64,000 bases of DNA from Nageia nagi (taxonomy: Eukaryota > Plantae > Pinophyta), in assembly GCA_050084985.1 (NCBI GenBank), contig JBITNC010000001.1:204476001-204540000 (forward strand). The letters are read 5' to 3'. The position numbers and the translations under genes are program-made. Numbering within the stretch: position 1 is the first letter of the stretch; every line of letters starts with the position of its first letter. This document shows positions 1-64,000 of this stretch, piece after piece. Under the pieces are notes generated by a model that saw nothing but the letters and a program-made list of their open reading frames with translations, did no database searches and was not told where the DNA came from.

Positions 1-607
1 TTGAAAAGGATGAGGTTCTTATCACCGATTACATCATTCACTGAACCAAAGGAAGAGAACAAAGAACCACCATAATTCCACAAATAATTTTTAATGCTTG
101 ATATCATGATGATGTTGACCAAAGTTTAGTCCATCTCAAGGGAAGACTATCACATATCCAAACTCTTCCACTTTGAAGAAAAATCCATTTTTCTTACTTT
201 CTAGCTTCTATCATTTTATTTTTGTTATCTTTACGTTCATATTGCAGCCAAGTTAGGTCTTCATCAAGGAATACTTTATCTAAAAGACTGAATAATTTTG
301 TCTTGGCTTGTAATGCTTATATACATTCCCCTGCTAACTAAAAATAAATAACAATAGTCCCATCTAAGATTGTTGAGGGTGATACTTTTTAGATCCAAGG
401 TTTCATGTTAAAAAGCATGGCCAACATGTGATGGGTCTATTATTTTTGGAAGTCCATGAACTTAGAGATTGAGTTCCATAGTGTGGCACATATTTTTAGC
501 TATAAATTTTGCATGTATTGTCATTTCAACCATTGGGGGGGGGGGGTTCTTTTCTTTGACAACTTGTATCCATGATTTTTGTTCCTCTACCTATTTTGGA
601 TGGACTA

Positions 608-1192
608 TGTAATATCCCCAATTTTGAGAGACCTTATTAAAAGCATAACATTTTTCACAAGTCTTGGATCATCAATTTGTCTTTTGGAATGGATGGAGAA
701 TCTTCTACCAAATATTTTGATAGGTCACACGACATGGTTCCTTCAAGAAATGAGAAAGATATGCACTTTTGAAGTTATCCTAAGAAACTGAGATTCTAAT
801 ATCATGGTGAGGGAAAAGTCAACTACAAGAAATTTATTTTATTCTAAGATGGCTATGAGTTTAATTATTGGTAATTTCAAGGTAAAAGAACTTATAAAAG
901 GAGGAAAGATTCACAACTTGAGGATTATCATAATTTGGCATTTGATTATGGATCATCTTGGAGTTGGGGTTGCTCTCCTCTCTTTCTTCTAAGGATTAGG
1001 GTAGTTCCCTAGCCTAAAAGTGGCATATTCACAATTACATTCACTTGGAGAGCTTGCACCAACCTTGGAAGACCTTCTAGCCCTAGCACTAGGATCTTGA
1101 AGCCATATTGAGACTTGCCACATCCTTGGGAGCAATCTTGTGTCTTTAGCCTACCTTTAGGAGTCTTGTTTGAGCATTTTGGAGTCTTGGGT
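608..1192 (+). repeat. Element A 5' LTR, left part
   Basis: Aligns colinearly with 11277-~11862. Confidence 0.9.
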
Positions 1193-2384
1193 TGTGACAT
1201 CTCCCTTGTATTATTGTACTTGATTATGGAATCCAATGGATTCCCTTTTGTATTATATTTAATTCCTTAATTATGTTTTAAGTTAGTACTTGAGATAGAA
1301 GACTTAATGGGTCATTGGACCCCAATGTGAGCCCTAAGTAGAACGTATCTCTCCCAAGTGTAGATTAGGTGTTTTAATATACTTAGATATCCAGATACAT
1401 GATTATGGGAATACTAAGGTATATTTAGCACTTAATTGGATGGATTAGCACTTAATGTACCAACGTTGAGATTGGAGCACTTGTACACATGTGCTAGCCT
1501 TAGGGAGACTTCTAGACCCCCATGTTTTCCTTTAACACCCACGTTTCCTCCTTAGATGCCCACATATACCTCTTATACCCATGCATGCATTCTTGAACCC
1601 ACATGGAGCATAGGGGAGGTACATATACCTACATTGGACCTAGAATGACTCTTAGGTGCCAACATTGGGGCTTTAGGGTACTGGGTGATGACATTGAGGT
1701 GTAATCCAAATCTAGGAAAGCTATATTATCCCTTGAAGCCTCATTTGCTAGACATGTTGAATTATTGATTATTTCTTATACCATCCAAAGGATAAAAGTA
1801 CTGGTACAATGCTAAATAAGATCCATAGGTGCAACATCTAGGAGGGTTATCAGGTTGGGATCCTATTAATCTATGAGTTTGGTGTAGCATCCTAGCCCAT
1901 TTGGTGGTATTCCAAGGTTGAGCTTTTACCTTTAGTGGTTGTCGAGATTTGGGGAAGGTTCCTTCGGTGGAGAGGAATCAAGTTCTAAGGGAGTAAGACT
2001 ATCATTTCCCTCATCTTCCTATCCAATAGTGAAAGACACATGTTATGCCCTAGTAGGCTCCTTGGAGGCCAATGTCCAACCTAGGGGCTTGGTATTGTAT
2101 CCTTGATCATCATTTATTTTACATACAGTTGTTGGGCACTTGGATCGTCATATTTATGTTGTGTATGCTTTACTATTGCAACATTATGGTATGATTATTC
2201 ATTCTTGCATATTATGGTCAGATGTTGGCATTGTGAGCTTGAATTTATTGATATCTGCTAGTCTTGGCTAGACATTGGAAATATTATGTTGTTTATGCTT
2301 AATCTAGATGCCCTAGGTCAAATATTGGAGCATACTTACGTATTTTGAGCTTTTTCCACTTGATTTTGTAATTGTATATTTACA
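1193..2384 (+). repeat. Element B 5' LTR
   Basis: TG...CA; direct repeat of 5424-6616, roughly 15% diverged by eye, mostly transitions. Confidence 0.93.
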
Positions 2385-2385
2385 G

Positions 2386-2397
2386 TGGTATCAAAGC
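2386..2397 (+). promoter_or_regulatory. Primer binding site (tRNA-iMet type) of element B
   Basis: tggtatcaaagc directly after the LTR end; canonical is tggtatcagagc. Confidence 0.85.
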
Positions 2398-2427
2398 TTG
2401 AATCTGGCTAACTTGTGAATGAAACCT

Positions 2428-4500
2428 ATGATTCACAACTACTATACTAGGTCAAGCATTAGAAAGGAAATGGCATCTGCAAGGAAGAGCAAAAAGTCAC
2501 AAATGGAAGAGACACCTTATAGGGCTTCCCAAGAGGAAGATCATCGATCATGGATGAATGAGGTGCCAAATGAGGATGATTCTGGTGAGAAGACTAAAGT
2601 GCCAAGAGAGAGGACCACTTTGGTTAGGAGGAGAAGCCCTACTCCAACTTGAGAATCCATGCTTGAGAGGAAATTCAATGAGGTTATTTCAACCATCCAC
2701 ATCATGATAGGAGCTATCATTTCAATGCAAAAGAAGATGAACAATATCCATAAATAAGTTAGAGGTTGAGAAGAGCTAGAAAGGCATATTATACCCCCAT
2801 GTCCTATCCAAGATGAAGAAGAAGAACCATGGGAGGATGATAGAGTGAATCAAGAGATGAGTATGATATCCCATAGTTTGAGAGATAGAGAGTCTACTCA
2901 CCATGGATCCATGGATCGTATAGAACCCACATTCCTAAGATCCCAGTCACATAGAGCTCTGCAAGGTACTAACCCTCTCTTAGGGAGGTACCTAGATGAG
3001 GACATTGGAAAGATAGGGGAGCAGTCCATAATCCCCAAGCCATCCAAGCCTATGTTTGCTAAGAAGTCCAAGGATGAGGCAAAGAACATGGTTCATGGCC
3101 CACTAGAGCTTAATCAAATTTTCATAGAGTATTCTATGTTGGATCTAGGGTTGAAGAGAGATGTCATCTTCAACAACCACTTGGAGATCCTAGGATTGAA
3201 GGGGAGTAGTTCACATAACCTACATACTCCAAACAACTCATGGGGAGATAAGAGAGTCCTGCAACAAAAGATCAACAAGATGTAGGTACATATGTATGAT
3301 GATAAGAGGATGATAACTAGGGCTTGGCTACATCAACTATATACTTACTTCACCTTAAGCTTGAATATGGTAGAGGAGGATGAAATCCACTTTTGCATTA
3401 TTACACTTTGAGGGTGATTCCCTTGAATGGTGGTAGCATGGAGTAATCAACCAATATTACTCACTCATTACCTCTTTTGATGAGTTTTCCATATGGTTGG
3501 CAAAGAAGTTCAATTGAAAGGAGAATGATTACTTTCAAGACTTGACATCTCTGAGATAGCAAGGCCTAATGGATGAAAATGTGTTAGAGTTTTAGAAGAT
3601 TGTAGTCATGATTCACCATATTCCTAAGGAGTGATTGATATTCCTTTTCAAAGGGACTAATGGAACCATTACAAGGAATGGTCAAAGTATTCTCACCTAG
3701 GATCCTTGATGATGCCATCTGAGTTGCATACGATCTAGAGCTAATCATAAGATACCTCAAGGAATGGAATACGTACAAGTGATCGATCACATGAAAGACT
3801 TTTGCTAATAAGGAGGTGCCTAGTAAGGCTAAACCCTTCCCCCCACCTCATATGAACTAGATGGATGCAACCACTTGAATGAAGCTAAGGGAGGAAGGAA
3901 AGTGCTCCTATTGTAAGAAGACTTGGGAACCAAGGCACCATTTCCAAGCCAAGGAAAAGGTACACTACATTGAGGTGTTTTTTGATGAGGAGATAGATTA
4001 TTGATACTTGGGCTTTGGCATAGACATGTTAGGTTAGGAGTCACCCAAGGCAAAAGGCTCATTAGGGAGTATGATCGCTTCACTCCATGGGGTGAAGAAG
4101 TACCTCATACTAAAGGTAGTGGGGTAGGAAGGTGGGCATGATGTGATGGTCCTAATTATTCTGAAGCATCCCACAACTTCATTGATGAAGGGTTTATAGA
4201 AACAAAGAATCTAAATACCAAGAGGTTTGGAGGATTCATAGTTTTCAATGCTAATAGAAAACTCACTCTAGTTGACCATATCATTGAGAAGTTTTAGGTG
4301 AGGCTACAAAGTTACATAATGAGGGAGAACTTCTATATTTATGTATTGAAGAGGTATCCTCATATTATTCTATGATTGCAATGGTTATTCGAGTTGGGTG
4401 ACATTCACACCACCTACCAAAAACTCCCTATGAGTTTAGAGATTGATGGGAAGACCCATACACTATAGGGGATCCATGATGATTATCGATAGGTGGAAAA
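2428..4500 (+). pseudogene. Decayed gag and aspartic protease of element B
   Basis: Gag WW motif near 3428; protease VLI(D)SEASHNFIDE near 4145-4190 and IL(G)LQWLFELG near 4365-4400; many stops and frameshifts. Confidence 0.75.
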
Positions 4501-4552
4501 TAAATGGATGGAATTGATTGAGTGGTGCCAAAAGGAGGAAGAAGAAGATGGG

Positions 4553-5140
4553 ACCACATTGGACATGGAGGAGTTTTGACATGAGGGGAGCATTGAAGAG
4601 CTCCCATACCCCACATTGCATTTTGGGGAGCTCAAATACTTGACATGGAGCTTGAAAGGCTTCCTACATACCATGTTGGAGCTTGGGGAGGCTAGATGTG
4701 GAATGTTGGGTATTAGGAAGGAAAAACACCTCACGTTGATCCTTGAAAAGGATTACTACCCTACAATGGAATTGAGGGAGCTTCTATCCCTCACTGAGCA
4801 TTAAGAAGGCTTGGAGCTAGATGATGGGCTTGGAGGAGTTCTTGTATCCCACATTGGATTCAAGGAGATTCCTACACCTCATGGGGAGGTTGAGGGATTC
4901 TTGAGCATGATGGTGAGCATGGAGGGGATTGTACATACCATGTTTGATTTTAAATGGCTTGGACACTGAACAACTAGGTTGAGGGAGTGTTGGCTCCCCA
5001 CATTGGATATGAGAAGGATTATGTACTTGACATTCAATTGCAAAGCAACTTGGTACCCCATGTTGGAGGATGAGGAATTTTTTGGCTTGACATTGGTATT
5101 TGGGAGAGTTTATAATTCCATGTTGAGCTTGGGGAGGACT
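4553..5140 (+). repeat. Degenerate 30-nt tandem repeat (~20 units)
   Basis: cc(a/t)(c/t)(a/g)ttgg-like anchors at ~4611, 4671, 4731, 4850, 4880, 4938, 4998, 5058, 5118 (30/60-nt spacing). Confidence 0.7.
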
Positions 5141-5423
5141 TAGCCTTAGAAATAGAGAAAAAGCTCCACCTATGTTTACTCACATATGATTTACTTAAGG
5201 TTTTTGCAGGTACACTCTCCCAAAGACTTCCATGTTTCCTAAGGAAAACAATATGGCATATGATGAAACATGAGGATGTAGCTTCAACATTTCATGTAAG
5301 ACATATTGAATTTGCATTCCACTATGGAAAATTGCATTCAACGAGGTTGAAGGATTCTTAGAAGATAATATGCTGCAACATTCTATCATTGTTTGAGGGT
5401 AAGCAATTCAAGAGGGTAGGCTT

Positions 5424-6616
5424 TATGATGTCACCCTTGTATTATTATACTTGATTATGGAATCCAACATATTACCTTATGTATTGTATTTAATTACTTA
5501 ATTGCATTTTAAGTTAGTACTTGGAATAGAAGACTTAATGGGTCAATGAACCCCACTATGAACCCCAAGTGGGATGTCTCCCCCCAAGTGTAGATGAGAT
5601 GTTTTAATATACTTTGATATATTGATACATGAGTATGGGAATCCCAAGGTCTATTTAGCACTTAAGTGGATGGATGAGAACTTAATGCCCAAACATTGAT
5701 ATTGGGCATACTTGTACACATGCACCAACCTTGGAGAGACTTATAGACCCCCCTGTTGGTCCATGAAACCCACGTTTCACCCTTAGATGCCCACACATGC
5801 CTCCTAGACCCACACATGTATTTTTAGATCCACATGGAGCATAGGGGATACCCATATACCCATGTTAGACCTGGAATGACTCCTAAGTGCTAATGTTGGG
5901 GCTTGAGGGGACTAGGTGATGATATTAAGGTGTAATCCATATCCAAGAAAGCTATATTATCCCTTAGAGCCTCATCTATTGGACATGTTGAATTATTGAT
6001 TATTGCTTATACTATTTAAAGGATAGAAGTCTTAGTGCAATGTTAAGCAAAATCCCTAAGTGTAACATCTAGGAGGGTTAGTAGGTTGGGATCTTATTAA
6101 TCTATAGCTTTAGTGTACCACCCTAGCCCATTCAATGGTATTTTAAGGTTGAGCTTCTATCTTCAATGGTTTCTAAGATTTTAAGAGGGCTCCTTTGGTG
6201 GAGAGGAATTAGGTTAAGAGGGAGCATGATTGTCCCATCCATCATCCATCTGTATAGAAGTGAGAGACACACATTGTGCCCTACTTGGCTCCTTGGAGGC
6301 CAACATATAGCATTGGGGGCTTGGTATTGTATCTTTGATCATCATTTATCTTACATACAGCCATTGGCCACTTGGATCACCATATTTGTCTTATGTATGC
6401 TTTACTATTGCAACGTTATGGCATGATTGTTCATTCTTGCATATTATAACTAGATGTTGGTATTATGAGCTTGTATTTATTGATAACTACTAGTATTGTC
6501 CAGATGTTAGCAATATTGTGTTGTTTATGCATAATCTAGATGCCCTAGGTCAGACGTTGGAGCATACTTATTTATTTTGAGCTTTTTGCACTTGATTTTG
6601 TAATTGGATCTTTACA
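5424..6616 (+). repeat. Element B 3' LTR
   Basis: Copy of 1193-2384; starts TA (TG mutated), ends tttaca. Confidence 0.93.
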
Positions 6617-6621
6617 CAAGC

Positions 6622-7010
6622 TTTTCATTAGAACTTATTATAGGCTTTTTATAGCCCTATACTTATTCTTGGTCATTATTATTGATATTCGACTCTTATA
6701 TTGCTCTCATATTTCACTTCAAATGTGAATGAATGTTCTTCTACTACTGTTTTACTATTATCATTTGTTGTGCATGGGAATGTATGCAAATTAGGGTATT
6801 TTAAAGACATTTATATTATGTTACAGATCTACAATTATGCCCTATTTTGATCATTTTCACATATTATATGAGCATTACATTAGATTTAGTTATTATTCAA
6901 TCTAGAGCACATGTTTGGATGATTAACAAGCATTTACTATTATGTCGTAATTGTGAATGAATGCGAAATTATGTTAAGAGGTTGTGCATGTTTTAGAAAG
7001 GTATATTATA
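6622..7010 (+). repeat. Element A 5' LTR, right part
   Basis: Aligns with ~11863-12260. Confidence 0.9.
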
Positions 7011-7107
7011 GTGGATCAAAGCTCAACATTATGCCAACCTATGGATGAATAAGTCAGCTATATACCTAGGGTTTATGGTTTAAGTGAGAATTAGGGTTTT
7101 TAAGATT

Positions 7108-7775
7108 ATGTCATCATTAAAAGAAAAGGAGTTAGTTGATAAGCTTTCTAATGTGAGAGGTAAACTTGGACTTATATTAAATCCAACAAAAACTATCCTT
7201 CATGCCTTGAGGGAAATAGATGATTATCTACATATGATGGACCAACCACATTCAAAAGAAGCTATAAATTTGTTGGTGAAGCCTTTAAGAAAGCCTAAAT
7301 GGTTGGAACACATAAGTATGGAGGTGAGAATCATGGTTACTTCCTATTTGAATGATATTTTGAGAATGTTTACACCTAATTCTCCCTATGATGATGATAT
7401 ATTGAGCATGATATTTATGTTATTGGTTAGTAGCTTTGAAAGATTAGGGGATATCACATGTTCGTATTTCTCTATAAGAGTTTCTATACTTGAATCATTT
7501 GTAAAATTTGGAATAATCAACATCTTATTAGATTTGTATATGTATGAGTTGATTTATGAAATATTTAATCACTTCATTGTTTCAACTAAAGAAGAACATA
7601 CTAATAATATTATTGAAACCATGAGTTATATTATAGTTTTGATCATAGAAGAGAGTGATTATATTTACCTACCACTCTTATCTATGTTGTTGGATGTTTG
7701 AGGGAAAGACATGGTTTCCTCTACTACTGCACATAAGTTGGTTAACAGTGTAAAGAGAAGTTGAAACCTTTCTTA
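7108..7775 (+). pseudogene. PDS5: Captured intronless N-terminal fragment of sister chromatid cohesion protein PDS5 (HEAT-repeat region)
   Basis: ORF from ATG 7108 to 7701: KELVDKL...WLEHISMEVRIMVTSYLNDILRMFTPNSPYDDDILSMIFMLLVSSFERLGD...RVSILESF...LLDL...ELIYEIFNHF...MSYIIVLIIEESD..LPLLSMLL. This matches the plant PDS5 pattern H.D.DV...VA.CISEI.RITAPDAPYDDD.MKEVF.LIVSSFE.L.D...R.SILET..K...MLDL...L..EMF.HF...M..IM.LVLEESE. Similarity continues past the TGA (AHKLVNSV..KEKLKPFL). Confidence 0.9.
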
Positions 7776-8989
7776 GATAATGAAGGGATTAAGGAAGAAG
7801 AGCATACCATAGTTGTTAATGTCACTTCTCCACTTGAACATGTCACCCAATATCAAGAAGATGTTATCTTGTCTAAGGAGGACTCATGCCAAGAAGATAT
7901 CATAAGGATAGATAATAATGATCTTGAACATAGGCAAGCACCTAGCATAGAAGAAGGGGAAGGTGATGCACTAATACATGAGGTATGTATGATGTCATAC
8001 CAAGATGAAGTCATAGATGTGCATGCAACTACACTTGATGATATTGAGCATAAGAACAAAATAATGGCCCCAATGTACAAATTGATGAGGTTTCTATGTT
8101 CATTGGGTTCACTAGTCGAATTGATGTTAAGTAATGACATGGTTGAGATCATTAATATACCTTCAAAGAAAATGTATGTGAAGAAAAGAGTTCTCATGAT
8201 AATTCTTTCCACCTTTATTTAAAAGGTGATTTCACATCACTCCTTCATAAGGTATGCCTCAAGCATACCCTTCAAAATGCAAAACATCAGCTCTTAATTC
8301 CTTGGGATCCAGGTGTTTTGGTACCAATGCATGATGAAGGCATGGAGGTCACTGGAGGCTTCTCTTTTTCAAATTCAACCCTTGAAAAAGAAATTTCAGA
8401 TTTAGAGATCATAGAAGAAGGCAACATATACACAAATATGCTAGTTTATTCATGATGAATGGTGACAACTATTTTCCAAACTAGCCTTTCTTGAATTCAA
8501 CCTTGGAAAGAGTTGAGAGCACATATTCTATTTTAGGTTGTTTGGATGAGAACTTCTACCACTTGGAGTCATCTCTACATCCATTAGTATCATGGATCGG
8601 CCATGATATTACTGTCGTAAGATACAAGCTTCATACTAATTTTTATAACAATAATAAAAAAAGTTTTCATGTTTATTTATTGATAACATTAGTAAGTTAT
8701 GTGAGGATGATGGTGTGTGGAGATAGTGGGATTGTTGCACATCACCATTTCAAAATAATAATAATCATATGGGATGTATATTTGTGGATAGTTGCAATAG
8801 TTAATGGGATTGGATCGATAAAGGAAGCACTAACAATTGGAGATAATATAGTACTTAAGATTGATCATTGTATAGATCTTAGGACTATTATAGTAGTAAA
8901 AATTATCATTCATAGAATTGATTGCTTGCATAAATAAATATTGCATTAATTGGGACTATGAGAGTAAATCCATTGGAGGAATTAGTAAA

Positions 8990-9310
8990 TCACCATGTCT
9001 CAATTTGTGTCACCAATGGAGCTTCTTATCTCTTCAGTCCTAAGTTTAATTTGAAGGAGGCTAGAGAGCATGAATGCTTGCATAACACAATGATAAGGAT
9101 AATGTTTCAAATGGGAGTATGTATAGGTCATAATTACATAGAGATAGAGTTTTTTGACTCAATATTACATTTCTATCTTATGGGTGATTTTTCTCACATC
9201 ATACTAGGAGTCCAATGGTTGTACCAATTGGAAAATATCACTTTTCAACTATTGAAGGTTAGAGATGAGCTTCTTTGAATAAGGGTTAAAGGTCACATTG
9301 AAGGGAATAA
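8990..9310 (+). pseudogene. Retroviral-type aspartic protease C-terminal remnant (element A)
   Basis: HIILGVQWLYQLENITF then MSFF..GLKVTLKGIN, typical of the gypsy protease D..LG..WL..LG.I tail. Confidence 0.65.
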
Positions 9311-11276
9311 ATGCCAAATACCCTTGGAAAACTATTAATAATTGGAAAATATTCAAATTAGTCATGACACCTCTCTAAGGAGGTATAATAGTATCAACAA
9401 CAGTAAGCTCAATTTGGATGAACCTCAAGGGAAACTTTGGTCAAAAAGATATAGTCCCAACATCCATGCTTCATGGAGAAGCAACACAATTGATTTTGGA
9501 AGTAATATGGTTATATCTCTTTGGTATCTACTTAAATTTGGATGCCAACAAATGAAGCATATTTCCTCTATATGGAACAATAGCACCCATCGAATTTGTA
9601 ATAGTAGTAATCTCAGCTTTAGCAACACTCTAAGGCAACCATTGATGAAAAAAAAATTCCCAACATTCATGCCACATGGGAAGGTAATGTAGTTGGGTTA
9701 TGTGATAGTTTATCAAGTATATTTTCATTCCTTGGGTCCATACTTAGTTTGAGGGGCAAGAAGGTGAAGCATATTACCAAAAGATTATTCCATACAACAA
9801 AAAAGAGGGACAATAGTACTCTTGAAAGTTGCAGCAATGATTACAAGGTATAAGAGGATAAAAAATCATCATCCATAATATTATACAACCCACACAACAT
9901 ATAATATTTGTATGATAGTCCTATGGAAGATGAATGACAAAAATGGAAGGTAAAACTTGACCATTTAGCTCCTCTCAAAGTCCTCTACATAATAGTAATA
10001 TATATATTTGAGATTGATGTACACTATAGTTTAGGAAAACTAAGTATGCAATTTCAAAAATGTCACATGTCCAAAAGGACCAACCACTTAAATCCTTTAT
10101 TCTTGAAAATCCAGGTGTACATTATCAAGTATATCCTTAAGAGTTCATAGATACCAAATATACATTACTTCTTTATTTATGTGCTAGAAAGTACAACACA
10201 GTTTGAGGGCATATTAAAAGATTTAGAAAGACAAAATTTATGGACTCAAAAATTAGTCCACTATTGATTGATTTATTTATAAATTTGTTTGGAATCAACC
10301 CCACCAAGTACAATACAGTTTGCACAATGGGCATAGCATCAAGTTCCAATGAAGAGAGAGAATTTGGGAAGTATTTAACCAATAATATACATGTTAAAAC
10401 AAGTCAAGAAAATACCTTATAAGCTATGATTTTTCACATTTTGGGAATAACAAAATTATGGGACCAATTTGGAAGCAAGTTACAAGTTCTAGAGTTGAAA
10501 AGACATGCATCATCAGTAATATTTCTTACTTATACTTTGTGGGATAATTTCCTCAATGATTGTAGAATCTTGATATCATCAAGGGAATATTTTAAACAAT
10601 GTTTGGATAGTTTGGTAGTACATTTAGGGGATATCCATGGATTCAAGCATCTTTTGGGATAACGTTTACTCACTGGTGATCATACATATTCAAACCTTAG
10701 TAACCTTGCATTTGACTTACTCACACTCAATTTGATGACACTTGGATAGTTCATGATGATGCATTATATATCATTGGATGGTTGTTTAATAAAAATGATA
10801 ATAGAAAATGAACATGTGCAATAGTTGGGAAACATAGGGGACCACACTTCATCCCTCAAGGGAGAAGGAGACTTATTTAAACTAATTTATTTATTCATTT
10901 TTTGTACTGATTGTGATCCAATGAAAATTTAAGTGCTACACAAGTTATTAACATCATTTCAAGGAATTTGGATAACACTTATTATTATTTTTTTGCAACC
11001 AATAGACACTCCTTCCATGGAGAGTTTATACTTGATATACTTTGGTTCTTTCCTTATCCATCCACTTGCGACATCATTACTTACTTGGATCACTATGGGC
11101 ATTAGGAAGGAGGAAGCACATGAGAAATTATTCATCAAATTTGAGCATCAACATCAATATGGTAAATGTATTTGGATATTGACTTGGTACCTTGGGATAA
11201 TAGTTGGATTCATCTTGATGACTTCAAGATGTATGTTTTCATTACTTAAGGATAAGAAATGTGAGGAGGGTGGACT

Positions 11277-12260
11277 TGTCATATCCTCAATTTTGATAAA
11301 CCTTGTTAAAGTCGTAAATTTTATCATAAGTCTTGGATCCCCAATTTATATTTTAGAATAGATGGATAATATTCTACCAAATGTTTTTATAGGGCACATG
11401 ATATGGTTCCATCAAGAAATAAGGGAAATATGGACTTTTGAAGTTTGCCCAAAAAACAAGATTCTAATATTGCAATTAGGGAAAAGTTGGCTAGGAGAAA
11501 GTTGATTTTATTTGAAGTCAGCCAAGAGTTTAATTATTGATAATTTCAAGGTAAAAGCACCTATAAAAGTAGGAAACATTCATCACTTAAGGATAATCAT
11601 AATTTGGCATTTGATCACAGATCATCTTGGAGTTGGGGTTGCTCCCCTCTCTTCCTTCTAAGGACTAGGGTTCCTCCTTAGCCTAGAAGTTGCATATTCA
11701 TTATTACATTCACTTGGGGAGCTTGTACCAACCTTGGAAGAGCTTATAGCCCTAACACTAGGATCATGGATCCATCTTGAGACTTGTTCCAATCATGGGA
11801 TCCATATTGTGTCTTGCGCCAACATTTAGGAGTCTTACTTGAGTATTTTTGAGTCTTAAGCTTTTCCCTAGAATTTGTTATAGGCTTGTTATAGCCCTAT
11901 AATTATTCTTGATCATTATTATTAATACTCAACTCTTATATTTCTCTCATATTTCTCTTTGGATGTGAATTAATGTTCTTCTATTACTATTGTACTATTA
12001 TCATTTATTATGCATGGGAATGTATGTAGATTAGGGTATTTTGGATATATTTTTGTTCAATTACAAATCTACAATTGTTCCCTAGTTTGATCATTTCCAC
12101 ATGTTATATGAGCATTACATTAGATTTGGTTATTACTATTATAATTCAATATTGAGCATATGCTTGGATGGTTAATGAGAATTTACTATCGTGCCCTAAT
12201 TTGTGAATGTATGCAAAATTATGTTAAGAAGTTGTGCATGTTTTAGGAAGGTATATTACA
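11277..12260 (+). repeat. Element A 3' LTR (984 bp)
   Basis: TG...CA, preceded by PPT; uninterrupted copy of 608-1192 plus 6622-7010. Confidence 0.92.
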
Positions 12261-12750
12261 AATTGTTATTGGGATATGGTCTCTTGTTTGAGATTTTTTT
12301 GTTGTGCCAACATAGTAGATTACTTAGTCTTACTTTTAGGTATCATGTCTTGGAGTTGTTATGGAATTTTAACTACAAGTCAAGCTTGAGAGTGTTTGAT
12401 CTAGTTCATTCTATCCTTCATGTCTAAGATAAGAGCTTATGTATTTTTCAAATAGTATTTAGATTATAACTTGGAGATGTGTTTTTCTAGTTGTGTGGTT
12501 CACTTAGTTTGAGTGGCTATAGAATTTTATTTTTATTGAATTGTTAGAGAGAGGTTAGAGACTAGTAATTCAAGCTAGTTGATTTCAAATTTGAATAACT
12601 TTTCAATACGATCCATTCCATCCATGATAAGATATGTAATTCTCGAAGTGAGTTCTTATTATAATAAATAAATTAATACATAACGAAGAGGAAGGGAGTA
12701 AGGAAAAACCTAAGTCATTAAAATTTAAACCCTAAGTAATTTTTAAATTA

Positions 12751-13748
12751 TGTTGAAGCTCACTAGTAGGCTAAGCATTATCAATATGAAAAGGGTTAGT
12801 TTCTTTTTTGAGGTTGACTAGTAGTTATGTACTAGTAGTGGTTGACTAGTAGTTGTTGACAAGTTGATATTAATTTCAACCTAGAATCAATCGTATCTCC
12901 CTCTCATCTATTATCCATTATTTTTTACCTTGCCTATTTAAGAAAGGAACCTTTCATTGATACATAAGTAATCAATTCATTATCTATCTTATTATTTTTG
13001 TGTGATTTACTTCATCTCTCATTTCTTGGGTGTGGAATGTTCTTTTTCTTTTATTATCATTGATATTCCTTACATGGTATCATATAATTAGAGATGTTTG
13101 GAGCTTATCCTCATATCCATTTGTATGTGAGTTGAAAGAATCAAATCTACATGTGAGATAAGTCCTAGATCTGCATGTGAGACAAATCTAGGTCACTTTT
13201 GGAGTTTTTCTCCTATGATGTTGTGTGGTGTCTTCATCGGTTATGAATAATCTACTTTACCTTGACCTATTGGTATTTTATGGTGGATATTTGCTCTTAT
13301 TTAGAGAATAATGTATTTTGATTACAACCTTTGGAGAGTTATGATGCCTCCTATTGGATATATTACATTCTTATATACTATTATGGATAACACTTAGTCT
13401 TAGACTATGAGATCTATGCTTGTGATCTTCATATTTGAACTTTGTTTTCCCTAGTTGATGATGTCTACTATAATAATGATCTATATTCCTTATTTATAAA
13501 TGTTGTTTTCTTATTGCTATAACTTGGGATCTTCTCTGATACTATTCTCAACTTATTATATGATCATGGTGTGTTCATTCTGATCATATCTAATGATGTT
13601 TCCCTTGGATTATGGTGTTTCACTTTGGACTTCACTATTTCTCCATCCTATTGTTGTATATTCTAATGTACTAGTATTTGACCCTTATATCCTCATAATG
13701 ATGTTCCACACCTCCTATTGACCTTTGATCTCATTTTTTACATCTTAG
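12751..13748 (+). mobile_element. Element C: short copia-like 5' LTR (12751-13074) with PBS and non-coding internal remnant, cut by element D
   Basis: tgttga...ttaca followed by tggtatca (13075-13082); TATA-like cctatttaa near 12933; partner LTR not found. Confidence 0.55.
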
Positions 13749-14682
13749 TGTAGACACCCAAAAATGACCCCTCTTTCAAAATTCAAAAGAAGGATACAAA
13801 AAATAAAGCATTATTATGAAAGTTATAATAAATGCCAAACACTAGCATCCAACATGGAATGTTGGTGAATCAAACCAAACACTAGCATTCGATACCTAAA
13901 TATCAATGACTATGATTGGTAAAATCAAAATAAGAAGGGTAAGTTGTTAAATGAATTCTCCAAAAGGCTATGGATCAAGGATGACTCATCACCAATCCTA
14001 CATGTTTGAGCTTTGGATCATCACCATGACAAGACTGGATAAGTTTTTTTATCTTTCCTTTTATCTCCAAAATAGAAATTTTTCTAGTTTTGTTAATCTA
14101 TAAATAAAACCTTCAACATTGAAGAATGAGACCCAAATTCAAAGTAAATGAACTTTGTTGAAATTCATCTAGAACCTTAGTGAGTAAAGTACTTTAGTTT
14201 CATGCTTTTATGTGTTCATTTAGTTTTGATATCATATTTTTTCAAGTGAAAAGGTATGTTTAATGTGTTTATCATTCACATGTATGCAAGGTCCACAAGT
14301 GTTGAACAACGAAACTATTGAGAACATTTAGATGGTGAAGATTAAATACTATTTGCAATTTTACAAGGGAAAGAATGAGAGCTTGTATCTATTGATACAA
14401 AAATTCCAATGATTGAATGTCGAACATCAACAACCAATATCAACCATCAAAAAATACACAACAACCAATATCAACCATCAAAAAATACAATAGGATACTA
14501 AATAATATGCAAGTAGTCATAGAGGCCCAAAAACCCATTATGTAAAAGCCCTTATGAGAAGGCACAACAAATATAGAGATTCGTAATTGTACATTTGAGG
14601 TCTACTCAAGAGAAATAAAGCACATATTTGCTTTAATATCATTTATTTTATTTTCTAACAAGGTTACTTTTTAGGTAATACA
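13749..14682 (+). repeat. Element D 5' LTR
   Basis: TG...CA with internal tataaata near 14099, immediately followed by a PBS-like sequence. Confidence 0.75.
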
Positions 14683-15727
14683 TTCTGGTGCTAGAAGGAG
14701 GGCCCCTCGTATGTAGATAATATCGATGAAAAAATGCAATGGGTTTTCCAAGGTTTTTATTATTATTTACTTAGTTTGTATCTTGTGGTTTTGAGTTTGA
14801 TTATGGTTTGTTTTTTATATGTTTTTCTAGGTCCAAGTTATAGAATCGCTAGTAATTGGGTATCAGATGTTGACAACTAGATAAGGACATCAACAATTAG
14901 GTGGGATACCAATGATTAAGGATAGGGATGGCTTTTCTAATTCTCATCAATACAACAAGTGCAATGTAGGAACTAAGGATGAGAATCAAGAATGAACCCC
15001 TTGTTTGTGATCCCTTTGCTTATAGTGCATATAAGAAAGGGTAGTTAATATTAATGATAAAAATGAATTAGTTTAATATTCTTGTTGTTTAGTTTTGAAA
15101 TGTTCAATTTACTTGTTTGTTGAGTAGGGATCATACAAAGCAAAACAATTCACTTAATATTTTTTTCTACCTCATCCATCTATGCTCTTTCTTTATGCTA
15201 AAAAGTGATTTGAGGTGACCAAAATGGATTGGATAGTAAAAGGGTAAATAAACCTTTATTTTTTCTTATTGTCATATTAATTAGGTAAATAAATCTATAC
15301 TAAGTTACTGTTCATTGAATGACTATAAAATGGGGGCTATACTTGAATTTAATCATCAAGATAGTTCTTTATGGTATCCCTTGAACCCTATTGCACTATG
15401 GGGATCATTTTAAGTACCAAGAAGTTACTTAGCCATAGATAGCCTAGTAGGATTACTAAGCTACCTTGATTTAACACTTGACTAGAAAAAACATTTTAAG
15501 AAAACTAAAAAGATTAAAACATACAATTCACATTGCTCATGTCAAAAGATTAATCAAATATGCCAAAAACATAATCACATAAAGAACATAAGTATTCATT
15601 TAGGTTATTTATGCATTAAATTATTTTCTCATAAATATAAACTCAAAAGATAAAAATAGAATTTATATGTTCAATGTTTGCTTTCTTTTTATAGTTTGTT
15701 AAAACAAAAAACAAAAAAAAAGAGAGA

Positions 15728-18700
15728 ATGGTTCACAACTATTCTCAAAAAGCTCGTTAGGAACAAGAACCATATTATGGATACTATTTAGAAGAATGAG
15801 AAAGTCATAGGTCTAGTAGGAATCATTTGAGAATTGAAACTCATCAAAATACAAATCTTGAAGTTTATTCAAATCCTTTTGATGATGATTTAAATGCAGT
15901 CAAACAATGTCTAACATAGTTAAGAATTCCTCATTCTTTGCATGCTCATAGTATTCCTCTAGATTTAAAATATTTAAGAGAGGATAAATAAGCAACCAAC
16001 AACATAGAAGAGAATGAAGAAGGGAACATACCTCTCTCACAAGCTTGTTTAACTAACCTTGTTTTTCAAAGAGGCCCTTATAAAATAAAGTATAATCATG
16101 TCACATGATACCTACTAGATGGATGTTTAGTTCAATCATAGTTAAAAAGAGATAATTATAATCCTTCCATAATATATAAACAAATAGAAGAATTCGATAA
16201 CTGAATCTCTATACATATAGCTACTCCAATGTCAGAGTTAAGAGATCGCTTCAAAGTATATGACAATCCTCTTCATGTTTTAAATTCAATAATTCCAACT
16301 CCTTTTTCAATCCATATAACAAATAAAGTGTGATATAAAGTCTAAGCATGACCTAAAAAAGTTTAATTTATGAGAAATACCTCCCCATGTGCTTGGGAAA
16401 GAGTTTCCACCTCAAAATAATATGCAAAAATAACAAGGGTTGGAGATTTATGATCAAGGGGTGCAACAAAATAAAAAACCTATTAGGCTTACTGAACAAC
16501 AACAACTACATGCATAACCAATATTAATTTAAATCAAAATAAAATACCAACAATGTACCATAACGAGAAAAATATCCAAAACCAACATGGACATGATCAA
16601 ATGTTAGGTATATATAGAAAATGATAACTCAAAGTGTGATATTTATCACCACATGGTCATGGAGAGTATAGATATCAAGATACTTATCTACGTAATAAAA
16701 AATAAGTTTCACTTAGAAATTGATAAAATGAACCTCAAAAATATCATTTTCCTCCACATAAAGATAAGGGACAACCATACTACCCTTCTAGATAACAATT
16801 ACCTCTATGAGCATCCCATCAATCTCCACCTCCATCTCAACCATATGATGGGGTTTATTATGATGCTAAGACACATTTTGAACATAGGTATGAACCATTC
16901 TTAGAATATGAAGAAAGATTATATCCTAGGAATGAAAAATATCTTATGTACCTTCAAAATCAACTAGAAGAAAATGATGACTTTCGTAGAAGGTTAAAGG
17001 AAATTGAAAGAGAATTGCACATATAGTATAAATAAAAGGTATTGTACAAAACAATTTGTAATGAACCTATTCATGTTAGGATCCCCAAAAAAGAGATTCA
17101 TTTTAAATTTTAAATTCCAAAAATTAAACTATTTAAAGGAAAGGAAGATCTGAAAGAACATCTCAAACAATTTAAATATTCAAGTTATATCATTACTAAT
17201 GATGATGTACTAATGCTATGTATCTTTCCTATGATGTTTACTGGTCAAGAAATGGATTGGTACAACAACGTAACATAATATAACATCAATTCATATTCTT
17301 AATTAGCAAATTTGTTCTTGAAATACTTTAGGATCAATATTAAAGATAAAACTTTCATCATTGATCTTACAAGATTACAACAATTTTCAGATGAATCGAT
17401 CATTTATTTCATCTCAATATGGAGAGTAATATGGACAAGCATGCCTTATACTCTACCTCAATAGGAGTTAGTTAAGATGTTTAGTCAAAGTTATTTAAGG
17501 CCTATCGCTAGTACCATGTTAATACAACTACATAAGACCTTTGAAGAAGCCATTTATTAGGATGTTATAATCGAAAAGGTTAAAATCCAATATGGTGAGA
17601 TAAAAATTAAGAAAAGGGAACCTTATGTTGAAAACAAAAATCAAATAGAATAAACATGTAAACTGTTACGAACCAATAAAGTTTCTATTGCTAAATAGGT
17701 GGAATCGTATCCTCCACAAAATGAGGAAAATGATTCTAGACCTAAAAGAAAGTTCACAACCTTGTCAGAATCACTCTATGATATTCTAAGGAAACTATGT
17801 GATCATAAATTAATTATTATACTATATATAAGACCGAAATACCCTAAAGCTAAAGAAAGCAGATGGTATAATGAGAATGAATTTTGCCATTACCATCATC
17901 AAAAGGGAAAAGATATGGATAAATGTAAGAAATTAAAATGCAAGATTCAAGATTTGATTGACAATGAAAAATTAGAAGTTTATAATCCTATGGTTATCCC
18001 AAACTAAAACTTAGGAATCTGTAAAAATCCTCTCCCTCAACATCAAGCTACTAATATCTCATTGCATCGACTTGAGAACCAAGTAACATATAACTAAATT
18101 TATTATAATTCAACCTTCACAGGAATGATTAATATTACTACAAGAGCTCAAAAGGTACAAGGAAGATAAAATATCATTCAAGATAACCAACAAGATGAGG
18201 TTTATGTGCAACCACACATACCTAAGCCACAACCTCCTAAAGTATCTATGAAGGGATCTTTACATCATTAATTATAAAAGTCACAATTAAAAATATGTCT
18301 ATTTGAATTATTACAACAATCCAAGAACCATAGAGATGTAATGAATCAATTATTACAAATGATTAAACTGGATATAAATGATCTTGAAAGCTTTGTATCT
18401 TTGGTAGGAAATATTAAAACAAGTAAACAACCTATTATTATTTTCTATGATCATGAAGTTAAACATTCAAATGGGGCACATGGTCTAGATCTACCTTTGT
18501 ACATTATAACTAAGGTAGATGGAATAACTTTTAAGAGAATATTAATCGATAAAGGTTCAAATATAAATATTATTTCATTGACTACATATAAGAATTTAAA
18601 CCTTCATTTATCACATATTTATGCACCATAGCTACAACTAAAGGTCTTTAATGATGCTTTGTGCTCAATAATGGGATCAATCTCATTTCTCATTACTGTA

Positions 18701-21700
18701 GGGTCTAAAATAGTGCAAAAATTATTACAAGTTATTGAAGGAGATATCACACATTATAATATCCTTTTAAGGAGGCCTTGGATTAGGAATATGCAATGTA
18801 TTCTATAAAAATATCATATTTTTTTAAAGTGTATTCATAAGGGTGTAGTACATTGTGTACTTGGAGATGAAAACCCATATTTACATTGCAATAGTACTCA
18901 TTTACGTAATGATGTAGCTCTACCATCTCTTCATTACTTTACAACACCAATTCCAACAAAAGGACCATTGATTGCTAGTATGGGTAAGAATAATTCCACA
19001 TCCTTAAGTACTTCAAAACAAAAATATGATATCAATAAAGAGTTATCCAATACTAAACCAAAGGTCAAAATAATTCGTAACTAAATATAGAACCCACACC
19101 AAAAGAAGGACATTCTTGAGAAGAAAAAGCATGCAAGTTAGATGAATTAAGTAAAGTTTCTTCATCAAAAATTCTATCTCTAATTGATACTTTAGCAAAA
19201 AGTGATGACTGTAAATAAAGTGATAAGACATCAAACATTTACACAGTAATAATAAAATTGATGGATTTAGGTATAGGAGAATTCAAAATTGATGATTTGA
19301 TCTTTAACATTCCCTTTGTCTAGGATGTGGGAAGACCTAAAGAATATCCTTATAATGGGGAAATTGATACCTTTAGGAAAAGCTCCTGATCAAACTCTTT
19401 TCCTCTATTTAGGCTTTATAGAACCACCTTTGATTTCTCTACCTAAACCATGTGAAGGAGTTATTTGTAATTCATTAGAATATTTATCACCTTATGTGAG
19501 ATCATTTGTCCAAATATATTTTAATAGATGTTAATGGAAGGGACAAGGTTTAGGTGAGATCATTTGTCCAAATATATTTTAATAGATGTTAGTATACAAT
19601 TGATATCCACTATCAACTACCAACTGACAAAATAAGATTGGGTTACAATGGTAAGAATAAAAAAGAACCTCATCATAAAATAGTCAAAATAGAATAAGAA
19701 AATCTTGAATATGAGGAACCATATGAAGACTTCAAATGGATATCAAATCAAGATAATCCAAAATTTGAAGTGTTAATATTGGAAAATTTATTCTCTAACA
19801 TTATTTCAATTAACATGGTTCAAATTGAATAAATATTTGATTCATTTCTAGAATGGATATCTTTTAACTAGATATCTTTTAACTGGAGTGATGAGTTTGA
19901 ACTATTAAGTCCATCAAACTTGAGTAGTTCTTCATCATACTTCATGGTAGATGAAGATACCACAAATTTTACACTCATTTCCAAATGAACCAGAATACAA
20001 GAGTTCAAATATATAGATTTTATACTTCAAACCTCTAAACTCACAATAAATATGACCTTATATGATCAAGATTTAGGTGAATATGAGGAATACAACCAAA
20101 ATGATAAAAATTGGATTCTAGTACCAGTTCAATTGGAAGAAGCATCTCATATGTTAATTGAAGAAACTATAGATGTAGATTTAAGTGATGACCCTAACAA
20201 CCCAAAGATTATTCAATTAAGAAAATCACTAAACAAGGATGAGATATTAGAATTTGTATCTATACTTAAAGAAAAATAAAAGATATTTGCATGGTCATAT
20301 ACTAATATGTCGAGATTAGTTTTAAACCTAGTGGTGCATAATTTGGGTATAAAGGAGGATGCTAAGCTAGTTAAGCAAGAGTTACACAAAGTGCATCCCA
20401 TGAAAGCCTTAATGATAAAAGAGGAACTACAAAAACTCTTAGAAGAAAAATTCATACACTCCATCAATTACTTTTATTGGATTTCCAACATGGTGCTAAT
20501 TAAAAAATCTAATGGGAAGATTCCCATATGCATAAATTTTAGAGAGTTAAATAGAGCTTACCCTAAGGATGATTTTCCATTGCCAAATATTGATAATTTA
20601 GTTGATTCTACCACTAGACATGAAATTTTATCTCTCATGGATAGACTTTTAGTGTATAATCAAATAAAAGTAACATCAAAAGATCAATCAATATAAAATA
20701 ACCTACATAACATCTTAGGGAACCTTTTGTTATAAAGTAATACCCTTTGGACTAAAGAATATAGGAGCTACTTACCAATGCATAATGATATATATTTTTC
20801 ATGATAACAAACATGATATTGTGGAAGATTATGTAGATGATGTATTGGCCAAATGTAAAACTAGAGAAGACCATACAAAGGTACTCGTGAAGATATTCGA
20901 TAGATTATTGGAACATAATATTTGACTAAATCCCAAGAAATGTATTTTTGGGGTCACTTTAAGAAAATTATTAGGTTTTATTATTTCTAGGTGAGGAATT
21001 TAAGTAGACCCTAATATGATAAAAGTAACAGTGAGTATGCCCCCCTTCAAATATAAAATAATTACAAAGCCTACAAGGCAAATTACAAGCTATAAGACAC
21101 TTTATATCATAATTATCAGATAAGTGCAAATATTTTAACAATTTGTTAAAAAGAGGATTACATTACATTGTGAAAATGAATAACAAGAAGTGTTTTAAAA
21201 ATTTAAATGTTACCTTTTATCACCTCTGATTTTAGTTCCACCTGAGGAAGAGGAGCCATTCCTACTCTACACATTGATTACAAAATCTACACTAGGAACC
21301 ATGCTTGCTCAAAAGAATAAAAACAATAAGGGGAAATATATATATTATTTCATTTGAACCTTGGTTGGTTATGAAATTAAACATGTATATGGGAAATCTA
21401 TGTTTAATAGTAGTAATCGTAACAAAGAAGATTAGACATTACATGTTGAACCATAGTATTTACATAATTGCTAAAGTAGATCCATTAAATTATATGATGA
21501 AAAAAACCTATCAAAATATAAGAATATCTAAATGAATTATGCATATAATAGAATTTGATCTATAATTCATAAGTCAAAAATTAATTAAATGTTAATTCAT
21601 AGCTGATTATATTAAGGAAGCACCACTACACAAAAATAGACCGCTTATCATCAAATTACCAAATGAACATGTTTTCCAATTAAATAAGATAAAAAATTTC

Positions 21701-23484
21701 ATTGATTTTGAAGAATAATAAGATATAAGAATCTATTTTGATGGATATTGATGTGAAAAAAGTGGAGCTGCTAGTGTTGTATTCGTAACACCATAAGGAG
21801 TTCCCATACCATATTCTTTCAAACTTAACTTTTCATGTTCAAATAACAACATTGAATATGAAGCCTTAATATTATCTATAAAGATCATCATAAAATTAAA
21901 GCTAATAAAAATCAAATTTATAGATGATTTGTTGATAATTGTAAATTAGGTTAAAGGGATTTTCCAATGTAAAGAACCTTTACTCCAAAAATATAAAAAG
22001 TTGGTGGATACACTATTAAAGTCATTCAAAAAATATGACCTAGAGGTGGTACCAAGATCAACCAATAGGTTTGTTGATGCTATGGCTTCAATTGTATCTT
22101 TAATACCTAAAAACCTTAATCAATAAATAATTCACATTGAAATAATACAAATCACCCAATCTTCATTAGAGATGGATGGAGTGAAAAATATAGTTCTTGA
22201 CATTACAATGAAAGATAAAAACTTATGGCATATCCAACTAGTTAAATTCTTGAGAGATGGAGTCTTACCTATCATTTTAACAAAATCATCTAGGAAGGAA
22301 TTCAAATTAAAAGCTTATCATTATTATATATTAGGATATGTTCTTTATTGAAGGGGATTTGATAGGACATTACTATGATTCCTAGAATGGGTAGATTTGT
22401 AAATTGCAATTTCATATGCACATGATGGAATATGCAAAGGACATTTTAGTGGTCCTATAATCACAAAATGATTAATATGCATGGGCTATTATTGACCTAC
22501 TATGGAATGTGATTGTATCAAATACATTAAAAATTGCTTCAAATATCAATAATATTCTAATTTATATAACCAACCATTGTAAGCATTACAATCCATGCAA
22601 TCTCTATGACCATTCTCGAGATGGGAACTAGATATTATAGGATAGATATCTCTTAGTTCCTTAGGTGGTCATAAATTTATAATAACAACTATTAAATATT
22701 TCATAGAATGGGTTGAATCTATTCCTATGATCTCCACAAAAGGATAAAAAATAACAAAATTTATAGAACATCATATCATTTGATATTTTTAAATCCCTAC
22801 TCAAATCATTACAAACAACGAAAAGAATTTTAAAAACAAGGAAGTACTAGCCTTATGTAAAGGATACCATATTAGAATTAGCTTTTCAACTCCTTATTAC
22901 CCTCAAGGGAATGGACAAGCTAAGGCCACAAACAAAATTATTCAGAGTATTCTACTTAAAATAGTTAAAAATTCTCATAAAGATTGGCATGCAAGAATCC
23001 CACATGCTTTATGGGCTTATCACACTAGCATTAGAAATCCTATAGGGGAAACCCCATTTTCTCTAGTTTATGATGCAAAAGTAGTATTTCCCTTAGATAT
23101 CGAAATTCCATATTTACGAGTTGCTTTATAAGATTACATTACAAATGAGGCAGCTCACCAAATATGATTAGATCAATTATTATTATTATATTAAAGATGA
23201 ATTCATGCACTAGAACATATGTGTACTTATCAAAATCATATTAAAAGAGCTTTTGACAAAAGGGATAAAATTCATGAATTCAACATAGGAGATTTAATAC
23301 TTACAAAAAATTAAAAAACTTCATGAATGGAATGATAACTTTATAATAAATTTGCCTCTAATTGGTTAGGACCTTATATAATCAAAGAAGATTTGGTTTA
23401 AGAGCATATCACTTAGTTGACATGGAAGAAAAAAAGGAGCGTGATCTAATAAACATCACGCATCTTCATCCCTTTTATAGTTAA
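15728..23484 (+). pseudogene. Decayed gag-pol of Tat/Ogre element D
   Basis: Gag PKIKLFKGKED ~17115; PR RILIDKGSNINII ~18535; G-patch-like KGQGLG ~19540; RT PKDDFPLPNIDNLVD ~20560 and YVDD ~20830; second (archaeal-type) RNase H YFDG ~21735; INT STPYYPQGNGQA ~22885; ends HLHPFYS*. Confidence 0.92.
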
Positions 23485-24316
23485 ATTTGCTTTATATTAT
23501 TTGTATATATTATAAATATATAGTTAAATATATTAAAAGTTATACAATTAACTCATAAAAATAAATGTATTTAATAGATGGAAACCAAAAGGAACAAGAG
23601 TGTTCACATTTTATTGGAAAGAAGAGAAATACAACAAATATCAAGGTTTAAAAGGCCTAGCTATTTGGGGGATAGAGCTATATCTAGACTTACAGAATTT
23701 ACTTTTCAAGGATCACAAAATTTTCTTTGATTACCTATCAACATACAAAGAGATTTAGCCTTGAATAATTATCTAGGTAAATTTTATGGATGAAAAATCT
23801 ATGTTAAAGGAGATTATATTGATATTTACATAGATAGGGATGTGTATTTCTTAGGTTTTTGATATACTTATATCAACCTACTGCAATGCCTAGAATTATA
23901 CTAGATTGTACTTTCAATGATTGGGTTTTAGAAATTACATCTCAAAATTCACAAAGTATTCATCCAAGTCTAAGTTGGATGAATCAACTTGTAGGAGATC
24001 TATGTCATCAAAATTTAATATATGATTTTTCTTATATGTTTATCCCAAACCAAGGAAATCAAGAAGAGTTAAATGAAATATTAATCAATGATTTTTTTTT
24101 ATAAGGTTAAATTGGAAGGGGTTTTTTTGATAGGAACCCACTTGTAAGAAACAAATTTGGCTCATCATCCTTCCCTATTTATTTATATAGTTTTGAATGT
24201 GAGAGAATCATGGTAATCCACAAGCCAGATACCAATTACAATCATTTCTATGTCTAGTACAAAGCTAGTTCTAACATGCAAAGAGTATCAACTATGAAAT
24301 TCATGGTGAAACTTTC

Positions 24317-25708
24317 TTATTTTAGGAGTCTAATTCTTGTTGAGTTTGAGGATAAAACCTCACCCAAAACCAAGGAATCCTATTTACCATCATCAATATA
24401 TTTAGCAGTTTCCTTTTCTCTTACCTTCCCATTATTTGGTCTTCCCATGTCACATTGGCCTACATCCATTCTTTTTGACATGCTTTTGGTGACTCTATGA
24501 TCCTCTCTAATTAGGATTATTTCTTTTGGATCAATCTAATGCCCCTTGGCCACCAATAAAATTAACTTACCTTTCTTCATAGTCATCTTTATGACCAACT
24601 CCTTAGGTTCTTGATTTATTGACTAAGTCTCCCTAGTGCTTTTAGCTTTAGCTATCTATGAGATAAAAGATCCTCCTTATTCTTGGTTCACTAAATTTGT
24701 ATCATTTATGCTTTCAACTATATTTAGTAGTGGTCCAAAGGCAACCTAAATTGCATTAGGATCACTATCCATCAAAAAGTCTTTCTTCTAATCCTGATCC
24801 TCATGCTTTCTTTTCAATCTTCATTCCTTTTTCTCTATGGAGATTTTGGATGGACATGTTTCTTTGTTATGTCCAACTTGGGTGCAAATATGACAAAGGT
24901 AATAATTTTGCTCATACTTGATCCATTGATCATGCTCTCCCATCTTTGATTTGAGTAAAATATTGGTTATAAGTTTGGTTCCAAAATCCACCACAACATA
25001 GATTCTAGCTACCATGAGTTTGGTGCATGCTTTTGTAACTAAGTCTACAGTGATAAACTTACCAAAAATATTTGTTATTCCTTCGTAGACCCTCTGATTC
25101 TAAAATTTCACCAGTAGCCTTGGGAGAGTCAACCAAATTGGAGCTACCATTATTTGAGTCTTTTTTAGATCAAAGACTAGATACCATTTCTATAGAATCA
25201 TGCCTCTCTTTTTGAAGAACCATGGTATGCTCAAGAATTGGTTTGTATCCTTTTTTGATGAGAACATAATGAATTCATTTGGCATGGCTGCGACTTCCAC
25301 CTTAGATTTCACCTTCCATTGTGAATTTACCCATACCCATATGAGATCAATATTTGATTTCATTCCATGTATTTTTCTCATTAGACTTAGTCAACCTCTT
25401 TCTTCTTCTTATGTGATTGTATTATTCAAGATTATTAGAGAAATTTTATCCCTAATTAATTTGGTTTGTAAAGGAGGAATCTCCTACTCTTGATGCATCT
25501 CTCCATGGGAAAGATTCCATAATTTGTTGATAGATTCCATAATCCTTGCCCCAAATGCAAAGTTATACCTGGTAACACCTAAGGAGAATGCTAAAGCCAA
25601 AGAGGAGAGAAACTTACCTGAAAAAATTATGATACTTAGATTTTGTGCAAATCTGTCATCCTCGCCTTCGCTTCTATTTCCCTATGATTCTCCTTCTTCT
25701 TCACCCAT
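24317..25708 (-). pseudogene. Plant L1 ORF1 (DUF4283 + CX2CX4HX4C zinc knuckle), decayed
   Basis: WVNSQWK...PWFFKKRGMIL.KW...APIWLTLPRL...FG.FITVD...ARIYVVVD...CHICTQVGHNKETCP, then C-terminal GRPNNGKVREKE; several stops. Confidence 0.85.
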
Positions 25709-25884
25709 GTATATGCTTTGTAAATTCTATAAGTTTAGGGTAAACTTTTGAAGATTATATATCCATGTACGTGTAATGGGGAGTCCTATAACCTACTATG
25801 TAGGAAACCTTAGTCAACCTCTACTAACACCTTGGGATTTGCCACTTCCTTTATTACCCCTCCACATGAGTATAGTTTCCCCTA

Positions 25885-25956
25885 TTGGCTTATGGGATTG
25901 GAGCTCATGACCTCCCAAAGGGAGACCAGGAGACCTTACCACTACACTAATGCCTC
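25885..25956 (-). other. tRNA-derived (SINE-like) head with A/B-box remnants
   Basis: Minus strand GAGGCAT-TA-GTGTAGTGGTAAGGTC-T-CCTGG-TCTCCCT-TTGGG-AGGTC-ATGAG-CTCCAAT-CCCAT-AAGCCAA. A box TAGTGTAGTGG, AGGTC variable loop at 44-48, T-arm at canonical 49-65. Confidence 0.7.
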
Positions 25957-26051
25957 ATAATTTATTAATGATTTTATCGATTGAATTTAATGTTTCTTCT
26001 CTCTTCTTTTCGTAACAATCAAGAGAAAATCTTGATAATGAAAAAATTAGA

Positions 26052-29000
26052 TGTAACGACCCACCCAATTGCACTATTAAGACTTGAGTACCATCGAAGA
26101 TTTTAATGAGATTAAGTTTGAATTATGTCATGAGATGACTAATTTTGAATAGAGATATGCTTTATTTGTATCGATTTAATGTTGGTTTCAAGATTTTATG
26201 ACACATGTTACAAGTTGACTTGAGGTGGAAAGTGCGGATAAAGCCCCAAGGGACCAAGAATGAATTAGTGATAGGAATGGATTGGTAAGAGTGAGAAAAT
26301 GATTTGCGTTGGTTCGTTAACAAACCCTAATGACCATTGTAGATCATATAGATGCATGACATAATTATTAAGCATGATTATCAATTTTAATGATGAATGT
26401 GTGGATGTGTGTGTACATTAATGAATTTAACATATAGGACGAAGGGATAACTGTAGGGAAAAATGAGTGTTAAAACCTTGAATTGTATTTTTAAATTTAT
26501 TTCAAAAGAGGCAAGGAATATTCCATTCTTTTGAATTTAAAATTTTACTCGAGGTTTTTGGTAAAATGGGATAAAATTTAAAAGTGATAGTTAAAAAGGA
26601 TTAATGTCACTTATGGATGTTACAAGGATATTTTGTTAGGTTGTGAAAATAATTGAGATATGATCCCCACCTACTTTGTTTCTTTGTGTTAGGTGTAGAA
26701 ATAAATCGATTCAATTTGTGAGCTAATATAAAAGAGTCCAAAATATTTTACGATACCACACTTGCCAACAAATTTAATTTAGACCCACCTCACAAAAAAA
26801 AAAAAACTATAGCTTCCCCCATAAAAATTATTGAAGGGACAAGTAGACGCTTGTTTGAAAATATTATAGCCACCTTGGTTATAAATAAGGAGAGAAACCT
26901 TAAAAATAAAAACCTCATATCTCATTATTCTCTTTTCTTCTCAACTTGGTTTGGAGTTCCGTGGAGAAAGAAGCCCCCTTCACTCAAACCCAGGTGCTTT
27001 CCTTTGCATTTTAGATATTAAAACTAAAATGTCTAGCTAAAGATGTAGATTTATTTGATATTATTTAGTATGTTGTATGGAAACGATTGTTTGATAAAGC
27101 CTTACAAAATATTAATAAGTTAATTATTGATACTAGTCTAGCATGATATTTGTATTATTTGACATATGATGGCTTGGTACCATTTATCTTTTTGTAATAG
27201 AAAGGAAAGTAATTTATTATTTAAATATGATGATGGGAGGTTTCAAGTATAATGGTAAATGTAAAATATTTATATTACATATTTGATTCAAGAGACTAGT
27301 CCCTACCAAGAATGAGTCACGGTAGTCTATATAGTTGAAGACCCCGAATATCATTTCATCTCACTTTCAGGCTCCCTCGGCTCCACTCCCTTGCGTATAT
27401 AATACCATGGAATGGCGTTTCTTTGAGATGTTGGAATTAGATAATAGTAGGCTACTATAAAGTACTCCTTCCCTATCAATCTATTCCAATTCATGGCTCA
27501 AAAACAAGTCGATTATGGATGTAATCCACAGGATTGCAGGGTGAACCAATTTGGAGTTTCAAATCTCACCCATTCCACCTATTAGGATGTTTGGCCACAG
27601 TGTTTCCTGCAATCAAATTTAGAATCCCTCTCTTTCTCTCATCCTCGATGGTCTTACCAAATATTTAACTCTCGTGAGGTGTTTTCTACTCTGCTTTCTC
27701 CGTGGTCGTATTAGTCTCTGAGAATGACAAGAGATGCGTGATGCAATGCCTCCATATTCCAAGAGTATTGTGCCTGTATCAGGAACCCCCTACGTTTCGT
27801 CCATTCTGAATTGGCATGGATTATAGGTAAATAGGAGTGCCAAATCTTTTGGATGAAGCTTTTCTTGAGATTAAAAAGGCAAGAGAACAGTTTATTCCTT
27901 CTTACACTAGGAGAATTACGTAGGGGCCTGTCTCAGAAAACGCTTCAATGATGTACACTTCTAGATCTATGCGTTTGGCAAGAATTTCAGATAAATAAGT
28001 CACTAATTCCCTTTCCTGAAATTTCTCTTGAGATTAATGCCCTACCAAATCATATCAGCGTAATTAGATGACATTTCCGAATAGAAGAAGGTGTAGTTGT
28101 TCCGTAATGTCCACTTCGTATTCCGTGAAGGCTCTCGTTCGTGGCGTGCAACCTGCTTCAAGCCTTCATAGGCCATCATTGTGCGCGATAGGAATTATAG
28201 TCAAAAGATTATTTTTAGTCCACAAAATTAAGTGGTATTATCCAGAAACCACCATACTAACCCCTTCGTCACTTCTCAAAGCATCAGGGTTCATCGCCAG
28301 GCAATAATTCCTTCACAAGTTTAATTGAAAGGACTTCAAATAGATTTATGCGAAGTAAAAATGTTTTAAAATTAATTAAATTAGATGATATGATTTCTTT
28401 GAGAAGGTTAATATATAATAGGAGTAAATAGAGGTAGTAAATAAATGTTTGCAATATTTGTTACATATAATATCATGGTAAAGTTTAGATTACTTTTATT
28501 TTGTATAATAGTAAAGTTGTTATGATTTGAAATATGAATTTTTAACATTATTTGATTGCACCTTATGATTAGGGAAGGGAGGAAGTCCTATAAAGGACGT
28601 AAATCATCATGAGGTACGTAAAAATAGTTTTAAATGAATGAAAAGTCATGTAGATAGATTCATTGGCATCATGTTCATAAACAAGAAAAGGGTTGTCCTG
28701 ATCCTCAAAACTCCAAACCTTTCTTAGTACCCAATCCAATAACCTTTGGATCATTGGGGAATGCTTTAAAGATGAAGATGAAGAACTCTGCATCAAGAGG
28801 ATGAAGATATATTAAAGAGCTCTAGATCAAGATTTGAAATATTTGCCATGTATTTTCTTATTTAAAATTGTAAGGGAACCCTATTGTGAATAAAAAGGGA
28901 TGCCCTAATTAATTATACTTTGACATCATTATGTAAATATTTATTTAGAATGCAAGTTTGAAGAAATAACACTTGGTCGTTACATGTAATACATTAATGT

Positions 29001-31052
29001 TGTATGTTGCCTAATTTACTTGTTAATGTATTCCTGTTCGAAATCTCTTAAATGCTATAATAGGTACTTAAAATATATTATCAAGTGAAGACAATAGGTA
29101 ATATAATAACATTATAAATGTAGGATGATAAAAGAAAATACATTATCATGGAAATTGTTAATACAACGTTATAAATATTACTATGGGGAGTCCCTTAATG
29201 TATGGATAAATCTTAGAATCCCTATGTAATGATAGTACATCAAAATGCAAGAAAATTGTAATCCTTAACCTTATAATCATAGTCTTTTAATTTGTTTGAA
29301 TAAGGATTGACAAATTCTATTGTACTCTCAAGATATAATTCACATTATATAAAGAGAAAAGGGATTCTTAATACAAGGGAACTATTTAGTGATACTACAT
29401 AAGTATGGGTTAAAGATAAATCAAATTTTTAGAGATTTATACCATCAACCCTAGAGTCTGGCATATGAATCCTAGAAGGAAAACTTAATACATTTACACA
29501 TGAATATATTGTAAAAAGCTCAATTAATAAGGTAAGTAAAAGTCAAACCTAATATAAGTTATTCCTAATATCCCTAAAGAGACATATGGATATAGTCTAT
29601 ATTATGAAAGAAGAGGTTACCCTCCAGTTGAAAATAATTGAGGAGATTTTAGGGACCCTTGAGTATTGAAAGGGATCAAAATGAGATCTAATGGGATTAG
29701 TGTAATATCGATAAAGATGAGAACTACTAAGGGTTACTTTTCTTTAACAAAGAAAGAGGGAAGACTTAGGATTCAGTTCGGATCAATAATGTTCTTAGGA
29801 ATAGATGATCAAGTTAAAGAGAAGGGTTCAATGGTAAACCCTATATATAGTGGATTTTATGAGTAATGTCAAATCAATAAAGGTGAAAAAAAAATAGAAG
29901 TAACCTAGGTTTAAAGAGAAACCCTAAAGGAATAGAACCAAATTAAAAAGGAAATTTTGGATAGATTTAATGATGAAGGAAAATGATGTGAAATATTTAT
30001 TAGTTGAACCTCCTTTGCAAAATAATGAATAAAAATGATATACCTTGAGTGAGGACCACTTTGCATTGCACTTCCTTTTTAGAACTAGTTAACTTTAGTG
30101 TCATCTCAAGGCACGTTACTAAGCACTAGCATGAGAACTTTTATAAAGTAGTATTAAATATGTGGTACCATGAGTATGAAATAATACTTCCAGATATCTT
30201 GTGTGACTTCTTGAACAAGTTTGGTATTGAATCTTCCTACATACGATAGTGGTAACCCTAATAATTTAACTGAAATTTAATTATTTTAGGATCGATAAAA
30301 CATGGGTGGTTTTTATTTTATAATCCTACTTAAAATTAATTAGACTATACAAACCACTTAAGGGTATTGCTTCAATACCCATGGATCCCCAAGATATGGG
30401 CATGGGGATGTCAGAGCCCATGGGTAGCCTGCCCGATAGACATGGGTAGGATAGTGTGTCATATCCTCTATAGGGTGTCAGATGAGGGTAGCATTTGATA
30501 AGACTATAATTACTAGGTGAGGGTAATTTAGTAGTCATACTAATTGTAGTTTAGCACATAGGAGTATGATGATTGTTCCATAGGTGATAATATTTACCTA
30601 CTCATAAGAAAATTTTTCTAAGACAAACTATCTACTCCTATGAGTTGGAGGGTTATTATCAGGTGAGGATGCATAACCTAGTAGATATGCAATCTCTTAG
30701 ATGATATGGGCCTTGAGTAGGAAATCGTCATGCCATGTCCAAAATATCTGCTACATAATTCATGAAGAGGAAGTGGTGGGGTCACATAAGAGACATCTCC
30801 TCAATGGGATGAGCATTGAGAAGTGAACACTAGAAGAGATTTTATTAGGCTTGGTTAATCTAAATTTTAACTAATCTTACCATGTGAGTGCTGACTAGCT
30901 AGCAGTGCTGATATGCTCATATGGATCACCTGGTCCATTCCTAGATCATTCGAGTGTTTAAACTAATAAAAAATAAATTAATTCCAAATTTTTATGGTTC
31001 TAGATGTCAGGAATAGGTAAAAATGCTATAAGGAATAGGTGGATGCATTACA
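26052..31052 (+). repeat. Element E 5' LTR (5001 bp)
   Basis: tgtaacgacc...gcattaca; colinear with 35892-41000. Confidence 0.95.
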
Positions 31053-31178
31053 GTGGTATTAGAGCATCAAGTTCAAACTCTTGATCCTATGGTCCATAAT
31101 TATTTTACTATAGGAGTTTAGGAAGTCAAGATGAGTATGCTTGAGCATAATAACAACATCATTTGATAGACACAGATT

Positions 31179-34100
31179 ATGGAAATCCCAATATGTGTGA
31201 TAAGAGCTTTGGGAAACCTGCAACAAGGTGCTAGAAATGGCATTCCAGTGAATATCAATGCTAAGGAAAACCAAAGAAATGTTAGGGTCCAAAATGCAAG
31301 AAATAGAATAATGAGAAATGCCAATAGAAGGGTGCATAGCAATAATGATGAAATTTCATCAAGTCATTCCACACAAAATAATGGAGGAGAATAAGCCATC
31401 AGGATATTACAAGAGCAAGTGGTAGAGTAACAAGAAATAATAAACAATATACTAAATCAATGGGTTGAACCTTTGAGAGAATAACCTATTCCAAGATAAG
31501 TAAGACTTGAAGGGACGAATGACCAGATTTAGGTAAGAATTGAGCAAGAAATTACAACAGACATTAAGAAAGCCCAAATCCCAAAATTTAATGGTAAGCA
31601 AGAAGGAAAACAACTAGAAGTATGGTTAGAAGAATTAGGAACCTACTTCTCAATGAAGAACTTGTCACCAAAGACCAAAATGGTATGGGCTACATACAAT
31701 TTTTAAGATATTGCACTAGAGTGGTGGAATGCATATAAGATTGAGCATGGGATCTAGTACCTAAAGTGGTTAGAATTTATTGCAAGAGTTTGTAAGAGAT
31801 TCATTCACAATGTTTACTATGATAGAAAATATGAGGAGTACTATACTCTTCAACAAAGGTCCATGAGTGTTCAAAGCTACCATCAAAGATTTTTTAGGCT
31901 ACTCAAATATGTTCCAGAAGATAAGAATCACATGAATGTCCATAGATTCCTTGTTGAGTTAGATCCCAAGATTAAGACTATGGTAAATATACTAATTCCC
32001 AAAATTCTTAAAGAGGCATATGAACTTTCCAAAAGGGAAGAAAGAAATTTGGGTATCAAGAAGACTTTTGTGAATTATAATCTTTCAGATGAAAATGATA
32101 AGGAAGTCTATCAGAAGAGTAAAAGTATAGAGCATCAAGCATAAAAAAAAATAAAAATAAATAAAAGATCAAGGACTATAATCATAGATACAAGGATGGT
32201 TATCCCTCCAAATTTGAGAAGAGGCCATTTGGAAATAAGGGTTATAAGAAGAAGGATTTTTAGAGAAGAAATTAGTAGTTTTGTAAGCAAAATCATAACC
32301 TTGGAAATAGAAACCAAGGTTTCAGAAACCATGATTAAGAATTTCTAGATCAAAGAGGTAATCAAGATAAGTTTCCAAAATAAAATAAGGCTCCTCGAGA
32401 TGGATGCTAAAATTGTGGTGGAGCTCACTATGCCAATCAGTATCCCTTGAAGATAGATCCACCCAAAGAGCATCGAATCTATGCAGCTATTGGATCAAGA
32501 TAGACTAAAGCATAGGCCATACCTCTTCAAATCCTTGGTAAAATTTTTGACAAATATTTTAGAGTTTTGATAGATTATGGTGCTATAGATATTTTTATTT
32601 CAAATTCCTTAGTTAAGGACATGGTAAAGGCACCAAATTGTTTTAAAAATGGGTGGCAAGTGGAGTTTGGATTAAGTCAAAAATATCTTGTTATACAATG
32701 CTTTAAGGATGTTGAAATAGAATTATCCAAGGGGTCTATTGTGTGGGATTTGTATATGGTTCCCTTAGCCTCATATGATATCATATTAGGCATGGATTGG
32801 TTGATGGTACAAAAAGCTCTAATCAAATTTTAGGAAAGATGGGTAGAATACACTGATGTATCTCAAAATCAATACAGGGTGTCCAGTGATCAAGGATCTT
32901 TTAACCCCTATTTGATCACAACCATGCAAGTTAAAAGAAGCATTAGGAAAAGAGAGATGATTTATGCAATCAAAATTAAGGAAGTGGAGCAATAGGATAA
33001 AGAGGTAGATTTGCTAAATAATTACCCTATGTTAAGAGAATAAAAAGATATATTCCCTAAAGATCTACCCAAATTACCCACAAAATGAGAATTTGATTTC
33101 TTAATAGACCTAGTACTAGGAGCAGAATCTATTTCTATACCCCCACATGGAATGAATACCATTGAGATATAGGAGTTGAAGGTACAATTGCAAGATTTAT
33201 TAGAGAAAGGGTTGATAAAACCTAGTGTATCACCATAGGGTGCTCCTGTGTTGTTTGTGAAAAAGAACTATGGAAATTTAAGCTTATGTATCAATTATAG
33301 GATGTTGAACAAGGTCATCATCAAGAATAGGTATCCTCTATCGAGGATTGATGATTTGTTCGACCAACTCAAGGATGTTATTTTCTCCAAGATAGATATG
33401 AGACTGGGATACCATCAATTGATAATTAAAGGATCAAAAACCCATAACATAACTTTTAAAACTAGGTATGGACACTATGAGTTTATGGTATTACCTTTTA
33501 GGCTAACAAAGGCTCCTATAGAATTCATGAATTTGATGAATAGTGTCTACTAAGAATACCTAAAAATGTTTGTGTTAGTATTTCTGGATGATATCCTCAT
33601 ATACTCAAACAATGAGGAGGAACATAATCACCATCTAAGGTTAGCTCTAAAGGTGTTGAGAAGAAATCAATTATATGGAAAACTATCAAAGTGTGACTTT
33701 TTTGTTTCACAAATTTAGTATTTAAGCCACATCATCTCTACAGAAGGAATTTTTACCAACAAATGTGATTGAGGTAAGGGGTTTCATGGGATTAGCTAGG
33801 TACTATCTAAGATTTATCCAAAAAAAACTAAAAATAGCCAATCCCATCACTAGTCTTTAGAAGAAGAATAAAGTTCTCACTATCCCTAACCTACATGGTG
33901 ATTTTGCAACCTTAAAAGAAAAATGTAAAAAAGATTTTGCAACCTTAAAAAACAAATGTACCTAGCATCAGTTCTCACTATCCCTAACCCACACGATGAT
34001 TTTGTAGTATGTATAGATGCTTCACTAGAAAGTTTAGGTGATGTGTTGTCACAAAATGGAAATCTAGTAGCACATGAATCTAGAAAATTTAAAATACATG

Positions 34101-35802
34101 ATTTGAAATATGCAACTCATGATTTGAAGTTGGCAGCTATAGTCCATGCACTCAAAATGTGGAGACACTACCTTTTAGAAAAGCCTTTCAAACTTGAAAT
34201 AGATCACCAAAGTCTAAAGTATTTATTCACTCAGCCAGATCTAAATGCTAGGTAAAGATGATGGATAAAATTTGTAGCTAAATGTGATTTTGGCATTGAG
34301 TATATCTAGGAAAGGGGAAAAAGTGGTAGATGCTTTGATTCATAGGTGACATGTTAATGCCATGAAAAGAAGTTAATTTGACTTGTTTGACCAAGTAAAA
34401 GTTTTGCAGTAAGAAGACTCGTATTGGAGATCCATACAAGAATTGATAGGGAGAGGTACCCCATCATCCCAAGATTTTATTGAGAAAGATGAAATTATTT
34501 ATTTTAGGGATAGATTAGTCATCCTAGAGAAGGGAAATTTGAGAAGTTTAATCATGCAAGAAGCCCATCATCCCCCTATGTAGCACATATGGGAGGTACA
34601 AAGATGAGAGAAGATCTAAAATATAGATTTTATTAGGATAGAATGAAAAAAGGCATAGAAAAAATTATGACAAGATGCCTTGAATGTCAAAAAGTGAAGG
34701 TTGAACATCAACATCTAGGTAGATATATGTATCCACATGATGTTCTTATGTTGAAATGGCAAGTGATTTCTATGGATTTTATTATTGGTTTTCTAAAAAC
34801 CAGGTTATATCATGAATCAATTACGATAGTGGTTGATAGATTAACCAAGGTAGCAAATTTTATACCTGGTAATACCACTGATGATGCTCTTATAGTAGAA
34901 AATAAGTTTTCCCATGAAATATTTATATTGTATGGATTTTGTAAGGTGATCATATCAGATAGAGATTCTAAGTTCACCTATGGCTTTTGAAAATCATTGG
35001 ATAAAGCATTGGAAAAAAAATTGATTATGAGTTCAACATATCACCCTGAGATAGATGGGTAGACTAAATGAGTGAATAGAGTCCTTAAGGACATGCTCAA
35101 AATGTATTACATGAAGAAAAAGAATAAATGGGAGGATTATCTCTATTTATTCAAATTTGCTTATAATAATGGATATCATTCATCTATGAGAATGGATCCT
35201 TTTGAGGATCTTTATAGAAGGAGATGTAGGAATCCTTTATCTTGGGATAATCAGGAGGATTGGGTGATGATCTAGCCTAAGATGTTAAAGAAAATGAAGG
35301 AGTAGCAAAAGTTAATTCGATAAAAGTTGAAGGAAGCTACTGATCGATAAAAGAGTAATGCTGATCTTAAGAGAACTTCTCAAGAATTTGCTAGGGATGA
35401 AAAAGTATTTTTATGATTTTGACCATGAAGAGTGCCATAAAGTCTACCAAATTGGATCCTTGGTTTGTTGGTCCTTTTGAGATAGTAAAAAAGAAGAGTC
35501 CAGTTGCCTACAAACTTACTTTGCCACCAAGTTTGTCAAAAATGCATAATGTCTTTCATGTCTCTTTGCTGAGAAAGTATGTTACTGATCCCTCTCATGT
35601 GTTGGATTTATCATATTTGTAGATGTTGAAACATCATGCTGTTGAAGTTCTCCCTATTAGAATTCTAGCTTTTAGAACTAGGAAACTGAGAAGTTAGGAG
35701 ATTAATGAGTGTCTAATGCAATGTGATAAGTATTCTGAATTATCTTCCACATGGGAATATGAAACCACTGTGAGAAGATAATTTCCTTATCTATTTAAAT
35801 GA
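31179..35802 (+). pseudogene. Decayed gag-pol of element E (gag-CCHC-PR-RT-RH-INT-chromodomain)
   Basis: Zinc knuckle ~32405; LIDYGA ~32567; [15 protein letters not shown] and FLDD ~33330-33590; RH DAS...ALKMWRHYL; INT WQVISMDFI...SDRDSKF; GPFEI motif; chromodomain ECL.Q....STWE...FPYLF. Confidence 0.95.
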
Positions 35803-35891
35803 TTATATGAAGCATTTTCAAAACTTTGTGATTGTATTATGATTTTATTTAAGAATATAAGGGATTGTGTTCCTTTTTAAGGGGGATAGTA

Positions 35892-38800
35892 TGTAATGAC
35901 CTACCCAATTGCACTGTTAAGATTAGAGTACTATCAAGGATTTTAATGATATTAAGTTTGAATTATGTTATGAGATGGCTAATTTTGAATAGAGATATGC
36001 TTTATTTGTGTCGGCTTGATACTGACTTCGAAATTTTATGACATAGGTTACAGGTTGACTCGAGATGAAAAGTGCAGATAAAGACCCAAGGACCAAGGTT
36101 GAACTAGTGATGGGAACAAATTGATAAGAGTGAGTAAATGATTGGTATTAGTTTACTAACAAACCCTAATGACCATCGTAGATCATATAGATGCATCACA
36201 TAATTATTAAGCATGATTGTTGATTTTGATGATGAATGTGTGTGTACACTAATGAATTTACCATGCAGGATGAAGGGATCATCGTAGGTAAAAATGAGTG
36301 TTAAAACCCTAAAGTTTATTTTCAAAATTTATTTTGAAAGAGGCAAGGAATATTCCATTCTTTTGAATTTAAAATTTTACTCAAGATTTTTGTTGAAATG
36401 GGGTGAAATTTAAAAGTGGTAGTAAAAAAGGACTAATGACACTTATGGATGTTACAAGGGTAGTTAAAAAGGACTAATGTCACTTGTGGATGTTACAATA
36501 GTGTTTTGTTAGGTTATGAAAATAATTGAGATATGATCCCCACCTACTTTGTTGCTTTGTGTTAAGTGTAGAAATAATTGGATTCAATTTGTAATACAAC
36601 TCCACACTTGCAACAAATTTAATTTAGACCCACTTAAAAAAAAAAAAAAACTATAGCTTCCTCCACAAAAATTATTGAAGGGACGAGTAGAAACTTGGTT
36701 GGAAATATTATAGCCACCTTGGTTATAAATAAGGAGAGAAATCTTAGAAAGAAACACCTCATATCTCATTATTCTCTTTTCTTCTCAACATGGTCTAGAG
36801 TCCCATGGAAAAAGAAGCCCCCTTCACTTAATCCTAGGTGCTTTCCTTTGTATTTTAGACATTAAAACTAAAATGGCTACCTAAAGATGTAAATTTATTT
36901 TATATTATTTAGTATGTTGCATGGAAAAGATTTTTTGATAAAGGCTTTTGAAATATTAATAAGTTAATTATTGATACTAGTCTAACTTTTATTGCAAAGG
37001 CATGCTATTTGTATTATTTGACATGTGATGGCTTGGTACTATTTGTCTTTTTATAATAGAAAGGAGAGTAGTTTATTATTTAAATATGTTGATGGAAGGT
37101 TTTGAGTACAATGGTATATGCAAAATATTTATATTACATATTTGATTCAAGAGACTAATCCCTACCAAGAATGAGTCACGAGAGTCTATATAGTTGAAGA
37201 ACCTGAGTATCATTTCGCCTCACTTGCAGGCTCCCCCGACTCCACTCCCGTGCGTATATACTGCCATGGAATGGCGTTTCTATGAGATGTTGGAATTAGA
37301 TAATATTAGGCTACTATAAAGTACTCCTTCCCTATCAATCTATGCTAATTCATGGCTAAAAAATAAGTCGATTATGGATGTAATCCACAAGATTGGAAGG
37401 TGAACCAATTTTGAGTTTCAAATCTCATCCATTCCACCTATTAGTATGTTTGACCACAGATTTTCCTGCAATCAAATTTAGAATCCCTCTCTTTCTCTCA
37501 TCCTCGATGGTCTTACCAAATATTTAACTCCCGTGAGGTGTTTTCTACTCTGCTTTCTCTGTGGTTGTATTAGTCTCTGAAAATGATAAAGAGATGTATG
37601 ATGCAATGCCTCCGTATTCCAAGAGTATTTTGCCTATCTCAGGAACACCCTACGTTTTTCCCATTTTGAATTGGCACAAATTATAGATAAATAGTAATAC
37701 CAAATCTTTTGGACAATACTTTTCTTGAGATTTATAAGGCAAGAGTACAGTTTATTCCTCCTTACACTAAGAGCATTGCATAGGGCTTGTCTCAGAAAAC
37801 TCTTCAATGATGTACACTTCCAAATTTGTGCGTTTGGTAAGAAGCTCAGATAAATAAGTCACTAAGTCCCTTGTCTAACATTTTCTCTTGAGCTTAATGC
37901 CCTACAAAATCATATCAACGTAATTAGATGACATTTTCATATGGAAAATGGTCTAGCTATTCAATAATGTCCACTTCGTAGTACGTTAAGGCTCTCATTC
38001 ATGGTGTGCGACCTGGTTCGAGCCTTCATAGGCTATCATTTTGTACGATAGGGATTATAGTCAAAAGATTATTTTTAGTCCACAAAATTAAGTGGTATTA
38101 GACAGAAACCACCATATGAACCTCTTTATCCCTTTTCAAAGCATCAGGGTTAATCACCAGGCAGTAATTCCTTCACAAGTTTAATTGAAAGGATTTTAAA
38201 TAGACTTATGTGAAGTAAAAATGTTTTGAAATCAATTAAATTAGATGATATGATTTATTTGAGAAGGTTAATATTTAATAGGAGTGAATAGAGGTAGTAA
38301 ATAAATGTTTGTAATATTTGTTACATATAATAATATGGTAAAATTTAGATTATTTGTATTTTGTATAATAGTAAAGTTGTTATGATTTGAATATTAGTTA
38401 TGAAAAAGATGATGAGAAATGTATGTGATGAGACATCATTTAATTAATAGTGTGTATCAAGCATCATTAAAATGTAATTAAAGGATGAAATATGAATTTT
38501 TAACATTATTCGATTGCACCCCATGTCTAAGGAAGGGAGGTAGTCCTAGAAAGGACATAAATCCTCCTGAGATTTGTAAAAATAGTTTAAATGAATGAGA
38601 AGTCATGTAGATAGACTCATTTGCATCATGGTCATAAACAAGAAAAGGGTTTTCCTAATCCTCAAAGTTCCAAACCTTTCTTAGTACCCAATCTAATAAC
38701 CTTTGGATAGTTGTGGAAAGCTTGAAAGATGAAGATGAGGGACTCTACATTAAGAGGACAAAGATATATTGAAGAGTTCTAGATCAAGCTTTGAAATATT

Positions 38801-41000
38801 TGCCATGTATTTTCTTGTGTAAAATTGTAAGGGAACCCTATTGTGAATAAAAAGGGATGCCCTACTTCATTATACTTTGGCATCATTATGTAAACATTTA
38901 TTTGGAATGCAAGTTTGAAGAAATAACACTTGGTTGTTACATGTAATCCATTAATGTTGTATGTGGCCTAATTTACTTGTTGATGTGTTCCTATTCACAA
39001 TCTCTTAAATGCTATAATAGGTACTTAAAATATATTCTCAAGTGAAGGAAATAGGTAATATAAGAACATTATAAATGTAGGATGATAAAAGAAAATAAAT
39101 TACCATGGATATTGTTAATACAACCTTACTTATAAATATTACTATGGGGAGTCCCTTAATGTATGGATAAACCTTAGAATCCCTATGTAATGATAGTACA
39201 TCAAAATGCAAGAAAATTATAATCCTTAACCTTATAATCATAGTATTTTAATTGTTTGAATAAGGATTGACAAATTCTATTATGATCTCAAAATATAATT
39301 CACATTATATAAAGAGAAAAGGGATTGTTAATACTAGGGAACTATTTAGTGATACTATATAAGTATAGGTTAAAGATAAATCAAATTTTTAGGGATTTAT
39401 ACCATCAACTCTAAAGTCTCGCATATGAATCCTAGAAGAAAAACTTAGTACATTTACACAAGAACATATCGTAAGAAGCTCAATTAATAAGGGAAGTAAA
39501 AGTCAAACCTAATATAAGTTATTCTTAATATCCCTAAAGAGACATACGAATATAGTCTGTATTATGAAAGACAAGGTGACCCTACGGTTGAAATTAATTA
39601 AGGAGATTTTAGGGACCCTTGAGTATTGAAAGGGATCAAAATGGGATCAAATGGGATTAGTGTAAAATCGATAAAGATGAGAACTACTAAGGGTTACTTA
39701 CCTTTAACAAAGAAAGAGGGAAGACTTAGGATTCACTTATGATCAATAATGTTCTTGGGGATAGATGATCAAGTTAAAGAGAAGGGTTCAATGGTAAACC
39801 CTATATATAGTGGATTTTATGAGTAATGTCAAAATAATAAAGGTGGAAAATAAATTTGGAAGTAACCTAGGTTTAAAGAGAAACCTTAGAGGAATAGAAT
39901 TGTCTTAAAAGAGAAATTTTGTATGAATTCAATGATGAAGAAAAATGATGTGGAATATTCATTACTTGAACCTCCCTTGTAAAATGATGAACAAAAAATA
40001 TATACCTTGAGTGAGGACCATTTTGTATTGCACTTCCTTTTTATAAGTAGTTGACTTTAGTGTCATCTCAAGGCACATTACTAAACACTAGCATGAGAAC
40101 TCTTATAAAGTAATATTAAACACACAATACCATGCATATGGGATAATACTTTTAGATATCTTGTGTGACTTCCTAAACAAGCTTGGTATTGAATCTTCCT
40201 GCATATAATATTGGTAACCCTAATAATTGAATTAGGATTTAATTATTTTAGGATCGATAGAACATGGGTGATTTTTATTTTATAATTTTGCTTAAAATTA
40301 GGTAGACTAGACAAACCACTTAACGGTATTCCTTCAATACCCATGGCTCCTCAAGATATGGGCACGAGGATGCCAAACCCCATGGTGAGCCTACTTGATA
40401 GATATGGGTAGGCTAGTGTCGCATATCCTTGACAAGGTGTTAGATGAGAGTAGAAATTGATAAAACTATGGTTACCAGGTGAGGGTAATTTAGTAGTCAT
40501 ACTACTTGTAGTTTAGCATATAGGAGTATGAATATTGTTCCATATGCAGTTATATTTACCCATTCATAAGGAATTTTACCTAGAAAAAACTATCTACTCC
40601 TATGAGTCAGAGGGTTATCATCGAACGAGGATGCATAACCTAATGGATGTGCATTCTCTTGGGTGAAGTCGAAAATCACTACATTATATCTAAAATGTTT
40701 GTTGCATAGTTCATGAAGCAAAAATGGGGGGTCACATACGAGGCATCTCCTTAATAGAATGAGCATTGAGAAGTGAACACTAGAAGAGATTTGATCAGGG
40801 TTGGTTAATACAAATTTTAACCAATCTTTTCATATGAGTGCTGACTAGCTAGCAGGATCGATATGCTCATATGGATCACTTGGTCCATTCCTAGATCATT
40901 TGAGTTTTTAAACTAATAAAAAAAATTAGGTTTAAATATTTAGGGTTTTGGATGTTAGAAATAGGTAAAAATGCTATTGAGAATAAGTGGATGCATTACA
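35892..41000 (+). repeat. Element E 3' LTR (5109 bp)
   Basis: Copy of the 5' LTR, with ~100 bp extra at ~38391-38490 and a 43-bp tandem duplication at ~36420-36497. Confidence 0.95.
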
Positions 41001-42962
41001 TTAGAAGTCCTAAAATAAGCATATTTTTAACTTGATTACGTTGGTCAAAATTTCTTGGATAGATATAGAAGAGATGTCTACATGAAGCTACTTCAAAAAC
41101 CTCCTTCTACGCTGATTGCTTATTTTCTTGATTTACCAAGAGAAATGTAATTAGTAATAGCTATGAAATATTTTAAAAACCATACATTAAATGCTTAGGA
41201 ATTGAAAATAAATGATTCAAAAATTGTAATTGAATTTAGAGCATAGGAAATATGGACCGAACAAGAGTATGAAATTAGTTCATTACAATAGTTCCATTTA
41301 CATTAGCCTTACGATAAACCCAAAATTTTGATAGAGTATGTTAAAGATGTTAATATCAAATTTATGGGATGTTCTTTCACCTTGACTTCAATTATTTTCT
41401 GATCAAGTATTATCATATCTCATGCCATCTTTCACGAATGATGAAATTGTATATAGTTATAGTTCATTATTTAGTAATAATTATTATGTAAATAATCCTA
41501 TAAATGTAAAAATATGATTTGAATGAATTATTAAATGCCTCAATGAAAGAAAATTAATTAACAAATCTATTCAAAAATGTTGTCTAAAGAATATTGATAG
41601 TAGGATTACCATCGTCACTATAGAGAGTCTCATCCCATAATTCTTGTTATCAACCTCTCTACTACCACCGATACCACCACCACCTATTTTGTTATTCCCT
41701 TCATATATACCTTGCTTTTTTATGCTCCCTAAGGTACATAATGAAGCATCAACTTCATCTATGGAACCTAAGAGAGTCATTAGAAAGTTCAAGCCAAAAT
41801 ATAGGATATCACCCATGATCATACATCCATCACTTATTTCATATCCCATTCACTTCCAACCATCCATTCTAGGACAAGGTCCTCTTCACCTTTGATTGAG
41901 ACCTCCTTACTATTACCACTTCAGCTATGGATGTTGGGTCACTCATAAAAAATCCATATGAAAACACCATTCAAGGATTTTAAATCATTTTGTGTCATGT
42001 TAAACTAAAATAAAAATATTAAAAAATAAAAATCACAAAAATTTAATTTCTTGTACATATGTGTTGTATATATATCACTTGAGATCTTTGCATGCATATT
42101 AGTTATTTTTCATGCAAATAAAATAGTTATATAATATGTTTAAATAACTTTCTTCAATCTCTGAAGTTTGCATATAATATTGTAGGTGGTCAGTTGTGTT
42201 CAACACACATACATCATGAGTCATCCTCATTATGTTTCTAAACCCACAAACCAATACATAGTTTATACGTATTACATTCCATCCATCCCTTAGGATTTTT
42301 CTTCCTTTCACACCCCACATTCACCTTATACATTCCCTAGATCTCATATAGAGAGTCACACCCCATCACTAGATATAGATACATACCATTTTCATGATTT
42401 TCCCGATGGTGCTCAACATAAAATCCTATCTATAGTAGCATTTTTAAGTATTTTGGATAGATTTTATCACAACTATCATACTCTCAAAAGTTCCTTTTGG
42501 TTGAGCATCACCATTAATCATGAACCATGTTGGGTAACTTGCTTAATTTATGATATACCTGATGAAGAGTTTCTCCAAAACCTCATTTGCTTATTTTCTA
42601 GACCAAACTTCATATGGAGGATTACAATCAATGCTCATGTTAATACATTCTTATGTCAACTCATTATATTTTGTGGCCCACCATCATTACACATTCATGA
42701 GTCATTCAACATACTTGCCATTGCCCATGTAATAGCATAAAATATTTTCTATTGGGATTCTATATTTTTTGTTTCTATCACCCATCATACAACACACTAG
42801 TATGTAAATCATGCCATTCATATGCCATGTCATTTTCACCCCATCCCTCATAATCAGTTATTGTAATCCTTCATACAACATGGATTCAATCACAAAGAGT
42901 CAGATGAGGACTAAATAATATTCTCAAAATCTAAAAATTTTCAAAGATCATAAAAAATAAAA

Positions 42963-42965
<3 letters not shown>

Positions 42966-42998
<33 letters not shown>
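42966..42998. repeat. (AT)n microsatellite, ~16 units
   Basis: Directly visible. Confidence 0.95.
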
Positions 42999-43003
<5 letters not shown>

Positions 43004-44765
43004 TCAAAAATTATATTTCTAAAGTGTCTTGGCTATTGTGTGCACTTTCCTATGTGTCCATACGATACCATTGTGTTCATTCTATTACATCTATTACTTC
43101 CATCATCATAAAAATATTAAATATCAAACATGATGATTCTAGTAACTTACCAACTTATATATACAAACTATACATCCATCCATATATTACTCATACATAT
43201 AGCTATACATACAAATAAATAAATAGCTCATGAATATAATATTCATATTTGATTTTGTTAAAATATCTTCTGTAAAACTTTTGAAACTATGGATGATAAA
43301 CAAACATATTCTTGATACAATTTTTCAGGATATTATGAACTCATACACTTTAGAACATTTTAAAATATTGAAACAATAAAAAATAAGATGTTACTTGAGC
43401 ATAATTTCAAGTGATTATTCTCTCTATTATTTTGCTTCATCCAAAACCCAAGATATAGGAAAAGAAAAAAGAGATAGAAAGAAAATAGAGTTAGAAAGAA
43501 AAAAGAGATAAAGAAAATAGAGTTAGAAAGAAAAAAGAGACAAATAAAAAAGATTCAAAAAATATTTAAAAGAAAGAGTTAGAATTCTTGAGTGATCACA
43601 ATACGTCTATTGGGGGCTATGGATGCCTGATTGACAATAGAGTAAGGCTATAATGGGATCTAGGGGTTAGTCTTCATCGGGGCTATGGACATCCATCTAG
43701 TAGTGAGGTATATCTTACAAAGTGGAGATATGTCTAGTATTTATGATGGACCTCTATACATTTCATACAAATGAATCAACTCACATATTAAGTTTATGAT
43801 CATAAAAAGAAGAAAATGAACATCATTTCATACATGAGTTCATAGTAAACTTAGGTGTATTATGACATTGTTTTAAACCATCCCTAGTAGATGAAACCAA
43901 AACAAAAGATTGTTTGATGAAGTTAATTTGAATATATTATTCAATACACTTCTTTATCATATTATACATTTCACTCCATGATATATATATTATTATTATG
44001 ATCTTGGTAGGTTATTAGAATGTTATGTTTGACATTCAGATAGTTTATATACCATTCATTCATGTCCATTATCCATGAGTATACATTTACTATTCAATAC
44101 ATCCATAATTCATGTTGTTTATAGTATTCTATATATGTATGTCATCCCATTATTTGTATCCAAAACTATATGTATAAATAGCCAAGATTGAAAAATGATG
44201 ATATCTGATTTCATACTATTTTAAATAAAATATTTTCTTGATTATAAGTATGTCATTATATGAGTTTAATGATGAAATTAATAATAAATTAAATTGTTAA
44301 CATTACACCATCCATCAATTATAAACCATATCATATAGTAACAATACATCCATCAAAGTAATAAGAAGTAACATTATACTAGGATAATGTAAACCAATAT
44401 TAACATTCCATCAACTTATAATATAATAACAAAATCAAATATAATGTCTAAACATTCACATATAGAGAATCTCAAGTCTATCATTCATTAAAAATAATAC
44501 ATGATATTATTTAGAAAAGTAATAACTCATCAAATCATCATCATAATAAGAGTAACCATAAGTATGAGCATAAAAATATATCATCATCTATTTATCAAAA
44601 AATAATCATATAATCCACCACCTGATCATCACATAACATCCATCCAATGAAATCAATCATGATCACCATGATACAAAATGAATATAAAATATCAATATCA
44701 GTGAATGTAAGTCCATAACATGATATAAATAGTCTAATAACAAAATAATATAAATGGCTAAGTGC

Positions 44766-47143
44766 TTAATCCTCAAGGGCATCCTCATACTCACTACCCT
44801 CACAACTAGCATGACCATTAGTCTCACTTATCTTTTGTCTCTTTTCATTGAAGGACTACCCACACTCCTCTCTCATCTTTCTACTCAAAGCTTTGATAAT
44901 GCATGCCTATGGTGAGAAGAAGTAGCGGTAACACTCTTGCTAGGAGAAACCATAGCCCTGCCTCTACCTCTCTATGCATTGGTACCACCCTATGTCCCAT
45001 TAACTGTCATGGAAGGAAGTGTATGAATATCCAAAGGAATATATCTTGAAGTAGGGATAGGATAATCTAAATTGGGTGCATGTACAGGAATACCCACTAC
45101 ACAAGTGTTAGTAATCCCAAGGTAATAGTCCCTCTACCTGCATATATCTTTGATAAAAGTATATGAGTGTCTCTCCACACCTACTACAATGCCCTTTGTG
45201 CCTATCTGATGCTATAAGGACTAAACCATATCCTGAGCTGCATCTCTATTGCACCTACACCTATCACAATCTACCCTATATCTAAGCCTATCCTCCTCAA
45301 AATTCCTAATATGGTAAATATGAGCTCGAAAGTACTCATTATACTTATGTGACTAATCAAGTAATGTTTGAGATTACCTATGTAAAAACTTAAGCTCCTT
45401 AGTATCACTAAAAAAAGAGTCATAACTACAAATATGAGGGGCTTCTCCCTTCTCCTCTTGAACTCCCTCATCATGAGGGACATCCTCCTCTACCTATACC
45501 TTTTAAATATCTTTTATATGAACCATATCGATATTACACCCCTCCTCCATGCCAGAACCTACACTAGGATCCTCCACCATTTGCTACACTCGATGACCCT
45601 AGTTTTTTGTATCGACCTGCTCAAGTTTTACCTATCACCAAGAAGAAAAAATATCTATAACCCTAATATCATCTGCATCTACCTCCTCATTGATATCTTC
45701 ATCACCTATAGGATTGGCCCAGTATAAACTAAAGGCTCAAGATCCTCCATGGGAAGGGTTCCCTCTCTCTTATACCTCACAGACTTTGGAAAAATATCCT
45801 ATATAAGACCAAACATGTGCCTAACATGCTTAAGTTGAAAATAATCCAAAACTTCTATTAGATAACCATTGAGAAACCTAGCTTTCCTGATTCTTGCAAG
45901 CTCCACCTCTATCTTATCCCACATTGGGTATAGGTAATAGGATAAAAACTTAACATGGTCATTCATAAGCTGGCTAAGAATCTCATGGTATAAATGATTA
46001 TCTCTATGAAATTCATCAGTAATATGGATGTAAAATTCCTCCCTCCATCTCAAAATGCTAGTTAGATACTATGCATGATCTATAAAAACCAAGAATGGGA
46101 AGACCATGAAGATGTGCAATGATAATATGCTCATAATCCCATGCCTGTAGGGTGATACTCATCGATAAAGAATTTCTAGACCCTGTGAATAAAAGAATAA
46201 CTCCCTATAGCACTAAGCTAACAAAGTGGGAGCCTAAGAAAAGATGGTACTATACTGCATCATGTCTATAACAATGGGAAGTAATGACCATGGGAATTGA
46301 CCACTACTTGTGTTAGGAAAAGCATAGCACTAGATCATGGCCATCAAGAAGGGGTACTTGATGCTCCCTTATTGAGCCTCATGCCAATACTAAAAGCATT
46401 TAAATCCACCTAATATGATCTCATATATAATATCAAAAACTCAATTGAATCATACAATTAAGAGATAGTGGGTCTAACATCATCCCTATCTACAATGTGT
46501 TGAATCTGCTAGCCATGAATGGGAAAGTGATAAAGATGATGGATGTACTTCACTATGATATCTCCTATCAAGAGATGGAAAGTAGAAGTGGTGGAGTCCC
46601 ACCTCTCTAGCAAGGCTACCATGAGAGGGTACTCCCAATTAACATGAACAATGTAGGGTCCAACTTCAAAACCCATGCTCTAAAAAAAGGTGTGGTCCAT
46701 GGTAGTAAGAAATGGACATCCCTCTTGTAGTATGGTGGGATAATGAACTCTAGGGTTGAAATATCTTGAACCTAGAAAGAATATTAAATTAAACTAAGTA
46801 AAAAAAATTACTTAAAGGACAAATGCCAATTATTAGAAAAATAAGTTGCAGAATCATCAATGTTCATCAGCTAAATGCAAGCAATTCTAAAACCATTCAG
46901 CTTTGGCTAACAACCATGGTAGGGAAATCCAAAAAATAATAAAACATTAAAATATAGCCTAAAATCAAAGTCTAAACAAACACAAATATGCTAAATGTAA
47001 AAATAATCATCCTTATGGTTTTTTTTGTTTAATTTAAGCCCTAAAATTAGCCTATTAAGAAAAAAATTAAAAAGAGGGTTTGAAAACCCTACCTCTTCTT
47101 TGATTGACCTCATTTGAACAATTGGTCTCATCCTCAGTGGCAT
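44766..47143 (-). pseudogene. Antisense plant mobile domain (PMD, aminotransferase-like) gene of element D, probably spliced
   Basis: LMVALLERWDSTTSTFHL (~46575-46630), FS(W)APTLLA.CYREL (~46200-46243) and HVRHMFG (~45810) match PMD motifs ALVERW.PET.TFHL, YSWG.AVLA.LYR.L and RV.RQFG. Putative 17-codon exon 47143-47093 with GT donor; AG acceptor at 46773-46772. Confidence 0.75.
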
Positions 47144-48472
47144 GCTAACTCACAAAAAATGATATGGTGGCTAAATAGGTGATCAATCGTGGAAAAGGTA
47201 CAATAGGTCAATAGGAGCTTAGAAAAATAGTAAAAGATAAATGAGAAAATGAAAACTCAATTTTTATTTTTTATTCAACTTGCAACCTCAAACACTGAAA
47301 ACATTTGATTGGACATTGGTGATCGATATGGAATGCTAGCAACTAGTACCAAACATTAGCGACCCTTAAAAATTTAAAATTTTCAAAAATTAAACAAAAA
47401 ATATAAATTTTGTAAGCCCTTCTTTTGGCATATTATCATAAGTTTTAGACAAGGAAATATAAAAACATATGAATATACCAATATATGTACACAAATTCTT
47501 AAAACCCTCTTTTGGTGTTTTATCATGAATCCTTGATGAGGCAACAATATGTATCAAGAACAAAATGAGCAAGCCTCCTATTTGTTAAATTGACCAAAGT
47601 AACATATCTAAAAGAGATTGAATATCACAAATTATTCAAGCTTTGATAAATTGAATATGATTTAAATGACCTTTTACACAAGATCATTATGTAAGCTCTC
47701 TATTGGTACAAAGAGCGGTAAAATCAAATCAACTATATACACAAGACAAGCTTACTATCATATACTTGCTTAGGTATAGAGATGAACTAGTCTCATCATG
47801 AAACTAACACAAACAACATACAGTATGGAGATTAGTCATAAGTGACATTTTGATGTACACCATAAATGCTAAAAAAACACATCAAGTGTAAAATATTATA
47901 AAATAATTTAGTCATGATTTGACCCATCAAGTTTGACTTATTCAAGAGATTAAGTCAATTTAAAACATTGACCCAAGAGTCGAACACACAAGTTAGGAGA
48001 TAAAAAATACACAATCTTTAAGACCTTCTAATATCTTGTTATGAGTTTTAGATGAGGAAATATTACAAAAATATCCCTTCATGAGTCCTTGATGGGATAA
48101 TCATCTTTTATACCCCTCATCATGAATCTTTAAAAAAAATGAAAAAAAATATCAAAGATAAAATGAGCAAGCCTCTTACTTATCACTTCGACCAACATAA
48201 AATATTTTGGAAAAAATAATACTTATAAGTGATCTAAAATTTGAAAACTTAAACATGACTAAATACATAGTATGAAATTTTGTGCAACATCATCATGTAA
48301 CTCCATAATTAGGATAAAGAACAAAATAATCAAATCAATTGTATTTGTAAAATAGACTTTTTATCACATACTATCTTATACATATAGAGACAATCTAGAG
48401 CATCGTCACATACCTACCACATAACAACATTCGGTATAGTAATACACACAAGTTTCACTTTGATAATACAAC

Positions 48473-49054
48473 AATACTATTTTCAAAATACTACAGTATA
48501 CATCTGAAATATACTAGTTATTATAGTAGTAAATAATGTACCTTATTAGATTTGATAGTTTCAATGACATACTACATCTTGCACAATCATTAAAAGCATA
48601 ATCATCATATGAATGATGTCAAGGTTCCTTACTTTAGCACATTGTTGACAACATGAACCATTAAGAACTAGATGCGTAAATAATAAAAAAAATGTGATGA
48701 AGGGATAATAATAGATCAATCCATGGGTGGTGTTACAAAATACCATTGTTATTCATAAGTAAGATAGGCATGAAGTATATTATTTGGTTGGTGATAATAT
48801 GCTCATATGTCAATCTTTATCTTTGATATTCTTTTATAACCACATATAGATCTTTTTCTTGTCTTGGTATCATCATACATTACATAGTCAAAGATGCCTT
48901 TATGGGAATTTGATACCACTTATATTGTTTAGTGGTCTTATTACATTAAATATAATGCCTTGGGTATATTTTAACACTTTGTTTACAACAAAAATCTCCT
49001 GATGCTATAAAAATGAATTATTAATAAATGAGAATTTATTTTTAAGTGTCTACA
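48473..49054 (-). repeat. Element F 3' LTR (truncated)
   Basis: Aligns with ~57115-57708. Confidence 0.85.
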
Positions 49055-49514
49055 TTTTGCCCCTCTTTGGAGGTGTAATTAAATTCATTGAGTTACATAT
49101 CCAAAGAAGAATAGTATAAATGTTTTTTGAAAACTTTGAACTCTTTATTGAAAAATATGATCTTCTAATGTAGGCACCTTCTCTACCCTCTTTTGATTTA
49201 GTTTCCCCAAGAATAATCTCCTTTGCTGGTGCAGCCAAGTCAAAATACCTTAACACTTTACCCCTTTTTATACTTTAGTATATACTAAATTGCTCCTTTA
49301 TCTATGAGGTCTGACATCTTAATTACCATATTTGGATATAAAGGAGGATCATTTTGGCATTCACACTCTTTTTTAGGTGTAACAAATAATGATGATGATG
49401 CATCATCTTTGCTTTCATGGCATGGGTGCTTCAAAACCTTTGAATTTTTTTTGAGCTATAAACAAAAACCATATTAGAAAATGCCCTATGATAGAATATT
49501 GCATTAAAAATATA

Positions 49515-49878
49515 GTAGCATTTGTGGATACATAGTGAAATGCATAATTCATTAGGTATGAGCCAATGTCAACATTCTTACTTATAATTGAATCATTAGT
49601 TTATATTTGAGTGAACAATCATTAGTTGTATCATTGGCCATCGATGATGAAGCATTTTATATCCCTAATCCAAAGATATTATGCTTTTAAAGATGCAAGC
49701 ATAACCATTTTAGATACATAGTAAGGTGTATCATCCATTGGGTATGAATCACTATCCACTTCCTTACTTACGGTTGCATCATCAGTTTACATTTAGGTGA
49801 CTGAACTCTTACTAGTTGTATCATTGGCCATTAATGATCAGTCATTTTATTTCCCTGATATGATGATATTATGTTTGC
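49515..49878. repeat. Two diverged ~185-bp tandem units in F's 3' UTR
   Basis: gatacatagt...tagttgtatcattggccat...gatattatg occurs twice. Confidence 0.7.
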
Positions 49879-50056
49879 CATCTTTTTATATTTTTATTTT
49901 AATATAAAGTACATTATGCTAGCATTAGGAAAGCAAAAAATATGGTGCCTATGTCATTTTAAAATATAAAATAGAACTTGAAATTAAAATTACACATAAT
50001 ATACATGTACCTAAGTAGGGTTCATCATTAAGTTTTGAGGTACAAACACATGCTCT

Positions 50057-53000
50057 TCATGCATATAACCATTTAATATGGGTGGCATTAAAGGTTTTTT
50101 ATCCTTCTTTGTTATCCATTGAAGATAATTTGTATGCACCTGATCCTATAGCTTCCACAACAACAAAAGGTCCCAACCAATTTGGTCAAAAATTTTCTTT
50201 TACCTCATTGTTTACAAAAGTCTTATTGATGTTTTCTTTTAGGACTAATTCTCGCACTTGAAACATCTTTGGATTTTTTCTTTTTTTTGAAAGCTCTTTT
50301 TAACATTCTATGATATGCTTTTTGGTGTTTAATAACATGAATTATTTTTTCATCAAGAGCTTCTAATTGATACAATCTTACTTTTCTAACATCTTCATTG
50401 TGTATATCTCCTTGTAATTATATTCTTAAAGATGGAATTTCAAGTTCTAATGGTACAACTACTTCATCACTATAAAATAACGAGAATGGAGTTACCCATG
50501 TTGCTATTCTCACACTTGTTCTATAAGCCCATAATGCATTGGGTAATTATTTATGTTAATGTCTTTTGTATCCATCCCATGCTTTTAATAGTATGCTCTT
50601 TATTATTTTATTTAATGCCTCTACCTTTCCATTTCCTTATGGGTAATAAATTTAACAAAACTTTCTATCAATATAAAACTTTTTGCAAAAAGCTTTCATA
50701 TCTTTTCCTTTAAACTTTGACCCATTATCCATTATTCGCTATTGAAGGACACAAAATCTTGTTATAATGTTCTTAATTAAGAACTTTATAATATTTTCTT
50801 ATGTTATTGACTTAATTAGGATTGCTTCTACTCATTTCATTGTATATTAAGTTGTTGTAATGATGTGCCTCTCTCTAGACTATGTATTTATTAATCCTAT
50901 TAACTCAATACCCCAAATTGTAAATGGCTATGGTGATACTATTGAGTGGAGCTCCTGTATTAGTTTTTTTCAATATTTGTATGTTTTTGGCATTATAAAC
51001 AAGTTCTAACATGATCCTTGTAATATTATTCCATTGGAGGCCAAATAATATCATATTCTTAAGATTTTTGTATATAATGCCTTTACATAAAAATGTCCCC
51101 CACATATGCCTTCATTTTCCTACTATAATGCTTCTTATATTTCATAATGTGTTAACCATATTAAGAGGGATCCATAAAATTATATTCTATATAATATATC
51201 CCCAATGATGACATACTTAAATGTTTTCCTATTTAGCCTCACTTTCTCATTTCTATCAAATTTTTTTGGAATAATATGATCTTTGAGATAATTGTAAACA
51301 TCTGCATACCATTCTAGAGAAATCCCTTCATGTGAAACATAATAAAATTCCACCTCTACTATTTCATATGAACAATATGGCTAACCTAATTTTTTGATTT
51401 TGAGAATTATCTCTTCATCCTCTATATCAATAGGCATTAAAGAAGCAACACTTGCCATTTCATCAACATACCTATTATTTGTCCTTAGAATATTCTCAAT
51501 TGTATACTTGTAAAAATGAATTAATATATCAACAAATGCATCTTTATATGGTTTAATATTTTATTCATTTATGTTATAAACATTTTCAACCTAGTTAACT
51601 ACAAGCTTTGAATCCCTATATATCTTTAATTCTCTAATTTTTAACACTACAGCTACCCTTAATCCTAACAATAATACTTCATATTCTACCATGTTGTTTG
51701 TACACTCAAACCCAAGTTTCTATGCCATTGGAATTATGTGATTGGTTAGAGATACCAATACAATACCTTCTCCTACCCCATATGTACATTTTGAACCATC
51801 AAAATATAACATCCAAATATTTGGTTCATCCTCCATGTAACAAACAAATTCATTAGGGATCCCCCATTAATCACCATAATGATGAGGACATGTACCACCA
51901 CGTTGCCCATACTACAAAGGAGGTGTATATTGATCATAATCATCTAGGAACACTTCATGCACAATTACCCCATCATTTTGAGGGAACTTTACCATCAAGT
52001 CTGCTATCTCTTGGACCTTTATTGACTTTTTCTTCACTACATTGATATCAAATTCTTGCAACAACATTAACCATTTTGCTAGTCTTCTTGACAAATGTTG
52101 TTTATCTATGAGATATTTCAATGGATTTACTATACTAATAACATATGTAGTACAATATAACAACTATTGTCTCAACTTTTTTGTTGCAAAAACTATACCA
52201 AAACAAAGTTTTTCCATGGGAGTGTACCTTTTTTCATATTCAATGAGAGCTTTGTTGAAGTAATAAATTACTCTTTCTTTCTTTTCATCATGTTGCTGAT
52301 ATAACATTTCCCCCAATGTAATTATTATGGTTGAGATATAGAGATATGCTTCCTTACTAAATCCATTGGTACTAAAATAGGAGGATTAAGCAAATATTGC
52401 TTTATATCCACAAATTCTTTTTGACATTTATCATTCCATATAAACTTAATCTATTTTTTCAACAAATGAGTAAAAGGAAAATATTTAACTCTAAGTTGTG
52501 AAATAAATCTACTTACCAAATTTATCTTACCTTTCAAGCTCCTTAATTACTTCAAATTTTTGGGAGGTGGCATACTTACAATTGCATTTATCTTCTTGTT
52601 ATCCACCTCAATACCTCTTCTAGAAACCATAAACCCTAGTAGTTTTCCTAAAGTAATAAAAAAGGAACACTTTTATGGTTTTAATATGAGCTTATATTTA
52701 TTTAGGATACTAAATACCTCTTTAATCAGTTCCAAATGATAATGTTTTTATTTAGACTTTACCAATATATCATCAACATAAACTTCTACATACTTATGAA
52801 TTTGTTCATGAAACATAATAATCGTTATACATTGATAAGTTGCACCTGCATTTTTTAGTCTAAATAGCATAACTTTCCAATAAAAATTTCCTTATGGTGT
52901 AGTAAAGGTTATTTTATGCTGATTAGCTAGATTAATTAAAATTTGATTGTAACCAAAGAAACCATCCATAAAAGATAATGTATCATGACTAGCAACGCTA

Positions 53001-56000
53001 TCCACAATCATATCAATATTTGGTAAAGGAAAATCATCTTTTGGACATGCATTATTGATATTTCTAAAGTCAGTATAAATCCTTATTTCTCCAGTTGGTT
53101 TAGTAATAGGAACAATATTAGCCATTCATTTTGAATAATTTATAGTACAAATAAAACTAGTATACAAATACATTTCAATTTCTTTTATGACTAATAATGC
53201 TTTTAATGGATTCATCTTCCTTGGTTTTTGCTTGATCGATTTTACAACTTTTTAAAGTGGTAAACTATGCATGATATATGTATCTAAACTAGGCATATCA
53301 TAATAAGACCAAGTAAGATTTTTATTACATTCAATAAACTTTCTTCTATACCTTTTTTGGGATGGTATTGGAAGAGCAACTCCAATTTTTATCAACCTCT
53401 CTTGATCACTTGTGCCAATTTTGATATCTATCAACTCCTCTACAAAAAATATGGACTCATATCTTCTTTGTAATAATGAAGGTAACTCCTCCAATCTTGG
53501 TATTTCTTGGCTATTAATATCATCTTCATTAGCTTGTTGTACCTGAAATACTTTTTTAAAATTTATCTCTTATCCAAAATATCCATATTGACTAAGAACA
53601 TAATTTGGTTTCCTTATTGGATTTTATTTGGGCAATTTTTAATGTGCACCCTTGTATTATAATGTGATCATCAATAGGAAAGAGATCAAACTCAAGTGGT
53701 ATAGTATCATCTATCTATTTTATCTTTTCAATTTCATCACACAATTCTATCATATTGCATTTTAGAACAAACTTAATAGGTATTATAGTTTGTTTTGTAC
53801 TTGGATTATTATCCAATACTTATTATCTTTTTGGGATCCTAAATTAATAGGAAAATAGGTCATTCTTTTTTCTAATTTTCCTAATCCTCCCCCTCTATAT
53901 TTGCAATTGTCAACTATGTATTTATGTATAAAGGGAGATGGGAAAGAATTACCTGTATTCTTGTTTTGTATTTTATCCTTTGATTGAATATGATTCATAG
54001 ATAAAGGTTTTATCTAATAATAAATTCTTGTTTATCCTTTATTTTCATGGCATCCATGTCTTATATCACCATCTCGAATAAAGTTTTACCCTTTACTCTT
54101 GAGACTCAGCATAGCATACATATCCTAACTCATTTACAATTTTTGGATGGCCCAAGTCTTTTACAAAAGCTAATAGATCAAAAATTTTAATTTTGTACAT
54201 TTCCATGGTTGATTCTTTAACTTTTACCTCTTTTTATACTTTTATCAATGCTAATTCTACCTCCAATGGAACTATCTGAAACTTAGGACAATTTAAATCC
54301 AATCCTTCAATATATAGATCTTCTAGATTACACAATGCATTTGGTTATGAATCCCCTATGACTGTATGTATGTTTCCTTCATGCTCAAATTTAAAATGAA
54401 CATTTATTATAGAAGGTACTGCATCCATATCATGTAACCAAGGTCTTCCTAAGAGAAGGTTATACAAAATTTTTCCACTCATAACATGAAAACTTGTTTG
54501 GATACTTCTAACACCCAATGTGACCTCTTGTGTAACTAATCCAAGTGGTTTTTTAGTTGAAATATAAAATACCATTATTCAAAAATTTGACTCTTCTAGG
54601 GATGAAATAGTTATATCATTGCTTTCTAATTGTTACAAGAAATTTTAGTAATAAACATTAATAGCTGAACTAGGATCTACCTATATTCTTATTTTCTATT
54701 TTATCCTTTGATTAAATAGGATTCATAGATAAAGGTTCTATTAAATAAGAAATTCTTATTTATCCTTCATTTTCATGGCATCTATGCCTTATATCACCAT
54801 CTTGAATAAAGTTTTACCCTTTACCATCGAGACTTAGCATAGCATACATACCCTAACTGGTTTACAATTTTTGGATAGCCTAAGTTTTTTACAAAAGCTA
54901 ATAGATCAAAATTTTTAATTTTGTACATTCCCATGCTTGATTATTCAACTTTTACCTCTTTTTATACTTTTATCAATGCTAATTATACCTCTAATGGAAC
55001 TATCTAAAACTTAGGACAATTTAAATCCAATCCTTCAATATATAGATCTTATAGATTACATAATACATTTGGTTATGAATCCCCTATGATTGTATGTATG
55101 TTTCCTTCATACTCAAATTTAAAATGAACATTTATTATAGAAGGTACTGCATCCATATCATGTAACCAAGGTCTTCCCAAGAGAAGGTTATATGAAATTT
55201 TTCCACTCATAACATGAAAACTTGTTTGGACACTTCTAACACCCAATGTGACCTCTCATGTAACTAAGCCAAGTGGTTTTTTAGTTGGACTATAATATGA
55301 TATTATTCAAAAATTTGGCTCTTCTAGGGATGGAATAGTTACATTATTGCTTTCTAATTATTACAAAAACTTTTAGTAATAAACATTAATAGCTGAACCA
55401 AGATCTACTATTGCTCTTTTTATTTTTAAAGAATGGATCATTGGGGTAATAAAGAGTGCTAAGCATTTAACTATTAGTTTTTTGCTAAGTTTTTCAAATC
55501 TAAAGAAAGATATAGCATCATAATCTTTAATAGACATAATTTTTTCAAAAAATATAGTAGCAAACATATTGTTAGGAACTGTTTCTTTTTTGAACAAATC
55601 ATATAATACTTCTCTATGTTTCTCAGATATACTAGTGAGATAAAACAAACTAATCATAGAAGTAGTGGTTTTTAATTGTTCAATCATGCTATAAAGCTCT
55701 TGGATCTGGTGGGAGACTTATATATTCATTTGTAGCTAGATTTTGATTTTGATGTGGATGTAGATTTGATCTTGGAAGTCATATTCTAAGTATGATGTAC
55801 ATATCCTCATCTATTGATATTGCATTCATTATATGGTTTATATTTGAAATATTTTCATTGATCTCATACTTTCCTTGAGTAATCATATCTAATATATCTT
55901 CTTAAAGGGTTTTACAATTATTTGTTGTATGTCCTCTTCTTTGATGATATGAGCAATAAGCATATAAGTTCCCCATAAGAAAATTGTCACCTTTTGCCTT

Positions 56001-57050
56001 TGTTCTAATGGCTTTAATAAGCCCTTCTTAATCAAGTCCTATAAAATAAGATTGGGAGGAATCAGGAAGGTAAATGTATAACTCCTTATTGTATGAGATC
56101 TTGTAAGAGCTATTTTTCAACCATATTGATACTATTTTTTCTTTTTTCATATATGGTTTCTTATTTTCTTTCTTCAATGTTATACTTGCATATTTGAGCG
56201 TTCCTAATTCAATCAATACCTTTTCCTTTAAAATTATTTTTCTATTCATGACTCCAAAACCTAATTCATTATAATTAAGAGCATGTTGCTTCATAATTGG
56301 AAGTAAAGAATCAACAAAAATACCACAAATTTCTCTTTCATCCAAATGACTATGAATAGTCTACCATACCTTTTTAAACTATGGGATACACTTCTCTAAC
56401 ATTTCATAATTTCTTTGACCCATTGCACATATTTATTTAATTGTACTCTATTCTTTAGCATTATTCTTATATTGATTCATAAATTCTTTCACTAATGATT
56501 AGAATGAATCAATATATCCTTTAGGAAGATTATAGAAACACTAACTAACATCACCTTTCAAACTCCTTAGGAAGAATTACATCATCAACTTCTCCTCATA
56601 TCCTAGTTTCAATAGGCACTCCTCCTGAAATACAATAAGATGTTGCTTTATATCTTGCTTGCGACTAAACATGTCAAATTTGGGGGCCTTGAGATTAGGT
56701 GGTAGGGGATAATAGAGGATATATAGCAATAATGGTGTATTGAAAAAACCATCATATTCTTCATTACTATTTTGATATCTACTATTTTTCAATTTTACAA
56801 TTCTTTCCATCACCTTAGGTGCAATATTTCAATTATTGCTTGTTGTGTCCTATGGCTTTGGAAAAAATAGAGTCATAGTCTAAGTTAGGGTTGTGATCAC
56901 TTGAGTCAAGTTCAACTTCATCTGAGGGCCAAGATAAGCATAACTAAGTCAAGTTCAACATGCATTGATACCTCATACTCAGATAAGTATGGTGTGCATG
57001 GAGCTAGATCCATATCAAAATTTTTGTTAGATCTTAGCTAGGAGGACCAA
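50057..57050 (-). pseudogene. Decayed gag-pol of element F
   Basis: Gag PPNLKAPKFDMF; PR RAIVDLGSAINV and YNLLLGRPWLH; G-patch-like YRGGGLGK; RT CPKDDFPLPNIDMIVD, MDGFFGYNQI, YVDD; RH LAKWLMLLQEFD; aRH WMLYFDGSKC; INT ending GSGAYKL. Confidence 0.92.
53953..55408. repeat. 728-bp tandem duplication within F (53953-54680, 54681-55408)
   Basis: Two colinear copies; junction with tac microhomology. Confidence 0.9.
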
Positions 57051-57079
57051 GATTGTTTGAAATAGTGGGTTCACCAAAA

Positions 57080-57708
57080 TGTAGATATGAAATAATGCAT
57101 AATGTAATAAATAATATACTATTTTTCTACAATCCAAATATTGTAGTATACATCTAAAATATACTAATTATTGTAATAGTAAATAATGTACCTTATCAAA
57201 TTTGATAGTTTCAATCATATACTACACATTCGCACAATCATTACAAGAATAATCATTGTATAAACAATGTTGATATCCATTACTTTAGCACACCACTAAT
57301 GATGCAAACCATTAAGAAATAGATGCATAAATAATAATATAAAAAAAATGATGAAGAGATAATAACATATCAACCAATGGGTGGCATTACAAAACATCAT
57401 TGTTACTTGGAAGTAAGTTAGGCATGAAGTATATTATCTGGTTGGTGATAATTTATTCATATGTTAAAAATTTTCTTTGATATTATTTTATAGCGACAAC
57501 TAGATCTTCTTTCTATCTTGATATCATAATACATTACATATTCAAAGGTGCCTTTATGGGAATTTGATACCATTTACATTGTTTAGTGGTCATATTTCAT
57601 TAAATACAATCCCTTGGGTATATCTTAACCCCTTATTTACAATAAACATCTCTTGATGCTATAAAAATGAACTATTAATAAATGAGAATTCATTTTTAAG
57701 TGTTTACA
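57080..57708 (-). repeat. Element F 5' LTR (629 bp)
   Basis: TG...CA; PBS adjacent on the minus strand. Confidence 0.9.
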
Positions 57709-59829
57709 ATATGAGTTGAGATAAAATTACTAGGAAGTGACCATTAAGGATAACTTCTCTATGAGGTTATCAATCAATACATTACACCATCTAATCTTCT
57801 TTCCCTTTTCCATAGAACTCATTCCTAAACTTGGTACCATATTCTTTTCCAAGGATCCTAGATAACATCAAGATCATCAACTCTACAAAGGGGTATAAGT
57901 TGTTGTGTGGAACATTTATGAGAGTAATTATTTTAAGGATGTGATGGTCTTCTAGCATCCAATATCTAATGGTGATAACCACCCTATTGGTGGATTGGTA
58001 AAGGGCTAGTTACTTTGCTTCACTATATTCAACATCCCCTCTATCATGAATTGAAATGCCTTCTTGATAGCTTCAGGGCTGAATTCCATGGTAACATCTC
58101 CCTTGATATCCCTAAGAATCCTTTCACCCTTCTTCTAAAGTTGGCTCAGCTCCATGTATAACTTTGGGAAAGGGGTTATGAATGGTATGGAGGTGGAGGT
58201 GGAGAGACTTGAGAAGAAAACAACATCCTTTCTTAATATGTATCCCCTATGGTGGAAAATCCATTCTTCAAAAATATATCCCCTTATGGTAGGGGCTCTT
58301 TCCTTTCACATATCAAGAATTTATAGTATTATCTTAGCATCTCTAACTCCTTTGCACTTTCCCTGGCTACACTACTCCTCAAACTAGTCATCTTGGCCTA
58401 GTGGATGATTGATATCTCTAAAGGTGATGTGCAAGCCTACTTGGGATGAGGCTTCTCCAACATTACCTTATCCTTTCTTGTAAATGCCCCATGTTTGATT
58501 GGAAAGGTGATGGTGCAAATTGAGGGATACAATTTTGCACTTCTTCTTCACTTGTGCACAAAAATGAAGGGAAGAAGTGATTTGAATTTCATAAAAATTA
58601 GGGATCCACCTTGTATTTATACCCAAAATTAAGTCTTTTGCAAACCCTAATTGGTTATGTTCCTTAAAAACCTCATTCTATTCATCTAGATGATCAACCT
58701 AGGGATATATATTGACTCCAAAATTGATGCATTATCATCAAAAACTAGATGTGGGGATGAGAGAGAGGCTTTAGGGTGGGTGCATACCTAAAAAGAATAA
58801 AAAATTTCTTTCTAGATCATGCACTCAACTTGGAAGTGCATCTTCACTCATCCATATTGCCATTGTGATCATGCTTTGACCTTGACTCTTCTTAGATTTA
58901 TCTCTCCTAGGGTCCAAGATTGGCAAATTTCATTTTTGAGCTCATATAAGACAACTCCCAAGCTAGGTGCATGTTTCAAAAAGATAAAATTTTATCTTTT
59001 CAAAATATGCACCCAACTTTCCAATCATACTAGTTTGAGCACATATCCTAGAAAGATAAGATTTTATCTTTTTAAGACATGCATCAGGTTCTTATTTCCT
59101 AGTTTGGTTTGTTTCAAGCCTTTTATGATCAATACTTAAGCAAATTATACTATTTATATTGACCTAATGTCTCCCTAGGTTAGGTGCATTCTACAAGAAA
59201 TCAAGGTTTTACATTTTCAAACCATGTTCCTACTCTTCTGGTCACTCCTAATTCGAACACTATCTTCAAAGTTCCATGCCTTAGCCAATTTTCCTTATGG
59301 CATCAAACTATACATCTCCTTCCCTTGAGTGTATGCTCCCAAAAGATAATATTTTATCATTTTGAGGTATGTGCTCATTCTTTGGGTGCCTCTGGAACTA
59401 GTTGCATATCCCCAAAAGATAAGATTTTATATTTTTGAGGGGTGCACTTAGCTTGAAAGTGATCCAACTTATTTTTACTTTCCTCCATTCTAACATGGAT
59501 GGCTCCTAGGTCTAAGTGCATGTCCCGACAAACATTTATCTTTTTGAGGCACACACTAGGCCTTGGGATAGATCAGTTTTACTTAGCTTGAATCATACTC
59601 AACTTGGGTTCCCTTGGTTTGCCTAAACTTAACTAATGATTTTCAAACTTAATAATTTTTTGAAGGATTTTTATCTTTATTTTGACATGGATAAGACTAG
59701 GTGGATAATAATAGTTAGGCTAGGGATGATAGGCATGATACCCAAATAGGTGTAGCTTTCAAATACTCAAGAAAAGGACATGAGATTGTGTAGACCTAAG
59801 TTATGGTGGGTCCCCAAAATCACATTACA
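57709..59829 (-). mobile_element. Element G: LTR remnant inserted into H and interrupted by F
   Basis: Minus-strand start tgtaatgtg at 59829; TATA ggtataaata near 58620; repeated aaaagataa(g/a)attttatctttt motifs. It abuts the broken pol of H. Confidence 0.55.
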
Positions 59830-62263
59830 TAAGTCACAACATGTAAAAGGTCAAGGAAATCATGGAAATCCATCCTCTAAAAAGTTTAAAGAAAAGTCTT
59901 TTAGGAAAAGTTCAAGCCATAAGAAGATTTATTTCTCAACATTTAGATAAGTGTGCTCTAGTTTCATATTTAATTAAGAAGGGTACAAAGTTTATATGGG
60001 ATGAGAAATACCAAGTAATTTTAAAGAGAATTGAGAAATATTTATGTAATTCTCTAGTTCTATCACCATATCAACATGGGGAACCCTTATGGTTATATAT
60101 ATTTGCTACTTTGCAAGCCTTGGGGGGAAATTCATGCAAGAAAAGATGAATAGGAAAGAGAGAGATCAATCTACTTAATTAGTGATAAATTAGTAGATTA
60201 TGAGATAAGGTGTATTCCTATAAAGAAGATCTGTTATGCCATAGTTTTGTAGCAAAAAAATTGAGTTATTTCATGTTGGAAAGTACTACATATGTGGTAA
60301 CAAGGGTTGATCCTTTCATATATATTTTTGTCAAAATCATACTTATAAGGAAAGGCAACGAAATGGGTAATGATAATCTAAGAATTTAATCTTATCTTTG
60401 TAAATCAAAAATCAATAAAAGTCCAACTTCTAGTATATTTATGGCTGATTTTTGAAGTGATGATTCAACTCCCCTTCATGAATAATTTCATGATGAATGT
60501 GCTTTAGTTGAAAAGGATAAGGTGTGGACTTTATATTTTTATGGTTCAAAGTGCATCCATAGAGTGGGGGTATGTGTTGTTTTGATTTCTCCTAAAGGGT
60601 ATGTAACAACATTAGCATATATATTGGATTTTGATTGCACTAACAAAATAGGTAAATATGAAGCTCTTATTTTGGAACTAAAGATGACCATTAGCATCAA
60701 TGTAAAAAGTATTTAGATTTATGGGATTCATAATTAATTGTAAATTAATTCAATGAAGTTTACAACACCAAGGATGAAAAGCTAATCCCTTACAATGAGT
60801 TGGGCATAAGATTGCTCAAATATTTTGATAGCTATGAATTGGAAAATATCCCAAAAAATAATAATAGGTATGTGTATGTAATGGCAAGTGCAGTTTTCAT
60901 AAAAAAAAAAGATAAGTAAGTCCTTATGCCCTACCAATTATATTAAAAATATTGTTTATGTTTGTACTACTTGTAATGTGGAATTTGAAATCAACCCATG
61001 GTATTAATAAATTTGTGAGCATATTAAATATGGTATTATTATATAAGAGATTTACAAGCAATAGATAAAAATAATGAGAAAATTAAATTTAAAAACCATG
61101 CAACCGAGTATACCATTATAGGAAATACTCTTTATAGAAGATCATTTAAGGGTATTTTATTAAGATATCTTTATCATAAGGAAGTTGAGACAAATTTGGA
61201 ACATGCCCATGAAGGCATATGTGGAGGCCACATCAATGGTATATCAGTATATCAAATATTTCTTAGGATGGGATATTATTTTCCTTCCATGAAGAAATAT
61301 TATTTTCAACATATCAAAAAGTATTTAAATTGCTAAAAACATGTGAATCTAGAGCTCACTCCATCTCAAACATTAAACACCATCACTTATCCATAAACAT
61401 TCTTTATATGGGAAATATATATTATGTGTTATCAATCTGTTATCAAGTGAAGGTCACAAGTTCATCATAAAAACCATGGAATATTACACCAAATTAGTTG
61501 AGATAATTTCATTAAAGTTAATCATATCAAGTAAGTTAATCAATTTTATTAATAATAATATCATTAATAGATTTAGGGTTCCTTCACAAACTTTTATAAA
61601 TAATGGGCCTAACCTATTAAGAAAAGAGATGAAGAACTTATGTAAGATGTTTCCCATTGAGAAAAATATTTCCACACCATATTATCGATAAGAAATGGTC
61701 AAGTGGAAGCATCAAATAATATAATCATGAGCATCTTGTGCAAAATAGTAAATAGAATGGTAGAAATTGGCATGATCAACTTCCATATGCTTTATGGGAA
61801 TATAGAACTAGCATAAGTACAAAAACATGGGTAAATCCTTTTTACTTGTGTATGGGAATGAATAAATAATTCCTTCATAGTTATCCCATATTTGAGAGTA
61901 TCAATAAAAGTCATTAACAATGAAGAATACAAAATAAAAGCAAGGTTGCAATAGTTGAAGGCTTTGGATGAAATAAGAATTAATGATCTTGAACATATTA
62001 GATCATATTAGAATAGGTTAAAGAGAGCTTATAGTAAAAATATTAAAAATAAGAAGTTTCAAGTAGGAGACTTTGTACTTCTTGAGAGTGTTTCAAATAC
62101 AACAACATCTTAAGAACTCAAGGGCATATTTTAGCCAAATTAGGTAGGCCATTTTGTGATTATTGTAAATTTTGGTCAAGGCACCTACAAGTTATTAGAT
62201 ATGGAAGATAGGGAGGTTAATAAGCCTTAAAATGCTCAACATCTAAAGAAAATCTATGCTTAA
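59830..62263 (+). pseudogene. Element H: RT-end/RH/aRH/INT of another Tat/Ogre element
   Basis: LGKVQAIRRFISQ; WTLYFYGSKC...CTNKIGKYEAL; HEGICGGH; STPYYR..NGQVEASN; ends HLKKIYA*. Confidence 0.9.
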
Positions 62264-63484
62264 CATAAAAAACTCATAATGACCAGGCCATTCCTTAGTA
62301 GGGAAAGTTTTAAGAGCCCCCCTTAAAAAATGACTTTTAATAAGAGGGTGATCAATCTCAAAATTTATTTGAAAATGAGGCGATCAATTCTAAATCATGT
62401 TATAAATTTTTAAAAATAAGGGAGAAATAGATAAATATAAGGTGAATAATCATTCAAATACTTAATTGACATATTTTCATTTCTTTTCTCAACAAATTTT
62501 AATGTTAAAATTTAAATTATAATGTTCAAATATATATGTTTTCCTTTCAATAGGTGACTATATTAGTGATATTTTTAACTTAGAATTTTAAGGTGTATAA
62601 CGAGCCAAACCTATTCTAAATATAGGCATGTTTTTTCCATAAAAATAAATAAATAAATAAAATCAGGATGAACATGTTGGAGGAAAACATGTTTTTGCCC
62701 TAATGTAAAAAGTATCCAAATAAAAAAGGGGACATAGATTTGGTGTTATCATCAGATGGTCCATGAAAATTTCAGGGATTTTTTTCTTTATGTTTTACTT
62801 TGGAGAACATGATTTTCAAATATTTATATTTTTCAGTTATATTTTCAAAGTGGTGCATTTTGAGATACCTTAATTTGATTTTATATTTATTTAGAATCTA
62901 AATATTGGTATTTACAAGTGATTTCAATTATTTATGTTATTATTATGATTATCAATATAGTGGACTAATGTGTATCTTCTTTGTAGGTAAAACATGACCC
63001 AAGAAGTGGGTGATCAACAACTACTTATATAATGGAGATTCATATAATCCCACTATCAAGATAGATTTGGTAAAACATATTATGAAATTTGATAGTGGCA
63101 TATATTCTTTAGGTGTTCTTCAACATTGCCTATCAAGATTAGAAATTGGAAGCCTTAACTATCTTATGTGAGCTATTATACTATCATTATGTACAAACTA
63201 ACATCATTGCTAGTTGAAGGATCAATGACTCTTTGTTGGACATTTAGATGTACCAAAAATACATAATCAATGGCCCATTTTCATACTTCCAATGGTCCTC
63301 TCCTTATAAATGTGAACCTTTTAGGATCATGGCCAAATAAATGAGAGATGAAGTAAATCACATGAACATAATAAGATAGCTAATGAATTGATTACTTATG
63401 TAGACATATCAAAATGAACCTTTATGTATTTAATAAATCGTTTTAATCCCTTAACAATTTATCATTTAAAAAGGGATTAAAAAA

Positions 63485-64000
63485 TGTATAAGAAAGGTGT
63501 AGGCCATGTATTTGACCCTTGTGGCATGAACAAGGGGTTAAATCCTATAATAGAAGCATCCCTATATAAAGGCATTCAAGACATACAAATATGGATGATG
63601 GATTATCATTAGAAGAAGATTATACAAGGGGTAGATTATAAAAGATCCAAGGCCTCTATCAATTGAAGATTAGATAGAGAATCAAGGACTTGAACATCAT
63701 TTGCAAAGCAAAACTTTGCAAAGGATTCTTATATGTAATAAGTGAATTTATTATCTTAAACATTATCATACGTTTGTTATATTGATAAATAATTTATTCA
63801 CTTGTCATTTTCTCTTTCATCGCATCTTGATTCGCTCTATTACATGATATTGATGGCATACTATTATCAAGGCACCAAGGTGATGCTTCTATATGTTATA
63901 TTGCTCATTCTTGATGTGTGTCTTTCATTAATCTATTAGATATGTATATTAACAAAATGAACCTGTATGGTTAATCATATGTTTTCATATTCTTGCTTTA
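63485..64000 (+). repeat. Probable 3' LTR of element H (runs off the window)
   Basis: Purine-rich aaaaagggattaaaaaa then tgta; cctatataaa near 63562. No partner LTR in the window. Confidence 0.4.

What the first reader, a model, noticed from the sequence alone, without database searches (positions are those of the whole stretch)
24092..25959. tRNA-headed, ORF1-only, poly(A)-tailed retroposon (a 'coding SINE' / half-L1)
Seen: between ~16-bp TSDs, the minus strand runs as a 72-nt tRNA-like head starting 4 nt inside the 5' end (canonical arm spacing, A box, degenerate B box), a short leader, a ~460-codon L1 ORF1, a ~220-nt 3' UTR and poly(A). No endonuclease/RT follows ORF1. This is the opposite of normal L1 5' truncation. 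Established: ORF1-only HAL1 elements and tRNA-headed SINEs are each known. Inference: their combination in a plant may be an undescribed non-autonomous class supplying its own RNA chaperone and borrowing ORF2. Internal T-runs argue against full Pol III read-through, so the promoter logic is open.
Basis: partly seen in the sequence, partly recalled or inferred. Interest (0 to 1): 0.8.

Follow-up and report, generated by a model that had tools for sequence, protein, structure and literature searches.

The report
tRNA-headed half-LINE, likely in a conifer
This is a dead 1.9-kb jumping gene, likely from a conifer, that begins with the tRNA-derived head of non-coding SINEs yet carries one protein gene and no copying enzyme; it likely moved as one unit with a borrowed enzyme, but whether it is a whole family or a one-off fusion could not be tested.

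Summary
The anatomy is real. On the minus strand, between a 16-bp target-site duplication (14/16), lie a tRNA-derived head, a 175-nt leader, a 463-codon plant L1 ORF1 with 14 stops in one frame (DUF4283), a ~215-nt 3' UTR and a short A tail. ARAGORN and Rfam miss the head, but a cloverleaf model ranks it 1 of 127,856 window positions, also without its A box. No ORF2 trace exists in the window. Named relatives of ORF1 are conifer proteins. What could not be shown is a family: no genome is held, and only one distant DNA relative was found. T-runs are not depleted, which argues against Pol III read-through. Best reading (0.5): a HAL1-like element that took a SINE head as its 5' end and moved as a unit. 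Main rival (0.3): a one-off SINE/half-L1 chimera. The scan noted tRNA-headed coding LINEs in sharks and ORF1-only elements in octopus, not this combination.

The parts
25960..25975 (-). 5' copy of the target-site duplication (16 bp, begins with A4 after a T, as for L1 endonuclease sites)
   Evidence: family D6; endonuclease preference from established knowledge
25884..25956 (-). tRNA-derived head, 73 nt, preceded by 3 extra bases (25959-25957); no G-1 and no CCA end, so SINE-like and not a mature tRNA copy
25939..25949 (-). A box (tRNA positions 8-18)
25895..25905 (-). B box (positions 52-62), 3 departures from the usual consensus (A52, C54, C57)
   Evidence: sequence against alignment A1
25709..25883 (-). 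175-nt leader (SINE body or 5' UTR); stops in all frames, no T4 run, no A tract longer than 4
24317..25708 (-). L1 ORF1 pseudogene, 463 codons plus stop, single frame, 14 internal stops
24995..25348 (-). DUF4283 domain (residues 121-238), the usual marker of plant L1 ORF1
24851..24904 (-). CX2CX4HX4C zinc knuckle (residues 269-286); Pfam E 0.002, below cut-off
24101..24316 (-). 3' UTR, about 215 nt; stops in all three frames, no ORF2 start, poly(A)-signal-like words near 24190
24092..24100 (-). A tail, 9 A of which 4 overlap the TSD
24080..24095 (-). 3' copy of the target-site duplication

Best explanation
This is a dead copy of an ORF1-only (half-L1) retroposon whose 5' end is a tRNA-derived, SINE-type head, and it likely comes from a master element that carried head, ORF1 and tail together and borrowed ORF2 from an autonomous L1. 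Shown: the three parts lie inside one TSD, ORF1 runs in one frame from ATG to stop, and no ORF2 follows. Inferred: (1) an L1 lost ORF2 and kept a 3' UTR, as HAL1 did; (2) a SINE head became its new 5' end in the genome and the SINE's own tail was lost; (3) the full-length RNA made ORF1 protein as its own chaperone and was copied in by target-primed reverse transcription through its A tail. On transcription I put about 60:40 on Pol II starting at the head rather than Pol III reading through, because T-runs were not purged. After insertion CG and CHG deamination killed the copy.
For: One TSD round all parts. Head rank 1 of 127,856, also with positions 8-25 left out (13.6 bits, null maximum 5.6). 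The head starts 3 nt inside the 5' end, in sense, full length, without CCA, with a worn acceptor stem: a SINE head, unlike human tRNA/L1 chimeras, which are mostly half tRNAs in antisense. No A tract at any possible junction in the leader (longest A4), although the 3' tail survived. ORF1 is not 5'-truncated: stops in frame 4/114, 3/182, 7/167 against 8-22 in the other frames; residues 1-57 have 1 stop against 4 and 5. L1 parts of chimeras tend to be 5'-truncated. All 259 tblastn hits of 258 relatives, two of them ORF1-RT fusions, fall inside ORF1. The ORF1 sits in a clade of 12 rows (96/92) apart from those fusions and the named conifer proteins. L1 5' UTRs are known to be swapped for unrelated sequence.
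Against: Only one copy was seen. The two closest proteins (65-67% identical) have no DNA on hand, so neither head nor ORF2 state is known for them. The one DNA relative, L121 (58% over 543 nt), shows no head (best score -28.9) but is distant and its contig starts near ORF1. T-runs: 0 in the first 251 nt but 10 in ORF1 (5.4 expected by base shuffle, 7.0 by codon shuffle); this split is what a Pol III SINE RNA joined to a Pol II L1 RNA would give. Five of the 10 runs, the T6 at 25626 among them, cannot be broken by undoing one CG/CHG deamination. No dN/dS could be run.
Confidence: 0.5

Rival explanations
1. One-off chimera: during a single insertion the RT copied an ORF1-only L1 RNA and then jumped (or the RNAs were ligated) to a Pol III SINE RNA, so the head belongs to a separate SINE family and the ORF1 part to an ordinary half-L1.
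For: Alu/L1 chimeras are sense-oriented, with a full-length SINE, inside one TSD, and do not spread further in the U6 case (passages). The 5' end sits where Pol III would start; head and leader hold no T4 run while ORF1 holds ten.
Against: No SINE A or T tail is visible before ORF1; the L1 part keeps its ATG, whereas chimeric L1 parts tend to be truncated; chimeras are rare (21 tRNA/L1 loci in human). The lack of T4 in 251 nt is not significant (p 0.28).
Confidence: 0.3
2. The family is an autonomous L1 with a tRNA-derived 5' end, and this copy alone lost ORF2 by internal deletion, splicing or early polyadenylation.
For: Nothing excludes it: ORF2 state of the close relatives is unknown. A search for longer or fused forms found none but is weak.
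Against: No remnant of an endonuclease start after the ORF1 stop in any frame, which early polyadenylation inside ORF2 should leave; a clean deletion of the whole ORF2 in one copy is needed.
Confidence: 0.13
3. Two separate insertions: a SINE landed right at the 5' end of an existing ORF1-only copy, or the TSD is a chance match in AT-rich DNA.
For: The TSD has 2 mismatches and is AT-rich; chance level about 0.6%. Several chance repeats of like length occur inside the region.
Against: The match sits exactly at both expected ends; no inner TSD or tail bounds the head and leader.
Confidence: 0.07

Closest known systems
HAL1 (half-L1) of mammals (PMC5753468, passages; Bao and Jurka 2010 not held)
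   Same: L1 derivative that encodes only ORF1, with a 3' UTR and A tail; must borrow ORF2.
   Different: Plant-type DUF4283/zinc-knuckle ORF1; a tRNA-derived head at the 5' end, which the passages I saw do not mention for HAL1; multi-copy status not shown here.
tRNA-derived plant SINEs (PMC5585668, passages)
   Same: tRNA head with A and B boxes at the 5' end, A tail, TSD.
   Different: 1.87 kb against 102-399 bp for the 61 grass families; carries an ORF; T-runs inside. Kojima 2018 (PMC5786205, passage) states that ORF1-coding non-autonomous LINEs cannot be a source of SINEs since SINEs cannot encode a protein.
Alu/L1, U6/L1 and tRNA/L1 chimeric insertions (Law and Burns, bioRxiv 10.1101/2025.02.02.635956, abstract and passages)
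   Same: Small-RNA-derived piece 5' of an L1 piece inside one TSD.
   Different: There the L1 part is a truncated 3' end and tRNA parts are mostly antisense halves; here the head is whole and in sense, and the L1 part is a complete ORF1 without ORF2.
Cassandra, Helenus, Ajax (PMC10886601, abstract and passages)
   Same: A small-RNA-derived promoter built into a non-autonomous retroelement, probably via a SINE insertion.
   Different: Those are non-coding LTR elements of at most about 1.3 kb.
tRNA-headed Zenon LINEs of sharks
   Same: tRNA head in front of a protein-coding LINE body.
   Different: They carry EN-RT and no ORF1, and are said to avoid T-runs; this element is the mirror image and does not avoid them.

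Membership tests
HAL1-like ORF1-only non-autonomous L1 | Encodes an L1-type ORF1 | tested here: met
   DUF4283 above cut-off and zinc knuckle; DUF4283 marks plant L1 ORF1
HAL1-like ORF1-only non-autonomous L1 | No ORF2 between ORF1 and the tail | tested here: met
HAL1-like ORF1-only non-autonomous L1 | A tail and TSD of L1 type | tested here: met
HAL1-like ORF1-only non-autonomous L1 | Multi-copy family sharing the ORF1-only structure | tested here: inconclusive
   Close protein fragments exist but no DNA context; no second copy in the window; no genome
HAL1-like ORF1-only non-autonomous L1 | ORF1 under purifying selection; 3' end shared with a partner L1 | not testable with these tools
   needs DNA of several copies and of autonomous L1s
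tRNA-derived SINE (SINE2) | 5' head derived from tRNA with A and B boxes | tested here: met
   missed by ARAGORN and Rfam
tRNA-derived SINE (SINE2) | Short (under about 800 bp) and non-coding | tested here: not met
   1.87 kb with a 463-codon ORF
tRNA-derived SINE (SINE2) | Made end to end by Pol III (no internal terminators) | tested here: not met
   10 T4+ runs, not depleted; 5 could be decay products, so this holds for the copy and only likely for its master
Chimeric SINE/L1 retrotranscript | Both parts inside one TSD | tested here: met
Chimeric SINE/L1 retrotranscript | Junction unique to one locus; both parts exist as separate families | not testable with these tools
   no genome held
Chimeric SINE/L1 retrotranscript | Full SINE with its tail, followed by a 5'-truncated L1 | tested here: not met
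   no tail in the leader; ORF1 complete to its ATG

The most novel reading that the evidence does not exclude
A conifer family of protein-coding SINEs: a tRNA-derived head serves as the promoter of a non-autonomous retroposon that still makes its own ORF1 chaperone and borrows only ORF2, a link between SINEs and half-L1s that the literature I saw calls excluded. In its boldest form (about 0.2) the 1.9-kb RNA is a Pol III transcript that is translated.
Probability: 0.4. Interest if true: 0.72.

Novelty: new variant of a known kind. Interest (0 to 1): 0.5.

Why it matters
If copies share this structure, a SINE head can be the working 5' end of a protein-coding retroposon. That contradicts a stated rule, gives a route by which LINE derivatives gain new promoters and long SINEs arise, and adds a half-L1 lineage in gymnosperms, whose non-LTR elements are barely treated in the conifer papers I looked into. 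It is settled by one BLAST against a conifer assembly. If it is a one-off chimera it is a plant example of a known by-product of L1 insertion and of modest interest.

Tried and rejected
No whole genome is held. No sequencing run was listed as holder, so no RNA holder was listed and no reads were laid. ARAGORN, Rfam (2.5 kb and 131 bp) and blastn against phage records do not detect the head. Word-based protein searches with the decayed ORF1, and for longer forms of the close clade, scored nothing; the second is weak evidence. Related-locus scans: viral contigs none, GTDB none, metagenomes one distant locus. DNA motif scans for head or leader: one match, L122, in a viral contig, not examined further, and none. 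No second head, leader or 3' end in the window and no empty site of the host element. Leader against 3' UTR: no significant likeness (p 0.11), so no sign of a SINE tail shared with the element's own end. Folding of head, leader and 3' end is not better than shuffles (z from -1.45 to +1.68). The recalled C54 of plant tRNA-His could not be verified; the A/B-box logos in that paper's supplements are pictures and could not be read. Rejected: a true tRNA gene (no CCA, acceptor 4/7, non-canonical anticodon loop; 30 bits against a training mean of 89); insertion of an L1 downstream of a resident tRNA (the TSD lies outside the head); ORF2 remnant in the 3' region. The ORF1 was not folded and the protein atlas gave no result.

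Full report
Setting. The window is AT-rich (31.6% GC) and full of decayed LTR elements. No genome is held. The named relatives of the ORF1 are from Cryptomeria japonica, Taxus chinensis and PITA-labelled eukprot entries (reading PITA as Pinus taeda is recalled), so the host is likely a conifer. The element lies antisense about 700 bp past the integrase of a Gypsy-like element on the plus strand, and a later LTR element starts 90 bp from its 5' end.

Boundaries. The best match between the two flanks is a 16-mer at 25975-25960 and 24095-24080 with 2 mismatches; 29 of 5000 random window 36-mers match the 3' flank as well. It begins with A4 after a T and merges with the tail, as expected for an L1 endonuclease site (established knowledge). 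The tail is 9 A, 4 of them in the TSD.

The head. Standard tools miss it: ARAGORN finds no tRNA in the window and Rfam lists no tRNA at E up to 10 in 2.5 kb or in 131 bp. I therefore fetched 120 viral loci with an A-box/B-box pattern; ARAGORN called 114 tRNAs in them, and 79 distinct ones with canonical spacing were used for a column-and-pair model. The head at 25956 scores 30.1 bits, rank 1 of 127,856 positions on both strands; the next is -11.1; 0 of 1,917,840 null positions reach it. Since the fetch pattern was shaped on the head's A box, I left out positions 8-25: still rank 1 (13.6 bits, null maximum 5.6). Leaving out the B box as well: rank 1, with 13 null positions as high. Fifteen of 21 pairs hold, the anticodon stem 5 of 5 with three G-T pairs of the kind C-to-T decay makes. 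Real tRNAs average 89 bits. There is no CCA and no G-1, and 3 bases precede position 1. So it is tRNA-derived but SINE-like. By eye its first 18 bases match the Arabidopsis nuclear His-GTG 5' fragment at 14 positions, against 12 for Asp, Gly-GCC and Cys (supplement of PMC5389709, part 2 of 3; only some isotypes are listed), and its 3' acceptor strand matches what that His strand would pair with at 5 of 7. I recall that plant tRNA-His carries C54, as the head does, but could not verify it. The anticodon is not that of His. The isotype is a lead only.

ORF1 and the missing ORF2. ATG 25708 opens 463 codons in one frame with 14 stops; DUF4283 scores above cut-off and a CCHC knuckle follows; DUF4283 is the main marker of plant L1 ORF1 (PMC5203782, passages). 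The frame is depleted of stops along its whole length (4/114, 3/182, 7/167 against 8-22 in other frames), while leader and 3' UTR have stops in all frames. CG and CHG are nearly gone (10 and 22 against 114 and 93 expected), so the copy is old and its stops are mostly decay (inference). A full HMMER scan found 3,390 relatives at E up to 0.001. All 259 tblastn hits of the 258 relatives I held, including two ORF1-RT fusion proteins, fall in ORF1 and nowhere else in the window. Pfam finds nothing in the three frames of the 3' region or of the next 1.1 kb, and no endonuclease start motif is present. In a tree of the window protein and 33 hand-picked relatives (of 258), it groups with 11 unnamed fragments of 80-207 aa (96/92), apart from the named conifer proteins and the RT fusions; several rows are under half filled, so the inner order is loose. 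The two nearest (65-67% identical) could be sister copies with equal decay, but their DNA was out of reach.

Family or one-off. Every route to DNA relatives failed or gave little. The one locus found, L121, is 58% identical over 543 nt of ORF1, shows no head and no ORF2, and is too distant and too short to decide. Internal evidence cuts both ways. For a heritable unit: no A tract longer than 4 in the leader, so no SINE tail at a junction; ORF1 is complete to its ATG; the head is whole and in sense, whereas human tRNA/L1 chimeras are mostly antisense halves and chimeric L1 parts tend to be truncated. For a chimera: Alu/L1 chimeras do have a whole, sense SINE inside one TSD; head and leader have no T4 run (1.1 expected, p 0.28) while ORF1 has 10 (5.4 or 7.0 expected), the same density as in L121 (9). 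Five of the 10 can be broken by undoing one CG/CHG change; the T6 at 25626 cannot. Unchecked notes of this scan say that tRNA-headed coding LINEs of sharks avoid T-runs; this element does not, which lowers the Pol III read-through reading.

Mechanism. Most likely (0.5) an L1 lost ORF2, a SINE head became its 5' end, and the fused RNA was translated to ORF1 and inserted by a borrowed ORF2 through its A tail. Insertion as one unit is shown by the TSD; the rest is inferred. Given a heritable unit I favour Pol II from the head over Pol III read-through about 60:40: the 5' end sits where Pol III starts, but T-runs were not purged and ORF1 needs a translatable RNA. Rivals: one-off chimera 0.3; tRNA-headed autonomous L1 with a copy-specific ORF2 loss 0.13; two separate insertions or a chance TSD 0.07.

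What is known. HAL1 encodes only ORF1 and arose several times in mammals (PMC5753468, passages); the original paper is not held. Kojima 2018 writes that the need to make ORF1 excludes such elements as a source of SINEs (PMC5786205, passages). Small-RNA promoters in non-coding LTR elements are known (PMC10886601, passages), as are SINEU and chimeric retrocopies (PMC4494074, passages). Seven searches (I saw titles and abstract starts) listed no paper on a tRNA-headed ORF1-only element or a plant HAL1. Repbase and most subscription journals are not in the library, so an entry there is possible. Passages of two conifer genome papers hardly treat LINEs or SINEs (PMC8312256; PMC13477047). Also seen as passages only: PMC3747384, PMC5585668, PMC11700998 (82, supplements 84), PMC7912444, PMC13343379. 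Supplements of the bioRxiv preprint were not seen. The scan has no note on this genome or on look-alike DNA.

Verdict. Observation confirmed; interpretation partly supported; a new variant of a known kind, resting on one dead copy. Interest 0.5, rising to about 0.7 if a second copy with the same junction is found.

Noticed in passing
window 26051-41000: LTR element with LTRs of about 5 kb (26051-31052 and 35891-41000, 86-88% identical), a 5-bp TSD and only about 4.8 kb inside, inserted 90 bp from the 5' end of the finding. Gag-like and integrase-like frames are visible; whether it has an RT was not checked.
   Followed up: partly
window 7084-8222: A frame matching the first 170 positions of Pfam PDS5 (cohesin-associated; E 3e-31) lies among nested repeats at 598-2384, 5423-7008 and 11268-12258: likely a host gene fragment captured by an LTR element.
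   Followed up: partly
window about 14000-24090, plus strand: Decayed Gypsy-like host element with gag, RT, RNase H and integrase read from the frames (integrase confirmed); no second LTR copy was found in the window.
   Followed up: partly
window 25622-25614, minus strand: A perfect splice-donor word (CAG/GTAAGT) right after the T6 run near the start of ORF1; no role tested.
   Followed up: no
window 53950-55426 and 58960-59019: A tandem duplication of about 750 bp (91% identical) and a 60-bp imperfect palindrome.
   Followed up: no
proteins (for example P0028, P0035, P0159-P0164): Many related ORF1 proteins carry a ubiquitin-like domain (PF00240) before DUF4283; one, P0111, is joined to a protein kinase domain.
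   Followed up: no
L121:1940-2187: The distant L1 relative appears cut by sequence that starts like an LTR, so its 3' end cannot be read.
   Followed up: partly
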